A DNA stretch of 64,000 bases from the sequence record SRR31156797_6845. One strand, written 5' to 3'. A program made the translations under genes and the position numbers. The notes under the pieces are model-generated. The model worked only from the letters and a program-made list of their open reading frames with translations. It searched no databases and was not told the origin of the DNA. Shown here one piece after another: positions 1-64,000 of the stretch. Positions within the stretch are counted from its first letter, which is position 1. Each line of letters opens with the position of its first letter.

Positions 1-46
1 CCCAGCGTCCCGAACGCTGTGCTCTACCAGGCTGAGCCACTTTCCG
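1..46 (-). tRNA. tRNA-Pro (CGG), partial, 3' part outside window
   Basis: Reverse complement CGGAAAGTGGCTCAGCCTGGTAGAGCACAGCGTTCGGGACGCTGGG: D-arm GCTCAGCCTGGTAGAGC; anticodon stem CAGCG/CGCTG with loop TTCGGGA. Confidence 0.93.
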
Positions 47-66
47 ACATTTTTTCGGCACAACAC

Positions 67-99
67 AAAAAAGCAGCCTGGTTTAAACCGGCTGCTTTT
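67..99 (-). terminator. Intrinsic terminator after HU gene
   Basis: AAAAGCAGCC...GGCTGCTTTT hairpin with T-run on minus strand. Confidence 0.75.
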
Positions 100-125
100 C
101 TAATAAAACCTGGGTGGCAAACAAA

Positions 126-398
126 TTATTCTACTGCATCGGCAAGTTTGCTACCTGGTTTGAATTTTGCGACTGTTTTGGCTGGAATGTCTATCATGTC
201 ACCGGTGCGAGGGTTTTTAGCCTTACGAGCGGAACGATTAACAGTGGAGAAAGTTCCAAAACCAACAAGTGTTACTTTATCTCCTTTTGCAAGAGCATCA
301 GTGATGGACATAAGCATTCCATTTAATGCTTTTTCTGCTGCGGCCTTACTGATATCTGCGGCCCCAGCCATTGCTTCTACAAGTTCCTTTTTATTCAT
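126..398 (-). CDS. hup: DNA-binding protein HU
   Basis: MNKKELV..., GFGTFS, RKAKNPRTG, KFKPGSKL signature; 90 aa; GGAGG SD. Confidence 0.97.
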   Translation of the reverse strand: MNKKELVEAMAGAADISKAAAEKALNGMLMSITDALAKGDKVTLVGFGTFSTVNRSARKAKNPRTGDMIDIPAKTVAKFKPGSKLADAVE

Positions 399-473
399 TC
401 TTCCCTCCCAAAGATTTTAATACTGCCACGACATTCAGGTTTATTCCTGAGCGGGCACTAGCGATGACGGTGG

Positions 474-503
474 AAGTTAAATAAACTTTTTTTTCTTTGT
501 CAA
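474..503 (-). promoter_or_regulatory. Putative sigma70 promoter of hup
   Basis: Minus-strand TTGACA (503-498), then TTAACT/TAACTT at 17-18 nt spacing. Confidence 0.5.
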
Positions 504-579
504 AGGAAAAAAATTGTTTTTTTCGACTTGAATGCCCATTAGAGCAGGCTTTCAGCGTTGTGAACAACCAATAAGGCTG

Positions 580-1383
580 TTAACGACCTTCCAGGTCAAG
601 ATAGACTTGTTTAATGCTGTTATTATAAAAAAAACGCAGAATTGCTACCCTTATATCTGGATTGGCAATTTTTGGCAAGTCAGCTTCGGCTAATTGTACA
701 TAGACGACACTGGTACGCTCTTTGTCCAGACGAACTCTGCAGCCATCAAATCCAAATTTACTCAGACCGCTCTCCCATAAGGATATTTTTCTGATACGTT
801 CCTCGGTAACGGGAAGACCATGTGGAATTCGAGTAGCCAGACACGATGCAGCAGGCAGTTCCCAACTGGAAAGTTCAAGTAGACGACTGCATTCCCGTAC
901 ATCGGACTTGTCGAGTCCTGCTTCCACTAGCGGCGTTTTAACACCTAACTCGTGAATAGCTCGTAAACCTGGTCTTTTGCTTTTGAGATCATCGGTATTG
1001 GTTCCATCAAGGAGAATGGAAAAGTCTTTTTTTTCCAAGACTTCCTTAAAACGTTTATAGATACGTAATTTGCACTGATAACAGCGTTCTTCTGAGTTAG
1101 AGACGAATTCCTTCCAGGCAAGTGGTTGTAAGTCGACCACGTGCATTTCTACACCCTTAGGGTATCCATTGGTAGCGAGCCAATTTTGAGCCAGGGATAT
1201 TTCTTCAGGTTTCAATAAAATTGAGGACCCAAACAGAACCAGCACATTGCCTGCACCCAAAGTATCAAGAGCGCTTTTAAGAAGAAGGGAGCTGTCAACA
1301 CCGCCGGAAAAAGCTACTGCAACCCGGCTGTACTTCAGGAGTACGCTATTTAATCGATTAAGTTTATCTTGAGTTTGCTGCAA
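580..1383 (-). CDS. larE: LarE-family ATP-dependent sulfur transferase (PP-loop)
   Basis: SGGVDSS PP-loop, CYQCK, DGTNTDD, RPGLRA, SCLATRIP motifs. Confidence 0.85.
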   Translation of the reverse strand: MQQTQDKLNRLNSVLLKYSRVAVAFSGGVDSSLLLKSALDTLGAGNVLVLFGSSILLKPEEISLAQNWLATNGYPKGVEMHVVDLQPLAWKEFVSNSEERCYQCKLRIYKRFKEVLEKKDFSILLDGTNTDDLKSKRPGLRAIHELGVKTPLVEAGLDKSDVRECSRLLELSSWELPAASCLATRIPHGLPVTEERIRKISLWESGLSKFGFDGCRVRLDKERTSVVYVQLAEADLPKIANPDIRVAILRFFYNNSIKQVYLDLEGR

Positions 1384-1689
1384 GCAAATTTCCTTTTGGT
1401 AACAGAATGGGTCCGGAGAAAACAGCGTTTAAAATAAAACCTGAATCAACACGCTGCACGAGAGAGTACAAATAAAATATTACTAGAATATATGATGCAA
1501 ATTAGTGTCCCCTGCAACCATTTTCAATTTTTTCTTTTCATCACTTAGTAAATGCTATAGATTTCTTCTCACTGATCAAAATAGATCTGCTGCACCATAT
1601 TGCCACTTAAGACAACCTTGTGTATGTCAAAAACAGATAAACACATACATCTTCCAACCTTTTAAAAGCTGACAAAAAGACGAACAATC

Positions 1690-2793
1690 ATGACCCCAAA
1701 AGCTAATATTTCACATGTCCGAGACAGGATTGATGCGATTGACGACACCATCCTTGAACTTTTAAAAGAACGTCTTGAATGTGCTCTGACGATAGGTGAG
1801 CTCAAGAATGAAACCAAACGGGCAAAGTGGGATCCACAAAGGGAGCTCGAAATTTACAATCGCCTCCGGGAAAAGAATCAAGAGGTATTCCCTTACAAAG
1901 CCCTTCACTCCATATTTCATGAGATTATCACCACATGTAGATTGTCACAACGCAAAGCGATAGTCGCCTATCTTGGACCAGAAGCGACGTTTACCCATCA
2001 GGCAGGCGTTAAATATTTTGGTCAGTCAGCTGATTACCGCCCGCTTGAGGCTATTGTTGAGGTCTTCCAGGAAGTTGAAAAAGAACGGGTTCAATATGGG
2101 ATTGTACCAGTGGAAAATTCCATTGAAGGAGCAGTAACTTCAAGCCTGGATTCTTTTTTCAATTATAAAGTACAGATATGCGGGGAAATTCAACTTCCAA
2201 TAACTCACAATCTGGTTTGTCGATCCGGAAACCTGGAAGACATCCAAACCGTTGCTTCTCATGCCCAGGGGCTCGCTCAATGCAGGGAATGGCTGCGAAA
2301 AAACCTACCGGATACCCCCACCCTTCCAGTCTTTTCGACTGGCGCTGCAGCCCAGATGGCTGCAAACAATCCAAACGTCGGCGCAATTGCCAGCAGTCTC
2401 GCTGTCACAGCATATGATCTACAAGTGGTCGTTAAAGGGATCGAAGACTATCAGGGTAACACCACTCGATTTCTGGTTCTGGGAAAACAATCACCTCAAA
2501 AAAGCGGTGCCGACAAAACCTCTGTCCTACTGGGACTAATAAATCGCCCTGGAGCATTGAACGAAATCCTGACTATACTGTCAGCCAAAAATATCGACCT
2601 TGCAAAGATAGAATCGCGTCCTACCAAGGGTAAACAATGGAAATATCTTTTTTTCCTCGACATGATCGGCCATATGGACGACCCGGTTATCCAGGAAGCA
2701 TGTAATATTTTAAAACAGATTTGTGCCTATTTCGAATGGCTTGGTTCCTACCCCCGTGCAGACAATATAGACATTAACGGTGGGGACTTTTAA
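1690..2793 (+). CDS. pheA: Chorismate mutase/prephenate dehydratase (P-protein)
   Basis: N-terminal CM (RDRIDAID), YLGPEATF, PVENSIEG, NTTRF, IESRP ACT domain. Confidence 0.96.
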   Translation: MTPKANISHVRDRIDAIDDTILELLKERLECALTIGELKNETKRAKWDPQRELEIYNRLREKNQEVFPYKALHSIFHEIITTCRLSQRKAIVAYLGPEATFTHQAGVKYFGQSADYRPLEAIVEVFQEVEKERVQYGIVPVENSIEGAVTSSLDSFFNYKVQICGEIQLPITHNLVCRSGNLEDIQTVASHAQGLAQCREWLRKNLPDTPTLPVFSTGAAAQMAANNPNVGAIASSLAVTAYDLQVVVKGIEDYQGNTTRFLVLGKQSPQKSGADKTSVLLGLINRPGALNEILTILSAKNIDLAKIESRPTKGKQWKYLFFLDMIGHMDDPVIQEACNILKQICAYFEWLGSYPRADNIDINGGDF

Positions 2794-2908
2794 GTTTTAA
2801 GTCCAAACCCTTACTCATCCGGCACGCTGCCTGTACCGCAATTGAGATAATCCTGCGGATAGCTCAAGCGCCAATTAAACAACCCGTTTTCCAGATAATT
2901 ACCCTGTT

Positions 2909-4744
2909 ATGCTACCACTTCTCAGCTGCAAGGGTTTGAGCAAAGCATTTGGTGCTCAAACCCTGTTTTCCAATATTACAATGAATTTACATTCTGGAGA
3001 TCGTGCCGGACTAATAGGCCCTAACGGTTCTGGTAAATCGACCCTGCTTAAAATTTTCTGCGGTCTTGCCGAGTGTGACAGCGGAGATATCTTCTCTCCA
3101 AAGCATACCCGCCTAAGCTATGTAGCTCAGGAAGACAGTTTCAACGAGGAGCTAAACTGTGTTGACAACCTTTACCTTGCAGTAAAGGATCTGGATATCG
3201 AACAGGCAGAGCAGTATAATCGAATATACACCGTTCTTAGTCGTGCTAACTTCGAGGATCAAACCAGTCCTGTTGAGAAATTATCTGGCGGCTGGCGAAA
3301 GCGCCTTGCTATATGCAGGGCACTGGTTGTCCACCCCGATGTACTCGTCATGGACGAACCCACCAACCATCTCGATATTGAGGGAATTATCTGGCTTGAA
3401 AAACTACTGCGTGCCAATCTCCCAGAAAGCCCTGCCGCTATGCTCATGGTCAGCCATGACCGGCGTTTTTTAGAAAACACAGTAAATAGAATAATTGAAT
3501 TAGGCCCTGTATATCCAGAAGGCTCACTTGAAGCTACTGGAACCTATGCTGATTTTTTAGAAAAAAAATCAGCTTTTCTTGATCAACAACAACATACAGA
3601 AGAACGGCTCGCCAACAAGGTGCGACGAGAAACGGAATGGCTTCGCCGCGGCCCAAAAGCACGTTCAACCAAGGCCAAATACCGCATCGATGAGGCAGGC
3701 CGCCTGCAGGGCGAACTTAACAGTGTTCGTTCACGAAATCGCGCAACGGGTTCGGTAGCTATTCAGTTTGATGCAACGCACCGCAAAACCAAAAAATTAT
3801 TGGTCTGTAACAAAATTAGTAAGCAATTTACCGAAAGCCCACTTTTTAAAAATCTTGACCTGGTGCTTTCACCTGGGTCGCGCTTAGGTATCTTAGGGAG
3901 AAACGGGACTGGAAAATCGACTCTCATGCAAATTCTTGCGGCGGCAACAGAAAATGACGGTCCCAAGCCGGATAGTGGAACTGTTACTACTGCTGAAAAT
4001 GTACGCATTGTTAGCTTTGATCAACGACGTGAACAGCTGGACAAATCAACAACGCTCAAACGTGCCCTTGCACCCGACGGTGACTCTGTTGTTTATCAGG
4101 ACAGAAGTATCCATGTTGTGTCCTGGGCAAAACGATTTCTTTTTCGGCCTGACCAGCTCGATACCCCTGTACATCGTTTATCTGGGGGTGAACAAGCCAG
4201 AATTCTGATTGCCAGGCTCATGCTCAAGCCGGCCGACATACTCCTTCTTGACGAACCGACAAATGACCTGGACATTCCTTCCCTTGATGTCCTTGAAGAA
4301 AGTCTTGCCGAATTTCCAGGCGCGTTGGTACTGGTAAGCCATGATCGTTTTATGCTTGACCAAGTCTGCAATAATATCCTGGGGTTCAACGGGAAAGGCG
4401 GTACCAACTTCTTTGCCGACTATGAGCAATGGCTCGCAGACTTACATCTTATTCAACAAAGCACTGCGGTAAAGCCAGCCTCTGAACCACCCGCTAAAAA
4501 ACCTTCCAAAGCGAAAGCGGGTAAACTATCCTACATGGACCAGCGCGAGTATGACCAGATGGAGGATGAAATTAATCGCCGGGAAGAACGCATAGAAGGA
4601 CTACAGTCACTTATGGTATCCCCGGAAGCCGTCTCTGACTCACAGCTTTTACAGGATTACTGGAACGAACAGGAACAGCTCCAAAACGAGGTTGAAAGAC
4701 TCTATACCAGATGGGAAGAACTGGAAGAACGTAAGCTGAAATAA
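2909..4744 (+). CDS. uup: ABC-F family ATPase (Uup-like)
   Basis: Two ABC domains (GPNGSGKST, GRNGTGKST; LSGG; DEPTN), EWLRRGPKARSTK linker, C-terminal KLSY coiled coil. Confidence 0.85.
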   Translation: MLPLLSCKGLSKAFGAQTLFSNITMNLHSGDRAGLIGPNGSGKSTLLKIFCGLAECDSGDIFSPKHTRLSYVAQEDSFNEELNCVDNLYLAVKDLDIEQAEQYNRIYTVLSRANFEDQTSPVEKLSGGWRKRLAICRALVVHPDVLVMDEPTNHLDIEGIIWLEKLLRANLPESPAAMLMVSHDRRFLENTVNRIIELGPVYPEGSLEATGTYADFLEKKSAFLDQQQHTEERLANKVRRETEWLRRGPKARSTKAKYRIDEAGRLQGELNSVRSRNRATGSVAIQFDATHRKTKKLLVCNKISKQFTESPLFKNLDLVLSPGSRLGILGRNGTGKSTLMQILAAATENDGPKPDSGTVTTAENVRIVSFDQRREQLDKSTTLKRALAPDGDSVVYQDRSIHVVSWAKRFLFRPDQLDTPVHRLSGGEQARILIARLMLKPADILLLDEPTNDLDIPSLDVLEESLAEFPGALVLVSHDRFMLDQVCNNILGFNGKGGTNFFADYEQWLADLHLIQQSTAVKPASEPPAKKPSKAKAGKLSYMDQREYDQMEDEINRREERIEGLQSLMVSPEAVSDSQLLQDYWNEQEQLQNEVERLYTRWEELEERKLK

Positions 4745-4806
4745 CTCAAGACCGACAGTCTTTGGCAGCGTACCCTCTCCCATTTAGTTACAGAACCCTA
4801 ATCTCG

Positions 4807-4835
4807 TTGACACACCATATCTTTTTTTATATATC
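4807..4835 (+). promoter_or_regulatory. Putative sigma70 promoter of amino-acid ABC operon
   Basis: TTGACA at 4807, TATATC 17 nt downstream. Confidence 0.5.
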
Positions 4836-4910
4836 AGGGGCGTTAATGGTTCTGTGTATTTTCCATGCAGAATCACTGTCCCAGCTATCAAAATCTAAAA
4901 GGTGATACCT

Positions 4911-5663
4911 ATGATGAAAAAAACCCTGGCTTTGTTTGCTGCTTTTTCTCTCCTTGCAATGTGCAGTACGGCTTTTGCTGCCAAAAGCAAAATCGTCAAC
5001 GGCATTGACGCTAACTTCCCCCCCTTTGCTTACATTGACAAAACTGGTAAGCCCAGTGGATTTGATGTAGAAGCAATGGATTGGATTGCCAAAGACATCG
5101 GTGTTGAAGTCAGCCATCAGCCAATTGAATGGGACGGCATTATCACCGCCTTATTGACAAAAAAAATCGACATAATCGCCTCTGGTATGAGTGCGACCGA
5201 AGAGCGTGCTAAAAAAGTCAATTTCAGCATTCCTTACTGGATTATCAAGCAGGTTATGGTCACCAAAAATGGTTCTACGCTGACCATTGATGAAATTTTA
5301 AAAGGCAAAAAAACCATTGGCGTACAGCAAGGAACGACAGAAGCCAAATGGCTTAAGGCTGAAGCTGAGAAAAATGGTTGGAACTACAAACTTCGTTACT
5401 ACAGTTCCTCCCCACTTTCAGTTGAGGACGTCTTAAACGGCAGAATAGACGCAGCAGCTATGGACGATGCTCCGGCACATGATGCAGCTTCCAAAAAAGA
5501 TGTACAGATTGTTGGGACCTTTGGCATGCACCCTGAAAATTTTGGATATGCAGTCCGCAAAGATAGCCCTGAACTGCTCGAAAAGGTTAACAAATCTCTG
5601 GCCAAGCTCATGGCATCTCCTCAATGGGATGAATTAATAAAAAAATATGAGTTGAACAAGTAA
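4911..5663 (+). CDS. Polar amino-acid ABC transporter substrate-binding protein
   Basis: Signal peptide, FPPFAY, GFDVE, family-3 SBP motifs; ATG at 4911 preferred over GTG 4902. Confidence 0.93.
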   Translation: MMKKTLALFAAFSLLAMCSTAFAAKSKIVNGIDANFPPFAYIDKTGKPSGFDVEAMDWIAKDIGVEVSHQPIEWDGIITALLTKKIDIIASGMSATEERAKKVNFSIPYWIIKQVMVTKNGSTLTIDEILKGKKTIGVQQGTTEAKWLKAEAEKNGWNYKLRYYSSSPLSVEDVLNGRIDAAAMDDAPAHDAASKKDVQIVGTFGMHPENFGYAVRKDSPELLEKVNKSLAKLMASPQWDELIKKYELNK

Positions 5664-5671
5664 TCTACGAT

Positions 5672-5707
5672 GGGCGGATAGTATTTCTATACTATCCGCC
5701 CTTTCTT
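5672..5707 (+). terminator. Intra-operon hairpin/terminator after SBP gene
   Basis: 13-bp stem GGGCGGATAGTAT/ATACTATCCGCCC followed by TTTCTT. Confidence 0.8.
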
Positions 5708-5786
5708 ATAGATTCTCGCCTGACCCATCACCACTTTTTCTAACTCCCTATAACCTCTAAGGGTTATATTTCCCTTTCCGGAAACT

Positions 5787-6470
5787 ATGCCAGCCAGCCT
5801 TTCTGTTATCGTAGACTCTTTTCCTTACCTTCTTCAGGGCACTCTCAATACTGCTGGTATTGTGTTTGCTGCAATGTTTCTCGGCTTATTGATAGGAATT
5901 TTGGTCGCAGTCGGCATAGTCTATGGAAGGAGACCAATACAAATTCTACTGAGTACCTATGTTTGGTTTTTCAGGGGAGTACCTGTACTGGTCCTGCTTT
6001 TTCTTTTTTATTTTGGCCTGTTTTCCTATTTCAACATCCAATTTAGCGCCTTCACCTCCGTGACCATTGTCCTTGGGCTGACAACCGGCGCTTACCAGGC
6101 AAATATCTTTAAAGGCGCCATACTTGCGCTGCCCAAAGGCCAGTTCAAAGCTGCAAGTGCCTTGGGCATGAGCAACAGCCAAGCCGTTCGCTCAATTATA
6201 CTCCCGCAAATATTGCGTATGTCCATTCCAGCCTGGTCCAATGAATATTCCATTATCCTCAAGGACTCTGCCCTTGCTTTTGTTATAGGTGCTCCAGAAA
6301 TTATGGCTCGTACGCAGTTCGTAGCCTCTCGTACTTACCAGCATCTTCCCCTTTATATATCGGCTGGAATCCTCTATTTTTTCCTGACCTGGGCAGGTTT
6401 GTATGCATTGAACAAACTTTCAGATGCTGTTCGCATTCCCGGTTACAGTCACCATGGTATGAAAGAATGA
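5787..6470 (+). CDS. Amino-acid ABC transporter permease
   Basis: FRGVPVLV, GQFKAASALGM EAA loop, hydrophobic. Confidence 0.93.
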   Translation: MPASLSVIVDSFPYLLQGTLNTAGIVFAAMFLGLLIGILVAVGIVYGRRPIQILLSTYVWFFRGVPVLVLLFLFYFGLFSYFNIQFSAFTSVTIVLGLTTGAYQANIFKGAILALPKGQFKAASALGMSNSQAVRSIILPQILRMSIPAWSNEYSIILKDSALAFVIGAPEIMARTQFVASRTYQHLPLYISAGILYFFLTWAGLYALNKLSDAVRIPGYSHHGMKE

Positions 6471-7231
6471 CCTTGAATAATCCCATACTCAAAGCAAAAG
6501 CTATCCGAAAGTCGTTTAGCGGCAACACAATTTTAAATGGTGTTGATGTTGAACTGAAAAAAGGCGAAATCATTGTCCTTATCGGACCTTCCGGTGGTGG
6601 TAAAAGCACCCTTCTTCAATGCATTAACTGCCTGGTAATACCCGATGACGGTGAGATAGAACTCGAACAGGAGCAGGTAGATTTTGCTAACAAGCAAGAT
6701 CTCTATCGATTGCGGCAGCAGGTTGGTATGATCTTCCAAGAATTTAATCTGTTTGATCATCTCCCAGCCCTAGACAATATTACGATTGCGTTACGCAAGG
6801 TGAAAAAACTTGACCGACCTGCAGCAGAAAAACGAGCCCGGCTGGAACTGGAACAAGTCGGATTGGCTGAGAAGTGCGATCTCTACCCTGCCCAATTGTC
6901 TGGCGGACAAAAACAGCGCGTCGCTATCGCCAGAGCCCTAGCAATGGACCCTAAGGTACTTCTGCTTGATGAGCCAACGTCTGCCCTTGACCCTGATCTT
7001 ATAGGTGAAGTTATATCTGTCATCAAAAACTTAGCAGCCAAAGGAATGACCATGATCATGGCCACCCACCAAATAAGCCTTATTGCAAGCCTTGCTGATC
7101 ATATTCTTTTTATGGAAAACGGACAAATTGTTGAAGCTGGTTCCCCTGACGAACTCCTTGCCAAGGGAAAGAACAATAAAACGCAGGGGTTCTGTGACCG
7201 GTTGAACGAACTTGCCACTGGAGACCAGTAA
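6467..7231 (+). CDS. Amino-acid ABC transporter ATP-binding protein
   Basis: GPSGGGKST, LSGGQKQRVAIARAL, DEPTSALDP. Confidence 0.95.
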   Translation: MTLNNPILKAKAIRKSFSGNTILNGVDVELKKGEIIVLIGPSGGGKSTLLQCINCLVIPDDGEIELEQEQVDFANKQDLYRLRQQVGMIFQEFNLFDHLPALDNITIALRKVKKLDRPAAEKRARLELEQVGLAEKCDLYPAQLSGGQKQRVAIARALAMDPKVLLLDEPTSALDPDLIGEVISVIKNLAAKGMTMIMATHQISLIASLADHILFMENGQIVEAGSPDELLAKGKNNKTQGFCDRLNELATGDQ

Positions 7232-7233
7232 AA

Positions 7234-7899
7234 GTGGAATTTTCTCCATTTTACCAAGAACTTTTTTCAAGCCTCAATCGCGGCTTGCTCATGTCTGTTG
7301 CCCTGATTATTCCCTCTGCAATTGGAGGAGTACTCATTGGGATCACCGCTGGGTGTCTGCGCGCTTATGGTAACCGGGCGATACGTATGTTTGGCAATGG
7401 CTATGCTGCAGTGTTCAGGGGAACTCCCCTTGTGGTGCAGCTCTTTGTTCTCTATTTCGGGCTGCCCAACCTCGGCATCTATTTTTCGCCATATGCTGCG
7501 GCTGTAACCGGGTTTATTCTCTGCAGCGGCGCATATCAGTCCGAATACATTCGAGGAGCACTCCTTTCTATTAAAAGAGGGCAATATGCGGGTGCCCATG
7601 CTCTAGGTTTAACCAATTTTCAAACCATTTACTGGATTATCATTCCCCAGGCAGTGCGCCGCGCTATTCACGGTTGCGGCAATGAAATCATCTATCTTAT
7701 TAAATACTCATCTCTAGCCTATATCGTTACCTGCCTTGAACTTACCGGGGAAGGCAAAACCGTTGCCACAGAATATTTTCGTTTTACTGAAGTATTTATG
7801 ATTATAGGTCTTTACTATCTTGCCCTGGTAACATGTGCCTCTTTTATACTTAAAATGATTGAAAAAAGACTCTATATTCCTGGTTTTGGTCATAAATAG
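7234..7899 (+). CDS. Amino-acid ABC transporter permease
   Basis: FRGTPLVVQL, AYQSEYIRGA, GQY..A.ALG. Confidence 0.93.
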   Translation: MEFSPFYQELFSSLNRGLLMSVALIIPSAIGGVLIGITAGCLRAYGNRAIRMFGNGYAAVFRGTPLVVQLFVLYFGLPNLGIYFSPYAAAVTGFILCSGAYQSEYIRGALLSIKRGQYAGAHALGLTNFQTIYWIIIPQAVRRAIHGCGNEIIYLIKYSSLAYIVTCLELTGEGKTVATEYFRFTEVFMIIGLYYLALVTCASFILKMIEKRLYIPGFGHK

Positions 7900-7931
7900 G
7901 CAACCTGCCCCTCCCCATATTTTTATTAGCC

Positions 7932-9332
7932 ATGCCTTATCCTTTTTCTCCCCTTACCGCTGACTTTAAGGAAAAAATTACTGCTGCCGTTTCACCGGGA
8001 TCAGTGATTACGGAAGACTCTATTTTAGAAAAATATTCCGGTGATGCTTCTAAATTACGCTGCACTCCTGAGATGGTCATCTGTCCATATACTGTGGCCG
8101 ATGTCCAACAAGTTATACAACTTGCCAATGAATATAATTTCCCTGTAACCCCTCGTGGTGCAGGGTCCGGCTTGGCAGGCGGCTGTCTCGCTGACCATGC
8201 CGGAGTTGTCCTCTCCACCGAACGACTCACCGAGATCTCGGTTATTGATTCGATTAATGGTATTATCAAGGTCCAGGCTGGCGTCATCAGTCAGGATGTG
8301 AAAGGTGCAGCAGAGGCTGGTGGTCTTTACTACCCCCCAGATCCAGCTGGTATGGATCTCAGTACCATTGGCGGAAATGCGGCCACCGACGCTGGTGGAC
8401 CTGCCTGCGTTAAATATGGGACAACAAGAGATTATATCCTTGGTCTTGACGCGGTTTTGCCAAACGGAGAGTGCATTGCAACCGGTGTCCAAACCAGAAA
8501 AGGTGTAGTTGGTTATGACTTAACCAACCTGCTTGTAGGCAGCGAAGGGACTCTTGGCATTATCACCAGCCTTTGGCTTAGACTCATACCTAAGCCACCA
8601 GCCATCATCGGGTTAATGTGTGTCTTCAGCGACATGACTTCGGCAATGAACAGTGTCACCACTATTATGGCTGCAGGTCACCTTCCCTGTGCCATCGAAT
8701 TTCTTGATCATAAGTGCATTTCACTTGTGGGGGAATTACTTCCCTTTGATCTTCCAGGCAGTACACCTTCTATACTGATCATCGAACTCGATGGCCCTGA
8801 AAACCAAATTAAGCAGGAACTCACTACAATTGAGGAAATCCTTCAGGCGCAGGGTGCGGCTGCCATTATTCCAGCTGTAAACCAGCAGCAGAGACAAGAA
8901 ATTTGGAACGTGCGGCGTCAGGTTAGTTTGCGCATTCATGATTACGCCAATGTGTACATCCCAGAAGACGTTGCCGTCCCGATCAGTGCCATTGCTCAAC
9001 TTATTGATGCACTTCCTGTTTATGAAAAAAAATACGGTGTTGAAATTTTCGCTTTTGGTCATGCTGGAGACGGTAATATACACCTCAGCGTGACAGCCGA
9101 GAACAGCAACAGCCGCGACAATGCTGAATCTGCCGTCAAGGAGCTTCTCGCACTCAGTATCAAACTCAACGGGACTATTTCCGGTGAACACGGTATAGGA
9201 CTGGCAAAAAAAAGCTACCTGCCAATGGAGCTCTCAGCAACAAACATTGAGTTGCAGCGCAGCATCAAAACGCTTTTTGATCCCAACAACATCCTCAATC
9301 CTGGAAAAGTTTTTCCCGATCAGCCAAAATAA
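7932..9332 (+). CDS. FAD-linked oxidase, GlcD/D-2-hydroxyacid dehydrogenase family
   Basis: PRGAGSGLAGG, YPPDP, GSEGTLG, HAGDGNIH, SGEHGIG, DP..ILNPGK. Confidence 0.9.
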   Translation: MPYPFSPLTADFKEKITAAVSPGSVITEDSILEKYSGDASKLRCTPEMVICPYTVADVQQVIQLANEYNFPVTPRGAGSGLAGGCLADHAGVVLSTERLTEISVIDSINGIIKVQAGVISQDVKGAAEAGGLYYPPDPAGMDLSTIGGNAATDAGGPACVKYGTTRDYILGLDAVLPNGECIATGVQTRKGVVGYDLTNLLVGSEGTLGIITSLWLRLIPKPPAIIGLMCVFSDMTSAMNSVTTIMAAGHLPCAIEFLDHKCISLVGELLPFDLPGSTPSILIIELDGPENQIKQELTTIEEILQAQGAAAIIPAVNQQQRQEIWNVRRQVSLRIHDYANVYIPEDVAVPISAIAQLIDALPVYEKKYGVEIFAFGHAGDGNIHLSVTAENSNSRDNAESAVKELLALSIKLNGTISGEHGIGLAKKSYLPMELSATNIELQRSIKTLFDPNNILNPGKVFPDQPK

Positions 9333-9343
9333 CCCACCACCAT

Positions 9344-10528
9344 ATGACTCAAAAGATGACCATACCATTTTGTCGACCTAGCAGTAGAATACAGGCTGTT
9401 GCCCCTTCAGCTACCAAATTAATGGCCCAGCGTGCAGCTGGCATTGAAAATTGCGTTTCGCTTGGTCAAGGGATTCCCGGTTTTTCGCCCCCGTCCAATG
9501 TGGTGCAGGCGGTGCAAAAAATGCTGGATGATACTCCCACAATCAGCAGATACACCCTCCAAAATGGAATGCCGGAACTCCGCGAGCGGCTCAGTAAATA
9601 TTTACTTGTTGAAAAGGGAGTTGAGGCTGACCCAGATCAAGAAATATGTGTAACGGTTGGCGGCATGGAAGCACTCTTAGCATCAATTCTGGCTGTAGTC
9701 GACCCAGGTGACGAGGTATTGCTTCCTTCCCCCACATATGCGTCGTACACGGAACAGGTTCTCCTTGCCGGTGGCGTCCCTGTATTCGTTCCCTTAAACA
9801 GTGAATGGGGAATTCATTTTGCCAGTTTAAAAGCGGCCATTACCAAAAACACAAAGGCAATTCTGCTCTGTAATCCTGGAAACCCTACAGGAAATGTCTA
9901 TTCAGCAGCAGAAATTCATACCCTCTGTGAACTCGCTGTTGCCAACAACATGGTGCTTATTATAGACGAGGCATATGACTATATTGTCTATGATGACACT
10001 AACATTCTGAATCCACTCAGCTTAGATGAGTATCGGAATCACGTAATAGCCATTGGTTCTTTATCAAAAAAATATTGTCTTACCGGATGGCGGGTGGGCT
10101 GGGTTGCAGCAGCCAGACAGTGGATGGAACATATTACCAAGGTACACGACGCGGCAACGATTTGCGCGCCGACCATATCACAATGTGCAGCGCTTGCCGC
10201 ACTAAATGGTGATCAACAATGGGTAGCTGGCTGTTGTCAGGAACTTGCAGAGAAAAAAAAGGTATGCTGCAGTCGATTAGACAGGCTTGCGCCCCACTTT
10301 AGCTATGTTACTCCTAAAGGTGCCTTTTACATCATGGCCAGATATCATTTTTCAAAAGAAAATTCGCATCAGACCGCAAACCGATTGCTTGATGAGACAG
10401 GCGTAATAACGATACCGGGTGCTTCCTTTGGCCAAGGCGGCGAAGGGCATCTTAGACTGTCTTTTGGTGGAGAAACATCAGAAATAAATGAATCCTTTGA
10501 CAGAATTGAGCGCTGGCTTGGAGTGTAA
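9344..10528 (+). CDS. PLP-dependent aminotransferase class I/II
   Basis: NPGNPTG, DEAY, SLSKKYCLTGWRVG, HLRLSF. Confidence 0.92.
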   Translation: MTQKMTIPFCRPSSRIQAVAPSATKLMAQRAAGIENCVSLGQGIPGFSPPSNVVQAVQKMLDDTPTISRYTLQNGMPELRERLSKYLLVEKGVEADPDQEICVTVGGMEALLASILAVVDPGDEVLLPSPTYASYTEQVLLAGGVPVFVPLNSEWGIHFASLKAAITKNTKAILLCNPGNPTGNVYSAAEIHTLCELAVANNMVLIIDEAYDYIVYDDTNILNPLSLDEYRNHVIAIGSLSKKYCLTGWRVGWVAAARQWMEHITKVHDAATICAPTISQCAALAALNGDQQWVAGCCQELAEKKKVCCSRLDRLAPHFSYVTPKGAFYIMARYHFSKENSHQTANRLLDETGVITIPGASFGQGGEGHLRLSFGGETSEINESFDRIERWLGV

Positions 10529-10590
10529 ATTCCGGCAGCCCCAAGCTCTGTGCATCTCTTTTAAATTATCTACAAACCGGTCTGAGCGCC

Positions 10591-11637
10591 TCAGCCGCCT
10601 ATACGCGACATTTGACCATGGCAATTATTGCCAGGATTTTTTAAGCGCTCTTCCAGCTGGTGGCCTTTTGGCTTGTTATGGATAGTTTCCAGCAAGGCCT
10701 TACATATATCCTCATCGCTTCCACCTTGCCTGATAACTGAACGTAAATCCACCTCATCGTCATGGAGAAGGCAGGATCTGAGTGCTCCAGATGAAGTAAG
10801 CCGCAACCGGTTGCATTGATCGCAGAAATGATGCGACATAGGGCTTATAAAACCAATCGAACCCACCGAATCTTCTCCGAGTCGATACACCTGGGCAGGA
10901 CCATCCGCCTGTAAGCGTTCCATGGGGATCAGTTCACCATGTGCTTCCAGACGCTGTTTTATTTCATCGGAGGAAATAAAGGTTTCATCGTTCCAACGAC
11001 TGGAGTCTCCAATGGGCATGAACTCAATAAATCGAATCTGCAGCGGCATTGTCTGAGAGAGACGAATAAAATCACCAATTTCATCGTCATTGATATTGCG
11101 CATAGCCACTACATTAACTTTCACAGGGTTAAATCCAACTTTCAAGGCTTTTTGCAATCCCTGCCAGACATCATTAAAACAGTCAACCCCGGTAATGGAA
11201 GCAAACCTTTCAGGACGGAGAGTATCCAGACTTACGTTTATTTTCGAAACACCTGCTTCAAAAAGTTCTTTAGCATATTTATTTAACAGCACCCCATTGG
11301 TGGTCAAACGCACATCTGTTAACTGCTCTATCGAGGTAAGGTCACGAATAAAGCCTAAAACATTTCTGCGAACGAGCGGTTCTCCACCTGTGAGCCTAAC
11401 TTTTGTAATCCCCATCCGAACAGCAACACGTACAACGCGCAGCATCTCTTCATAGGAGAGCAGGTCATCATGACCCAGTTTAACAAGGTCGCCTTTCCCT
11501 TCTTTTTCAGTGACACAGTACATGCATCGCAGGTTGCACCGATCAGTAAGGCTGAGGCGCAAGTAGGAAATGGAACGAGAAAACATATCAATAAGTTTGT
11601 TTTCACTGGGAAGGGAACTGGCTTTTTCTTGATTCAT
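10591..11637 (-). CDS. moaA: GTP 3',8-cyclase (molybdopterin biosynthesis)
   Basis: YLRLSLTDRCNLRCMYC, CDQCNRLRLT..C, terminal MSRIGG; start uncertain (11637 or 11670). Confidence 0.96.
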   Translation of the reverse strand: MNQEKASSLPSENKLIDMFSRSISYLRLSLTDRCNLRCMYCVTEKEGKGDLVKLGHDDLLSYEEMLRVVRVAVRMGITKVRLTGGEPLVRRNVLGFIRDLTSIEQLTDVRLTTNGVLLNKYAKELFEAGVSKINVSLDTLRPERFASITGVDCFNDVWQGLQKALKVGFNPVKVNVVAMRNINDDEIGDFIRLSQTMPLQIRFIEFMPIGDSSRWNDETFISSDEIKQRLEAHGELIPMERLQADGPAQVYRLGEDSVGSIGFISPMSHHFCDQCNRLRLTSSGALRSCLLHDDEVDLRSVIRQGGSDEDICKALLETIHNKPKGHQLEERLKNPGNNCHGQMSRIGG

Positions 11638-11726
11638 CGAGTAGTATGTCCGTAAATATTTATCCTTCAATTTTGCTCAACAGATACCACTGAATTGCTC
11701 TGATTGCAATAGCTCCCAAACCCCCT

Positions 11727-12734
11727 ATGCTTATTCTTGCCATTGAAAGCTCCTGCGACGATACAGCTGCCGCTGTATTCGAAGCTGAGACTAAAGATGT
11801 ATTATCTTCTGTTGTCAGTTCTCAAAATGACATACATGCTCGTTTTGGCGGCATTGTCCCTGAACTTGCCTCCCGCTGCCACATAGAGATGATCTGGCCC
11901 GTTGTTAATCAGGCACTTACCGATGCAGGTGTACAGCTTGATGACATTGAACTTATCAGTGCCACCCAGGGGCCAGGCCTCGTAGGCTCCCTGTTGGTCG
12001 GTTTTACCTATGCAAAATCACTTGCTCTCGTTCGTGGTATTCCCTGTGTTGGTGTCGATCATATGGCAGGTCACCTTTTATCGTGCATGCTGGAGCAGAA
12101 AAAGCCCACCTTCCCTTATACAGCTCTGATAGTTTCCGGAGGTAATACCTCTCTGTTTTCCGTTGACAGCCCTGTCAGCTACAAGCGCCTCGGACGTACC
12201 CGTGATGATGCCGCAGGTGAAGCTTTTGATAAGGTAGCTAAATTACTCGACCTTGGCTATCCAGGTGGGCCGGTTGTCAGTCAGTATGCCGTCGAAGGTG
12301 ACGCCAAAGCCATAGCCTTTCCCCGTGCATGGCTTGCTAAAGACAGTCTCGATTTCAGCTTCAGTGGTCTTAAGACATCGGTAATGAATTACGTCCATCA
12401 GCACCGTCAAAAAGGACAAGATATCGATATCAATAACATCTGCGCCTCTTTTCAAGAGGCTGTAGTTGATGTCCTGGTCAAAAAAACAGTCACCGCCGCC
12501 GAAAATAACAATCACCAACAAATAGTTATGGGGGGTGGCGTTGCATCAAATAAGCAATTACGAGAAAAGATGCAGCAAACATGCAACCGTGCAGGTATTG
12601 ATTTTTTTGTACCCCGCCCAGTCTACTGCACTGATAATGCTGCCATGATAGGCCTTGCCGGTTATTACCATTTTAAGAATGGCAGTATGGTCAATCTAGA
12701 TGACGATGCCTATTCCCGCTCCCCCTTAAATTAG
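11727..12734 (+). CDS. tsaD: tRNA threonylcarbamoyltransferase TsaD
   Basis: ILAIESSCDDT, GGIVPELASR, HMAGH, DDAAGEAFDK, CTDNAAMI. Confidence 0.97.
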   Translation: MLILAIESSCDDTAAAVFEAETKDVLSSVVSSQNDIHARFGGIVPELASRCHIEMIWPVVNQALTDAGVQLDDIELISATQGPGLVGSLLVGFTYAKSLALVRGIPCVGVDHMAGHLLSCMLEQKKPTFPYTALIVSGGNTSLFSVDSPVSYKRLGRTRDDAAGEAFDKVAKLLDLGYPGGPVVSQYAVEGDAKAIAFPRAWLAKDSLDFSFSGLKTSVMNYVHQHRQKGQDIDINNICASFQEAVVDVLVKKTVTAAENNNHQQIVMGGGVASNKQLREKMQQTCNRAGIDFFVPRPVYCTDNAAMIGLAGYYHFKNGSMVNLDDDAYSRSPLN

Positions 12735-12801
12735 GCTGACAGTAACAGATTGCTGCAGCACCTCCTAAATTCCCCATTACCCATCATTTTCTCTATTTCA
12801 T

Positions 12802-13659
12802 ATGGCTTATCAGCAGACCAGAACAATCCTTAAAAAAGAAGGCCTTGCTCCCAAAAAGAAACTTGGACAAAATTTTCTCGTCCACCAACACACAGCAGAT
12901 CGCATTGCCAGATCAGCAGATCTTGAAAAGACAGATACGGTAATCGAGGTAGGGGTAGGTCTCGGTGCTCTGACAATGCCTCTTGCGAGCATGGCAGGAA
13001 AGGTTATTGGCATTGAAGCTGATTCAGGAATTGTGAGGATGCATAATGAACAGGGAAACCTGCCGCCCAATGTTGTCCTTCGCCATGAGGATATTCTCAA
13101 AACCAATTTACCTGCCCTGACAAATGAAACCCAGGCGAGATTAAAAATCGTTGCCAACCTCCCCTACTCCATCTCTTCCCCTTTTCTCTTTCGTTTAATA
13201 GAGTTCAGCGACTGTATCCATTTTGCAGTGGTTATGGTTCAGAAGGAAGTGGCCGAACGGCTCATGGCAAAACCTGGAACAAAAGCCTATGGTGCCCCAA
13301 CAGTACTGCTTGCAAGCTGTGCTGTCGTCGAACCCCTCCTGCTTGTTAAACCTGCAGAATTCCACCCCAAGCCAAAGGTGGACTCAATGGTCATTAAAAT
13401 TGCTTTCTTCCCCAGCTCGGAGCGGGTACAAGCGATTGGTGCATATGATAAAAAGTTTTTTAAACGTGTTGTTAATGCAGCCTTTGGTCAACGCCGTAAA
13501 ACGCTTGTCAATGCATTATCAGCAGGTTTCAAGACCAGCAGCAAGCAAGAAATCGCCCAATGCATACAACACGCTGATATTGATCCAGGGATTCGGGCTG
13601 AAAAGCTTGAACTCGAAGATTTTGTTCGACTGAGTTCTTTCCTCCACAGTAAAGAGTAA
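12802..13659 (+). CDS. rsmA: 16S rRNA dimethyltransferase RsmA/KsgA
   Basis: KKLGQNFL, EVGVGLGALT, VANLPYSIS, MVQKEVAER, QRRKTL. Confidence 0.96.
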   Translation: MAYQQTRTILKKEGLAPKKKLGQNFLVHQHTADRIARSADLEKTDTVIEVGVGLGALTMPLASMAGKVIGIEADSGIVRMHNEQGNLPPNVVLRHEDILKTNLPALTNETQARLKIVANLPYSISSPFLFRLIEFSDCIHFAVVMVQKEVAERLMAKPGTKAYGAPTVLLASCAVVEPLLLVKPAEFHPKPKVDSMVIKIAFFPSSERVQAIGAYDKKFFKRVVNAAFGQRRKTLVNALSAGFKTSSKQEIAQCIQHADIDPGIRAEKLELEDFVRLSSFLHSKE

Positions 13660-13743
13660 AAATATCTTGTAAAAACGCTTTGTTTAGTGCTCTGCGTCGT
13701 ATACAGTTACACAACGTTTACCTCTGATATCTTTTATATATTT

Positions 13744-14259
13744 GTGAACCCTAAGCGACTCATAGTCTATTATTATCTGCGCCTGCGCAGACTGCAGGGA
13801 AACCCGAGGGCTCTTGCCATGGGTGCTGCGGTAGGTGCAGCCATAGGCATTACCCCCACCCTCCCTTTTCACACAGTAATGATACTGACCGCGTGTCTTA
13901 TTATGCGCGTCAATCCCATTGCCGCCATTATTGGCGGTACTATAGTCAGTAATCCATTGACGTTTATTCCGCATTACTACGCAGCTTGGTGGCTGGGCAA
14001 TTTCTTTTTACCAGACCGGCTCACATGGCTGCAAATTAAAGAACTGCTCTTCCGTCTCAAAAATGCTGGCATAGTCGACAGCCTGCATACCATATGGGAA
14101 GTAGGCTTAAATACGAGTCTGGTCATGATGACAGGTGGAATGCTGCTGGCCATTCCCACCGGTATCATCACCTATATATTAGCCTTAAAATTCTTTGTTA
14201 CCATGCACCGTAAACGTCGAGAAAAACACTTGCTTAATCACAAGCAGAAACAGGTCTAA
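13744..14259 (+). CDS. DUF2062-family membrane protein
   Basis: P..LA.G.A.G..IG.TP, SNPLT motif; start uncertain (13687 or 13744). Confidence 0.8.
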   Translation: MNPKRLIVYYYLRLRRLQGNPRALAMGAAVGAAIGITPTLPFHTVMILTACLIMRVNPIAAIIGGTIVSNPLTFIPHYYAAWWLGNFFLPDRLTWLQIKELLFRLKNAGIVDSLHTIWEVGLNTSLVMMTGGMLLAIPTGIITYILALKFFVTMHRKRREKHLLNHKQKQV

Positions 14260-14264
14260 GCAGC

Positions 14265-15437
14265 ATGCAGAACTTTGTGTTTCACAATCCTACAAAAATT
14301 CTTTTCGGTAAACAGACCCTGCCGTCCATCGGCCCAGAAACCAAGGCATTCGGCACTAGGGCTATGCTTGTTTATGGTCAGCAGAGTCTTAAAGAAAACG
14401 GCACATACCAGCAGATTATGCAGTCTCTTACCGATGCTGGAGTTGTTGTTACCGAGTTTGGCAACATCCAGGCAAACCCGTTGCTTTCTCGTGTCAGAGA
14501 AGGGATACAGGTGGCAAAACAGGAAAAAGTTGAGGTACTTATCGGTGCAGGAGGAGGTTCAGTTATCGACACGGCCAAAGCCATTGCAGCCGGGGCAGTA
14601 GTCGAACATGATGTCTGGAAATTTTTCACTGGAAAAAAAGGAGTTAAGGGTACCCTTCCGGTTAATACGGTACTAACGCTGCCAGCATCAGGGTCGGAAA
14701 TGAATTCTGGAATGGTATTGACCCATGATGATAAACAACAAAAATTCGGCTTCGGGCATCGCTTTCTGTTTCCCAAAACCTCTATCCTTGACCCTGAACT
14801 TACCTATACTGTGCCGCCTGGTTACACTGCGTACGGGGCGGTGGATGCTGTTTCCCATATCCTAGAATTTTACCTTACTACCCAAGACCCTGACACACCT
14901 GTCCAAGACAAATTCATGGAAGGCCTGATTGCCAGTATCATGACAGCTTGCAAACGCTGCCTTATAGACCCAAGAAATTATGGCGGCAGAGCAAGCCTGA
15001 TGTGGTCAGCGACTCTTGCCCTTAACGGGCTAACAGCTGCGGGGCTAGGACGGGTCGGGTTTCCCATGCACCTGCTGGAACACTCTCTTAGCGGTCTTTA
15101 CAACACTGCACATGGGGCAGGATTAGCAGCACTGCTGCCTGGATGGTTGCAGTATTATAAAGAAACTGCGCCAGAACGTTTGGCTATGCTTGGCCGAGGA
15201 ATTTTTCCTGAAAGAATACCAGAGGATGCGCCGGCATCTGAAATGGCAAACCAGTTTATCGGCCTGCTGCTCCAGTGGCTGAAACAAATCAACGTTCCCA
15301 CGTCACTTCCTGAACTGGGAGTTGCAGCTGCTGACATACCAGCCATTGCCGAACACTCCAATGGGCTTGCTAAAATATGGCGCCTGCGAGAATACTCGCA
15401 GCCATTACTAGAGAGTATCCTCTTCCGCTGCTGTTAA
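14265..15437 (+). CDS. Iron-containing alcohol dehydrogenase (butanol dehydrogenase-like)
   Basis: NFVFHNPTKILFG, GGGSVIDTAK, GSEMN, HLLEHSLS, HGAGLA. Confidence 0.92.
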   Translation: MQNFVFHNPTKILFGKQTLPSIGPETKAFGTRAMLVYGQQSLKENGTYQQIMQSLTDAGVVVTEFGNIQANPLLSRVREGIQVAKQEKVEVLIGAGGGSVIDTAKAIAAGAVVEHDVWKFFTGKKGVKGTLPVNTVLTLPASGSEMNSGMVLTHDDKQQKFGFGHRFLFPKTSILDPELTYTVPPGYTAYGAVDAVSHILEFYLTTQDPDTPVQDKFMEGLIASIMTACKRCLIDPRNYGGRASLMWSATLALNGLTAAGLGRVGFPMHLLEHSLSGLYNTAHGAGLAALLPGWLQYYKETAPERLAMLGRGIFPERIPEDAPASEMANQFIGLLLQWLKQINVPTSLPELGVAAADIPAIAEHSNGLAKIWRLREYSQPLLESILFRCC

Positions 15438-15461
15438 CCCCATTAACAAGAAGAGACTTGT

Positions 15462-17909
15462 TTAAAAGCTGAAAAGTTTTTTATACTTGATATAAAAAGA
15501 CATTTCTTCAAGTTCTGGTTGCTCCAAGACATCATTTTCAATAGCCCCAAACTTGGCCCCAACAAAAAAAGTATTAAGTTGGGTCGGCTTCCAGGCAAAG
15601 AGTAACTCGACATTGATGTCATGCTCAAGTTCGTCTTCGTCATCGTACAGATATAACTCTGGATCTTTTTCGACGTAGTCGTCAATAATTGTCAGCCGAA
15701 AGAAAGATCCCGTATCAAGGTGGTACAAAGCCGTGACACCGAGGTAATTCTCTGTAAAAAGTCTCCCGTCATCAACATCAAGTTGGCGATAGATATCTTT
15801 AATACTTAGTTCAATGTGATCAGTTACACTCCAACGAATTTCCGGTTTAATCTCAATAATATCACCGAGACGGTAGTTGTCGGTATCTATTTGAGTACCA
15901 ATTTTACCTGTAACGATAAATCGAAAATTTTTGAATACAGATGTCTCAATTCGCGTCTCAAGCTGATCCTCCGTGAAGTACCTGCTATTTCCATCAATCT
16001 CCAGTGTGTTTTGTAAAAAACGTTTCGCTGTCCGATCTCGATTTCGGTACCCAAGGCGAAACCATGTCTGGTACAAGCCCCAATAGTTTAGCCAAACCTC
16101 TTTAGACTCATTGAGCAATTCACCATCTTGACTTTCTAGACGCACATAGTTGAGTGAGGGCCGGAAACGTACCTTTCCTTTGTCTTTGACTTCAGTATAA
16201 TAATTCAACCCTCCACTAAGAGAGTAGAGCCGATAGTCTACTCGAGTCATATACCCAAGATCTGCACGGAAATCTTCTCCGACATCTAAATACCTGGCGG
16301 CTAAATAGCCTTCACGCCGATTATATTTATAGCGAAGATGTACGGCATCATCCAAATACGTTTGATCGGGATTCGCTCTAAGCACTTGTTCATTTAATGG
16401 CGTCACTCCTGGTATGCCGATCGTATCTTCAGGGTCATCGCATGCGCCATCTTCGTCGCACAGCTCATTGACAATTTCTTCAGGATACTCTGTACCAGAG
16501 TAGAGCCACTGTAACCTAACTTCATTGTGCACTTTGAACTTCTTATAAAAATCAACACCGCCTACAATATTGTAATAATCAGAACCATCGGTTCGTAGTG
16601 TTGAAATCAGCCCGAGTGCACTTCCAGGACTTTGATTAAAGCGATACCGAAAGGCTCCAGAGGTACTATACTTGTCGAGGTCTACACGGTCGGATGAAAG
16701 ATTTCCTGGAACAATCAAGCTCATCTCACGATCATATACAAAAAAATTCCCAGTGGTTAATCTATTAATACTGCCAGAGGCATTGACACCCCCAATTGGG
16801 TCCTCAATATTTCTTGTGTATACGAGATCGAACGGTGTTCCAAAATTTTCGATACTTTTCAAAAAAAAGGGACGCTTTTCAACATCCAGTGGGGTGAACG
16901 GATCATTGATACTAAAGTCCGTCAGGTCGGCTTCGACTTCAAGAAAATTTGGATTGATGGTTGCCCAAAAGCCAAAAGACGGTGTCGGTTTATAGCCAAG
17001 ATCTAAACTCACTTCCGACTTATACTTCTGCTCCCAGCTTTCATCTTCTACCGGATCTCGTTCATGCTCGTTTAACAGTGTTAATCCCGGAACGAGATAT
17101 ATTTTTTTTGGAGGTAACTCTGGTCGTTCATAAACAGTCCTTACTGTGATCGCACTGAGATGGTGCCGAACCTCACGGGGATAATGACGTTTGAACAGTA
17201 GGATTCTCTTTTTGACGTTCTTATCAACAGATATTTCAAGGGTATCAAATGGAATCTTCATTTCAACTTGATACCCAGTATCCGTTATTTTTGTTGCTGC
17301 TGTCCAGTCTGCATCCCAGTCACGGGCACGAGTATCATCCACTCGGTTCCTCACCCAATCACCTTGAACCCCCTTGGCATTGACGAAAAATTCATACGTT
17401 TCGAGTAATTGCCCAGAAGGGTCTATCGCTACACCGACATAATCATCTAGTTCAATGCCGTCTCTATCACGTAACGGTGCTTGTATTTCAGCAGGCGTTG
17501 GGTCAAAAGCTTCAAAAGCGAAAACAAGGCTGTCTTCATGGCGACCTACACGAACGAGAGTCTTTACAGGAGCAGCTTCAAGCCTTGCGGGGTAGGTCTC
17601 GAAAACGATTTCATACTCTGCCGCAGACTTCCAACCAACATCATCAATATTTCCATCAATTGTCAATTCACCGCTAATTTCTGGAGTATGCAGTTCCTTG
17701 ACTTGGAGTAATTCACGAAGGTCCTCAATTTGATCTTGAGGCTCATTGGAATCGTCCTCTGACGAAGTGCTTTCTGCAAATGAAACAACTGGGAATATGC
17801 AACAAAGAGCTATCCAAAACGATACAAGATATGGTCTTAAAGATTTTCTTTGTTGCACAAAGATGCCTTGTTCATTTGCGCAATAATATGAATAGAAATA
17901 CTTAATCAA
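15462..17909 (-). CDS. CBM9-like/DUF5916-type outer-membrane protein
   Basis: Signal-like N-terminus, IDGNIDD..W, YEFFVN..GVQ.D, INPNF.EVEAD, EKRPFF, YTRNI; terminal Phe; start uncertain. Confidence 0.75.
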   Translation of the reverse strand: MIKYFYSYYCANEQGIFVQQRKSLRPYLVSFWIALCCIFPVVSFAESTSSEDDSNEPQDQIEDLRELLQVKELHTPEISGELTIDGNIDDVGWKSAAEYEIVFETYPARLEAAPVKTLVRVGRHEDSLVFAFEAFDPTPAEIQAPLRDRDGIELDDYVGVAIDPSGQLLETYEFFVNAKGVQGDWVRNRVDDTRARDWDADWTAATKITDTGYQVEMKIPFDTLEISVDKNVKKRILLFKRHYPREVRHHLSAITVRTVYERPELPPKKIYLVPGLTLLNEHERDPVEDESWEQKYKSEVSLDLGYKPTPSFGFWATINPNFLEVEADLTDFSINDPFTPLDVEKRPFFLKSIENFGTPFDLVYTRNIEDPIGGVNASGSINRLTTGNFFVYDREMSLIVPGNLSSDRVDLDKYSTSGAFRYRFNQSPGSALGLISTLRTDGSDYYNIVGGVDFYKKFKVHNEVRLQWLYSGTEYPEEIVNELCDEDGACDDPEDTIGIPGVTPLNEQVLRANPDQTYLDDAVHLRYKYNRREGYLAARYLDVGEDFRADLGYMTRVDYRLYSLSGGLNYYTEVKDKGKVRFRPSLNYVRLESQDGELLNESKEVWLNYWGLYQTWFRLGYRNRDRTAKRFLQNTLEIDGNSRYFTEDQLETRIETSVFKNFRFIVTGKIGTQIDTDNYRLGDIIEIKPEIRWSVTDHIELSIKDIYRQLDVDDGRLFTENYLGVTALYHLDTGSFFRLTIIDDYVEKDPELYLYDDEDELEHDINVELLFAWKPTQLNTFFVGAKFGAIENDVLEQPELEEMSFYIKYKKLFSF

Positions 17910-17920
17910 GGCTTATACAG

Positions 17921-18373
17921 TTAGTCTACCGAATAACCACGGCTCTTCATACAATCATTATAACTCTTGTTATATGCAGAGGGGTCACCAGCCGGTGGTG
18001 CAGCCTGGGCCTCCTTTTTTGCCTGACGTCGATTACGAGCACCGCCGGCTACGGCGCCCGTAGCGGCGCCAATCTCAGCAGCGTCATCATACCTTTCATC
18101 ATCACCAACGACTTCAACTGTCCCGCCAACAATTGCTCCTTTTGCAGCTCCCCGAGCAGCTCCTCTTAGGCCAGCCCCCCGTTCAGGCTGCGAAGTTGTT
18201 GCAGGTGCGGATGGATCATAGCCGCTTGAAGATTTAGCGTGTTCCTGACAGGCAGCTTGATCACTCGCCTGTTGAGCCGGATCAGGTGCTCCTTCTGTTT
18301 GGGCAAAACTAAGAGATGATCCAGCAACAAAAAATAATGATATAATGGCACATTGTAATGTTTTCACGCTCAT
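17921..18373 (-). CDS. Exported glycine-zipper protein (YMGG-like)
   Basis: Signal peptide, DQAAC, GAARGAAKGAIVG...GAATGAVAGG, C-terminal CMKSRGYSV; GGAG SD before ATG 18373. Confidence 0.75.
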   Translation of the reverse strand: MSVKTLQCAIISLFFVAGSSLSFAQTEGAPDPAQQASDQAACQEHAKSSSGYDPSAPATTSQPERGAGLRGAARGAAKGAIVGGTVEVVGDDERYDDAAEIGAATGAVAGGARNRRQAKKEAQAAPPAGDPSAYNKSYNDCMKSRGYSVD

Positions 18374-18571
18374 GAACAATATCTCCGTAAAGATGAATAA
18401 AAATAGATATCTACTAGACAAACTACACAATACAACAACCTATTGGACTTCACCGAAGAATGGATTGTAAACAATGGAGTTTACAAATCGCACTTTGTTA
18501 TACTGTCGTGCAGTGAAGGTTGCACCTGCACTTAGGGAATAAAAAATAAACAACGAACATCATGCTCTATT

Positions 18572-18745
18572 ATGAACCAAAGTCAGGCTTTTCTCCATTG
18601 CCTAATACCTGAGAAGCTTGAAATCAACAGGTTATTACCCATACGCGTCAATTTGCCGATTCCTCCACCAAAAGGGCCGGTCCATCTCTGGTCACTTATT
18701 TTTTTACGGCCAGCAGTTGTGATTGGCGCCGAGGTGAGGTGAGGT
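18572..18745 (-). pseudogene. Degenerate 3' fragment of an outer-membrane barrel gene (family often auto-annotated 'neuromedin U')
   Basis: Minus strand reads LTSAPITTA..SDQRWTGPFGGGIGKLTRMG, then after frameshifts PVDFKL and KPDFG; no start or upstream part. Confidence 0.6.
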
Positions 18746-18750
18746 GAGGT
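18731..18750. repeat. Pentanucleotide tandem repeat (GAGGT)x4
   Basis: gaggtgaggtgaggtgaggt. Confidence 0.9.
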
Positions 18751-18772
18751 AAGAATACTATCAACAAAGTGT

Positions 18773-19525
18773 TCATAAGCGAAAAGCAAGTCCAAACATC
18801 GGGCCATGAGTAATAGTATCATAGACAAATCTATCTGGAGTACCTTCGGTACCAGTGCTATAGTCAACCGATAGGGCACGATATTCAAATATCAGTGTAA
18901 GGTAGTCTGTAACATCCCATGCGACTCCGCCTTGCAGGTTCCAGGTAAAATCAGAACCTACTCCGAAACCTCCTATATCGCCCTTAATGATGAGGGACCA
19001 ATTCTCAGCAATTTGCGGCATCCAGCGAATGCCGACAACAGGATCTACCCAGGCCTCATCACTTTCAGCCTGCCTAGTACCGTTTATATTGACATCAACA
19101 TCCATGTCCCACCAGCGGACACCACCATAAAAAGCAAGAGGGTCTTCAATGGTCTTGATCCTGTACATGGCATAACCTTCAAGAATTTTCTGAAAAATAT
19201 CTGTTTCAGTAGTGGTTAAGCCACCAGCTCCTGTCGCTGTACTGCTGAGGTCCATAAAATTATATGCCAGGCTGAACCCATAGCCACTTACATGTTGCGC
19301 TTCAGCATGGATCATTCCTCCTAGCTGCAGCGAATCGAAGATGTCATCAGAAGTAATATCTATATCAGCACCCTCAATGGCACCAACAGAGGAATCACCG
19401 GTAATGTATGGCAGCAACAGGTAAGGGGCTATCACGAAATCCCATTTATCGGCAGCATGGCATACTTTTGGAGAAAGGAACAATGAGAGAAGACATAAAT
19501 AGATAACATGATGGGTTTTTATCAC
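18773..19525 (-). CDS. Outer-membrane beta-barrel protein
   Basis: Signal peptide, W.F.IAPYL, WVDPVVGIR, GDIGGFGVGSDFTW, C-terminal GPMFGLAFRL; GTG 19525 after GGAGG. Confidence 0.8.
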   Translation of the reverse strand: MIKTHHVIYLCLLSLFLSPKVCHAADKWDFVIAPYLLLPYITGDSSVGAIEGADIDITSDDIFDSLQLGGMIHAEAQHVSGYGFSLAYNFMDLSSTATGAGGLTTTETDIFQKILEGYAMYRIKTIEDPLAFYGGVRWWDMDVDVNINGTRQAESDEAWVDPVVGIRWMPQIAENWSLIIKGDIGGFGVGSDFTWNLQGGVAWDVTDYLTLIFEYRALSVDYSTGTEGTPDRFVYDTITHGPMFGLAFRL

Positions 19526-19653
19526 GATCACCTCCGCATAGTTTGGAAAAAGGTAGAAGGAACAATGAGCTGATTGTAACTGTTTATTGCAATGATGCAG
19601 GGACTGCCTAGTGTCGTAACCCCATAATAGTAACTCATCCCATGTATGCACAA

Positions 19654-19693
19654 AGTTTATCCCAAGAACACGTATTCGTTCTTGGGATAAGCT
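19654..19693 (-). terminator. Hairpin/terminator after SYLF gene
   Basis: TTATCCCAAGAAC...GTTCTTGGGATAA inverted repeat. Confidence 0.7.
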
Positions 19694-19701
19694 ATTACCT
19701 A

Positions 19702-20268
19702 TTATTCAATGTCGAGTTTCTTAAAGCTTGAGCCTTCCCATGAGAGGTCAGCCATCAAACCTTTATCTCCGAAAATAAACGAAACAATGTCCTTTTTAAG
19801 ATTGGTAGTGTCAATGTCACCGCCTGCGCCAACTTTGGCTACGGCAACAGAAGCATCCACGCCGAATTCCCATTCGCGCTTACCACTGGTGAAACTTGCC
19901 AACACTTCGTCAGTATTCAATACAAGAATCATAGAATGCTTTGCCACTCCGAGAAGGGCGCCGGCCTTAAGAGCTCGTGTACTGTAATAGAGAGGCTCTG
20001 TACTCCCATCTGTCAGCACGCATTTACCTCCTTCATAACCAATACCAATACCCATTTTTTTGATGTCAGGACAGACCACAACACCTTTCGCGCCGGCAAA
20101 AACGGCATCTGCTCCTTTTGTCTCTGCTTTAAATTTTGCTGCTACGGCCTTGGACTCAGCCAAAAGTTCAGCGGCTTCGTCTGAGGTAAAAGCTGCCATT
20201 GCAAAACTAGACATAAGTAGAACAGTGATACTTGAGATGATCGATGAATAAATCATTTTTTGTAACAT
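19702..20268 (-). CDS. Exported lipid-binding SYLF/Ysc84-domain protein
   Basis: Signal peptide, AKGVVVCP..K.G.GIG.E.G, GVDASVA, KGLMA.LS.EGS. Confidence 0.85.
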   Translation of the reverse strand: MLQKMIYSSIISSITVLLMSSFAMAAFTSDEAAELLAESKAVAAKFKAETKGADAVFAGAKGVVVCPDIKKMGIGIGYEGGKCVLTDGSTEPLYYSTRALKAGALLGVAKHSMILVLNTDEVLASFTSGKREWEFGVDASVAVAKVGAGGDIDTTNLKKDIVSFIFGDKGLMADLSWEGSSFKKLDIE

Positions 20269-20307
20269 GGTTTTCTTCTCCTCTTCTGGTTTTTGGAACG
20301 GCTTAAT

Positions 20308-20331
20308 GATAATCGTCTAAAGACGATTATC
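20308..20331. promoter_or_regulatory. Perfect 11-bp inverted repeat, putative operator
   Basis: GATAATCGTCT-AA-AGACGATTATC, 40 nt upstream of SYLF start. Confidence 0.5.
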
Positions 20332-20378
20332 TCCTGGTTTACTACTTATAATATTGATTTGTTTGAGGTGATTCTTCC

Positions 20379-20990
20379 CTAAATACCGCCTTTTGCCATC
20401 CATCCAAGCATAAGTACTCCCACCGCAGCGATCCAACTACCGACTACCCTCACTGCCACGTGTGTCCAGGCAGGTCGAAGTGAAATAACGAAGCTCGAGA
20501 TTATAGCAACCAAGACAAAGAGCGTTGCAGCGGTACCAACTAAGCCTAATATCCCTGAATCACCTTTCATGGCTATGCCATTATAAAAACCGTGTATACC
20601 ACCTACTGTTACAACTAATACAGTAGTAATATTGTCTGGAAGCTTGAGATCGGCGGCAATGCAAGCACCCAGGAGAAAAAACGAGAGCATTGGCAGATGG
20701 AAAAGCGATGAACTTGTAACCAACAGCCCAACCAATCCACCTATCAACCAGGCTAAAGGAAAAAAGAATAACGTCCGCCTTCCTTGAATTACACCTCTAA
20801 GTCCAGCATACAAACATACTGCTACTGCTGGTATAAAATCTTCAGGTGTTAATAGGAGGTGGCCTATACCATCATAGACGGGTCCCATACCAGTTGTTAC
20901 CAGATGAGCTGCTGCATCTTGAGGGTGCAGTATTACTAGAAATATTGTTGTGTGGGTAAGGAGCAGTATCCCTGATTTCAGCCTATTCAT
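20379..20990 (-). CDS. HupE/UreJ family membrane protein
   Basis: AAAHLVTTG, DGIGH, IHGFYNG, RVVGSWIAA; ATGA overlap with upstream gene. Confidence 0.82.
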   Translation of the reverse strand: MNRLKSGILLLTHTTIFLVILHPQDAAAHLVTTGMGPVYDGIGHLLLTPEDFIPAVAVCLYAGLRGVIQGRRTLFFFPLAWLIGGLVGLLVTSSSLFHLPMLSFFLLGACIAADLKLPDNITTVLVVTVGGIHGFYNGIAMKGDSGILGLVGTAATLFVLVAIISSFVISLRPAWTHVAVRVVGSWIAAVGVLMLGWMAKGGI

Positions 20991-21598
20991 GCCAGCGCCT
21001 GCCACAAGAAAAAAATTCCCATGGCGGTGATAAAAGCTCCGGAAGTACGCAATACCAGCTGGCCTGATGGCCAGCGATGAATCAGGCCGATAGCAATGCC
21101 AACACCATGTAAACATCCAGTAGCAATGACAAACCCTATACTGTAAAGGAGGCCGCTTTGCCCTGCAGGCAATTCAGTACCGTGCGCGTGACCATGAAAA
21201 ATAGAGAAACAACCAACAATAATTATGGCTACTGTCAGTTTCGAGTGCACCTCACCTAAAACCATTAATCCAAGAACGATAGCTGATGCAGCAATACCAA
21301 CTTCGATTCCTGGAACGAGAATACCAAGTAACCCCATCATGGCACCCAGTGACATCATCAAGGGAAAGGTTATCGGGAGAACCCAGACAGCAGGGTTTCC
21401 AAGTTGTGCTCCCCAGAGTCCGACTGCAACCATAGCTATGACATGATCAAGTCCGGACCAGGGATGTTCGAGGCCTGTGAGGAGACTGACACCCTGACCC
21501 TGTTGAACATGAGCGAGAACAGGAGCAGCGTAGACAAGACAGCCTGTAAAGAAAAAAAGACATATCAGCGAATTGTAACGGGTTCGATGACCGATCAT
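20987..21598 (-). CDS. HupE/UreJ family Ni/Co-permease-like protein
   Basis: LAH, HPWSGLDHVIAMVAVGLW, FHGHAHGTELP, ATGCLH; ATGA overlap. Confidence 0.9.
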   Translation of the reverse strand: MIGHRTRYNSLICLFFFTGCLVYAAPVLAHVQQGQGVSLLTGLEHPWSGLDHVIAMVAVGLWGAQLGNPAVWVLPITFPLMMSLGAMMGLLGILVPGIEVGIAASAIVLGLMVLGEVHSKLTVAIIIVGCFSIFHGHAHGTELPAGQSGLLYSIGFVIATGCLHGVGIAIGLIHRWPSGQLVLRTSGAFITAMGIFFLWQALA

Positions 21599-22605
21599 TT
21601 TAAAAGGCCTCCAATAAAAATGGCTGTCCGTTGAAATGTCCAGTATGCCCCCAGACTTCCTACTGTGTACCCTGGCAGAACCATAACCCATTGCGGCCAA
21701 TGAATCTGGAGGATCCTAAAAGAACTCGCCAGGGCCAAGGCAATAAAGATAAAGGTCAGCTGCCCTAACTCAACACCGACATTAAAGCTCAGTAAAGCCC
21801 AGGGGAGTTCAGCTTTAGGCATTCCTGTTGTGGTAAGACCGCTGGCGAATCCAAACCCATGAAGTAACCCAAATAAAAATGCAACAACCCAAGGGTATTT
21901 GATGGTGAGACTTGTACCTCCACCCCGTGAACGGAAAATTTCCGGTCCCAGGAAAAGTATACTAAGGGCTATAGCTGCATTGAGTGGTGGAAGAGGTATG
22001 TTAGCCAAGCCCAAAGTGGCAAGAGCCAGGGTGATACTGTGGGCAAAAGTAAAGGAAGTGATAGTCTTGATAAGTGTTGCTCTGTTCTGCACGATAAAGA
22101 GCAAACCTAATACAAAGAGAAGGTGATCAACACCGAGAAAAATATGGTAAACCCCGAGTAAGATATATTCTCCTGCCGTAGTATGCCAAGATCGATCACC
22201 TCGAAGTTCTGTAAACGGTTTTGTAGGCCGAACCACAGAGGTCATTGTAGTGGAATCCAGACGATTTAATCGAACATACACATCCGTTATTGTCGACTCA
22301 AGACCTGGAAAACGAATTATTGCTCCCTCAATGCTTTTTGATTCAACTTCTACCACCCAACGAAAAATGGTTGAATCAACCATATGTCGCTCAGTAGGCT
22401 GGATAATATTCTTCCAGTTTTCGGGCATTTGTAAACGAGCAGGGTGAGGTTTGCCATAATAGATAGGCGCCTTCCAGGTTACATCGTATCTATCAGGGTT
22501 CAGCTGGTTAATTTCCAGTGTCCCCGGTTGGGATTCATGAGCAAGAGCTGAGGTAATGCTAGCCAACAGAAGAAGAAACGGGAATAAACAAGTCAAACGA
22601 ATCAC
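21595..22605 (-). CDS. HupE/UreJ_2 family protein with periplasmic N-domain
   Basis: LAHESQP, HIFLGVDHLLF, TSFTFAHSITL, FGLLHGFGFA, FNVGVELGQL. Confidence 0.9.
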   Translation of the reverse strand: MIRLTCLFPFLLLLASITSALAHESQPGTLEINQLNPDRYDVTWKAPIYYGKPHPARLQMPENWKNIIQPTERHMVDSTIFRWVVEVESKSIEGAIIRFPGLESTITDVYVRLNRLDSTTMTSVVRPTKPFTELRGDRSWHTTAGEYILLGVYHIFLGVDHLLFVLGLLFIVQNRATLIKTITSFTFAHSITLALATLGLANIPLPPLNAAIALSILFLGPEIFRSRGGGTSLTIKYPWVVAFLFGLLHGFGFASGLTTTGMPKAELPWALLSFNVGVELGQLTFIFIALALASSFRILQIHWPQWVMVLPGYTVGSLGAYWTFQRTAIFIGGLLK

Positions 22606-23504
22606 AACAGATCCTCCTGAGCCGCTTGAACTTCTGGCACTACCTGAGCATTTTTGCCCCCACCCTTCTGATGTTCAATGACAATGGTGTATTTGTCACG
22701 GAGTCCTTTATAAATGTTTTCTTTGAGTTCTTTTTTGGTAGCAGCGCTCCATTCCCATTCGACTGTATCCTTGATTTCATCTAAACGTGGTAGCCTGGCG
22801 GCAACGTGGTCGGTAACAAAAATCAGGTGAAGGCCGTAACCGGATTGAACAGGGCCACTCCACTGCCCTGGGACCATCTTGGCCAGGTCGAGGCTGAATG
22901 GTTTTCCAAATAGCTTTGTAATTTCACTGACAGGAGTTAGGCCAAATGCTTTTGGTTGCATTAACCTGTCACCTAAAGAATCTGGATCAGTATTATTATT
23001 CTCCGACAATATGGACAGTATTTGAACTGCCTCCTCATCTGCCGTGATACCTCGTTGAGTTACATCAATAAAGACATGGCGAAAGGCTACCTGCGGTTCA
23101 ATGTTAAATTTATCAGGATTGCTTTCTAGAAACTGTTGGAGCTGTTCATCTGTTGGGATTACAGTCCCAGCTAGATCATCACTCATCAACTCCAGTTTTT
23201 GTCTCAAACGGTTGCGAATAACCGGATCATTCTTGTCTAGCCCAAGGCCCAAGGCTTCACGATATAAAATCTCTTCACGTAAATAGCTGTCTACGAGTCC
23301 TGCAAGTTCCTCCTCTGACGGGGTCCGTTGCCGGGTTCTGGCATAACTCGCCTTCAAAAACTCTATCTGCCCCTCTGTAATGACGATCCGACTCGATTCT
23401 TTATCGATCGGATCGTCAAACACTTCGAATAGCAGAAAAAGCGCTGCCCCTATCAATAGAAAGTGAACCAGGGGTTCCCTAAGTAATGATCTCACAGTTA
23501 TCAA
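22602..23504 (-). CDS. Membrane-anchored parvulin/PpiC-type (rotamase-like) protein
   Basis: LREPLVHFLLIG, EEILYREAL.LGLD..D.VIR.RL.QK, WSGPVQSGYGLHL. Confidence 0.88.
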   Translation of the reverse strand: MITVRSLLREPLVHFLLIGAALFLLFEVFDDPIDKESSRIVITEGQIEFLKASYARTRQRTPSEEELAGLVDSYLREEILYREALGLGLDKNDPVIRNRLRQKLELMSDDLAGTVIPTDEQLQQFLESNPDKFNIEPQVAFRHVFIDVTQRGITADEEAVQILSILSENNNTDPDSLGDRLMQPKAFGLTPVSEITKLFGKPFSLDLAKMVPGQWSGPVQSGYGLHLIFVTDHVAARLPRLDEIKDTVEWEWSAATKKELKENIYKGLRDKYTIVIEHQKGGGKNAQVVPEVQAAQEDLL

Positions 23505-23509
23505 TAGGA

Positions 23510-25453
23510 TTAAGGCATATACCAGATAGGCGATGAATAGGCCCTTTCCTGATGAATCAGTTTCGCTTCTTTGGGAACTTCTGCACCGAGGCGTACTTTA
23601 TCATACAGAACCCAACGTGGTGTAGGGATTTCCAGAATCCGGGTATAATAGAAAGCCTTTACATTTGGGTCAAAATCAGGATCAGTCCAAATAGCACTCA
23701 GTTCTGCTGCTCCAATAGTATTTGTCCAGGTTGCAGCTTCAAGATCAACGGTGTTACCAACCGGCGTCTTACAGCGACCGTCTTTTCCAATAGATCTCCC
23801 GTCTGATACCGCTACATCATAAATACGCTCATGGGTTTTGCCATCTTTGTCAAGCCAGCCTTTGATAATTTGGACACGGTCTAGATTCGCACCAACAGGG
23901 TCACGCAATGCCACTACCATAAAGTTTGGCCCTTTATCTGCAGTCGCCTTGGTCAAATCTCCGCCCATTGGAACGCCCTTTTCGTACCCTATAAAAGCTG
24001 GAGTACGGCTGCGCAAATCATTATCTTCATAATCCCAACCACCAAAAAAACGAACTATCATACGGGGGCCGGTAGTTGCATATGTTTCCTTACGCTGCAT
24101 GGCGTCAAAAATAGCCTCACGAGTATTCTCTGTTGCCCAGACAGCTTGATAACCAGATGCAGAAAGCTCATAGCCTTCAATAGCTCCAAGTTTTGACTTA
24201 ACAAAGGGGTGCATTACTCGAGTTGGAGAAGGTTCTACGCTGGTAGATTTACCAAAAAAGTTATCCTCCTCTGCAGTTGCAAGACCAGTGTGACTGTCAG
24301 TTGCCCCAATCATGCCGAATTTGTAAGGATTTGTGCCAAATTGCTGTTCAAGGACCAGACCATTTTTAAGGGCTTCACGTGCATATTCCCGCTGTAGCAT
24401 ATCAGGTTTCTTCAGTTCTGTGATATCCAGGTTGCCCTTGTCCAAGGTTTCGTAATCGGCAAATTCGTCATTGGGTGAAAGAGATGGGTGTGTCTCCCCG
24501 TCGCCTTTTATTTGAGTTACTTCATATAGTGGTTCCCACTTTGCACGTTGTTTTACATAATTTTCATCAACCTTTCCTCCTGCATAGGTATCTACCATAG
24601 GAAACATCCAACCGTTGGAGAGGTTACCGTTATGAGAAATTGCAAATGCTTGACCACCAGTTTTTGTCTTGTACGTCTCTAACCATTTGTACAAATCCAA
24701 TGGGTCCTGCGTTCCAAGGGGAGGTTGAGTTGTGAGCGGTATTACCATCCGTGCCCGGATACCGTCGTCACGCAAAATAACGTTGCGATGCAGATTGAAG
24801 CCTTTAGGAACTGACGTCCACTCAAAACCGATCAAGGCGGTAAAATGACCAGGGTCGTTAAATTGATCGGCAAGCTTTGTCGTACTATCCCAAATATTAT
24901 TATAGATTGAAGATCCTGGAGAATATTGAGCAACAAGTTCCTCAGGGATAGTCATCTGGGAAAAATTGGTGATGAGGTCAAAAGCAGCTTTTCCAGCAGC
25001 CTCACCACCTTTTGCAAAACCTTCAGCCCATTCTTTACCTTTTGGAATTGCCATAATGTTAGCTGCCCCACGTTGGATATCAGTGGCAATTCCCATCATG
25101 TCAGAATGGTCTGTTATTACCAGCCAGTCCAGCGGCCGACTTAGCTTGACAGGCAGGCCAGTCGACGATTTAATTTCTTCACCACGGGCAAGACGGTAGG
25201 CATCTTCATGGCCGAGAGTATTGCCAAACAGCCCGGCATCAAGGGATAACCCCGTATGCAGGTGAGTATCCCCCCAGTAGACACGGCTAGGGAAGCTGCG
25301 TTGAGCGTAGGGTGAATAGGTCTTACCAGGGTATAAGCTCTCAATGACTTCAAGATTAGGACTTCCCATGTCCATTGCCAGTGCTGCTGTTGACATCGCA
25401 GGGATAGTTAAAAAAAGAATGCACTTCTTGATCAGTTTACGATTAATGCTCAT
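23510..25453 (-). CDS. DUF3604 exported PHP-like metalloprotein
   Basis: Signal peptide; [52 protein letters not shown]-terminal [11 protein letters not shown]. Confidence 0.9.
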
Positions 25454-25833
25454 TTCTCATCCTCCGTACTAATTTTGTTGGGGGAAAGTTGGCACAAAGT
25501 TGAACTCACAAAATATTTTCCTTATGTATAAGGCAGTTAGCTGTAAATCAGCCAATCTTCCAATGAAAACAAGAGTAAAAAATAATGGAGCAAGACAATA
25601 AAATGTATATTTTCATGTACTGTTGTGCACTCGGAAGAAAGCACAATGAAACTTCTCCCTCAGTTAAGATTAATTAGCAGCCATTAAGCTGCTAAAAAAC
25701 AATGAACATCCCGGTTTGAATATCAAGACGCCACTTGGTTACTGTTGGAAATAGTTTGAAAAATTTTCTAAATCTAGAATGCATATATTCGCCATCCAGA
25801 AAACTATTATAAAATATACTCAGTTACGGCAGC

Positions 25834-25887
25834 TTGACAAATATTATAAATGAGCATTAAATGAGTACACTAAATGCTCATTTAATG
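25834..25887 (+). promoter_or_regulatory. Putative sigma70 promoter overlapped by nested inverted repeats
   Basis: TTGACA 25834, TTAAAT 17 nt later; TAAATGAGCATT/AATGCTCATTTA and CATTAAATGAG/CTCATTTAATG inverted pairs. Confidence 0.6.
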
Positions 25888-25901
25888 GGAGTCGATATAT
25901 C

Positions 25902-27239
25902 ATGGAAAGCAACAATCAAAGAATGGAAGCCACATTTAACCCTACCGACTTCAACAGTTCAGGTAATACACTTGAACTACTCTCAAAATTGATCATCCAT
26001 AGCCCTTACGGGTATATAGTTACAGACTGCACAAAAACAGACAGTCCCGTTATCTTCGTAAACCAGGCTTTTCAAGCATTAACCGGTTACACATCCGAAG
26101 AAATTATTGGTCATAGTTGTAGACTTTTATTGGGGCATGATACCGAACAGAGTTCTCTTGAGGCAATGCGCCGTGCTTGTCAAAGCGGACACGAATACAC
26201 TACTGTAGTCCGCAACTACAAGAAGGATGGATCGCTTTTTTATAACGAACTATCTATGGTGCCAATCAATGATCAGGACGGGAATACAAAAAATCGTTCT
26301 TGGATGCTCAAAGATATCACTGACCAAGTTGAAATAATTGAAAATTTGGAAACTGATATAACCCTCAAAGAGAACAGGTTAAATGCATATTTAACTAACT
26401 CAAAAGAGGCGATTTGGCGTATTGATTTCAACCCTCCCCTATCGCTTGAAGAGCCTGAATCCGTACAGGTTCGGCAACTTCTCAACAATAGTATCTTTAC
26501 TGAAGCAAACGATGTAGCTGCCAAAATATATGGGTTGGAAAAGGGAACCGATATAATTGGAATGCGACTCAATAAATTCATGAAGACTTCTGATCCTGAA
26601 AACCAGAAACAGATGACCAAACTTGTGCAAAGTAACTTCCGCTTGGACAACTTGATCTCAAAAGAAATATCGGTTGATGGTACCTCTAAAATGTTATGGA
26701 ATAATATCACCCCCTCGATCCTCCATGGTAAGGTGATATCCATTTGGGGAACAAGTCTCGAAGTATCGGATCTTTTTAAAACTCAAAAAGAACTTAAGAA
26801 ATCCCAAAAAAGACTCAAAAAGAAAGAAAAAAAACTACGAAAAAAAAATGTTGCGCTTAAGGAACTCATAGTTCAGGTCGATTTCGAAAAAAATCATTTT
26901 AAAGATCGCATCATCGCTAACATTCAACATATCCTATTGCCATCTTTAGATAGGATTAAGTTAAACCGAGGAGGCCTGGAACACATAGAGCAATTAAGAA
27001 AAGACCTTGAAGACCTCACTTCATCCTTCGGTTATAAAATAGCACATGAAAAAACGAAATTATCTCCCCGCGAAGTTGAAATCTGCAATTTAGTTAAAAG
27101 TGGTTTATCGAATAAAGAAATTTCCAGCTTGCTAAATATTGCCCTTTACACAGTCCAAAAGCATCGGCGTGTAGCTAGAAAAAAAATGGGGATCACTAAC
27201 AAAAGTATTAATTTACAAACCTATCTTAATTCACTCTAA
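25902..27239 (+). CDS. LOV-like PAS-PAS-coiled coil-LuxR HTH transcriptional regulator
   Basis: IGHSCRLL, RNYKKDG..FYNEL PAS; C-terminal LSPREVEICNLVKSGLSNKEIS..LNI...TV.KHR...RKKMG. Confidence 0.88.
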   Translation: MESNNQRMEATFNPTDFNSSGNTLELLSKLIIHSPYGYIVTDCTKTDSPVIFVNQAFQALTGYTSEEIIGHSCRLLLGHDTEQSSLEAMRRACQSGHEYTTVVRNYKKDGSLFYNELSMVPINDQDGNTKNRSWMLKDITDQVEIIENLETDITLKENRLNAYLTNSKEAIWRIDFNPPLSLEEPESVQVRQLLNNSIFTEANDVAAKIYGLEKGTDIIGMRLNKFMKTSDPENQKQMTKLVQSNFRLDNLISKEISVDGTSKMLWNNITPSILHGKVISIWGTSLEVSDLFKTQKELKKSQKRLKKKEKKLRKKNVALKELIVQVDFEKNHFKDRIIANIQHILLPSLDRIKLNRGGLEHIEQLRKDLEDLTSSFGYKIAHEKTKLSPREVEICNLVKSGLSNKEISSLLNIALYTVQKHRRVARKKMGITNKSINLQTYLNSL

Positions 27240-27613
27240 AACAAACAAAATATTTCAGGGACCGTGATGCTAAAAATCTGTCAATCAAAAAGTAACCAGC
27301 CAGTATGGCTTATTTCATAATATCTAGATAATACATAACAAAAATTTACGAAAACTGTATTGCTACTTCCATATATTTAACTGGTTTAAGGCTAAACGGA
27401 AACTGCTGGTATACTTACAAAGTGATGTGAAAAATGAATTAGAAGGAGCACCATGCCGTATCGGTATGAGCATCAACTTCTAAAACACTGTTGTATCAAT
27501 TATTAAAACAGGAAGGTGTTCCCCTGACAGGGGAACGAGGGTCTTGGCTGAATATTTAGCATTGCTTACACAAAGAGCATATGTGTCCAGCTTTTTTTTC
27601 TCTAACTGACAAA

Positions 27614-27646
27614 CAAAAAAACCCAGTCAAATCAATGACCAGGTTT
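27614..27646 (-). terminator. Terminator after ssb
   Basis: Minus strand ACCTGGTCA...TGACTGGGT followed by T-run. Confidence 0.65.
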
Positions 27647-27676
27647 TATTATTTTCAATTTTTCACTTGCTCTAGA

Positions 27677-28099
27677 CTAAAACGGTACATCATCTGCCAT
27701 TGGCGGCGGTTCCTGTGGAAAATCACCAAAACTGCCTCCACCATCTCCGCCGCCAGTCATTCCCGCACCAGCACCTCGAGGGGTCAGCATTTTCATTTCC
27801 CTTGCCACAATCTCAGTGGTATATCTGTCATTACCATTCTGATCCTGCCATTTCCTAGTCTGCAGCTTTCCTTCTATGTAGACCCTGGACCCTTTTGACA
27901 GATACTCACCGCAAATCTCTGCAAGACGTTGCCAGGCAACTATCCGATGCCATTCTGTCTGCTCCTGCATTTGACCATCTTTACCTTTCCATCTCTCGGT
28001 TGTTGCCACGTTAAAAGAGGCAACCGGTGCGCCACTCTGAGTATATCGTATTTCAGGGTCAGCGCCAAGATTACCGATAAGAATTGCTTTATTAATCAT
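27677..28099 (-). CDS. ssb: Single-stranded DNA-binding protein
   Basis: [32 protein letters not shown], acidic DDVPF tail. Confidence 0.97.
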
Positions 28100-28170
28100 T
28101 ATTCACCTGTTGTTTAAAATTCAGTTTACAATTTCTCTTATACTTTTGATTTTTAAAAATTACAAAATAA

Positions 28171-29298
28171 TCATTGGCCGGAAACACTGACCGATCGGTC
28201 CAGCATCTTTTCCAACCCTCCATGCTCTTCTGGAGTATAACCAAATACCTCCTGCCATATTTCGCTGCTTTCCATGCAAAAGTATACACAGGTCCGTTCT
28301 GCAGTATATTTTTTTAATTCGTCAAGAATGAATTGATACATGGCGACCCTTTGTGGTCGGAAGTAACGGTACTTATTATCAAGGCCATTGACAAATTCTT
28401 CGTAAAAAAAGGTCGAATGAGGAAAACGTTCTGTGGCAATATTCTTTAGTGACGGCAGGTAGCGTAATGCCCCCATGCTTATCCAAGCGATTTTGTCAGC
28501 AGGTACGGCCTGAAACAACCGCCTTATGGTCTCCCGGTACCCTTGCTGCCAGTTATCGTGATAAATGATGGGGTCAAAATGAAAGGCAAGATGATATCCC
28601 CACTCGGCTGCTTCGAATGCAGCCTTGAGGCGTTCGTCGAGAGTTGCAGTACGTAACTCTTCTTTGGCCATTATAATTGGGCTATTAAGTGACCAGGCAA
28701 CTACAGTGCGACCGTTGTGTGGTACGTGTTCAAGCTGCTTAATAATATTGCACTTGGTCTTTAATTCAAGCACAGCATTACCTTTGTTGCTCATATAGCT
28801 GATTAACCGAGAACTTAACCCTGTCAACGAGTCAATGGCAAGGCTATCTGTAAATTCACCGGTCCCTATCCGGTAAAACTGTTCAGGATGGTTGAGCAGC
28901 ACGTTGTCCAATTCGGCAAACATGTCCTCAACATTTACACAGAAACTGAGCCATGGATTGTTCAGATAGGCCTGTAAAATACAGTACACACAATCCATAG
29001 GACAGTTCATTCCTATATTAAGGACCTGGTATCCGCAGCAGGTATATTCCCTCGTCCCCGGACAAGGTTTAAAAAACACCCCCCGATTTTTGCATAACAG
29101 CAAGTGGTGCTTCCCGAAGGTGAGGTTTTCAGGAAAAGTTCCTGGTATATCAGGCAGGGCTCCATCTTTTAGGATGGTAACCGGGAGGTTAGCCCTCTCT
29201 ATTATCTGTTGGGCATATGGGTTGTCCAAGCACTCTTCGGTAACATGAATATGAGTTATATACTGTGCGGGATCACCATAGGAAGAAACTTTATTCAC
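28171..29298 (-). CDS. Spore photoproduct lyase-like radical SAM protein
   Basis: CPMDCVYC radical SAM motif, LQAY, HNGRT..AWSLN, FHFDPII, YFCME. Confidence 0.85.
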   Translation of the reverse strand: MNKVSSYGDPAQYITHIHVTEECLDNPYAQQIIERANLPVTILKDGALPDIPGTFPENLTFGKHHLLLCKNRGVFFKPCPGTREYTCCGYQVLNIGMNCPMDCVYCILQAYLNNPWLSFCVNVEDMFAELDNVLLNHPEQFYRIGTGEFTDSLAIDSLTGLSSRLISYMSNKGNAVLELKTKCNIIKQLEHVPHNGRTVVAWSLNSPIIMAKEELRTATLDERLKAAFEAAEWGYHLAFHFDPIIYHDNWQQGYRETIRRLFQAVPADKIAWISMGALRYLPSLKNIATERFPHSTFFYEEFVNGLDNKYRYFRPQRVAMYQFILDELKKYTAERTCVYFCMESSEIWQEVFGYTPEEHGGLEKMLDRSVSVSGQ

Positions 29299-29300
29299 AC

Positions 29301-30146
29301 TTACTGCTCTCCAATTAGCAAATATTTTTCTGGAAGTTTTAAATAACGCTGCCCCTCATGTTTACGACCGTGTTTAATACATCCATTTCCATAGATAGTA
29401 CACTTCCGCTGCAGTTCTGTAATAACGAGTGACCGCTGCTCTTCGTTTATACGTCTGCTTTCTAGCAAGTTACACAAAGCCTGTATCCGGTATGTATCCA
29501 TCCCCATTCTATGAATAACCGAAAGCTGGTCGCTGCGACCGCCATCTTTACAAAGAAGCGGGGTGTCAATCCGTAAAAAAGGAATAAGACAACTCATTCT
29601 GAGCCAGAGATCATAATCTTCGCAGCATGGCAATTGTTCATCAAAAAAGCCAAATCTATTAAAGCATGTTTTCTTTGCCATCACAGTCGACATTCCGACC
29701 ATGCACATACGCAAACTTGCTTCAAAAATATCTCCATGGGGAGGATCATGTTTCTTTTTCTGATTAACCCTCTCACCGTTGCGATACCATATTTCACGCG
29801 TATGGGATATGAAGAAATGTGGTTGGCTATCCATTGCCTGATACTGCTGTTTTAATTTCCCTGGAAGCCACCAGTCATCGGAATCCAGGAAGGCTACATA
29901 CTCATACCTGCTCAACCTGATTCCTGTATTCCTGGCAGCAGCAGCGCCGCTGTTTTTTTGATACCGGTACGATATTGGAATAGAACTGCTGCAAGAAATA
30001 CCCTGTACCAGCTGCTCAGTATTATCAGTTGACCCGTCGTCGACTATAATCAACTCAGCGGGAGGAAGGGTTTGCTGTATCACCGACGAAATTGAACGAG
30101 AAAGGAAATCAGCTCGGTTAAATGTGGGAATAATAACGGAAATCAC
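29301..30146 (-). CDS. Glycosyltransferase family 2
   Basis: ISVIIPTFNR, VDDGSTD, AARN.G, AFLDSDD, EDYDLW. Confidence 0.92.
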   Translation of the reverse strand: MISVIIPTFNRADFLSRSISSVIQQTLPPAELIIVDDGSTDNTEQLVQGISCSSSIPISYRYQKNSGAAAARNTGIRLSRYEYVAFLDSDDWWLPGKLKQQYQAMDSQPHFFISHTREIWYRNGERVNQKKKHDPPHGDIFEASLRMCMVGMSTVMAKKTCFNRFGFFDEQLPCCEDYDLWLRMSCLIPFLRIDTPLLCKDGGRSDQLSVIHRMGMDTYRIQALCNLLESRRINEEQRSLVITELQRKCTIYGNGCIKHGRKHEGQRYLKLPEKYLLIGEQ

Positions 30147-30274
30147 AAGGAGAAGCTTTCGATTTAATATTTATTTTTGGCAGATTTATCAGGGGTGTAG
30201 TATACTGCTTTGTTAACTGAAAAGTGACATCTGCCTTAATGGTATTCATTTGCTCCGGCGTAGACCGCACATAT

Positions 30275-31792
30275 ATGTACACAGACATCCTCATCAATGC
30301 AACATCGTATGAAAATCGTATAGCTTTAGTTGAAAACGGGAACCTTCTGGAATTTCACACAGAGCGTTTTTCTGAAGAAGGGCTTATTGGCAATATCTAT
30401 CTTGGGCGTGTTGTTCGAGTCTTACCCGGTATTGATGCGGCCTTTGTAGATATCGGCCTTGCTAGGACAGGTTTTCTGTATGTCGATGACATCATTGTTC
30501 CAGCTCAAGGCGGCCTCAATCAAAAAACATCCTACGGGACAAACGGGATCGAAAACGGGAAAAAACAGACCAACCTTCCAATAAACGAACTCCTTAAAGA
30601 GAACCAACCAATTCTTGTCCAAATAGCCAAGGAACCGATTGGTACCAAAGGTGCCCGCCTTACATGCAACATTACAATTCCCTGTCGCAACCTGGTATTC
30701 ATGCCTCTCACTGATCATATCGGTATATCCAGAAAAATCGAAGATGAAAGTGTTCGTGATCAGCTTAGGGAAAAAATAGAAACACTCCGTCCCTCAGGAG
30801 CGGGTTTTATTATTAGGACTGTTGCGGAAAATATCAGCAATGAGGAATTGGAAGCAGATATGGAGTTTTTGCTGCTTCTTTGGGACGATATCCTTTCCAA
30901 ATCATCTAAAGCAAAGGTCCCAAGTCTCATATACAAGGATCTAGATATCATTCTTCGTGCTGTGCGGGATTTTTTCACCGAAAACATCAACGAACTCGTT
31001 GTCGATAATCGTGACGTATATAATCAACTGTCGACTTATGCCAACACATTTGCGCCACATCTACAACGAAAAATCATGTACTATGATGGCGGGATGCCGC
31101 TCTTTGAGTCCTATGGTATCGAGGTGGACATAAACTCTGCCCTGGACAAAAAGGTGTGGTTAAGATCTGGAGGCTACATCATCATAGAACCTACCGAAGC
31201 CCTGACGGTCATCGATGTTAACACCGGTCGTTATGTAGGAAAGAATGATCTTGCAGAAACCATATTTAAAACTAATATGGAGGCAGTCAAAGAGATTGCC
31301 TATCAATTGCGCCTTCGTAATATCGGTGGAATTATTATCATTGATTTCATTGACATGGATGACGAGCAGGACCGTGAAGACCTGTATAACTCCTTCAAAA
31401 AGGCAATGCAGGATGACAAAAGTAAGGTTAACATACTGAAACTTTCCGAATTTGGCCTGGTCCAAATGACCAGGAAGCGACTTTCCGAAAACCTGACCCA
31501 GACCATGTGTGAGCCCTGTTGTTATTGCGGTGGGGATGGTTTTATAAAGTCAAGCCGTACTATATGTTATGAAATTTTCAGAAAATTAACAAAAGATGCC
31601 CGTAAAATCGAATGCACTACGGCAGCTCTAAAAGTACATCCTGATGTGGCAGATATGCTGCGAAACGACGAGGCAGTCCATGTTGATCAACTGGAACAGG
31701 ACACAGGAAAACGGTTTACCATTACCTCCGTTCCTGATATGCATATAAAACGATATGAAATTACCTGGAAAGATTGTCCCGCCCAGAAGTAA
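30275..31792 (+). CDS. rng: Rne/Rng family ribonuclease (RNase G-like)
   Basis: GNIYLGRV.RVLPG..AAFVDIG, KEP.GTKG, IDVNTG, IGGIIIIDFIDM; ATG 30275. Confidence 0.92.
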   Translation: MYTDILINATSYENRIALVENGNLLEFHTERFSEEGLIGNIYLGRVVRVLPGIDAAFVDIGLARTGFLYVDDIIVPAQGGLNQKTSYGTNGIENGKKQTNLPINELLKENQPILVQIAKEPIGTKGARLTCNITIPCRNLVFMPLTDHIGISRKIEDESVRDQLREKIETLRPSGAGFIIRTVAENISNEELEADMEFLLLLWDDILSKSSKAKVPSLIYKDLDIILRAVRDFFTENINELVVDNRDVYNQLSTYANTFAPHLQRKIMYYDGGMPLFESYGIEVDINSALDKKVWLRSGGYIIIEPTEALTVIDVNTGRYVGKNDLAETIFKTNMEAVKEIAYQLRLRNIGGIIIIDFIDMDDEQDREDLYNSFKKAMQDDKSKVNILKLSEFGLVQMTRKRLSENLTQTMCEPCCYCGGDGFIKSSRTICYEIFRKLTKDARKIECTTAALKVHPDVADMLRNDEAVHVDQLEQDTGKRFTITSVPDMHIKRYEITWKDCPAQK

Positions 31793-31894
31793 TCATCAGC
31801 AGGTCATACTCAACGCCAAGGGACCAGACAGAGTGTTACTTTTTTTGCTAATACTCCCTATAGATACTTAACGTTAAATCAAACAATATTTACA

Positions 31895-33286
31895 ATGGCA
31901 AGAAAAAATCGAAGGCGTCACACCTCACGTCCCAGCAAGGGCGGTTTCTTTCGTAAATTTCTCATTACCCTTTCCATCGGTGTTGTAGTTGCAGCAGCTG
32001 TCTCAGGGTTTATTTTATTTGAAACGGAAAAGCCCACGCTCATACTAGAAAAACAGATACATTATCTCGGCGCAAATGTGGATTTTCCACTCAAGGCGGA
32101 AGACCAAAAAAGCGGTATACGCTCAGTTGAAGTTGTGTTGGAACAAGACGGAAAAACCAGTCAACTTTTCAACCGCTCTTTTAACCGCAATGCCTGGTTC
32201 AAGGATGCCGGCCCCAAAATGATGGAAGAGACACTCGCCATTGATGCAAAAAGGGCGCAACTTGCCGATGGCAAGGCCTCTCTGATTATCCGAGTCCGCG
32301 ACTTCTCACTCAACCAGATGATGCGCGGCAACGAGACCGTGCAAACCATACCGGTCATCATTGATACTAAACCACCTAAGGTCATTGTCACCCATGCCCA
32401 AAAATACATAAGACCTGGTAGCAGCGGCATAGTTACCTACCAACTTTCAGAGACCTCCAAACGCCATGGAATTCAAATCGACGATTTATTTTTCCAAGGA
32501 TTTCCAAGTGGTAAAAGCGACAAACAATTCATAGCCTATATTGCCCTTCCGTGGAACAGTAAGGAACCAAGCCTTACCAAAGTAATCGCTATTGATGAGG
32601 CAGGGAACGAGGGAAAATCTCTTTTTTCCTTTACCTTTAAACAAGTAAAGGAAAAGAAAGATAAACTCAATGTGAGCGATGGGTTTTTAAAAAACAAGAC
32701 TCCGGAATTCGAAGAGCAGTATCCCGATGTCAATGGACAGATGATTGACAAGTATCTGTATGTTAACAATGAGGTCCGCAAGAAAAATGCAGAAGCCATC
32801 AAAACACTTTGTGCAAATCCCAGTAGTGACCGGTTTTGGAGAGGTCGTTTTTTACGAATGCCTGGAGCCAAAAAAGCTGGTTACGCTGATCAAAGAACCT
32901 ATTACTACAAAGGCAAACCAGTAGACTACCAAACACACCTTGGTATTGATCTCGCGTCTACTGCCCGGGCAGATGTCCGCGCAGCAAACCGCGGCAAAAT
33001 TGTTTTTGCTGATTATATGGGTATATACGGCAACATGGTCATAATTGATCACGGCCAGGGGATTTTCAGCCTTTATTCGCATTTAAGCCGCATTGACACT
33101 GAAGAAGGTGCCATGGTTGATATTGATGAACATATTGGCAACACAGGGACAACAGGTATGGCAGGAGGCGATCACCTCCATTTTTCCATTCTGGTTCATG
33201 GTATTTTTGTCACCCCTGTGGAGTGGTGGGACCAGCATTGGATAGATGTCACCATAGATGCATTTGTCGGTCCTGACCCGTCTTGA
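31895..33286 (+). CDS. M23-family metallopeptidase, membrane anchored
   Basis: N-terminal TM; HLGID, IDHGQG..SLYSHL, DHLHF. Confidence 0.9.
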   Translation: MARKNRRRHTSRPSKGGFFRKFLITLSIGVVVAAAVSGFILFETEKPTLILEKQIHYLGANVDFPLKAEDQKSGIRSVEVVLEQDGKTSQLFNRSFNRNAWFKDAGPKMMEETLAIDAKRAQLADGKASLIIRVRDFSLNQMMRGNETVQTIPVIIDTKPPKVIVTHAQKYIRPGSSGIVTYQLSETSKRHGIQIDDLFFQGFPSGKSDKQFIAYIALPWNSKEPSLTKVIAIDEAGNEGKSLFSFTFKQVKEKKDKLNVSDGFLKNKTPEFEEQYPDVNGQMIDKYLYVNNEVRKKNAEAIKTLCANPSSDRFWRGRFLRMPGAKKAGYADQRTYYYKGKPVDYQTHLGIDLASTARADVRAANRGKIVFADYMGIYGNMVIIDHGQGIFSLYSHLSRIDTEEGAMVDIDEHIGNTGTTGMAGGDHLHFSILVHGIFVTPVEWWDQHWIDVTIDAFVGPDPS

Positions 33287-33330
33287 CTTTTTTAGAACTT
33301 ACCTCACACAGCTGATCTCCTGTTTCAAAA

Positions 33331-34764
33331 GTGAAACAATTGCGACTTCCACTAATTTTATACAGCTATATAGCTGCAGAACTTCTTGCGCCTTTTTTTG
33401 CAAGTTTTATCATTCTTTACTCAGTTTTCTTCCTGGTAAGACTTATTCCCCTGCTCGAAGTTGTCCTTGAGCTCCGAATCGGTTTTGCGGATTTCATCCG
33501 TCTCTTTAGTTATATTTTCCCCCATATGCTGCTCTATGTCATCCCCATGGCCAGCATGACCGGGGTAATTATAGGTTTTACCCGCCTGACTAATGATAGG
33601 GAAATCCTTGCTCTCAAAGCCTGCGGAGTCAGCCTGCGCCAAATGCTGCCTCCTGTCATTATAGTTGCCGCATCCATTGCAATCCTTACCGGTTTTTTCT
33701 CTATTCGTCTTATTCCTGCAGGCGAACAGGCCGTAAAATTACTCATGTTCCAGCTTGCCAAAGAAAAGGTCGATAAAGGACTCAAGGAAAAAAAATTCAC
33801 CGAAGCCTTGGGTGACCTTGTTGTCTACGTTGACGAAATTGATGAGCAGGAGAACTGGCACGGTGTCTATGTTTCTGATATGAGAAACCGTGAACAACCT
33901 ATAATAACGGTTGCTAAAAATGGGAGAATGAAGGCTGAAGTCGAAAAAATGGTTGTCACCATAGTCCTTAACAATGGTACCCTGCACAATGCAGAGGGGC
34001 CAGATAACCAGGTCGTTCGTTTTCACCGCTACCAACTCCAAATTCCCCTACGACCACCCACGAGAATTGATGGTGATGATGTTACCCGGATTGGGAAAGG
34101 AGCAATGAGCCAGAAGCAATTATTGCAGACAGCAGCTCAATTAGGGCCAGACACCAAAAATGGGATTGTCTACCTTACAGAATATCACCACCGATTGGTA
34201 CTCCCTGTAGGATGTTTTATCCTCAGTTTGCTCGGTCTTCCTCTCGGGTTGCAGGCAGGTCCTGGCAAACGTGCTGCAGGTATTCCTTTAGGTCTTGGTT
34301 TCTTTGTGTTTTATTATATAACTTTTACCACAGGCAGAGTACTAACTGAAGACATGGTTCTCCCTGTTGTGTTTGGTATGTGGCTTCCTAACATTCTTTT
34401 TGCCCTGCTTACTGTATATGTTTTTTACCGCGTAAACCGCGAAAAACCTTTACTCCCAGAAAGACTGCAGGCTGCAATCAGCAGGCTGTATGAGTTACTT
34501 ATCCAACCCTTGATAGCCATCGTAGGAAAGGGGTGGAAAAGACTTATCACTAGAAGATCAACCCATGAGCCTACAAAAGACACTGCAGAGCTAGAAGAAA
34601 ATCTTCCTGTACATGCAAATGCAGTAAGTCGTATCTACCACTTCTCAGCATGTGAAGAATATGACTGCTCTCAGTGTACAATTGAATTTCTATCATCTTC
34701 CATTGCCGAAGCATCAGGGTTTAAACCGTGTCCTTTCTGCAAATCCCTGAGTGAAAAAGAATAA
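33331..34764 (+). CDS. lptF: LPS export permease LptF with C-terminal Cys-rich extension
   Basis: RLTNDREILALKACGVS, EYHHRLVLP, WLPNI; extra tail with YH..C, C..C and CPFC. Confidence 0.8.
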   Translation: MKQLRLPLILYSYIAAELLAPFFASFIILYSVFFLVRLIPLLEVVLELRIGFADFIRLFSYIFPHMLLYVIPMASMTGVIIGFTRLTNDREILALKACGVSLRQMLPPVIIVAASIAILTGFFSIRLIPAGEQAVKLLMFQLAKEKVDKGLKEKKFTEALGDLVVYVDEIDEQENWHGVYVSDMRNREQPIITVAKNGRMKAEVEKMVVTIVLNNGTLHNAEGPDNQVVRFHRYQLQIPLRPPTRIDGDDVTRIGKGAMSQKQLLQTAAQLGPDTKNGIVYLTEYHHRLVLPVGCFILSLLGLPLGLQAGPGKRAAGIPLGLGFFVFYYITFTTGRVLTEDMVLPVVFGMWLPNILFALLTVYVFYRVNREKPLLPERLQAAISRLYELLIQPLIAIVGKGWKRLITRRSTHEPTKDTAELEENLPVHANAVSRIYHFSACEEYDCSQCTIEFLSSSIAEASGFKPCPFCKSLSEKE

Positions 34765-34766
34765 AC

Positions 34767-35672
34767 GTGAAATTTGTAACCAAACTTGTCATTACCGTCC
34801 TTCTCTTTGTTCTCATTTTTCGTAACATTGATTTTGGTGCCACCTTTGAGATCGCTGCCGAAGTAAACGGGCGAACCCTCGCCATAGCTCTGATACTGTT
34901 GATCTGCAGCAGTTGTACTGCTGCTTTTCGGTGGAGCATCATCATGAAACAACTTGGATTCAATGAGTCATTTACTTTTTATCTGCAAAGTTACTTTAAA
35001 GGTGCTTTTTTTAACCAGGGATTACCTACCAGTATTGGTGGCGATGGTCTGCGGATTATTGATACCGCACGCATAGCAAAAAACAAGGAAGATGCATTTA
35101 ACGGAGTTTTTATAGACCGCATTGTAGGCCTTGGAGGGCTTTTACTACTCAACATTTTTGCCCTGCTCCAAAATCGTACTCTTTTACCCGAACGAGTTTA
35201 CCACCCCCTGCTGGTTACCATTATTCTCTTTTTGATAGGTTTAGTGGCGTTATTTTTTCTGCACAATATTAAGTTGTTCGACCGGTTAAAGTTACTCAGG
35301 TACCTCAACAGGCTTTCACAGAGATATGCTAGCATCTACTCTTCAATAAACGGAATATCAATACAGGTAGTTCTCAGCGTATTAACGCACCTCTTTGCAA
35401 TGAGTACTTTTTTTGTGCTTGGACAGGGTGTAGGGCTGATGTATCCACTGCAGACCTACCTTGCTCTAGTGCCCCCAGTTATCCTGCTTACCATTCTCCC
35501 AATATCTCTTGCCGGATGGGGAATTCGTGAAGGCGCTATGGTTGGTTTTTTTGTATTGATCGGTGCTGATAAGGTATCAGTCCTTTCCCTTTCCATCTTG
35601 TATGGCTTGCTTACTCTAGCCGCGTCACTACCAGGTCTTTTCGTTTTTTTGACCCAGAGACAACGGATCTAA
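34767..35672 (+). CDS. Lysylphosphatidylglycerol synthase TM/flippase-like protein (UPF0104)
   Basis: FFNQGLPTSIGGDGLR, DRIVGL, PISLAGWGIREG. Confidence 0.85.
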   Translation: MKFVTKLVITVLLFVLIFRNIDFGATFEIAAEVNGRTLAIALILLICSSCTAAFRWSIIMKQLGFNESFTFYLQSYFKGAFFNQGLPTSIGGDGLRIIDTARIAKNKEDAFNGVFIDRIVGLGGLLLLNIFALLQNRTLLPERVYHPLLVTIILFLIGLVALFFLHNIKLFDRLKLLRYLNRLSQRYASIYSSINGISIQVVLSVLTHLFAMSTFFVLGQGVGLMYPLQTYLALVPPVILLTILPISLAGWGIREGAMVGFFVLIGADKVSVLSLSILYGLLTLAASLPGLFVFLTQRQRI

Positions 35673-35707
35673 AAAATATCTGCTGTATCCCAATTTAGGA
35701 AATCCCC

Positions 35708-36925
35708 ATGAACATTGATACTATGCGAGCGGTCGACAAATGGGTCGGAATACCTTTGACCTTTTTCCTCACTTTGCCGGTGAAACTGATTTCGCTGCTC
35801 AAAAAAACAACAAATAAGAAGCCGCAGCGAATTCTTTTTATAGAACTCTCGGAAATGGGGTCCACAATTCTCGTTAACCCTGCCCTGGAAAAAACAAAAA
35901 CTCAATTAGGAGCAGATCTCTATTTCGTCATATTCAGCAAGAATAAACCCAGTTTGGACCTACTGCAAACTATCCCTGATACCAACATTTATACTATCCG
36001 TGAACATAATTTAATTGTTCTCGCTTTGGATACGGTTGCTTTTCTTTTCTGGGCTCGCCAAAAAAAAATTGACACTGTTGTTGATCTAGAACTGTTCTCT
36101 CGCTTTACAGCACTCCTCACCGGTCTTTGCGGTGCAGTTATTAGGGTGGGATTTCACAGCTTCCACAATGAAGGTTTGTACAGGGGGGACCTGTTAACGC
36201 ACAAGGTGGCTTATAATCCGCATTTACACATTGCCAAAAATTTCATTGCTCTTGTCAATGCTTTACTTGCACCATCTGAAGAGCTTCCCTTTTCAAAATC
36301 ACTCATAGATGACAGTGAGATCAAACTACCAGTTATCACCTCATCTGAAATGGAAACATCTTCAATCCGGGCACTCATTAAAAACCGATACAGTGGTTAT
36401 GACAGTTCCGTGCACCGAATTGTTCTTATCAACCCCAATGCCAGTGAATTGCTTCCTCAGAGGCGTTGGATGCCAGATCGGTATATTGAACTCATCAAAC
36501 GGATCCTCAAGGTAGATGAGAATATAATTGTCCTGATAACAGGCGCTCCGTCAGAAGCGAAAGAAGCAGATGAAATGTGCGCCAGAGTCGGCAATGAGCA
36601 GTGTGTTAATTTTGCGGGTGCGACCCCCCTGCAGCAATTGCCTGCTTTGTACAACACAGCCGCCCTGATGGTGACCAATGATTCAGGACCTGGGCATTTC
36701 TCTTCTATCACAGCCCTGCGGACTTTTGTCCTTTTTGGTCCGGAAACCCCTGCATTATACGGCTCATTAGGCAATGCAGCCCCAATCTATGCTAGTCTGG
36801 CCTGCTCCCCCTGTGTAAGTGCATCAAACCACAGAAAAACACCTTGCAGAGATAACAAATGCTTGCAGGCAATTTCTGTGGATCAGGTATTTAGTCTCGT
36901 TAAAGAAGAACTCAACCAAAGGTAA
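35708..36925 (+). CDS. Glycosyltransferase family 9 (heptosyltransferase-like)
   Basis: RRW, TNDSGPGH, LFGPETP, CSPC...C...C tail. Confidence 0.88.
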   Translation: MNIDTMRAVDKWVGIPLTFFLTLPVKLISLLKKTTNKKPQRILFIELSEMGSTILVNPALEKTKTQLGADLYFVIFSKNKPSLDLLQTIPDTNIYTIREHNLIVLALDTVAFLFWARQKKIDTVVDLELFSRFTALLTGLCGAVIRVGFHSFHNEGLYRGDLLTHKVAYNPHLHIAKNFIALVNALLAPSEELPFSKSLIDDSEIKLPVITSSEMETSSIRALIKNRYSGYDSSVHRIVLINPNASELLPQRRWMPDRYIELIKRILKVDENIIVLITGAPSEAKEADEMCARVGNEQCVNFAGATPLQQLPALYNTAALMVTNDSGPGHFSSITALRTFVLFGPETPALYGSLGNAAPIYASLACSPCVSASNHRKTPCRDNKCLQAISVDQVFSLVKEELNQR

Positions 36926-37096
36926 CTATTTAGCAGTACCACACGGAGTTTGCGCTTACCTCTACGCACGATCAGGCAAAAATATACTATCACTATAGTC
37001 GCTATTCAGCTGGTTTTCGCACCTCGATCATTGTTGAACAATTATCAATTGAGGTTAAGTTTACGCTGGGAGACCTGTTCCAAATGTCTCCTTGGG

Positions 37097-37783
37097 TCAT
37101 TGAGCATTATCCGGTACTGGTAACTCTGGTTTGAGCCATATGGAAAGCAGCTGTCCTATAATATACACTATTCCACCTGCCCAAATAGTATCACTAAGAA
37201 AATGACCTCCCTGGAGTATACGGGTAATGCCGACCAATATTCCCCATCCAATCCCGACAAACAGCAGGAAGCTGGCATCTTCCCGCCGCAACCTACGGAC
37301 CAGAAACCAAGGTCCAATAACAGCAAAAGCAATGGTGGCATGGCCAGAAGGGAAAGAACTATTCGATCCAGCCTTCCCTGGTTCCCAAAAAAGATGAAAC
37401 TGGTGCTTGCCATTAAACTCCACCACTTCTCTTGGCCTTGGCCGCCCAAGATTATCTTTTAGTAGTACATTAGCAACTAACCCAGGTCCGAGAACCAAAA
37501 ACATGATAATAAATATGGCCTGCTTTCGAAGCAACCTAAACTTAACCAGCTTACTCCCAAGTATCAGCACCATTAAGGCAGCACCACCCGTCAACCAGGC
37601 AGGCAATGGCGCCCATTTGTAAATAAACTCCCAAAAATAATCGTTTACCCCTATCCATCCTGTTTCCTTATCAAAAGCCATTGCAGCCAACCATCTATCA
37701 GCATCGGTCAACCAAATGAGGAAAGTTGCTGCAATCAAAAATAAAAGAACTGTAAAAAGTTCGTTAAGCTTGTCTGTGAGCAT
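37097..37783 (-). CDS. PAP2-family phosphatase
   Basis: K...GRPRP, SFPSGH, RILQGGHFLSD. Confidence 0.9.
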   Translation of the reverse strand: MLTDKLNELFTVLLFLIAATFLIWLTDADRWLAAMAFDKETGWIGVNDYFWEFIYKWAPLPAWLTGGAALMVLILGSKLVKFRLLRKQAIFIIMFLVLGPGLVANVLLKDNLGRPRPREVVEFNGKHQFHLFWEPGKAGSNSSFPSGHATIAFAVIGPWFLVRRLRREDASFLLFVGIGWGILVGITRILQGGHFLSDTIWAGGIVYIIGQLLSIWLKPELPVPDNAQ

Positions 37784-37977
37784 AAAAGTGAGATAAATAA
37801 ATAATTTATAACTTCTAAAATGGATTGAAATATATCAAGTTACCAGCATCCAGTACATTCCCTGGTTTTAAAAACTATATAGTCCTCTTGGAGACTCTCA
37901 GCAATGACTCTCTTACCCAGTGAAGAGCTTGACTCCCCAAGACACTGCCTAACCTCTTTTAATTTAAGTACTCTGTT

Positions 37978-39531
37978 ATGAAAACTACAGGCCGTAATTA
38001 TAAAATGGCGACCGGACTCGTCATCGTGACCGCTCTTGCCATTCGCCTTTTTATCAGCTCTCAGTTTCTACTTGTCCCGGATGAGGCCAATTATTGGCAA
38101 TGGAGCAGATATCTTGCCCTTGGTTATCATGACCATCCTCCTATGATTGCCTGGACCATCTGGCTCGCCACCCAACTTCTAGGACAAACCGAACTGGCAG
38201 TACGGTTGCCAACTGTAGTGGGGTGTGCCATTTTTTCCTGGTATACTTGCCTCCTCGCGGCGCGTCTTTTTTCTTGGCGTTGCGCTCTTCACACAGGAAT
38301 TTTAGTCCAGCTTATATTACTCATTAACGGGTCCGCCCTGATCTCTACACCGGATGGGCTCTTGCTGCCATGCTGGGCTGCAGCGTGCTATCATGGATAT
38401 AGGTCAGTTAATGATCGCAGTGTATCACAGTGGCTCCTTACCGGCATATGGTTCGGTTTAGGGCTTTTATCAAAATACACAATGATTCTTTTTCCCGCAT
38501 CTCTCTTTCTCTGTATACTTGTTACCAGGGAATACAGGAGCTGCCTACGTTCCATTTGGCCATGGATAGGGCTGCTTGTTAGTATTTTCATCTTTTCGCC
38601 TGTTCTTATCTGGAACAGCCAACATGAGTGGGCAACATTTCGGCATGTACTCTTTCAGGGAGGCGTAAATAACAGTGAGTTTATTACCCTTGGATATATT
38701 GGTGATTTTCTTGGCTCCCAGTTGCTGCTGCTGACGCCGATTTGTTTTTTACTGCTGTTACGCTTTTGGCTGCTTCCTTCTTCACGCATAAAATTTCCGG
38801 GACATAAGATTTCGTATCTGCTGTGGATGTCTTTGCCTGGTTTTTTAATTTTTCTTCTTCTCGCTTTCCATGTGCGCATCTATGGAAATTGGCCGGCACC
38901 TGTTTATACGACCGGCATAATCTTCATTGCTGCTGCATATGCCCCCTGGAAAACCAAATTAGAACAAATGAATTTAATGTGGAAGGCAACTCTCGGTGCG
39001 GCTGCGCTTTTCTCTTTACCCGTGATGGTTCAAGTCGTCTATCCCCTTCTCCCATTACCTGTTGATCTAGACAGAACAGCAAGGGAAACAGCAGGCTGGG
39101 ACATGCTTGGAAAGAGAATTAACACTGCGGTCCTTCAGATGCCCGATCCAGAAGCTACTTTTATTTTTGGGTTACGTTATCAATATGCCAGTGAACTGGC
39201 CTTTTACACTCCGGGTCAACCAAAAACCCTTTCCATCAACAAATGGGCACGCCCCAATGTCTACGATTTTTGGTTTGATGACAGCATGGTTATTGGCCAG
39301 GACGCAGTGGGGATATTCACCCACCCTGGAATGGAAGCCAGAGTCGCAACCTTGTTCGAACATGCTGATCCAGTGGAAAAAATCGTAGTAACCAGAAAGT
39401 CACCGTGGTTCGGCATCCAAAATGTACAAAAAATATATCTCTTTCGTGGCTATGGCTTTAAAGGAGGTTTGCGATGGCAACCACAAAGTAACGATGACAT
39501 CCGGGCCACCGAGCAGCAAACCTCTCAATAA
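37978..39531 (+). CDS. ArnT/GT39-like membrane glycosyltransferase
   Basis: PDEANYWQW, GYHDHPPM, TPD, LSKYT, many TMs. Confidence 0.88.
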   Translation: MKTTGRNYKMATGLVIVTALAIRLFISSQFLLVPDEANYWQWSRYLALGYHDHPPMIAWTIWLATQLLGQTELAVRLPTVVGCAIFSWYTCLLAARLFSWRCALHTGILVQLILLINGSALISTPDGLLLPCWAAACYHGYRSVNDRSVSQWLLTGIWFGLGLLSKYTMILFPASLFLCILVTREYRSCLRSIWPWIGLLVSIFIFSPVLIWNSQHEWATFRHVLFQGGVNNSEFITLGYIGDFLGSQLLLLTPICFLLLLRFWLLPSSRIKFPGHKISYLLWMSLPGFLIFLLLAFHVRIYGNWPAPVYTTGIIFIAAAYAPWKTKLEQMNLMWKATLGAAALFSLPVMVQVVYPLLPLPVDLDRTARETAGWDMLGKRINTAVLQMPDPEATFIFGLRYQYASELAFYTPGQPKTLSINKWARPNVYDFWFDDSMVIGQDAVGIFTHPGMEARVATLFEHADPVEKIVVTRKSPWFGIQNVQKIYLFRGYGFKGGLRWQPQSNDDIRATEQQTSQ

Positions 39532-39701
39532 TATTCAGGCAGATTATTGCAGAGGGTTTTACATTCAGCCACACTTTTAGTGTTAAATCCCCTTGATAGA
39601 GATATCATGCGATGATACCGTATAGTATGAAAGCAACCTAAGAGGTAACCTGTTCAAGACATCTCGCAAGCTATCAAAAGCAATATGGCGGGGGGCACAA
39701 A

Positions 39702-40154
39702 TTGAAAATAAAAAATGTTTGCACCGTTACCCGAAAAGTTTTTTTTTGGGAATGTCTCACTCTGTTTTTGGTCATAGCTGTGATCTGGGTAGACGAACTC
39801 TTTGACATCCCTTTTCTTTTATTTGGTGCAAAACCTACACCTGTCAATTGGCACGAGGCCCTCTTTGAAAGTTTTGTCATTCTCTGCGTTGGAGCAGTGG
39901 TTATTGGTTATAACCGAAAAACCCTTCTTAAAATTAACAAAATTGCTGAAGTGATCCCTGTTTGTGCCGCCTGCAACAGGTTACATGATGACGATGAATT
40001 CTGGAACATTCTAAAAGAAGGCGCTAACCAGTATTGCAAATCACAGTTTGTAAACGGGATTTGTATGGGCTGTCTCGAAAGATACTATCCAGAAGTTTAC
40101 ACGCAGCATTTAGCAGATTTGGAAAACAAACAAAAGCTGCCGCGGAGACTGTAA
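39702..40154 (+). CDS. Small membrane protein with C-terminal CxxC...GICxxC domain
   Basis: Two TM helices; IPVCAACNRL.DDDEFW and NGICMGC..YYPE. Confidence 0.7.
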   Translation: MKIKNVCTVTRKVFFWECLTLFLVIAVIWVDELFDIPFLLFGAKPTPVNWHEALFESFVILCVGAVVIGYNRKTLLKINKIAEVIPVCAACNRLHDDDEFWNILKEGANQYCKSQFVNGICMGCLERYYPEVYTQHLADLENKQKLPRRL

Positions 40155-40248
40155 ACCTCGAAAGAAATGACAGTTAACAGTTCTGGCAAACATTTATTGC
40201 AGGACTTGGCATAAACTACTCCAAAACCCCTAATATCACACATTATCC

Positions 40249-41853
40249 ATGAAACTTGCCACAACCCAGCAAATGCGCGAACTCGACAGGAGGACCATAG
40301 AAGAACTCCAGGTACCTGGTATGGTCTTAATGGAAATAGCCGGTCGAGGCACCGTTGACTGCATGGAAAAAGCCTTCGGAAAGTTAAGGGGAAAGCACGT
40401 CGTCATCTTTGTGGGTCCGGGTAACAATGGAGGCGATGGACTTGTAATTGCGCGTACAGTCTTTAACCGCGGTGCATTTCCGTATATATTTTTCCTTGTT
40501 GACCCATACGACCTGTCTGGAGATGCGGGCCATAACTTTTTACTTATCAAACACTGGGGCATTAATTATACTATCGCAGACACAGCAGAAACCGTTCAAG
40601 CTGCTAAAATAACTATCAAAGACCTGCACAAGGAAAAGCCTATACACTCTGTAGTTGATGCTGTTTTTGGAACCGGTCTGTGCAGAAAGGTCCACGGCCA
40701 TTTCTTTGATGCACTAAGCCTTATAAATACCCTGCGCCATGACGACCAGTTCCATGTTGTATCGGCTGACATTCCATCAGGTATGCACGGTGATACAGGA
40801 AAGGTTTTAGGCTGTGCTGTCCGAGCTGACATGACCGTTACCTATGGGCTCCCCCAACCCGGACATTTTCACAATGGAGGCGATGGTATTGGTCGACTTA
40901 AAACAATTGATATTGGCATTCCTCCCTTCTTGCACGACCCGATTGGTCTAGAAGGTTCTACACTTGAGGCATTAACGCTGCCAAAAATCAGAAAAAAAGG
41001 AATTACTGAGCATAAAGGAAGTAATGGCCACCTACTCGTTCTTGCAGGATCAACTGGAAAAACAGGAGCGGCTATTTTATGTGCCCAGGCAAGCCTGCAT
41101 AGTGGTTGCGGTCTTGTCACCTTGGCCGTGCCACAAGATCTGAACCCAATATTTGAGACATCCCTTATTGAGGCGATGACCGTTCCCCTACCTGGTTCAA
41201 ACTCGGCACTTTCAATTGCCGATTATCAACAAATCACCGAACTCATTATAGATAAGAATGCTCTTGTTATCGGTCCAGGAATGGGCACGGAAGACCAGAC
41301 CATTGAGCTTGTTCTACGCCTGTACAAAGAGTGCAGTCTGCCTATCGTATTTGATGCAGACGCTATAAATATTCTGGCTGATCACCCCGAATATCTCCCC
41401 AATCCTGGCGGACCAAGAATTCTAACCCCCCACCCTGGTGAAATGGCACGGCTCATCGATACTACGGTGCCATTAATACAAGCAGACCGACTCAGCGCTG
41501 CACAATGGACAGAAAAGATAAAAACCTTCAAGCACGATCTTCCGGTTATTACCGTGCTGAAAGGGGCAGGAACCGTAGTCTCCTCTAACCAAGGGCAATG
41601 GTGCATCAACACCTCTGGCAACCCTGGCATGGGGACAGGAGGGATGGGAGATGTGCTTTCCGGTGTGATAGGGAGCCTGCTGGCACAAGGGTACAAACCA
41701 TGGGAAGCCGTTTGTATAGGCGTTTATATGCACGGAATGAGTGGTGACTTGCTTGCAAAAAAACAGCCCTACGGTTTTACGGCTTCCCAGGTTGCCTTGA
41801 TGCTTCCAAAAACTATTGGACGTATTTTACACTTGCAAACCAAATCTTCGTGA
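40249..41853 (+). CDS. nnr: Bifunctional NAD(P)H-hydrate epimerase/dehydratase
   Basis: GPGNNGGDG, DIPSG, HKGSNG, DADA, TPHPGEM, GGMGDVLSG. Confidence 0.95.
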   Translation: MKLATTQQMRELDRRTIEELQVPGMVLMEIAGRGTVDCMEKAFGKLRGKHVVIFVGPGNNGGDGLVIARTVFNRGAFPYIFFLVDPYDLSGDAGHNFLLIKHWGINYTIADTAETVQAAKITIKDLHKEKPIHSVVDAVFGTGLCRKVHGHFFDALSLINTLRHDDQFHVVSADIPSGMHGDTGKVLGCAVRADMTVTYGLPQPGHFHNGGDGIGRLKTIDIGIPPFLHDPIGLEGSTLEALTLPKIRKKGITEHKGSNGHLLVLAGSTGKTGAAILCAQASLHSGCGLVTLAVPQDLNPIFETSLIEAMTVPLPGSNSALSIADYQQITELIIDKNALVIGPGMGTEDQTIELVLRLYKECSLPIVFDADAINILADHPEYLPNPGGPRILTPHPGEMARLIDTTVPLIQADRLSAAQWTEKIKTFKHDLPVITVLKGAGTVVSSNQGQWCINTSGNPGMGTGGMGDVLSGVIGSLLAQGYKPWEAVCIGVYMHGMSGDLLAKKQPYGFTASQVALMLPKTIGRILHLQTKSS

Positions 41854-41887
41854 CAATAATCGAAACTGATCCTTCAAAGGAGAAAAG

Positions 41888-42343
41888 ATGTTAAAAGCAA
41901 AAGATATCATGAGTCCTGAGGTCATCGTTGTAAATGAATCGGATTCGGTTCGTGATCTCGCAGTAACCCTTATTACCCATAAAATTAATGGTGCTCCCGT
42001 CGTTGACGATGAGAACCAGGTAGTTGGCGTGGTAACTGAAAGTGATTTAATTTTTCAAAATAAAAAAGTCCACATTCCCACTGCGGTGGCCATTCTTGAT
42101 TCTTTTCTCTTTTTGGAACGACCTAACAAAATGGAAGCAGAAATGAAAAAAATTGCAGGCTCCCATGTTAGTGATATCTGTTCCTATGAGGTCGTCACTG
42201 TTTCCCCGGAGACACCGCTTGATGAATTGGCTACATTAATGGCGGAAAAAAAGGTTCACACCTTGCCAGTACTTGAAGGAAAAGAATTGGTGGGCGTCAT
42301 CGGCCAGACCGATATCATCCGCACAATCGCCCAAAGAAAATAA
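41888..42343 (+). CDS. CBS-domain protein
   Basis: AKDIMS, GAPVVD, VGVVTESDL, HTLPV tandem CBS pair. Confidence 0.9.
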   Translation: MLKAKDIMSPEVIVVNESDSVRDLAVTLITHKINGAPVVDDENQVVGVVTESDLIFQNKKVHIPTAVAILDSFLFLERPNKMEAEMKKIAGSHVSDICSYEVVTVSPETPLDELATLMAEKKVHTLPVLEGKELVGVIGQTDIIRTIAQRK

Positions 42344-42353
42344 TGGTTGGTTT

Positions 42354-42396
42354 TTTCCTGATTCAAAAAGGTTCCGTCCTTTTTTGAATCAGGAAA
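42354..42396. terminator. Hairpin between convergent genes (likely bidirectional terminator)
   Basis: TTTCCTGATTCAAAAAGG...CCTTTTTTGAATCAGGAAA. Confidence 0.75.
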
Positions 42397-42397
42397 T

Positions 42398-43735
42398 TTA
42401 AGACCTAATTTTGCCTTTTCCTATAGGTCCTTTTTCATCATAAAAACACCAGCAGTTACGCCCGTTCTTTTTGGCCTGATACATTGCAATATCTGCATGG
42501 CGCAGCATTGTTTCAGCGCTTTTGCAATCGTCTGGGAACACCGATATTCCGATACTTGCACCAATGTAGCAAATGTGATTATCCACCTCAATGGGTTCAT
42601 TAAGCAACTCAATGGCCTTCTGTGCAACATGACTAGCGCCCTCTGCTGTTTCCGTACTTTCCAAAAGAATGACAAATTCATCCCCTCCAAGACGGCAGAC
42701 CGAATCAGATGAGCGTAATGTGGATCTCAATCTTTGCGCTACTTGCACTAAAACAAGGTCACCGATACCATGCCCGTAAGTGTCATTGATAGGCTTAAAC
42801 CGATCAAGATCAATAAAAAGTAGACACAATAGTCGATCATACCTTTTTGCCAGGGAAATAGCTTGGGGCAAGCGTCGCCTAAAGTAATTGCGGTTAGGCA
42901 AATGTGTCAGGGTATCATGGTTTGCCATGTAGCGAATGAGTTCTGCTGCCTCCTGTCGTTCGGTGATATCCTGAAACACCAAAACACCACCACTGAGTTT
43001 ACCGCGTTGGATAATAGGGGTTGCTGAAAACTCCACAGGGAAACTGGTATCGTCACGACGAATTAAGCGCGCTTCGTCAAAGTGTACTGGATCTGCATTT
43101 TCAGCATCATGAAAAAAAGGGCAGCAATCAACATTAAAGTCATCACTGCCTGGAGTGGAAAGTTTGAAGATTGACCTATACTGGCGACCGGTGACGTCGC
43201 TTTCATCATACCCAAACATTTTCAAACCAGCTGGGTTAATATAACTGATTTTCCCTTCAGCATTAACCCCGCAAATCCCATTGGCAGCGGCATCAAGAAT
43301 CATTTCATAATTTTTAGATAACAGCTCCTGCTCAATTTTAGAACGATGGGATCCAAGAATATACCGAATACGATTTTTCAGCACCGGCCAACGGATGGGT
43401 TTTCGGATAAAATCGACGGCACCAGCACCAAAAGAGCGATCAATCGTTTCCTCATCATCAACTGCGGTAATCATCAATACCGGCGGAGGGTTGACAAACG
43501 AGGTTGCGATATTTTCACAGACCGTCGGCCCATCAATCCCAGGCATAGCAATATCGAGAATAACCATGTCATAGGTTTCCTTACCCAGACAATCAAGAGC
43601 ACCATAACCATCAACGGCTTCATCAACCTTATACTGTTCGCTTTCCAGAAATTGGCGAAGAAGAATCCGGATGACTTCATCATCATCTACAATCAAAATT
43701 CGCGGACAAATCTCAGGAAAAAATGATGCACTCAT
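42398..43735 (-). CDS. REC-PAS-GGDEF diguanylate cyclase
   Basis: ILIVDDD, LDIAMP receiver; PAS; HDTLT.LPNR, DLDRFK.INDTYGH, RSSD I-site, GGDEF. Confidence 0.93.
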   Translation of the reverse strand: MSASFFPEICPRILIVDDDEVIRILLRQFLESEQYKVDEAVDGYGALDCLGKETYDMVILDIAMPGIDGPTVCENIATSFVNPPPVLMITAVDDEETIDRSFGAGAVDFIRKPIRWPVLKNRIRYILGSHRSKIEQELLSKNYEMILDAAANGICGVNAEGKISYINPAGLKMFGYDESDVTGRQYRSIFKLSTPGSDDFNVDCCPFFHDAENADPVHFDEARLIRRDDTSFPVEFSATPIIQRGKLSGGVLVFQDITERQEAAELIRYMANHDTLTHLPNRNYFRRRLPQAISLAKRYDRLLCLLFIDLDRFKPINDTYGHGIGDLVLVQVAQRLRSTLRSSDSVCRLGGDEFVILLESTETAEGASHVAQKAIELLNEPIEVDNHICYIGASIGISVFPDDCKSAETMLRHADIAMYQAKKNGRNCWCFYDEKGPIGKGKIRS

Positions 43736-43941
43736 AGTGTAATAATTCCTATTGATGCCGATGACTGCGCTTTTGGGGAGGAAACCATTGTATCTGCTTC
43801 CAAAATGACATTTTATTTGTCAGAAAATTGCATATTACCTGTTCAACTCAAAGGTACAAAGAATCGACATTGGTGATGCACAGACACTTTTGGTCGCAGA
43901 TATATTTAACGATTAATACATTCTACGAAATGTATGGGAAG

Positions 43942-45630
43942 TTAATCAAGCTGTTCCTTAAAAAAATGTGCGACATCTTTGACAGCCGTTCGCATTTTAG
44001 GTAGTAAACGTTCTATTTGCAGCAATTGCTCATTCTTGCCTGCCCTTTCCATCAGTAAGCAGAGCCTCACAAGCTCATCTGCACCGATCTGGCTGCTGCT
44101 CCCTTTCAGGGTATGAGCAATTTTCTGAGCTCTTTTGGCATCTTGTTGCTGTACACTCTGTTCCAACTCACCAAGACGATCCTCCATGGATTTCACAAAA
44201 ACCCGTGCCACGTGATCGATATTACCAACATGGTGCCTCAGGCGTTCAAACGAAGCCTGATTAATCACAACCTGTTCATGCTCATCATCTGGTTGTTCCT
44301 CATTTTTTGCCTGCCCGTCTACTGTAAGTGATGGAATTTCCACCTCTGGCAGCCAAGTCCTTAGCACTACATATAATTTATGGAAATCGATAGGTTTTAC
44401 CAAGTAATCAACCATCCCCACATCGTAGCATCGGTCTTTGGTCTCAGGACTTGCATCAGCGGTTAAGGCAATAATGGAGGGTAACTTCCTAGTATTTTTT
44501 TCCTGATCCGGGCTAAGTATAATTTTAGTGGCCTCAAACCCGTCCATAACCGGCATTTGACAATCCATAAAAACAAGATGGTAATATCTTTCTCTACACA
44601 TCTTGACTGCGACCTCACCATTACACGCAAAAGAAATGGTGACCGTAGATGAACGAAAGATCTCTTCCATCACTATTCTGTTGGTATTATCGTCGTCAAC
44701 AATAAGTATGTTAAAAGACGTTACTTCTTTTTCCAGCGGGTAAGTTGGTCGCCAATGGGCCTTTTCTTGAGGGGGAGAAAACGGGGCAACTGCTGGTTTT
44801 TCTGCCTGGCTACTCTTGACTTCAATGTTAGATGGCGGCAGGGCGATTCTAAACCAAAAGATACTCCCACCATTGCCAGCTGATTTCACCCCGATCTCAC
44901 CTCCCATTAACCTGACGAGTTTCGCACAAATGGATAAACCAAGTCCAGTGCCCCCAAATCTTCGGGTTGAAGATGAATCGGCCTGGGTAAAGGGCTGAAA
45001 AAGAGAACCAACGAGATCGGGGGCAATTCCGATCCCTGTATCCTGAACAGTGAAACACAAGACATCTTTACCGCCAGCAACATCTTCTCTTTTTATGGTA
45101 AGAAACACACTCCCGTATTCTGTAAATTTGATACTGTTACCGAGTAAATTGACTATTATCTGCCGAAGGCGATATGCGTCACCCCGGTAACTTCGAGCTA
45201 ACTGATCATCAAGTGACAGGTGAAGGGAAAGTCCTTTCTGCTTGCCAGTAACAGCGTAAAGGGAAACCAACTCCTCTGCCAAAAGCCGGATATCAAACCT
45301 ATCGATATCCAGAATCATTTTGTCCGCTTCAATTTTACTAAAATCAAGCAGGCTATTGATGAGGGATAACAGGCTCTTAGCAGAGCCTTGAATGAGTTCG
45401 GCGAAATCTCTCTGTCGAGGTTCAAGCACTGTTCCCAGCAGAAGTTTGCTCAGCCCGATAACTCCATTCATAGGCGTCCTTATCTCGTGGCTTATCATAG
45501 CGAGAAAATCTGATTTTGCCTTACTTGCACTGTCTGCCTGCCTGGCTTGTTTTACCAGCAGTGCATTTTGTTGCTTGAGACGACTCACCTCTGATTCAAG
45601 GTAGGCAATCTGTTCGGCCTGATCTTTCAT
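43942..45630 (-). CDS. Hybrid histidine kinase HisKA-HATPase-REC-HPt without obvious sensor
   Basis: [50 protein letters not shown] 45630 directly after upstream stop. Confidence 0.9.
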
Positions 45631-45631
45631 G

Positions 45632-48600
45632 TCATGTAAAAAGAGAAAGTTGTCGTTGATGGCTGGCCTTCTTTTTCCGAGGCTTCTCATCGCCCTTTAT
45701 TTTCGTAAAAGAGGAGGTTGGTATTTCACTAATAAACTGCGACGGTTTGATGGCTTCTATCTTTTGTCCATAGAGAGTTCTTGATCGAACATAGGAGCAA
45801 TAAAGAATATCGATTGCACGGGTCATGGCAACATAAAACAGCCGTCGTTCTTCTTCAATATGGTCTGTCAGCGCGGCGTCTGCCAGTGCTTCTCTAGGGT
45901 GCAGAGGAATGAGCCCTTGTTCAGCACCAGCAATAAAAACGATTTTATACTCCAATCCTTTTGCAGCATGCATTGTCGAAAGAGTCACACATTCGGCCAT
46001 ATCATTATAAATAATCGAATCACTATAACGCAACAAATACTGACCGAAATCGTGCATCGACCCGCTGTAATTAAGCGATAAATTCTGTAATCTTTGTATA
46101 TCACTCTTCTCTTGATCCACCTTATAATGCAGGGCAAGACGGTCAATCACAGCTACTAACGACTCGGTAGAGTTAACAAACTGTTCCAATTGGGAAAAAA
46201 ATAATTGAAAGGCGTACACCTTAGACCGTGTTTTTCCCAGCCCAATTGCCGCGGGGTCCAGCTCCAGTAAAGTAATGGTGTCCTGATTGTCTCTAAACAG
46301 GTGGGGCCGTAAACTATTAACCATGTTTTCGCCGACCCCTTTCTCCTGACCAAACAAAAAAAGCTGCTGTTCAATATCAGCCAGGCCAGCCAAAAGTAAT
46401 AACGCCCAATAAAGCGGCCTCATTTCAGATCGAGTATAAAAGGCCTTAAGGTCAACTGTTTGAAAAGGGATACCATATTTTGCCATGGTTTTACTGACAA
46501 CCTGCATCTGGTGTGATGTCCTAAACAGGATCCCAATATCCTGCAGAGAATACGTTCTTTCTTCCAGCGTCCCAATTTTCTCAATTTCCCGATGGGATGT
46601 CCCGCCTATCAAAACTTCAATCTGTTCAATGATCCAAAGCGCCTCCTGAGCAGGAGTCGTGCAAGATTGCAGATGCAAGTACCCGGTACTTACAGATACT
46701 GCCCGCATGGGAATAATAAGTGTCCTATCCCTGTTATTGCCAATAACCTGCTCAGCGGCCTCCATAATATGAATACTGTTACGATAATTTTGTACTAGTT
46801 GATGACAACTGGCCCGATGAAAATCAATAAAGCGTTGAAACCAAGAGGAATCAGCTCCACGAAAACCATAGATCGCCTGATCCGGATCACCGATGATAAA
46901 AACCGGAGAGGATTCTGCTAAAGAACAGACCAAGTCATACTGGTCCAGGTTTATATCCTGAAACTCATCCACAAACAGATGCCCGGTCTGGGTACGCATT
47001 TCTTTACCGGCCGCACCTCCCGCCCTAAGCGTATCCAAAGCAAAAGGGATGATGGTATCAAGATCTATAGAATTATTTGCTTGCAGATACCCTAGATACT
47101 CTTCCTTTTGAGTTGAATAGGAAGGTTTTGATATAATCTCTTGAGAGAGCTTTTGCAGTTTGTGCGTCTCAACATCGGGATAAAGAGTCTGCAATATCTG
47201 GTGTCGTTTTCTCGGACCAACAGGTTGCAGAGACGGATTATATCTGCGAAGCCAATAAAGGCAGTACCCATGAAAAGTATGCACTTGCAGCGACTCTCCA
47301 CAGGGCCCGATGGTTTGTTCTATTCGTTCCCTCACCTCGTCTGCTGCTTTATTCGTAAATGAAATAACTGTGCATGGCTGGTGAGCTTCTTTAACAACTT
47401 TTGCTACCCGTTGCACCAATGCATGGGTTTTCCCTGTTCCTGGTCCAGCCTTGACAACCACTATCGAAGCGGCATCATCAACCACTGCCTGCTGCTCATG
47501 GTTGAGCTTTTGCATCTTTTTTTTTACGATCTTAGCGGCAGTTGGGGAGGGAGGGATTTCTGCTTGAACCTTCTTTATTCTCTTTTTTGTACGCACTAGC
47601 GGCGCAAACATATTAAGTTGACCAGCAATTTTGTCACGCTCTCCTTCTGCGAAAACTTTTATAACGCCGAATTCCCCATCATACCCTGGAGTCCTGATTA
47701 CTTCGTTTTCCCTGATCCGGCGAACAGCTTCTCCGATAAGTGGAGTGGATTTACGCTCAATATCCTCAATAGGGACATCGAGTAAGAGAGAAAATTCCGA
47801 TTCAAAAAGCGATATTAACTTAGCATAGGCTGCTGCAACTTTTTTGGTGGCAGGCCCAACTCCTAGCAGTTCACCTAGTACTTCTTGCAGTGGGATAGAA
47901 CTGTGCACAGCGGGGTCATGGTCATTGTATTGCGGTTTCTCGCGATCTGCCAAATCCATTACCCTGCTCAACACCCCTACAGTGAGCGGCCTGTTGCACA
48001 CTGGACAACGACTATTATTATCCTTGGTTTCCCAAGGTTCAAAACAGATGCTGCATTTACGATGTCCGTCGCAGTGATATTTCCCCTCTTCAGGATAAAA
48101 TTCAACAGTAGACTCAAAAACCTTTCGGCCCCTTTCATCAACTGGATTTTTAATCGCTTCCCGCAGAGAGTAATAATCAAAAACAGTGGAAAAAATATTG
48201 GCCTCTCTACCTAACTTTCCAGGTGAATGACAGTCTGAATTAGAAATAAGAGTATATCGGTCAAGGGCTGAAATCCTCCTGTTCATTTCCGGGTCAGAAG
48301 AGAGGCCTGTTTCAAGAGCAAAAATGTGAGGAGTAAGCTCCTCAAAACATTCCTCAATTCTGTCAAACCCTGATTTAGATCCAAAAAGAGAAAACCATGG
48401 GGTCCACACATGGGCTGGCACTAAAAATCCCTGCGGAGCCTGCTCAAGAACAATCTCCAATAAATTTTTAGCATCTAGCCCTAATATGGGGCGACCATCG
48501 GAGTGGAGATTACCTATATCGCCAAGGGTACGATTAATGCGACGAACACTTTCCAAGTCTGGTGCATACAAAAGATTATGATTTTTGCGCACCTTGTCAT

Positions 48601-48925
48601 TTTTTTTGTAGATAGAGCTAATCTCAGAGCTCAGAATAAAACGAATATCGCTTAATGGGATTTGCGGACGCAGGCCTGCCGGCAAAATATTTTCAATAGC
48701 CTCGAAGCCTTGGTTTAATTTAAAAAATCCAGGTTCTGCTTCTTCCAGTTGCTCTGTAATCTGGCCAAACCATTGGGGATGGGTGAAATCACCGGTCCCA
48801 ACCACCTGAATCCCTTTTACTGCAGCCCAAGCAGCTAGTCCTGGCAGACTACTCGCTTTACTGGTTGCTCTTGAAAATAAAGAATGGATATGAAGATCAG
48901 CGATAAATTTCACGATGGGCCTCAA
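45632..48925 (-). CDS. Endonuclease Q-like PHP domain fused to UvrD-type helicase
   Basis: [39 protein letters not shown]...[51 protein letters not shown]. Confidence 0.88.
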
Positions 48926-49575
48926 CGTAAATAGAGCTTATTTTCAATGATATACCGGTAAACTGCTGGCGACATCATTGTAGGACGTTTTCCCTGTGCC
49001 AATTGTAAGCGTATTTCAGAAGATGATACCGGCCACTCAAGATCACCGAGATACTGAATGGTTTTCCCATTTTTCAGTGTCCATTTGTGGTCAGTTTCAT
49101 AACAGATATGTGGAATATGAAAGGAGTTGATGGTATCTGCAACAGTGGGCACGGCCACCTTATTCCTGCCTGCGACAATTAAATGAACCAATGCAATCAA
49201 TTCATTGGCTTTGTACCATTGCGGCAGCTCGACCAGTGAATCGGCACCGATAATGAGGTAATGTTCCACATCGCTCTGGCGCTGCTTCAATTCGTTAATT
49301 GTTCGTACGGTATAGGAAGGACCAGGATACTCATTTTCAATGAGTGAAACCCTCATATGCTCCTCTCCTTCCAGAGCAAGATTGAGCATGTCAACCCGCT
49401 GGATAAAAGAGGCAGAGGTAATTTTTTTATGGGGTGGGTGAGGAGCAGGAATAAAAAGAATGTATTGAACATCGCAACTAGCCAGTACATGCCGTGCAAC
49501 AGCGAGATGCCCGTCATGTACTGGGTCGAATGTTCCGCCAAACAGACCAACCTTCTGTTTGTTTAAAACAATCAT
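48922..49575 (-). CDS. nadD: Nicotinate-nucleotide adenylyltransferase
   Basis: FGGTFDPVHDGH, PPHK, IIGADS, VSSSEIR. Confidence 0.95.
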   Translation of the reverse strand: MIVLNKQKVGLFGGTFDPVHDGHLAVARHVLASCDVQYILFIPAPHPPHKKITSASFIQRVDMLNLALEGEEHMRVSLIENEYPGPSYTVRTINELKQRQSDVEHYLIIGADSLVELPQWYKANELIALVHLIVAGRNKVAVPTVADTINSFHIPHICYETDHKWTLKNGKTIQYLGDLEWPVSSSEIRLQLAQGKRPTMMSPAVYRYIIENKLYLR

Positions 49576-49583
49576 TGAGGCAA

Positions 49584-50849
49584 TCAGCTACGGACTTCCC
49601 CTTGACCGAAAACAATAAATTTTTGGGTAGTTAGTTCCTTAAGCCCCATTGGACCATAGGCATGAAGTTTGGTTGTTGAAATACCGATTTCTGCGCCCAG
49701 CCCGAATTGCCCACCGTCATTGAACCTGGTGGAAGCATTAACCATGACCGCAGAGGCATCCACTTCTCTCAGGAATCGCTGACTTCGCTGATAGGAACTG
49801 GTAACAATCGTTTCTGTATGCAGAGATCCATGTTCTGCTATATAGTCCATGGCCTCATCCATAGTTGAAACAATTTTCACCACCAAAATGAGATCAAGAA
49901 ATTCTTTGCCCCAATCCTCTTCTGCTGCAGGTTCAACAATATCACTTATGGCGCAGCTTTTGGCACAGCCAAGCATCTTTACCCCGGCATCTTTTAAGGC
50001 AGCAGCTAAAGCAGGTAGTATTTCTGGAGCGCATGCCTCATGAATCAGGACACCTTCAAGCGCATTACAAACTCCAGGTCGATGAGTTTTCCCGTTAATA
50101 ACAATGGAAACAGCCATTTCCTGTTTAGCATCACTGTCTATGAAAGCATGACAAACCCCTTTATAGTGTTTTAAGACCGGAATCATAGACTTTTTGGTAA
50201 CCGCCCGGATCAAACCTTCCCCTCCGCGAGGAATAACCAAGTCGATGTATTCTTCCTGCTGGAGCAGCACATCTACGCAGGTACGATCAGTGTAAGGTAA
50301 TACCTGCACTGCAGCCTGATCAACCCCGGCCTTTTGCAGGACATCCTGCATAATACCGGCAAGTGCTAAATTTGAATGGATGGCTTCAGACCCGCCACGG
50401 AGAACAACCACATTACCAGCCTTGAGGCATAAGGCTGCCGAATCGATGGTGACATTGGGACGAGATTCATAAATCATGCATATTACGCCAAGCGGAACAC
50501 GCATTCGCCCGACACTTATACCGCTTGGCCGTTTACGCATCTCCTCAATTTCGCCGACAGGGTCCTCAAGGGCAGCTATCTCATGAATCCCCTGGACCAT
50601 ATCAGCAATGACTTGCCTGGTGATGGCTAACCTGTCAAGCATTGCACTGGACAAGCCTTTAGTTCTTGCGGCTTCAAGATCTTTTTTATTTTCAACAATA
50701 ATGGCATCTTGCCTGTCTTGCAGGGCCAATGCGGTATCAAGTAATATCTGATTTTTGATGGAAGTCGGCAAAGATGCCATGCGCCGTGAGGCCGCGCGCG
50801 CTTTTCGTGCAATATCTACAATTGCTGATTCAAGCTGTACACTCTCCAT
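49584..50849 (-). CDS. proA: Glutamate-5-semialdehyde dehydrogenase
   Basis: YESRPNVT, GVCNALE, NASTRFNDG, GAEIGIST.KLHAYGPMGL. Confidence 0.97.
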   Translation of the reverse strand: MESVQLESAIVDIARKARAASRRMASLPTSIKNQILLDTALALQDRQDAIIVENKKDLEAARTKGLSSAMLDRLAITRQVIADMVQGIHEIAALEDPVGEIEEMRKRPSGISVGRMRVPLGVICMIYESRPNVTIDSAALCLKAGNVVVLRGGSEAIHSNLALAGIMQDVLQKAGVDQAAVQVLPYTDRTCVDVLLQQEEYIDLVIPRGGEGLIRAVTKKSMIPVLKHYKGVCHAFIDSDAKQEMAVSIVINGKTHRPGVCNALEGVLIHEACAPEILPALAAALKDAGVKMLGCAKSCAISDIVEPAAEEDWGKEFLDLILVVKIVSTMDEAMDYIAEHGSLHTETIVTSSYQRSQRFLREVDASAVMVNASTRFNDGGQFGLGAEIGISTTKLHAYGPMGLKELTTQKFIVFGQGEVRS

Positions 50850-51072
50850 TTCTCCTCCTTTTCAAGTGGCTTCTTTTGCCTGCTTGTTAAACAATCATAA
50901 AGCTGAATACCGTAAGCCGGTAATCTTGATTTAAAAATAATAGATACCCATACACAGGGGCAACAATTTTTTTTGCTTGTTGGGCTGGGTTACAGTTGTC
51001 CACTCCTGCCTAAGAGCGAAAAATTGGAACAGGAACTAGAGCGGGCTTTATCTAATTTTAGATATACCCGAC

Positions 51073-53254
<2,182 letters not shown>

Positions 53255-53271
53255 TCACTATCTATAAATTT

Positions 53272-53318
53272 AAAAAAAAAAGACTCGGCACCAATATCTA
53301 TATTGATGCCGAGTCTTT
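53272..53318 (-). terminator. Terminator after rpmA
   Basis: AAAGACTCGGCA...TGCCGAGTCTTT stem with long T-run on minus strand. Confidence 0.8.
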
Positions 53319-53379
53319 CAGATTCGGTATGCAACCTGGTGCTGCTCTATATAACCCTATTTAAGGGGCGATTAGTGTA

Positions 53380-53634
53380 TCAGTCTGGATACACTGAAAC
53401 GCGTTTTCTATCTTTACCAAAATTTTCGTACTTAACAGTACCATCAATTTTGGCAAAAAGTGTATAATCGCGACCACAACCTACATTTTCACCGGGATGA
53501 ATCCGGGTACCAAGCTGACGAACCAATATGCTGCCTGCCCGTACGATCTGACCACCGAAGCGTTTTACACCACGCCGTTGACCAGCACTGTCACGACCGT
53601 TCCTTGAACTACCGCCTGCTTTCTTATGTGCCAT
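53380..53634 (-). CDS. rpmA: 50S ribosomal protein L27
   Basis: [16 protein letters not shown]. Confidence 0.98.
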
Positions 53635-53661
53635 GAGATATACTCCGAATTAGATCAACAA

Positions 53662-53973
53662 TTATGCTGAGATTTCTTCTATGGTCAGCGCTGTAAAGGG
53701 TTGACGATGGCCTCTCTTTACGCTGTATCCTTTACGTCGTTTCTTTTTAAAAATGATGACTTTTTTGTGCCGGCCCTGTTCTGCTATCTTAGCAACGACC
53801 TTAGCACCATCAACGACTGGTTGTCCTACAGTGATAGCTTCTCCATCAGCCACCAGCAGCACGTCCGCTATTTCTACGGTATCACCAATCTCACCTTCAA
53901 GTTTCTCAACGCGGAGTGTATCGCCGGCTTCCACCTGATACTGTTTTCCACCGGTTCGAACTATTGCATACAT
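53662..53973 (-). CDS. rplU: 50S ribosomal protein L21
   Basis: MYAIVRTGGKQY...GHRQPFT; ATG 53973 after AGGAG. Confidence 0.98.
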   Translation of the reverse strand: MYAIVRTGGKQYQVEAGDTLRVEKLEGEIGDTVEIADVLLVADGEAITVGQPVVDGAKVVAKIAEQGRHKKVIIFKKKRRKGYSVKRGHRQPFTALTIEEISA

Positions 53974-54218
53974 GCGACTTCTCCTCGATAACGTCAAATA
54001 AAAATTTTTTGCAGAATTTATAAATAAAACACAAACCCTAACACATGTCAACCTCAACATTGACATAATACTGAATGTTATTCATTTTTTTATAATACAC
54101 CCCAAACCAACAACGCCTTTTTCTTGTAAAGCCTATTTAAAAAAAGTATCTTTTAATTTCAGAGAAGTAATAAAAAAATACTTTTCACAGAGCACCCATT
54201 GATTATAGGAGATCAGAA

Positions 54219-54377
54219 ATGGAAAAAATGGAATGCCCTTGCGGCTATATCTATGATCCTGAAGAAGGGGATGCTGACACAGGTATCGTCGGAGGTACTG
54301 CTTTTGCTGACCTGCCCGATGACTGGGTCTGTCCCAAGTGCGGCGCAGAGAAAGAGTATTTCTATCCCGCAGACTAA
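54219..54377 (+). CDS. rub: Rubredoxin (52 aa; absent from ORF track)
   Basis: [18 protein letters not shown]...[26 protein letters not shown]. Confidence 0.95.
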
Positions 54378-54457
54378 CACCCTCTCGCAGGCTGAATACT
54401 CTTTGAGGCAGCCTGCGAGTCTTTACACCAAAATACAATTCTAGTTTACCCACCGCC

Positions 54458-54486
54458 TTGACGCCTCCCCTAAAAGTCGATATACT
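54458..54486 (+). promoter_or_regulatory. Putative sigma70 promoter of metal ABC genes
   Basis: TTGACG-17 nt-TATACT. Confidence 0.7.
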
Positions 54487-54607
54487 ACCTCGTTTTATTT
54501 AAAATACCAATCAATTACCCTCATTATTGCCTGCAAATAACTGGTATTTGTATCAACGGCACGGCTTCGGCAACACCTGATTAATTTTTTTAAATTATCC
54601 TTGAATT

Positions 54608-55375
54608 ATGAGTAATCAACTAGCAGACATTGCCGTTGAAATCCGCGATCTTTCGTATCGTTACAACCAGCTGCCGGTGTTAACTGATGTCAATCTTGAC
54701 ATTAAAGCAGAAGATACGCTTTGTATTGTCGGGCCCAATGGTGGTGGAAAAACGACACTGGTTAAGCTTATCATCGGGCTCCTGAAGCCTAACACCGGCA
54801 CGATCAAAATTTTTGGAAAGCCACCCCATGATGCCGCGCTTGAATTTGGTTACGTACCGCAACACGCCTACTACGATCCTCATTTTCCTGTGACGGTTAA
54901 AGAGGTTGTCAGCATGGGCAGGATTGGTCATTTACAAAACGGTCGTTTCTCCAGACAAGATAAGGAAAAAACAATGGCAGCCCTCTTGGATGTGAATCTT
55001 GAGGAAAAAGCAAGTCGTCCTTTTTCTGCACTCTCCGGCGGACAGCGGCAAAGGGTCTTGATCGCTCGTGCACTTGCCTCAGAAGGTCGAATACTCATTT
55101 TAGATGAGCCTACTGCAAACATTGATCATGAATCTGAAGGAAATTTTTACGATCTTTTAAGTAAGATCAAACACAGGATGAGCATCCTCATGGTCACCCA
55201 TGAAGTTGGATTTGCATCGACCTTTTTTGAACGTATCGCGTGCGTGAATAATTTTGTAATAATTCACCCAACCAGTCAATTGACAGGGGAGTTAATCCAG
55301 AACATGTATGGTGGAGACCTGCAAATGATCAGACATGACCATGTCTGCAGCCATGAGGGCCATTCCATTGGTTGA
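54608..55375 (+). CDS. Zn/Mn-type metal ABC transporter ATP-binding protein (ZnuC-like)
   Basis: GPNGGGKTT, GYVPQ, LSGGQRQR, DEPT, His-rich tail HDHVCSHEGH. Confidence 0.88.
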   Translation: MSNQLADIAVEIRDLSYRYNQLPVLTDVNLDIKAEDTLCIVGPNGGGKTTLVKLIIGLLKPNTGTIKIFGKPPHDAALEFGYVPQHAYYDPHFPVTVKEVVSMGRIGHLQNGRFSRQDKEKTMAALLDVNLEEKASRPFSALSGGQRQRVLIARALASEGRILILDEPTANIDHESEGNFYDLLSKIKHRMSILMVTHEVGFASTFFERIACVNNFVIIHPTSQLTGELIQNMYGGDLQMIRHDHVCSHEGHSIG

Positions 55376-56219
55376 TTTCCTTGCCTTATTGCTCAATCCT
55401 GATATCCCTTTTTTACGATATGCGATCATCACTGGGCTTCTTGCCTCAATCCCCTTCGGCATCATAGGTACTTATGTCGTTATTCGCCGCATCAGCTATA
55501 TTGCCGGAGCCGTATCCCATTGTGTGCTCGGCGGTATTGGTGCGGGCCTTTACGGCCAGCAGGTTTTGGGAATCTCCTGGTTGACACCGCAACTTGGTGC
55601 CGCCGCAGTAGCTTTGTTTTCAGCTATTGTCCTTGCTTTGGTCAGCATGTATGCTCAGCAACGTGAAGACAGTGTTATTGGTGCTCTGTGGGCATCAGGA
55701 ATGGCCATTGGACTATTATTTATAGCCAAAACACCTGGCTACATAGACCCCATGAGCTATCTATTCGGCAATATTTTACTGATCACAACAAATGACATTT
55801 ACTATGTACTCTTGCTTGACATCTTAGTCATTAGTGTTGCAGTCTATTATTATAATTCTTTCCTCGCTTTGTGCTTTGACGAAGAATTTGCTCGGTTACG
55901 CGGCATAAAAACCCACTGGCTGTACATGCTGCTGCTCTGCCTTACCGCACTTACAATTGTTCTTTTAGTACGCATCGTTGGCATTGTCATGGTAATTGCC
56001 CTGCTAACTCTTCCCGCAGCTATCGCCGGAAACTTTGCTCGAAATATCATACAGATGATGACAATCGCCACTTTTTTCTGCGGCCTGTTCATTGTTTCAG
56101 GACTTGCACTCAGCTATGAATTGGATATCCCCAGCGGGCCTACCATTATTTTGCTTGCCGCAGGCACTTACCTTATCACCGTTATTGGCTTTCGTGTGGT
56201 GAACTTGGCGCGCAGATAA
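55335..56219 (+). CDS. Zn/Mn-type metal ABC transporter permease (ZnuB-like)
   Basis: AVSHCVLGG, YLFGNIL, FDEEFA..RG, PSGPTI; true start may be slightly downstream. Confidence 0.88.
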   Translation: MTMSAAMRAIPLVDFLALLLNPDIPFLRYAIITGLLASIPFGIIGTYVVIRRISYIAGAVSHCVLGGIGAGLYGQQVLGISWLTPQLGAAAVALFSAIVLALVSMYAQQREDSVIGALWASGMAIGLLFIAKTPGYIDPMSYLFGNILLITTNDIYYVLLLDILVISVAVYYYNSFLALCFDEEFARLRGIKTHWLYMLLLCLTALTIVLLVRIVGIVMVIALLTLPAAIAGNFARNIIQMMTIATFFCGLFIVSGLALSYELDIPSGPTIILLAAGTYLITVIGFRVVNLARR

Positions 56220-56559
56220 AACCTCACAACACTTGGAAAAGTGTTGCATCTTACCAATCCCTCAAGTAATCTTTTCCTTTATTTACAGATATTTCCGTGA
56301 ATTTAATAGTAGAATAACTTCTATCTCCTTCAGCATTTATCCTCGAACGGGTTACAAAGATAGAGGGGCTTTCATTGACGGACATTTTGAATAAATAGGT
56401 TTTTCATTCAAGGTTGAGGCATGAGCGTAACATTACCGCAGGCATACAATCAAAATCAGTGTTTTCGCTTACCCCTGAGAATTCTTTTCTTCGCACAATA
56501 AAAAAATCGGGAAAATAACAATTATGCAAGGCAGCCTAAAATCACTTCTCTGGTGTTAG

Positions 56560-57675
56560 GTGAAGAATACTCCCAGATATACATGCGATATTGATTCATC
56601 AGGAGCATCGGTGCTCACTCTTATCGGTGAATGGACCATGGATCACAGCCTGCCTGACGAATCCCTTCTGCTTGACCATCTTAAAAATGATGTGATAAAA
56701 ATATCTTTCAATTCGCAAGGCATTGAACAGTGGGACAGCCTACTCCTCGTTTTTTTGATACGCCTTAAGAAACTCTGCCTTTCCCGTCATATAGTTTTAG
56801 ACCTTGACCAACTACCTGGAGGCGCCCGTAAATTACTGCTTTTAGCAGCCAAAGTTCCGAGGCATGAAGATCCGCAGCAGCCCAAATCGCCTTCCTTTGT
56901 CACCCGTACAGGCGAAATACTCATTAAAGTGTTTAATAAAGGAGGCGAATTATCCAAATTTACAGGAGAAATCATCATTGAATGCACCCTGCTTTTCAAG
57001 GGCAGGGTGCCGTTTAAGATGCGAGATTTCTTTTATTTTGTTCAAAATGCAGGTGCCGAAGCACTCCCCATTGTTACTCTTATTTCCGTTCTCGTCGGAA
57101 TCATTCTGGCTTTTGTTGGAGCGGTCCAACTTAAGATGTTCGGCGCCCAAATTTATGTTGCCAACTTAGTCGGCCTTGCCATGGTCCTCGAGATGGGCGC
57201 AATGATGAGCGGTATAATCCTGGCAGGTAGAACAGGTGCTGCCTATGCTGCTCAACTTGGAACCATGCAGGTCAATGAAGAAATCGATGCTCTTCAGACC
57301 CTTGGCATCTCCCCAATTGGTTTTCTTGTATTACCGCGCATGTTGGCTCTTATGCTCATGATGCCGTTACTCTGCATCTATGCTGACATTCTGGGTATAC
57401 TTGGAGGTTCATTTATCGGCATCTTTATGTTAGATCTTTCCTTTGCTGAGTATTTTCTCCATACCCAAAAAGCCATTAAACTCGACCAATGTATGCAGGG
57501 CCTTATTAAAAGCTGTGTCTACGGCGTTCTTGTCGGATATGCAGGCTGCCTCCGCGGTCTGCAGTGCGGAAGGAGCGCCTCAGCTGTAGGTGAAGCAACC
57601 ACCTCTGCAGTTGTTACAGCTATAGTGCTTATCATCGTGTCAGATGCCATTATGACCTTTCTTTTCAATTTGTAA
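56560..57675 (+). CDS. MlaE-family permease with N-terminal STAS-like domain
   Basis: QL..FGA, AGRTGAAYAAQLGTMQVNEEIDAL, VGEATTSAVV. Confidence 0.9.
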   Translation: MKNTPRYTCDIDSSGASVLTLIGEWTMDHSLPDESLLLDHLKNDVIKISFNSQGIEQWDSLLLVFLIRLKKLCLSRHIVLDLDQLPGGARKLLLLAAKVPRHEDPQQPKSPSFVTRTGEILIKVFNKGGELSKFTGEIIIECTLLFKGRVPFKMRDFFYFVQNAGAEALPIVTLISVLVGIILAFVGAVQLKMFGAQIYVANLVGLAMVLEMGAMMSGIILAGRTGAAYAAQLGTMQVNEEIDALQTLGISPIGFLVLPRMLALMLMMPLLCIYADILGILGGSFIGIFMLDLSFAEYFLHTQKAIKLDQCMQGLIKSCVYGVLVGYAGCLRGLQCGRSASAVGEATTSAVVTAIVLIIVSDAIMTFLFNL

Positions 57676-57695
57676 GGCAACGGGTAATTTTCTGT

Positions 57696-58463
57696 ATGGA
57701 ACCCGTTATAACCGTTGAAAATCTGACCATGGCCTATGGTGATTTTGTTATACAGCAGGACCTTCATTTTACAATCAACAAGAGCGATATTTTCGTTATA
57801 ATGGGAGGAAGCGGCTGTGGGAAGTCGACCCTACTGCGCCACATGATTGGCTTAAAGCGTCCTGTAGCAGGCAAAATATTATACGGTAATATTGACTTCT
57901 GGCAAATCAGAGAAGAAGATCGCACAAAGATACGAGAAGACACAGGAATATTGTATCAATCCGGGGCTCTCTGGAGCTCTATGACCTTGGAAGAGAATAT
58001 TGCCCTGCCCCTTCAGCAATACAGTGACCTGTCCAAGTCCATGATAAAAGAAGTAATCGAATACAAACTTTCTCTGGTTGGACTAGCCGGGTTTGAATCC
58101 TACTATCCTGCTGCCTTGTCAGGTGGAATGCGAAAACGTGCTGCCCTCGCAAGGGCGATAGCCCTGGACCCCAAGTACTTGTTTTTTGATGAACCCTCGG
58201 CAGGGCTTGACCCAATCAGTGCCAAAAACCTGGATGAACTTATTGTTGAAATTCGCGACAGCCTCAATGCTACCGTTATCATAGTTAGCCATGAACTTGC
58301 ATCCATTTTCGATATTGCCACTAACTCTGTTTTTCTCGATACAGAAACTCGAACAATGCTGACGACCGGTCACCCCAGTATTCTTTTACATGAGAGTGAA
58401 GACCGGAAAGTCATCAATTTTCTTACCCGTGGAACCGGAAGAAAAGGAGTTAAGAGACGTTGA
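57696..58463 (+). CDS. MlaF-family ABC ATPase
   Basis: GGSGCGKST, LSGGMRKRAALARA, DEPSAGLDP. Confidence 0.9.
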   Translation: MEPVITVENLTMAYGDFVIQQDLHFTINKSDIFVIMGGSGCGKSTLLRHMIGLKRPVAGKILYGNIDFWQIREEDRTKIREDTGILYQSGALWSSMTLEENIALPLQQYSDLSKSMIKEVIEYKLSLVGLAGFESYYPAALSGGMRKRAALARAIALDPKYLFFDEPSAGLDPISAKNLDELIVEIRDSLNATVIIVSHELASIFDIATNSVFLDTETRTMLTTGHPSILLHESEDRKVINFLTRGTGRKGVKRR

Positions 58464-59467
58464 GCAAAAAAGCTAACCCAACTGTGATCGGTACTTTTGT
58501 GATTGTGGCTATTGGTCTTGCACTGGCAACAATCATCATGCTTGGTAACATTAATTTCAACGATAAGGCATTCCACTGTGTGCTCTATTTTTCTGGTTCT
58601 CTCCACGGACTTGACCAAGGCGCACCCGTTACCTTTAGAGGTGTTCAAATTGGAAAGGTGAAGGGAATTCGTTTAACCTTTGACAACAGGCTCAACGACT
58701 ATACCATTCCCATATACATAGAAATTACTGAAAACCATGACGGCAATGAGCCGTCTTGGGATGTTGCCACCAACAGGGAAACCGCTAGGCAGTTAATTGC
58801 AAATGGATTGCGAGCTAAATTGAAAATGCGAAGTATTGTTACCGGAAAACTTTATATAGACCTCGCTTTTTACCCTGAAACTCCAATCCACTTGCAAAAC
58901 AAGGCTGCAGATTCAGCATACCTTGAAATCCCAACTCTTCCTTCCGGTCTTGAACAGATCACGCAAACTATATCAAACCTGCCTCTCACTGAATTGGTTG
59001 ACAAAGTTACACTCGTCCTTGATGGACTGGATCATCTCCTCAATTCTAATCAAAGTAAACAAGGCATTAAAGACCTCTACTCATCCTTGGGAAACATTAA
59101 CGACATTACGGCTGAAGCACATTCGGAAATTCCCCTAATAATGACAAAGATTAGAGATGGGATTTCTGCATTCACACAACTGTCAAACGCAGGGACTTCT
59201 CTTTTTTCTACTACGGAAACATCTATGGGGCCTATCCTTGTTAACTTCGGACAAACGCTTACCGAAATTAACAAGGCAATAGAGATCCTGACCCTCGCCA
59301 TAGGCGATGTTCAGGGGCTGGTTGACGAAGACTCTAATTTTTCCTATGATTTATCCAGAGTTGCGCAGCAGGTAGAAGCAGCTGCGCAATCCATACAAAT
59401 GCTTGCAAAAGACCTTCAGCGTTATCCTAACTCCTTAATATTTGGAAAGCCGGAGACCACTCCATGA
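58460..59467 (+). CDS. MlaD/MCE-domain protein
   Basis: N-terminal TM, GL..GAPV.FRGV.IGKV, GLRAKL, long helical tail ending PNSLIFGK. Confidence 0.9.
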   Translation: MSKKANPTVIGTFVIVAIGLALATIIMLGNINFNDKAFHCVLYFSGSLHGLDQGAPVTFRGVQIGKVKGIRLTFDNRLNDYTIPIYIEITENHDGNEPSWDVATNRETARQLIANGLRAKLKMRSIVTGKLYIDLAFYPETPIHLQNKAADSAYLEIPTLPSGLEQITQTISNLPLTELVDKVTLVLDGLDHLLNSNQSKQGIKDLYSSLGNINDITAEAHSEIPLIMTKIRDGISAFTQLSNAGTSLFSTTETSMGPILVNFGQTLTEINKAIEILTLAIGDVQGLVDEDSNFSYDLSRVAQQVEAAAQSIQMLAKDLQRYPNSLIFGKPETTP

Positions 59468-60093
59468 AAATGTGCCAGAGTCGGTCGCATCTGTGTCTCC
59501 CTCTCATAGTTGCCTTGCTGATATGCGGATGTTCCAGCCAATTACAAAACACTCGTTTTTATTCGCTCTCCCCTGTTCCACAAAAAAGTACCCTGACAAC
59601 AAACAAACCATTTAATGCCATGACGATGGTAATGCCAGTTCGTCTAGCTCCTCAACTTAACCAAACGGGTATGTATGTCCGAATTACCCAGGAACGAACC
59701 CATATTTCTGCGCACCACCTCTGGAGTGCTCCACTTGAAAAACAGATTACGGTAACACTGAACGAAAACCTTTCACGCCAACTCCATACAGCAAATTTTG
59801 CCATATACCCTGGCCCACGTTATGGTCAATTTGTTTATTCCGTTGAAGTCGAGATTCAGGAATTTTCTGCATTTGAAGATAAATTTACCATTCAAGCGAC
59901 CTGGACAATCAACAACCTTGCTCAGAAAAGGATTGTCAAACGGGCCATTTTTTCTAAAATGCTTGATTGTCCCCAAAAGGGATATGATGGCTATGTACAA
60001 TCCGCCTCTGATGCTGTAAGTCAGCTGAGTCTAGAAATAGCAGACGCACTCCGATCAATTGACAACTTAACACTTCAGGAAAAAGTTCAATGA
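59464..60093 (+). CDS. PqiC-like ABC auxiliary lipoprotein
   Basis: Lipobox-like CGC, RFYSL, WSAPL; position after MCE gene. Confidence 0.78.
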   Translation: MKMCQSRSHLCLPLIVALLICGCSSQLQNTRFYSLSPVPQKSTLTTNKPFNAMTMVMPVRLAPQLNQTGMYVRITQERTHISAHHLWSAPLEKQITVTLNENLSRQLHTANFAIYPGPRYGQFVYSVEVEIQEFSAFEDKFTIQATWTINNLAQKRIVKRAIFSKMLDCPQKGYDGYVQSASDAVSQLSLEIADALRSIDNLTLQEKVQ

Positions 60094-60581
60094 AACACAT
60101 CGTCCCTCTTTTTGCGTGCACACTCACCACCTTGCTCCTGGCTTCATCTAGCATTGCTGCTTCTGCAAACAGCCTCAATCTCTGGCTGGAACAGACGGTA
60201 TACGTTCCACTCTATTCACATATCTATGCTGATGAACGATTCAAAAACAAACCATTCCTCCTTACCGCTACCCTGTCCATCCGTAATACTGACCCAGACC
60301 ATCAACTCACTCTGCGCAGTGTTGATTATTACGACTCAACTGGAAAATTACTGAATAACTATCTCAACAAGCCACTTAAAATAGGGCCGCTTGGCTCCAC
60401 CAGATATATTGTTGAAGAATCTGAGTCAAAAGGTGGGTCAGGTGCCAAATTTTTGGTTACTTGGGATGCTTCAACCGCAATAACCGAGCCTATAATAGAA
60501 TCGATTATGATAGGCACCAAGATGCAGCAGGGTATTTCTTTTATTTCCCGGGGAAGAGTCATTAAAGGTCAAACCAGGTAA
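60090..60581 (+). CDS. DUF3124 exported protein
   Basis: QTVYVPLYSHIY, LTATLSIRNTD, GGSGAKFLV.W, QGISFIS. Confidence 0.85.
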   Translation: MKHIVPLFACTLTTLLLASSSIAASANSLNLWLEQTVYVPLYSHIYADERFKNKPFLLTATLSIRNTDPDHQLTLRSVDYYDSTGKLLNNYLNKPLKIGPLGSTRYIVEESESKGGSGAKFLVTWDASTAITEPIIESIMIGTKMQQGISFISRGRVIKGQTR

Positions 60582-60591
60582 CAAAAAACTT

Positions 60592-61395
60592 ATGAAAAAA
60601 AATATCCTTCTCATACTGTTGGCCGCGTGTTTATTCCACCTTTCAGGCTGCGGCCAAAAGGCAACAAACAACAGCTCCTCATCAAAAGCTGCAACCCCAA
60701 TTTTAAAGGTTGGCATATCAACCAATTATCCGCCAATGGCCTTTCGTAGTAAAGGTGCCATCACCGGACTTGAAGCCGATCTTGCCAAAGGACTCGCAGA
60801 GTTTTCAGGGAAACAACTTAAATTTATTCCTCTTAAGTGGAAGGATCAAATCCCAAGCCTGCTTGCTGGAAAAATTGACATCATTATGTCGGCCATGACC
60901 ATAACTTCTGCACGCCAGTATCGTGTTGCCTTCTGTAAACCATACATGGCTACCGGCCAGATAGCTCTTGTACGCAGCAGCGAGGAAAACAAGTTCAGCA
61001 ATGGGCTTCCTTCACTTCTCAATCAGACCGTACGAGTGGGCACTGTCCGGGGAACTACAGGAGATTTACTGATAGAAAAGAGTAAAGCCAAGGGGAAACG
61101 AAAACAGTTTCTCTCTTCAAAAAAAGCCGTTCAATCACTTCTCAACAACGATATTGAAGCCTTTGTCTATGACCTTCCAGGCAACCTCTACTATGGATCC
61201 TTTTATGCCGACAAAGGCCTTGTTCCTATTATGCAGCCAATGACCCGTGAACAAATTGCCTGGGCAGTGAGGAAGGAAGACAACCTGTTACTGGAAACTG
61301 CAAACAACTACCTTGCTGCCAGCCAGCAAAATGGTTCTCTTCAAAAATTGATTGTGCACTGGGTTCCTTTTTACAAAACTCTCTATAACCAATGA
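60592..61395 (+). CDS. Family-3 solute-binding lipoprotein
   Basis: LSGC lipobox, NYPPMAF, KIDIIMSAMTIT..R. Confidence 0.88.
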   Translation: MKKNILLILLAACLFHLSGCGQKATNNSSSSKAATPILKVGISTNYPPMAFRSKGAITGLEADLAKGLAEFSGKQLKFIPLKWKDQIPSLLAGKIDIIMSAMTITSARQYRVAFCKPYMATGQIALVRSSEENKFSNGLPSLLNQTVRVGTVRGTTGDLLIEKSKAKGKRKQFLSSKKAVQSLLNNDIEAFVYDLPGNLYYGSFYADKGLVPIMQPMTREQIAWAVRKEDNLLLETANNYLAASQQNGSLQKLIVHWVPFYKTLYNQ

Positions 61396-61465
61396 CGGCT
61401 TAAAGTATCATCAGGCTGATCACCATCCTATTTGATTCCAACACTTTTTTTCAGGTTCAGAAGCT

Positions 61466-63034
61466 ATGAAAACCATACGTAAAGTTCTGCCGTTTACAAT
61501 ACCCATTATAGGGTTCATTATATTTTTTATTGGGATTAACATGTTCCAATATTACAGAGTTAAACAAACCATAAAAAGCGGCATCATTCAGACCACAGGC
61601 GAATCAGAACTTGCAGAAATCCAATCATTTTTTTCAGGGGTAACCAGCAAACTAAATATCGTCAGGGACTGGGGGAAAAACGGGGTACTCGACACCAGCG
61701 ACTCTATAGATCTCAACAAAAAGTTCATGCCACTGGTGGAACACCAGGATCACATCAGCGGCCTCATCCTGGCCAACGACCAGGGAGAAGAATACTTTCT
61801 CATCAACCAAAGCCCGCACCTGACAACACGGACGACCAAGCTGCTCAATGGGAAGGCAGAGATGAATTTTGTAGAATGGGCATCCCCAGAAAAAGCGCTC
61901 CGCAAATGGCAGGAGACTGCAGCCTATGATCCGCGTAATCGTCCTTGGTTTCGCCAAGACCCAACCGAGTCAGATATTTTCCTCTCAGATATCTACACAT
62001 TTCATCATACCCAGAAAAAAGGATTTACCGCTTCTGTAGCTTGGACGAACAAGGAAAAGAAAGCACAACAGCACGTTTTTGCCATAGACATACTTTTTGA
62101 CGAAATTGAACTCCTTTTAAAGACCATTAATAAAAAGAAATCTTCGTTACTTTTTCTTGCCAATTCCAAGAATAACTATTTTATCACCGAACAACCTGAG
62201 ATAGCAGATCGTTACGATCCTGACCATCTTGCAGGGGCCAGAACAGTACTGCCTGAAGTCATTGAGATATGGAAAGGTGAGGGAGCACCTGTCTCAAGCC
62301 CTCTGGAACTGCGCATTAATAACCAGCAGTGGATCGCCTCTTTTCAACCCCTTTTCCCTGAACAAGCGTTTTTGTGGATAGGGGTAATATCAAATGATAA
62401 AGCCCTGCTAGGATCCCTGGAAAAATCGCTTTTCACAATCGACATCTTTGATGTCGGCATTGCTTTCACTGCTGCCTTGCTGCTCTTTTTTGTAATATGG
62501 AAAACAGGTCTATTCCGTCTTGATCCGCCACATGTCCCAACATCAAAGGAAAGATTTAGTCAATATCTAGCTGCGGGTGAAGGTGCAGCAATCGAATTTA
62601 AATCAACCATCCGGACAAACCTGAAAACTAATAAACAAGGGAAGGAGATTGAATTTGCCTGGCTCAAGGCATTAACAGCCTTTCTCAATTGCCAGGGGGG
62701 AGCCTTACTTCTAGGAGTGAATGACAACGGTGAACTACTGGGTTTGGACGCAGATATTTTTGAAAATGATGATAAAATCCTGCTTCATATAAAGAATCTT
62801 ATAAACCATCACATCGGTGCTGAATTTTCGTCATACATCTCATTTTCATTGCTGAATATGAACCAGGGAAAGGCAATGATGATTGAGACCCTTCCAGCAG
62901 CCAACCCTGTCTTTTTAAAAATTGGTAAAAACGAAGAATTTTATATCAGATCAGGCCCTTCTTCTATAAAACTGACACCAAGCCAAACGGTTAGCTTTGT
63001 GCTCCAGCATCAGGAGCAGAAGCAGCCAAATTAA
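61466..63034 (+). CDS. Membrane protein: dCache-like periplasmic domain plus C-terminal AlbA_2/Schlafen domain
   Basis: Two TMs flanking YDPRNRPWF; C-terminal GE...IEFKST, AFLN..GG.LLLGVND.G, FYIRSGPSS..L. Confidence 0.8.
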   Translation: MKTIRKVLPFTIPIIGFIIFFIGINMFQYYRVKQTIKSGIIQTTGESELAEIQSFFSGVTSKLNIVRDWGKNGVLDTSDSIDLNKKFMPLVEHQDHISGLILANDQGEEYFLINQSPHLTTRTTKLLNGKAEMNFVEWASPEKALRKWQETAAYDPRNRPWFRQDPTESDIFLSDIYTFHHTQKKGFTASVAWTNKEKKAQQHVFAIDILFDEIELLLKTINKKKSSLLFLANSKNNYFITEQPEIADRYDPDHLAGARTVLPEVIEIWKGEGAPVSSPLELRINNQQWIASFQPLFPEQAFLWIGVISNDKALLGSLEKSLFTIDIFDVGIAFTAALLLFFVIWKTGLFRLDPPHVPTSKERFSQYLAAGEGAAIEFKSTIRTNLKTNKQGKEIEFAWLKALTAFLNCQGGALLLGVNDNGELLGLDADIFENDDKILLHIKNLINHHIGAEFSSYISFSLLNMNQGKAMMIETLPAANPVFLKIGKNEEFYIRSGPSSIKLTPSQTVSFVLQHQEQKQPN

Positions 63035-63062
63035 CGTGTTTTTTCAGACTACTTAACGGGGC

Positions 63063-64000
63063 CTATGATAAGGAAGTATGCTTTTTCAAATCTAAATCAA
63101 CAAATTTTTTATAAACAGAATCTCCGGCCATCAGTTCTTTGTGGGTGCCTTGTGCAACAATAATTCCTTTATCGATAACGATAATACGATCTACCCTCCT
63201 GATGGTTGAAAGGCGATGAGCTATTATTAAAGAAGTACGCCCTTTAAACGATACCTCAACCGCATGTTCAAGCATCTTTTCCGATTCCACATCGATAGAC
63301 GATGTTGCCTCATCCAAGACCAGGATAGCTGGATCACGATACAGAGCACGCACAAAAGAAAGCAACTGTTTCTCCCCGACTGACAAATCCTTCACATCCT
63401 CACCGATAATCGTATTTAACCCTTTGGGCAATTTATCGATAAATGACTGGAGTCCTGTCTGGTTAAGGATGGTCGACAATTTATCTTGATCAAGGGGGCG
63501 GTCGAGGATGATATTGGCAAGAACCGTATCCGGAAAAATAAAAATATCCTGCATAATAATGCCAATATAGTTCCGTAACTCCTTTAACGAAAAATCGCGC
63601 AGATCGATTTGTTGAATTTTGATTAACCCTTGATCCGGGTCGTAAAACCTTGCCAGTAAATGAATCATGGTGGATTTTCCAGATCCAGTGGACCCAACCA
63701 GGGCAACGGATTCTCCGGTCTTGATTCTCAGGTCGATCCCCGTGAGAACCGGCACTTCTTTGTTGTAACCGAACCATATTCCATCAAAGCAAATATCACC
63801 TTGTGCCGGTGCTTTCCGAGGAACGATATTTGGGTCTCCATCCTTTAACCGTGGACAGGTATCAAGCAGTTGAAAAATTCGTTCGGCTGAAGCCATTGCA
63901 GACTGAACAATTGAATATTTCTGAGAGAGTTCACGCAATGGTTGAAAAAAAAGCCGCATATAAGAAAGAAAGGCAACAAGCTCACCAAGGGTCAACTGGC
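63063..64000 (-). CDS. ABC exporter ATP-binding/permease protein (MsbA/MdlB-like), 5' part outside window
   Basis: GSTGSGKST, LSVGEKQL, LDEATSS, IAHRLSTI. Confidence 0.9.
   Translation of the reverse strand, partial: QLTLGELVAFLSYMRLFFQPLRELSQKYSIVQSAMASAERIFQLLDTCPRLKDGDPNIVPRKAPAQGDICFDGIWFGYNKEVPVLTGIDLRIKTGESVALVGSTGSGKSTMIHLLARFYDPDQGLIKIQQIDLRDFSLKELRNYIGIIMQDIFIFPDTVLANIILDRPLDQDKLSTILNQTGLQSFIDKLPKGLNTIIGEDVKDLSVGEKQLLSFVRALYRDPAILVLDEATSSIDVESEKMLEHAVEVSFKGRTSLIIAHRLSTIRRVDRIIVIDKGIIVAQGTHKELMAGDSVYKKFVDLDLKKHTSLS

Follow-up and report, generated by a model that had tools for sequence, protein, structure and literature searches.

Proteins of the HupE/UreJ type import into the cytoplasm, and PHP enzymes have an HxH...DxH pattern of ligands. 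A paper of 2025 (PMC12537917) describes a fusion type of these permeases, HupE/UreJ-2, which captures metal and is called an "anglerase". In that paper, Ang-1 is reported to bind Cu2+ with a Kd of 74 nM and Ni2+ with a Kd of 220 nM, the capture of metal for the permease is proposed, and anglerases are likewise proposed to be importers into the cytoplasm. Among the rows listed in its Ang-1 neighbourhood tables, Rotamase_2 appears only 3 times, Sulfatase 3 times and DUF3604 0 times, counts that weigh against the reading favoured below. The initial annotation of the locus analysed here held that no component had an assigned pathway; this is only partly true, since one of its genes encodes a permease of the anglerase type. 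We found no description of the module as a whole in the literature searched. The reading that we favour, with a probability of about 0.55, is that of a horizontally spread envelope module in which a DUF3604 hydrolase is combined with a parvulin and an anglerase/HupE metal supply.

Layout of the block and its accessory status

The window, a 64-kb stretch of DNA, was analysed with an open reading frame (ORF) listing and with Pfam and NCBIfam scans. In agreement with the initial annotation, nine genes of the same orientation, all on the minus strand (15462-25453), and a divergent regulator gene were found between an alcohol dehydrogenase gene and ssb. The left flank is the Fe-ADH gene (14265-15437, plus strand); on the right side, a gene for a PAS/LOV-like and GerE regulator (25902-27239, plus strand) is followed by ssb (27677-28099, minus strand). 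A signal-peptide-like or membrane-anchor N terminus was recognized by eye in the translation of every minus-strand gene, as had been reported. The features are as follows.

25902-27239, plus strand: regulator with a LOV-like PAS domain, a middle domain and a LuxR/GerE HTH, 445 aa (Pfam PAS_9, GerE)
25454-25901, no strand: divergent control region with a repeated 11-mer (three exact copies)
23510-25453, minus strand: DUF3604 protein, 647 aa (Pfam PF12228, E 4e-246, 818 bits against a cut-off of 20.4)
22602-23504, minus strand: membrane-anchored parvulin-type PPIase/chaperone, 300 aa (Pfam Rotamase_2, 40.7 bits against a cut-off of 27)
21595-22605, minus strand: anglerase-type HupE/UreJ-2 permease, 336 aa (Pfam PF13795, HupE_UreJ_2, 138 bits)
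20987-21598, minus strand: HupE/UreJ permease, about 203 aa from an ATG overlapping the upstream stop (Pfam PF04955, 171.6 bits)
20379-20990, minus strand: divergent HupE/UreJ-like permease, about 203 aa (Pfam PF04955, 33.7 bits against a cut-off of 23)
19702-20268, minus strand: SYLF/Ysc84-domain exported protein, 188 aa, loosely linked (Pfam Ysc84, 47.9 bits)
18773-19651, minus strand: probable small outer-membrane beta-barrel, 292 aa, loosely linked (OMP_b-brl, E 0.001, below cut-off)
17921-18430, minus strand: glycine-zipper-like exported protein, 169 aa, loosely linked (weak NCBIfam TagQ and YiaD matches)
15462-17909, minus strand: CBM9_1-like and DUF5916-like protein, 815 aa, loosely linked (Pfam CBM9_1, 33.1 bits against a cut-off of 23.4)

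A 101-aa ORF at 18583-18888 overlaps the barrel gene, has no family match and is probably not a gene.

The core at 20379-25453 is a single translationally coupled operon of five genes. According to the ORF coordinates, the end of the DUF3604 gene lies 5 nt from the start of the parvulin gene, and the parvulin ORF shares 4 nt with that of HupE_UreJ_2. ATGA start/stop overlaps were read in the sequence between HupE_UreJ_2 and HupE and between HupE and the HupE-like gene. Since the core is kept in other genomes, its arrangement goes beyond chance. The gaps between the four distal genes are about 110 to 340 nt.

The block had been proposed to be accessory. Of the 201 genomes sampled from the order (Desulfobulbales), 11 had DUF3604 and none of these was among the 30 with the most similar TsaD; the closest sampled genome carries other cargo at the same site. 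These results support an accessory, lineage-specific block.

Folds of DUF3604 and of the cassette proteins

The DUF3604 protein consists of a signal peptide, a PHP-fold catalytic domain with large insertions and a C-terminal Ig/FN3-like beta-sandwich. Its AF2 model (pLDDT 88.4) matched 3e38 with an E value of 6.5e-6 in Foldseek and a Z of 15.9 in VIA-align (233 aligned, rmsd 3.4). Further VIA-align matches were 2anu (Z 15.8), 7rty (Z 12.5) and EndoQ (Z 11.8), with 3o0f (Z 10.6) and RNase AM (Z 8.7) lower down; the top matches were all PHP-family proteins. Residues 465-647 resembled Ig/FN3 domains with a Z of 6-7. DUF3604 is a Sec-exported enzyme and has, according to this model, the fold of PHP metal-dependent phosphoesterases, which fits the exported metalloenzyme of the initial annotation. 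At the sequence level, no link to PHP proteins was detected: a Pfam scan at E<=0.01 gave DUF3604 alone, the DUF3604 profile had zero matches in the PDB, and hhalign gave a probability of 0.1 against a DnaE PHP domain. Nine residues were invariant among 73 DUF3604 sequences (H64, H66, D72, H116, E211, H274, H322, D386 and H388), and these His, Asp and Glu columns resemble the PHP ligands in their pattern, by which alone they are assigned as putative ligands.

The parvulin has an N-terminal hydrophobic anchor, as judged by eye from the translation. Its family profile matched Cbf2/PEB4 (3rfw, 1.7e-9), SurA (2e-7), HP0175 (4e-7) and PrsA (2e-5) and is thus like those of periplasmic chaperones. The anglerase-type protein has a signal peptide, a predicted His1 of the mature protein, a beta-sandwich at about residues 27-135 and a helical membrane domain (helices 140-335 in a model with a pLDDT of 89.4). 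Its N-terminal domain resembles the zinc-binding proteins PA4063 (7ahw, Z 9.4) and ZrgA (8ezw, Z 9.2) and the copper-bound Ang-1 domain (9gce, Z 8.2). Translations and an alignment indicate that a predicted mature His1 is common to all three HupE-type permeases in the row, and homologues of the divergent third one follow HupE at seven other loci. Pfam, structure and profile matches therefore agree with the earlier proposal of folding and metal-handling neighbours beside DUF3604.

Neighbours of DUF3604 in other genomes

The neighbourhood survey covered the best 80 of 593 confirmed DUF3604 relatives, with 54-84% identity to the DUF3604 of the window, and is therefore biased towards its close relatives. 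Parvulin was found at 38 of these 80 loci and HupE_UreJ_2 at 36, with 35 loci having both. In these 35, parvulin always preceded HupE_UreJ_2, and 34 of the pairs were on the DUF3604 strand; 18 pairs lay downstream of DUF3604, 13 lay upstream and 4 were flanked by DUF3604 copies. The pair-bearing loci of this set belong to at least 12 named phyla and are dispersed across the DUF3604 tree, in which 16 label changes were counted and shuffled labels gave a mean of 16.3. PGAP-annotated trios of DUF3604, parvulin and HupE_UreJ_2 were also found on plasmids of S. meliloti, R. leguminosarum WSM1325 and Ruegeria THAF33. The recurrence of the trio supports the initial annotation. Within the Desulfobulbales sample (n=201), HupE_UreJ_2 matches of about 143-155 bits were confined to 10 of the 11 genomes with DUF3604 and a single one of the 190 without it, by our own partition of the scan rows.

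Parvulin was absent near DUF3604 in 42 of the best 80 loci, or about half. For 45 of these loci, the flanks reach 3 kb or more on either side; one or both partners were found in 23 of them and neither in 22. A nearby cassette is therefore not always needed by DUF3604. Moreover, two genomes of the same order have a cassette of parvulin and three HupE genes with no DUF3604 next to it; in one of them, a multicopper oxidase gene lies about 2 kb past the cassette end. Parvulin may thus belong to the transporter, and the partners are not strictly "dedicated" to DUF3604, as had been claimed.

The distal four genes recur less. The SYLF protein scored 109 bits against the NCBIfam BPSL1445 family, below the cut-off of 200, and had a relative near DUF3604 in 1 of the best 80 loci. 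The small barrel, whose true start is probably internal to the ORF, was found in 3 to 5 of the 80, depending on the method; its tblastn relatives were at four loci with >75% coverage and at a fifth with 40%. Its Atlas features matched at 0.99 unnamed clusters of about 250 aa, and DUF481, OMP_b-brl or YfaZ was assigned to only a minority of members of the related clusters. The TagQ and YiaD matches of the glycine-zipper protein were far below the NCBIfam cut-offs, and its relatives were near DUF3604 in 2 of the 80 loci. The 815-aa product is a probable outer-membrane protein (Atlas features at 0.98, 30/30 matches in CBM9_1/DUF5916 clusters); its relative in 1 of the 80 loci, with 32% identity, lies downstream of the module.

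This sporadic recurrence speaks against the distal four as parts of the system, as originally proposed, and brings up a possibility that we take seriously, if tentatively: the unit may extend only from DUF3604 to the last HupE gene, with the other four being unrelated neighbours in a variable region. The wide distal gaps, compared with overlaps or 5 nt in the core, and the fact that the closest sampled genome has other cargo here point the same way. However, the distal four share the orientation of the core and all encode envelope proteins, and each has at least one relative beside DUF3604 in an unrelated lineage. An outer-membrane barrel of varying family also recurs by DUF3604, which looks like a like-for-like replacement.

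Other neighbours were found in the same best 80 of 593 loci. A type-I sulfatase (PF00884) was beside DUF3604 in 17 (HMM) to 20 (clustering) of them, and FGE-sulfatase and arylsulfotransferase in 1 locus each. Barrels were represented by Phenol_MetA_deg (7 loci plus 1 more), FadL (3 loci) and an unnamed barrel-like family (9 loci). ZnuA was found in 1 locus and alpha-carbonic anhydrase, a zinc enzyme, in 4. The system was therefore described too strongly as "self-contained", because sulfatase, Phenol_MetA_deg and FadL genes lie beside DUF3604 elsewhere and not in the window. With no sulfatase in the 64-kb window, the hypothesis of an ester substrate rests on other genomes.

Control region and proposed function

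The three exact copies of the 11-mer in the 64-kb window all lie at 25445-25883, and one overlaps the DUF3604 start codon. A promoter-like site is at 25840-25813, and no Rfam match, hence no metal riboswitch, was found in the control region. In the PDB, the regulator matched YtvA (2mwg, 5.7e-25) and EL222 (8a5r, 1.2e-24), the latter with both domains aligned. Its orthologues are divergent to DUF3604 operons at three loci, where they adjoin palindromes of the RAGCAT-N5-ATGCTY type; the position of the LOV adduct Cys is Trp in 3/3 orthologues. The G+C content of the regulator gene is 0.35-0.41, versus 0.43-0.48 for the block.

In the module that we propose, parvulin would aid the folding of DUF3604 in the periplasm. 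DUF3604 would bind Ni, Cu, Zn or Co in a multinuclear transition-metal site, and the anglerase/HupE cassette would secure or balance the supply of this metal. The enzyme would hydrolyse an anionic ester, phosphate or sulfate, of a small amphiphilic or hydrophobic compound. This compound may pass the outer membrane via a barrel protein, and in many other genomes a type-I sulfatase could work beside DUF3604. We infer the ester substrate, as well as barrel import and enzyme maturation by the neighbours, which the initial annotation had suggested. The divergent LOV-like PAS-LuxR regulator probably controls expression via the repeated 11-mer, and the distal four envelope genes are probably auxiliary and exchangeable. 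Import by HupE proteins and anglerases into the cytoplasm is of no obvious help to a Sec-exported DUF3604 and counts against this reading.

Could the operon instead serve mainly transition-metal acquisition or homeostasis? The anglerase and two HupE proteins would import Ni, Cu, Zn or Co with parvulin as part of the machine, and DUF3604 would, for example, free metal from an organic complex or buffer periplasmic metal, without organic-ester feeding. Three permeases in a row with a predicted His1, Ang-1 domains that bind Cu and Ni and are proposed to feed the permease (PMC12537917), and an N-terminal domain like those of ZrgA and PA4063 are consistent with this; so are the cassettes standing alone, one with the multicopper oxidase beyond it, the ZnuA and carbonic anhydrase neighbours, and a phytochelatin synthase near the S. 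meliloti trio. We nevertheless consider it unlikely, given that the permease is missing near DUF3604 in about half of the best 80 loci, that the frequent sulfatases and hydrophobic-substrate barrels fit catabolism better, that a PAS-LuxR protein was seen and no metal riboswitch or metal-sensing regulator, and that DUF3604, with its 650 aa, has a hydrolase fold and polar residues that are invariant.

It is very unlikely that DUF3604 acts, as other PHP enzymes do, as a nuclease or phosphodiesterase, scavenging phosphate from nucleic acids or phosphodiesters in the periplasm or outside the cell, with the "sulfatases" as phosphodiesterases of the alkaline phosphatase superfamily: EndoQ, RNase AM and polymerase PHP domains are among its structural neighbours and the nearby sulfatases also score, though far below cut-off, with the PehA model for phosphoric/sulfuric ester hydrolases, but its best matches (3e38 and 2anu) are uncharacterised PHP proteins and not nucleases, no pho-type context was seen, the FadL and Phenol_MetA_deg barrels belong to families tied to hydrophobic compounds, and the FGE-sulfatase and the arylsulfotransferase near DUF3604 suggest sulfate esters.

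For the favoured reading of an exported hydrolase with its own chaperone and metal supply, the recurrence of the trio across many phyla provides a testable role for the large uncharacterised DUF3604 family.

Layout and genomic site of the DUF3604 block

The initial annotation had described nine co-oriented minus-strand genes between a gene for an iron-type alcohol dehydrogenase (ADH) and ssb, together with a divergent regulator. The ORF listing and the Pfam and NCBIfam scans agreed on this organization. The features, with the source of each assignment in parentheses, are as follows.

Features of the DUF3604 block and its flanks (window coordinates)
14265-15437, plus strand: iron-type ADH, left flank
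15462-17909, minus strand: CBM9_1-like protein, 815 aa (ORF, Pfam and NCBIfam scans)
17921-18430, minus strand: glycine-zipper-like protein (ORF, Pfam and NCBIfam scans)
18773-19651, minus strand: OMP_b-brl protein, weak match (ORF, Pfam and NCBIfam scans)
19702-20268, minus strand: SYLF/Ysc84 protein (ORF, Pfam and NCBIfam scans)
20379-20990, minus strand: divergent HupE-like gene (ORF and Pfam)
20987-21598, minus strand: HupE_UreJ (ORF and Pfam)
21595-22605, minus strand: HupE_UreJ_2 (ORF and Pfam)
22602-23504, minus strand: Rotamase_2 parvulin (ORF and Pfam)
23510-25453, minus strand: DUF3604, the gene nearest the promoter side (Pfam, 818 bits)
25902-27239, plus strand: regulator, divergent to the block (ORF and Pfam)
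27677-28099, minus strand: ssb, right flank

When the translations were read by eye, each of the nine minus-strand products was found to begin with a segment resembling a signal peptide or a membrane anchor, again as had been claimed. According to the ORF coordinates, 5 nt separate the DUF3604 stop codon from the parvulin start, and the parvulin ORF shares 4 nt with that of HupE_UreJ_2. In the sequence, the HupE_UreJ_2/HupE_UreJ and HupE_UreJ/HupE-like junctions are both ATGA overlaps. The packing of these five promoter-side genes suits translational coupling. Intergenic gaps of about 110 to 340 nt were found at the distal four genes. No riboswitch or other RNA was matched by Rfam within 15000-28500 at an E value of ≤1, and terminator and promoter scans gave counts near those of shuffled controls, their matches being weak leads.

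We then compared the site with that in relatives. TsaD, encoded in the left flank, had no match above 76% identity among the 201 genomes sampled from the Desulfobulbales, the order of Desulfosediminicola; therefore, the window's own genome lies outside the sample. Seven genomes among the closest by TsaD were fetched, with up to about 14 kb downstream (one stretch ended after 4.1 kb). MoaA-TsaD-KsgA and ADH were kept in five of them, four of which also had DUF2062, and the remaining two had MoaA, TsaD, DUF2062, and KsgA with no ADH. Neither the block nor ssb was present in any of the seven stretches. DUF3604 itself was patchy, occurring in 11 of the 201 genomes, and it was found in none of the 30 genomes with a TsaD identity of ≥64%, all 11 being elsewhere in the sample. 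In the closest sampled genome, G051, the same flanks (ADH on one side and the SPL-GT2 pair on the other) are about 15 kb apart and hold other genes, among them those for a hybrid kinase, a sigma-54 regulator, a TRAP transporter, LUD-domain proteins, and a CO-dehydrogenase-like gene. The interval from ADH to SPL-GT2 (window 15437-28171) is a variable site, and the accessory status proposed for the block held against the relatives compared. The base composition proposed as a further check divided the block: the regulator gene had a G+C content of 0.35-0.41, much lower than that of its surroundings, versus 0.43-0.48 for the block, the rest of which was like the flanks. As for marks of a mobile element, no convincing flanking repeats were found around the block.

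Several other features of the region were recorded. The short ssb (140 aa) adjoins a spore-photoproduct-lyase (SPL)-family radical-SAM gene at 27677-29298; SPL homologues were found in five of the five relatives searched, and no ssb was seen at the G051 site (G051:C3:89500-108500, locus L099), where the SPL-GT2 pair is kept. Elsewhere in the window, 42398-48925 carries a response-regulator-PAS-GGDEF gene and a gene for an Hpt-containing hybrid histidine kinase, adjoined by one for a 1097-aa UvrD-type helicase with a long N-terminal extension, and 61466-63034 encodes a 522-aa protein that ends in a C-terminal Schlafen/AlbA_2 domain.

Linkage of DUF3604 to parvulin and permease genes

The gene neighborhood survey suggested by the initial annotation was carried out by tblastn of the window proteins against the best 80 of 593 confirmed DUF3604 loci, a sample biased to near relatives. 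DUF3604 identity in this sample was 54-84% across phyla, which is unusually high. Of the 80 loci, 38 had the parvulin and 36 had HupE_UreJ_2; the two occurred together in 35, and the loci bearing the pair belonged to 12 named phyla. Wherever the pair occurred, the parvulin gene preceded HupE_UreJ_2, and in 34 of the 35 cases the pair was on the DUF3604 strand. Eighteen loci have the pair downstream of DUF3604 and 13 have it upstream; in the other 4 it is flanked by tandem DUF3604 copies. One or both genes of the pair were found in 23 of the 45 loci whose sequence extended 3 kb or more to each side. When the pair was mapped on a FastTree tree of DUF3604, 16 label changes were counted, compared with a mean of 16.3 after shuffling. 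The pair is thus scattered over the tree, and the link is not that of one inherited clade.

The same linkage was seen in the order sample, where HupE_UreJ_2 was found in 22 of the 201 genomes. After its matches were partitioned by score, the class at about 143-155 bits was present in 10 of the 11 genomes with DUF3604 versus 1 of the 190 others. In 8 of the 11, no more than about 4 kb separated this HupE_UreJ_2 from DUF3604, and it usually lay some 1.3-1.6 kb downstream. The trio of DUF3604, parvulin, and HupE_UreJ_2 was also annotated by PGAP on plasmids of Sinorhizobium meliloti, Rhizobium leguminosarum WSM1325, and Ruegeria THAF33. Of 72,556 plasmid records, 80 carried DUF3604 (27 typed as conjugative and 11 as mobilizable); these were mostly rhizobial megaplasmids and plasmids of the Roseobacter group.

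Other neighbors in the same 80 of 593 loci were sought by ORF clustering followed by Pfam scans. One resulting cluster, "unk389", was an ORF-calling artifact with no Pfam match, its representative lying antisense over the parvulin and HupE_UreJ_2 genes of locus L042. As in type-I (formylglycine) sulfatase clusters, a PF00884 sulfatase adjoined DUF3604 in 17 (by HMM) to 20 (by clusters) of the 80 loci, often accompanied by an outer-membrane channel. The outer-membrane family Phenol_MetA_deg was found in seven loci plus L074, FadL in three, and DUF1254/DUF1214 in three to five. An unnamed barrel-like family was found by HMM in nine loci, including L017, L026, L035, L043, L055, L061, and L072; its members are about 300 aa long, with no Pfam match, a signal peptide, and an alternating pattern like that of beta-barrels. 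Alpha-carbonic anhydrase, a type of periplasmic zinc enzyme, was listed among the DUF3604 neighbors in four loci (L011, L043, L071, and L078), and FGE-sulfatase, arylsulfotransferase, and ZnuA were each found in one. Two loci had the fullest layouts. L008 has a regulator followed by two DUF3604 genes, a sulfatase, Phenol_MetA_deg, parvulin, HupE_UreJ_2, HupE, and HupE-like genes; L029 has a regulator followed by a sulfatase, Phenol_MetA_deg, two DUF3604 genes, parvulin, and HupE_UreJ_2, with a CBM9-like gene of 869 aa further on. None of the NCBIfam subfamilies fitted the neighboring sulfatases, all scores being far under the cut-offs. Unlike the type-I sulfatase clusters, the window had no sulfatase, FGE, or anSME gene among the proteins scanned, and no Sulfatase match was obtained with the 16 block proteins and 43 others.

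The four distal genes of the block were seldom found near DUF3604 in the 80 of 593 loci: the small barrel in three to five depending on the method, the glycine-zipper gene in two, and CBM9/DUF5916 and SYLF in one each. The 815-aa protein matched CBM9_1 with 33.1 bits (cut-off, 23.4), and DUF5916 was not reported at an E value of ≤0.01; its language-model (Atlas) features gave 0.98, with 30 of 30 matches in CBM9_1/DUF5916 clusters. The 292-aa protein resembles unnamed putative barrels of about 250 aa. These genes share the strand and the signal-peptide-like or anchor-like N termini of the core, and their spacing and rarity beside DUF3604 are what would be found if they stood outside the system. 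We regard the latter as a real possibility, though one short of even odds.

The cassette of parvulin, HupE_UreJ_2, HupE, and HupE-like genes was also found on its own. Two genomes of the order sample, G106 and G116, have all four genes with no adjoining DUF3604, at G106:C35 (L100, 4745-8249) and G116:C1 (L102, 4740-7836), and with 66-69% identity in HupE_UreJ_2. Genes for a multicopper oxidase and a TetR protein lie about 2 kb or less past the cassette end in G116, and no DUF3604 was found anywhere in the G106 genome, an assembly that is possibly incomplete. The four genes therefore form an independent unit, and the parvulin may be a partner of the transporter no less than of DUF3604. Hence, of the claim that DUF3604 has dedicated partners, the recurrence of the trio stood and the exclusiveness did not. 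The standalone cassettes would also fit an operon whose main role is metal acquisition, with DUF3604 ancillary; we find this unlikely.

Predicted structures of DUF3604 and its partners

The DUF3604 protein matched PF12228 with 818.4 bits (cut-off, 20.4) over profile positions 3-591 of 591. The family is large, with 1,623 representatives at an E value of ≤1e-30 and 10,155 at ≤0.001 among 1.84 billion representatives searched. One source states that the DUF3604 family is without reported metal binding or activity, CT_425 of Chlamydia trachomatis is annotated as a DUF3604 domain-containing protein in a table of transposon mutants, and a literature search for PF12228 gave no match. An AlphaFold2 model was made from an alignment of 73 relatives from the related loci (mean pLDDT, 88.4; pTM, 0.88). 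Both Foldseek and VIA-align placed the catalytic part of the model in the PHP family of metal-dependent phosphoesterases, which have a distorted TIM-barrel fold. Structures 3e38, 2anu, and 7rty far exceeded the unrelated rows, and the Foldseek probability was 1.00.

VIA-align comparison of the DUF3604 model with PHP structures
3e38, BVU_3505: Z 15.9 (233 residues, rmsd 3.4)
2anu, TM0559: Z 15.8
7rty, PsfC: Z 12.5
5zb8, EndoQ: Z 11.8
3o0f, putative PHP phosphoesterase (BAD_1165): Z 10.6
9etk, RNase AM: Z 8.7
YcdX: Z 6.7

An Ig/FN3-like sandwich (Z 6-7) spans residues 465-647, so that DUF3604, like 3e38, has two domains with a beta-sandwich C-terminal to the PHP barrel. Unlike the PHP phosphoesterases compared, it is about 650 aa long, has large insertions, and is predicted to be Sec exported. 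At the sequence level, phmmer against solved structures gave only chance matches (E ≥ 0.23), the profile of the alignment had no matches in the PDB, a Pfam scan at an E value of ≤0.01 reported no PHP family, and hhalign against the DnaE PHP domain gave a probability of 0.1. The columns invariant in all 73 sequences include H64, H66, D72, H116, E211, H274, H322, D386, and H388. They fit HxH...DxH, the ligand pattern of the multinuclear metal site of PHP proteins, and by this pattern the His, Asp, and Glu residues would be compatible with such a site. EndoQ and RNase AM among the matches might suggest a nuclease or phosphodiesterase, which we consider improbable, the nearest structures, 3e38 and 2anu, being themselves uncharacterized PHP proteins.

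The 336-aa HupE_UreJ_2 protein matched the PF13795 membrane domain with 138.3 bits (cut-off, 24.5). Its model (pLDDT, 89.4) has a periplasmic beta-sandwich at about residues 27-135, followed by membrane helices at 140-335. The N-domain aligned with the zinc-binding proteins PA4063 (7ahw; Z 9.4) and ZrgA (8ezw; Z 9.2) and with Ang-1 (9gce; Z 8.2, rmsd 2.9, 102 residues aligned); ZrgA and PA4063 were slightly above 9gce, all being nearly tied. By eye, the signal peptide would be cleaved at Ala-Leu-Ala/His-Glu-Ser, so that the mature protein would begin with His. In the alignment of the family, the corresponding column, also counted by eye, has His in 21 of 28 sequences and Asp in 7. The predicted mature forms of both downstream HupE paralogues, read in the same way, begin with His as well; these paralogues matched PF04955 (cut-off, 23) with 171.6 bits for HupE_UreJ (ORF 20987-21700) and 33.7 bits for the HupE-like gene (ORF 20379-21116). 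Fusions of Ang-1 and HupE/UreJ-2 have been named anglerases (PMC12537917; Nat Commun 2025; PDB 9gce). According to that paper, HupE/UreJ proteins are nickel permeases, Ang-1 uses its N-terminal His to bind Cu2+ (Kd of about 74 nM) and Ni2+ (about 220 nM), and the Ang-1 domain is proposed to "fish" metal ions for the permease. The protein of the block thus resembles an anglerase in its signal peptide, predicted His1, Ig-like beta-sandwich, and PF13795 membrane domain. Its gene neighbors set it apart from the published anglerases: in the loci with both genes of the pair, a parvulin gene always comes first, and DUF3604 usually adjoins. The main text of PMC12537917, as far as accessible, has no mention of DUF3604, isomerase, or sulfatase, and its Ang-1 neighbor table, among the entries listed, has Rotamase_2 at least three times, Sulfatase at least three times, and DUF3604 not at all. 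In the HupE_UreJ_2 family alignment, proteins of two loci (L039:3076-4146 and L050:15078-16178) have an Ang-1-like N-terminal domain followed by a different, non-HupE C-terminal part, which may be a second way to anchor a metal-capturing domain.

The parvulin matched PF13145 with 40.7 bits (cut-off, 27), and by eye it has an N-terminal membrane anchor with the remainder facing the periplasm. Its family profile matched Cbf2/PEB4 (3rfw) with an E value of 1.7e-9 at positions 62-272, and also SurA, HP0175, and PrsA, with E values of up to 2e-5. Like these proteins, it has a parvulin domain and a predicted extracytoplasmic placement; unlike them, it belongs to a distinct family that gene order ties to a metal permease. 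A complex prediction for the parvulin and HupE_UreJ_2 scored 0.17, where the mark was 0.34, and was weighed neither way.

Control region and a model for the block

The regulator (445 aa) aligned with YtvA (2mwg; E = 5.7e-25) and with both the LOV and HTH parts of EL222 (8a5r; E = 1.2e-24); against the NCBIfam YtvA family model it scored 112 bits, under the cut-off of 250. As in EL222, the N-terminal part is a LOV-like PAS domain and the C-terminal part a LuxR HTH, and the window protein has a Cys at the adduct position. It differs from EL222 in its length of about 445 aa, with an additional middle domain and a stretch resembling a coiled coil. Orthologues with 42-45% identity are divergent to DUF3604 operons in L008 (8241-9584), L029 (2316-3632), and L051 (2541-3833). 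All three have Trp at the adduct position, so the regulator family is not one of LOV proteins with a conserved photocycle, and its sequences make a classical blue-light switch unlikely for the family as a whole. In the 448-nt divergent region, one 11-mer has three exact copies at 25445-25883, the sole copies in the window, one of which covers the DUF3604 start codon. No exact match to it was found among 98 loci. Palindromes with similar half-sites, looser than the 11-mer, adjoin the orthologous regulator genes in L008, L029, and L051.

Starting from the observed fold class of DUF3604, partner families, operon packing, cross-phylum linkage, and patchy distribution, we propose that the block is an exported DUF3604 enzyme with a metal-supply cassette, to which we give a probability of roughly 0.55. 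DUF3604 would bind several metal ions, the cassette would secure or balance this metal, and the parvulin would aid folding. The substrate may be an anionic ester entering via an outer-membrane barrel, and the PAS-LuxR protein would control the operon. Hydrogenase and urease are made from nickel-enzyme operons that include a HupE/UreJ permease gene. The block is similar in that a metal permease gene lies in the operon of a metalloenzyme presumably needing the metal. However, the nickel-enzyme operons load their enzyme in the cytoplasm, whereas DUF3604, with a Sec-type signal peptide, would be loaded in the periplasm. The direction of metal is a difficulty for the model, since HupE proteins and anglerases are regarded as bringing metal into the cytoplasm and DUF3604 is Sec exported.

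A more specific reading is that DUF3604 is the client of the anglerase, HupE_UreJ_2: a periplasmic PHP-fold ester hydrolase of a new class, loaded with Ni, Cu, or Co by the parvulin and the metal-fishing permease, with cross-phylum exchange of the cassette and a wide occurrence in marine-sediment bacteria and rhizobia. We offer this as a whole only as a speculative and doubtful reading. If it were true, DUF3604 would represent, e.g., sulfatases of yet another mechanistic class or a new type of alkaline phosphatase. The PHP fold, parvulin chaperones, anglerases, and LOV-like LuxR regulators are known kinds, and DUF3604 is an existing Pfam family; a description of the DUF3604-parvulin-anglerase module was not found in the literature searched (DUF3604, PF12228, and HupE with sulfatase or meliloti plus peptidyl-prolyl isomerase).

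The connection of DUF3604 to the PHP fold, a parvulin, and metal-capturing permeases leads to a concrete enzyme hypothesis that can be tested genetically. Carriers of the trio that lend themselves to such work include R. leguminosarum, strains of S. meliloti, and Ruegeria. For the anglerases, the block offers a candidate client.

Follow-up and report, generated by a model that had tools for sequence, protein, structure and literature searches.

We identified a conserved unit of three genes, encoding a DUF3604 protein, a parvulin-like foldase, and a HupE/UreJ-2 permease (HupA), in a 64,000-nt stretch of DNA (the window). At this locus, the unit is followed by genes for two further HupE/UreJ-like proteins, HupB and HupC (Table 1). 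The initial annotation had treated all five genes as the core of a possible metal maturation pathway. As it described, they abut or overlap on the minus strand, with a 5-nt gap between the DUF3604 and foldase genes and overlaps of GTGA (foldase/HupA), ATGA (HupA/HupB), and ATGA (HupB/HupC). Of its interpretation, a dedicated link of DUF3604 to the parvulin-like protein and to one of the HupE/UreJ paralogues was supported, but the heteromer of three paralogues found no support as a general rule, since HupB and HupC occurred together in only 5 of 80 DUF3604 loci. The conserved unit is three genes, not five. We found no description of this module in the searchable literature, which includes few subscription papers.

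Table 1. Features of the DUF3604 locus and its flanks (positions in the window).
Feature	Position	Strand	Remarks
CBM9-like protein	15462-17909	-	co-oriented local addition
Glycine-zipper protein	17921-18430	-	co-oriented local addition
Outer-membrane barrel-like protein	18773-19651	-	co-oriented local addition
Ysc84/SYLF protein	19702-20268	-	co-oriented local addition
HupC, HupE_UreJ	20379..20990	-	Pfam E 2e-8; accessory
HupB, HupE_UreJ	20987..21598	-	Pfam E 9e-51; accessory
HupA, HupE_UreJ_2	21595..22605	-	Pfam E 2e-40, residues 147-296; core gene
Parvulin-like foldase, Rotamase_2	22602..23504	-	Pfam E 5e-10; TTG start (alternative start, GTG at 23495); core gene
DUF3604 (PF12228), 647 aa	23510..25453	-	Pfam E 4e-246; core gene, probable client enzyme
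Inverted repeat, candidate operator	25847..25887		immediately 5' of the divergent PAS-LuxR gene
Divergent PAS-LuxR regulator	25902..27239	+	from Pfam and neighbourhood comparison

Distribution of the three-gene unit

Among the 80 DUF3604 loci, the foldase gene was followed directly, on the same strand, by the HupA gene at all 35 loci that carried both. The same adjacency was found for 33 of 34 copies in a set of 251 genomes from one alphaproteobacterial order; this gene order is not due to chance. Within that set, DUF3604, the foldase, and full-length HupA shared an identical set of 31 genomes, and all three were absent from the other 220. HupE/UreJ-2 matches as such occurred in 162 of the 251 genomes, yet each DUF3604 carrier also has the HupA type. 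Nine of the 31 trio genomes had no foldase within 10 kb of any DUF3604, and 46 of their 73 DUF3604 copies lay >10 kb from a foldase. With 34 foldases for these 73 copies, there is approximately one foldase-HupA pair per one to five enzyme copies. In the order to which the host belongs, foldase and HupA were detected in 10 of 10 DUF3604 genomes, compared to 2 and 1, respectively, of 191 others. Where the fetched DUF3604 locus lacked a foldase, the gene was present elsewhere in 32 of 41 genomes. The Fisher tests of co-occurrence disregard the relatedness of the genomes, which we count against the maturation proposal below.

The distribution of the trio is patchy, spanning 11 phyla. No foldase-HupA pair turned up when six DUF3604 genomes were searched again with profiles, among them G023, a chromosome-level MAG, and G031, a MAG with long contigs; conversely, G152 carries foldase, HupA, HupB, and HupC, and DUF3604 was not found in it. 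Three independent clusters (P0419, P0422, and P0424) contain fusions in which a consistent linker joins a HupE/UreJ-2 permease to a 5'-nucleotidase metallophosphoesterase that is exported. Most joins of HupA to DUF3604 and of foldase to HupA are likely read-through artefacts in which the downstream signal peptide is kept or the linkers are garbled. P0180 and P0412 (3 members) are possible fusions to which we give little weight; P0180, considered as a natural HupA::DUF3604 fusion, is a single sequence on one 4.9-kb contig.

Other neighbors were less constant. Each gene of the co-oriented block at 15462..20268 was present in few of the 80 loci, placing the block outside the conserved unit, and a full-length relative of the PAS-LuxR regulator lay upstream of DUF3604 in 3 of 80. 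Outer-membrane channels recurred near the loci, and sulfatases were present in 19 of 80, the latter counting in favor of the maturation proposal below. No Rfam matches, riboswitches included, were detected in the window or in four related loci, and promoter-like sites were not in excess (17 versus 24.2 in shuffles).

The initial annotation was also correct that neither hydrogenase nor urease is encoded here: no such families were detected in 53 of the 55 window ORFs of at least 150 aa (all but two antisense ORFs), nor were their genes among the recurrent neighbors of DUF3604 loci. Of 47 genomes that matched the foldase strongly, 12 had no hydrogenase or urease match (11 of 46 excluding the unpublished G038; many are MAGs), and a NiFe hydrogenase was encoded elsewhere in all 11 cassette-carrying genomes searched from the host's nearest group. 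Gene content supports independence of the trio from both enzymes, and the label "hydrogenase/urease accessory protein" misleads for the HupA subfamily.

Predicted properties of the encoded proteins

DUF3604 is predicted to consist of a Sec-type signal, a PHP barrel with large insertions, and a C-terminal Ig-like domain. The AF2 model (pLDDT 94.4) aligned with the PHP phosphoesterases BVU_3505 (3E38; VIA-align Z 15.6, rmsd 3.4, 231 aligned), which shares the combination of barrel and C-terminal domain, and TM0559 (2ANU; Z 15.0, rmsd 3.6, 213 aligned). The nine best matches were all PHP proteins (Z 7.9 to 15.6), and the tenth dropped to 4.2. The PHP barrel is also that of PsfC (7RTY), RNase AM, and Sb-PDE/No-PDE. 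Compared to these phosphoesterases, DUF3604 is long (~600 aa, with large insertions), is only 13 to 16% identical, and has partner genes, whereas no helper genes are reported for the relatives. An Atlas lead to PHP was weak (0.76), and sequence and profile searches of the PDB returned no DUF3604 relative.

The PHP ligand motifs noted in the initial annotation were borne out. The putative trinuclear set (H64, H66, D72, H116, E211, H222, H274, D386, and H388) follows the HxH...D, H, E, H, H, DxH order of No-PDE, whose ligands are H61, H63, D68, H93, E135, H142, H203, D260, and H262 (PMC11656708). In an alignment of 80 sequences (the query and representatives at ~33 to 54% identity), each of the nine ligands was kept in 76 to 79 rows: H64 in 79, H66 and H388 in 78, D72, H116, E211, and H274 in 77, and H222 and D386 in 76, with D115 also in 77. 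Most ligands lie at strand ends in the model. Alignment and model together indicate a complete, conserved three-metal PHP ligand set. By simple pattern tests, a Tat motif was present in 0 of 175 full-length DUF3604 proteins and a hydrophobic N-terminus in 165 of 175, which points to Sec export. The family has >8000 close relatives and 1600 clusters at 50% identity with E<=1e-30, and a 2026 preprint states that neither metal binding nor activity has so far been reported for it.

Active parvulin PPIases combine two His, an Asp/Cys, two hydrophobic residues, a Ser/Thr, and a GG(D/E)LG loop. The foldase lacks this loop, which is replaced, and its first His (H143) is kept in 30 of 70 rows and is Gln in the other 40; the remaining positions are conserved (D179 in 64, F199 in 66, F203 in 66, S221 in 70, and H226 in 70 of 70 rows). 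Its sequence fits a PrsA/PEB4-type architecture, with a hydrophobic N-terminal anchor and a chaperone domain around one parvulin domain. The profile matched 3RFW (E 1.8e-11, profile positions 63-271), and HP0175 and PrsA were also matched over both domains. The foldase thus resembles PEB4, HP0175, PrsA, SurA, and PpiD in having a chaperone cradle and one parvulin domain, but differs from them in its altered catalytic residues, its coupling to a metal permease, and a conserved anchor motif, EPLxHF, with H14 in 64 of 70 rows. In role it may resemble the lipase-specific membrane foldase LipH (PMC13381987): like LipH, it is anchored in the membrane and apparently serves a single family of exported clients; we claim no homology.

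HupA comprises a signal peptide, a ~125-aa soluble domain, and a six-helix HupE/UreJ-2 (PF13795) membrane domain in which H154, D160, H161, H189, E222, H249, and E279 are invariant. As the initial annotation stated, all three HupE/UreJ-like proteins have a His after the presumed cleavage site (AHES, AHVQ, and AHLV); the cleavage itself is predicted from the Ala-x-Ala pattern (SALA|HES in HupA, PVLA|HVQ in HupB, and DAAA|HLV in HupC). The HupA His1 codon is at 22539-22537. Signal peptide, N-terminal His, HupE/UreJ-2 domain, and His spacing are shared with the anglerases RbAng-1a (PDB 9GCE) and MmAng-2a (Franco Cairo et al. 2025, PMC12537917), the spacing of H154/H161/H189 being identical to that of the modeled H194/H201/H229 site of MmAng-2a. 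By sequence and model, HupA has the published anglerase architecture.

The modeled HupA periplasmic domain is an Ang/ZrgA-like beta-sandwich (Z 8.5 to 9.7, rmsd 2.6 to 2.8, ~100 aligned; Foldseek probability 1.00 against all three structures). VIA-align Z was 9.7 for Vibrio cholerae ZrgA (8EZW; PMC9820375), 9.6 for PA4063 (7AHW; PMC8561739), and 8.5 for RbAng-1a (rmsd 2.8, 101 aligned); differences of ~1 are near ties, and the domain is not closer to RbAng-1a than to the zinc binders. ZrgA and PA4063 bind metal in the periplasm as soluble zinc binders with His-rich regions and ABC partners, whereas HupA joins its domain, which lacks a His-rich loop, to a secondary permease. The HupA domain is ~40 aa shorter than its anglerase counterparts. 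Its sequence has no detectable similarity to 9GCE, to which a phmmer search gave no match and the structural alignment 8% identity, and other Ang-1-like proteins matched HupA in the membrane domain only. For the membrane domain, no HupE-family structure was recovered, and helical matches at Z<=9.4 were uninformative. Mature position 1 is His in 44 of 56 HupA rows and Asp in 12, compared to His in 100% of Ang-1 and Ang-2 (PMC12537917). These Asp1 variants and the tie to the foldase and DUF3604 set HupA apart, and it is likely a subfamily separate from Ang-1 and Ang-2, of which Ang-1 was compared in sequence. Foldase and DUF3604 neighbors are not named in the text of PMC12537917 and were not found in the source data searched. 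The initial annotation had recognized neither the anglerase architecture nor the problem of importer direction.

HupB carries the canonical motifs HPXXGXDH (HPWSGLDH) and FHGxAHG (FHGHAHGTE). Residues H45, D51, H52, F78, E99, H139, and E142 were each kept in 23 of 23 rows, some of them partial duplicates, and presumably correspond, with positions shifted by 9, to residues required by R. leguminosarum HupE. In its motifs (HPXXGXDH and FHGHAHG), HupB resembles canonical HupE/UreJ Ni/Co permeases (PF04955; PMC7689651, PMC2667541), but it lies outside a hydrogenase/urease cluster and next to a degenerate HupC. HupC has HLLLTPED and IHGFYNG in place of the two motifs, clears the Pfam cut-off weakly (34.5 bits), and is 24% identical to HupB (hhalign probability 90.7); its His1 is conserved, and it is nearly always directly 3' of a HupB-type gene. 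All 19 rows with HupB/HupC fall within one 21-row HupA clade (support 100/100) that includes several phyla, and all keep His1. Judged from this tree and gene content, HupB and HupC are an optional add-on to one HupA clade. B/C-like pairs also occur without the trio in six loci (L130, L146, L147, L148, L150, and L154), G223 has HupA and HupC without HupB, and the 31 trio-carrying alphaproteobacterial genomes yielded no close match of the HupC type (E<=1e-50). The restriction of HupB and HupC to a single HupA clade, together with their occurrence as a pair of their own, means that no three-subunit complex need be assumed; because the A-B-C triple is the norm within the host's order (11 of 12 cassettes), a local accessory role there is possible.

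A maturation proposal and its alternatives

We propose, at roughly even chances, that the foldase and HupA are dedicated to folding and metalating DUF3604 in the periplasm. DUF3604 would leave the cytoplasm by Sec and be a trinuclear metallohydrolase of the PHP type. Most likely it would be a phospho(di)esterase whose substrate, an organic ester, is released in catabolic islands that in many cases also carry genes for arylsulfatases and outer-membrane channels. Crossing the membrane unfolded, it would have to fold, and to bind its three metal ions, once in the periplasm. Its dedicated holdase/foldase may be the anchored parvulin-like protein, and HupA, next to the latter in the membrane, may provide metal to the periplasmic face, drawing on its His1-tipped ZrgA-fold domain and intramembrane His site, either capturing periplasmic ions or passing ions outward. 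The metal would be Zn by analogy with the nearest folds, with Ni, Co, or Cu also possible. One foldase-HupA pair could serve all DUF3604 paralogues of a genome, and HupB/HupC could be a distinct unit of two genes for Ni/Co-type uptake, attached in one clade, where it might increase or alter the supply of metal. The identical 31-genome sets with their nine unlinked cases, the surplus of enzyme copies over foldases, the co-occurrence in the host's order, the fixed foldase-HupA order, the DUF3604 N-termini, the His spacing, and the 5'-nucleotidase fusions argue for this proposal, as does the adjacency of Ang-2 genes to metallophosphatases (PMC12537917). Several points argue against it. Sb-PDE and No-PDE, the nearest structural relatives to have been characterized, were purified from heterologous expression with full trinuclear zinc and no helper mentioned (PMC11656708). 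Published HupE/UreJ proteins are importers (PMC7689651), and for anglerases an inward flow of metal has been proposed (PMC12537917); a classical importer moves metal away from a periplasmic enzyme, so any delivery model has to explain direction. In addition, RbAng-1a binds Cu and Ni and is slightly destabilized by Zn (PMC12537917), and the Asp1 rows, the six pair-less DUF3604 genomes, G152, and the probable read-through fusions also count against it. A broader claim, which we consider doubtful, is that HupA-type anglerases, rather than importing metal, act as metal-insertion machines that face the periplasm. Attached to the foldase in the membrane via its His14 anchor, they would load multi-metal sites of Sec-exported hydrolases (DUF3604, or 5'-nucleotidases in the fusions), with His1 and Asp1 forms for different metals and with HupB/HupC as a first heterodimeric HupE permease, having one active and one degenerate subunit.

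The known Ni/Co importers of the HupE/UreJ family, the fold shared with the zinc-import solute-binding protein ZrgA, the canonical HupE pair added in one HupA clade, and the recurrent outer-membrane channels would all suit an uptake pathway. HupA would then be an ordinary anglerase importer, DUF3604 would act upstream by releasing a metal or a nutrient bound in an organic complex (alternatively, HupA and DUF3604 would each be needed in the same metal-poor niche), and the foldase would fold DUF3604 or the HupA domain. We regard this as unlikely, given that it leaves unexplained the link of this permease type to a foldase at 35 of 35 loci and the presence of HupA in DUF3604 genomes that already have other HupE/UreJ-2 importers; we also count against it that Rfam gave no riboswitch, either in the window or at four related loci. 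It is quite improbable that the foldase matures DUF3604 while HupA draws competing Cu/Ni off the folding site and into the cytoplasm, letting the enzyme load itself with the right, weaker-binding metal. Such protection would retain the known inward direction and agree with the preference of RbAng-1a for Cu (Kd 74 nM) over Ni (220 nM) (PMC12537917) and with zinc self-loading by PHP relatives, but the near-tied Z scores place the HupA periplasmic domain no nearer to RbAng-1a than to the zinc binders, and Asp1 variants should be poorer Cu chelators. We consider an obligate HupA-HupB-HupC heteromer delivering metal to DUF3604 very unlikely: translational coupling at this locus, the triple in the host's order, and the single His1-keeping clade speak for it, against the rarity of HupB with HupC among the 80 loci, the 31 genomes with no close HupC, the pairs outside the trio, and G223. 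Finally, we give hardly any credence to a mobile cassette whose genes ride together with no functional link. The patchy phyletic spread and the counter-examples in both directions would fit, but the co-occurrence persists unlinked in 9 of 31 genomes, and most genomes lacking a foldase at the fetched locus encode it elsewhere.

Implications for exported metalloenzymes

How exported enzymes acquire metal in the periplasm, where metal levels are unbuffered, is poorly understood. The three-gene unit offers a small, testable case (enzyme, foldase, and permease) that is present in cultured marine isolates, and it puts the proposed inward direction of anglerases to the test. Carriers in culture include Algibacter mikhailovii, a Shimia sp., and Aliisedimentitalea scapharcae. 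The fold-and-metalate proposal would assign a role to the very large, unstudied DUF3604 family. If HupA-type anglerases are metal-insertion machines, their action would be a route of general use, so far undescribed, by which exported enzymes are metalated.

The five-gene cassette and its surroundings

The five genes abut or overlap as described in the initial annotation: all four junctions match exactly, and Pfam agrees on the families. The GC content is even throughout the cassette region, and the closest relatives of the window HupA are in genomes of the order containing Desulfosediminicola (Desulfocapsaceae), which we take to be Desulfobulbales. The reported absence of hydrogenase and urease also held, with neither family found among 53/55 ORFs of ≥150 aa in the window.

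Features of the cassette and of other parts of the window
Feature	Coordinates	Strand	Remarks
DUF3604	25453-23510	-	ORF coordinates; family by Pfam
Parvulin-like gene (foldase)	23504-22602	-	ORF coordinates; 5-nt gap after DUF3604
HupA	22605-21595	-	ORF coordinates; GTGA overlap with parvulin-like gene
HupB	21598-20987	-	ORF coordinates; ATGA overlap with HupA
HupC	20990-20379	-	ORF coordinates; ATGA overlap with HupB
Co-oriented envelope genes	15462-20268		Ysc84/SYLF, barrel-like protein, glycine zipper, CBM9-like (815 aa)
Inverted repeat	25847-25887		Upstream of PAS-LuxR gene
Spore photoproduct lyase-like radical SAM gene, then GT2 glycosyltransferase	28171-30146		Separated by 2 nt; upstream of ssb
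ABC ATPase and ABC-3 permease	54608-56219		ZnuBC-type metal transporter; 29 kb from cassette
Protein with weak Cache domain and C-terminal Schlafen/AlbA_2 domain	61466-63034		Adjoins solute-binding protein gene

Envelope genes resembling the co-oriented set also lie downstream of the cassette in four other loci (L133, L125, L029, and L129). The inverted repeat is a possible autoregulatory operator; similar arms, AGCATA-n3-TATGCT, precede the PAS-LuxR genes of two other loci, L008 and L051. No binding-protein gene adjoining the ABC-3 transporter was found among ORFs of ≥150 aa.

Distribution of the trio and of HupB and HupC

We examined the best 80 of at least 593 DUF3604 loci. The foldase was present in 38, HupA in 36, and both in 35, in all of which the foldase is followed by HupA on one strand; HupB was present in 5 and HupC in 6. 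By record labels, the foldase-HupA pair occurs in 11 phyla. Recurrent neighbors in these 80 loci were sulfatases (19/80 loci, with 22/25 copies co-oriented, a raw count) and outer-membrane barrel-like proteins (8 and 7 loci); neither hydrogenase nor urease was found among them. Across 60 searched genomes, 35 had a hydrogenase (PF00374) match, 5 of them weakly only, and 13 had a urease alpha match. Neither enzyme was detected in 12 of the 47 genomes whose foldase match is strong, a number that rises to 15 when weak hits are discounted.

Among 41 whole-searched genomes in which the DUF3604 locus lacks the foldase, a strong match was present elsewhere in 28, with 4 more detected by profile. No foldase was found by profile in 6, two of which are MAGs assembled to chromosome level (G023) or in long contigs (G031), and 3 gave partial hits in the initial search. 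In the host's order (201 genomes), foldase and HupA were present in 10/10 genomes with a full DUF3604; the 191 genomes without one had the foldase in 2 and HupA in 1. In the order of Aliisedimentitalea, presumably Rhodobacterales (251 genomes), DUF3604, foldase, and HupA were detected in an identical set of 31 genomes, which encode 34 foldases versus 73 DUF3604 enzymes. Of these DUF3604 copies, 46/73 are remote from the pair, and 9/31 carriers, as assembled, have no foldase within 10 kb of any DUF3604, in some cases with the genes on separate contigs of a draft genome. Other HupE/UreJ-2 proteins match in 162/251 genomes of this order and do not substitute for the HupA type. The co-occurrence p-values ignore kinship of the genomes. 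The 80-locus, 50-genome, and 60-genome counts each take in one unpublished G038 entry, as do the 57- and 70-row alignments; no conclusion rests on this genome. A maturation service would be expected to show such a pattern, with one helper pair, many clients, and linkage in trans.

HupA, HupB, and HupC differ strongly from one another, with no significant BLAST similarity among them (HupC is 24% identical to HupB). HupB, which has the HPxxGxDH motif (PMC7689651), is a canonical HupE. HupC has no canonical HupE motifs and retains His1 (residue 1 after predicted signal cleavage) and its own conserved residues. Both follow HupA in 11/12 cassettes of the host's order, the exception (genome G223) having the order A-C. 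All 19 HupA rows accompanied by HupB/HupC have His1 and fall within one 21-row clade (support 100/100), and the 31 alphaproteobacterial trio carriers yielded no close HupC match. In six loci that lack the trio, a degenerate partner follows a canonical HupE. These six loci, and the occurrence of HupB together with HupC in 5/80 loci, argue against the proposed heteromer of three paralogues as a general rule for DUF3604. HupB/HupC is an add-on to the trio and looks like a self-standing two-gene unit, a candidate heterodimeric permease. Because 11/11 searched carriers of the host's order encode hydrogenase, nickel import by HupB could serve that enzyme there.

HupE tandems without DUF3604 were observed at L130:6118-7303, L146, L147, L148:883-2079, L150, L154, and L151:908-2061; the L148 tandem is convergent on an ABC-3 metal transporter, and a tandem in genome G278 is convergent on the trio. 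Foldase-HupA-HupB-HupC cassettes without an adjacent DUF3604 were observed at L122:6212-10749 (genome G152) and L123 (genome G161). No DUF3604 was detected in G152; in G161, two copies are encoded on a different contig.

Properties of DUF3604, the foldase, and HupA

The PHP-type ligand motifs noted in DUF3604 are borne out by an 80-row alignment of the query with representatives that span >80% of its length, drawn from 81 rows selected by length. In it, H64, H66, D72, D115, H116, E211, H222, H274, D386, and H388 are each conserved in 76 to 79 rows. The AF2 model (pLDDT 94.4) has a PHP barrel and a C-terminal Ig-like domain. The nine best structural matches of this model are PHP proteins without exception; 3E38 (Z 15.6, rmsd 3.4, 231 aligned) and 2ANU (Z 15.0) head the list, and the tenth row drops to Z 4.2. 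The predicted ligands occur in the same order as those of the trinuclear zinc diesterase No-PDE (PMC11656708). By simple patterns, 175 full-length family members include 0 with a Tat motif, 165 with a hydrophobic N-terminus, and 16 with a lipobox; export is therefore most likely by Sec, unfolded and metal-free. According to a 2026 preprint (10.64898/2026.10.18.759936), reports of metal binding or activity are lacking for the family. Protein clusters P0166, P0190, P0202, P0174 (size 4), and P0204 (size 1) hold candidate fusions of DUF3604 with SnoaL domains, cytochrome c, cadherin/LRR surface domains, or an N-terminal membrane domain.

The foldase profile (68 relatives) matches PEB4 (3RFW, E 1.8e-11), HP0175, SurA, and PrsA over the chaperone and parvulin domains. 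In the 70-row alignment, the parvulin site is partly conserved (D179, F199, F203, S221, H226). With Gln in place of the first parvulin His in 40/70 rows and the GG(D/E)LG loop exchanged for another sequence, it is doubtful that the protein is an active isomerase, and it more likely works as a holdase. Conservation is unusually high in the membrane anchor (P11 in 69, H14 in 64, F15 in 69, and G19 in 69 of 70 rows), which suggests a partner within the membrane. LipH (PMC13381987) is a precedent for a dedicated membrane-anchored foldase.

HupA shares the layout of the "anglerases" published in 2025 (PMC12537917): signal peptide, His1, soluble domain, and HupE/UreJ-2. The fold of the soluble part resembles ZrgA (Z 9.7), PA4063 (9.6), and RbAng-1a (8.5), and the spacing of H154/H161/H189 is that of the modeled membrane site of MmAng-2a in the same source. 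In 12/56 HupA rows (L010, L065, L073, L074, L080, L085, L091, L093, L102, L104, L106, and L109), Asp replaces His at mature position 1; these rows sit at five points of a tree whose backbone is poorly resolved. Among the 56 rows, the Asp1 form is absent from the HupB/HupC-associated clade; it may mark a different metal. In three clusters (P0419, P0422, and P0424), a HupE/UreJ-2 permease whose N-terminal domain is His-tipped continues through a Pro/Ala linker into an exported 5'-nucleotidase (Metallophos and 5_nucleotid_C); in other clusters the fusion partner is cytochrome c, TPR, or a Vgb-lyase-like propeller. HupA fusions with DUF3604 itself mostly look like artifacts.

Candidate mechanism and rival explanations

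The best reading, to which we give roughly even chances, is a dedicated periplasmic fold-and-load station for DUF3604, in which the anchored foldase would hold the Sec-exported apo-enzyme and HupA would supply it with metal at the outer face of the membrane. The 5'-nucleotidase fusions in three clusters point the same way. The direction of metal movement is the weak point, because known HupE proteins are importers (PMC7689651), anglerases are proposed to pass metal inward (PMC12537917), and Sb-PDE and No-PDE load zinc with no helper mentioned (PMC11656708). Rival readings were hence weighed. Plain uptake instead of delivery is unlikely, and protection from Cu/Ni is a little less plausible still. 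An obligate HupA/HupB/HupC triple is improbable, given that HupB/HupC are confined to one HupA clade and also stand without the trio; we consider it most improbable that the genes are hitchhikers.

The trio is real, and each of its components resembles a known kind. We found no description of the DUF3604-foldase-HupA unit in the literature searched, from which subscription papers were largely excluded, or in the portion of the PMC12537917 supplements covered, one file of which was covered in part. New here are the co-occurrence in trans, the ratio of one pair to many clients, and the origin of HupB/HupC in a single clade and its independence, together with the Asp1 HupA variants, the counter-example genomes, and the 5'-nucleotidase fusions.
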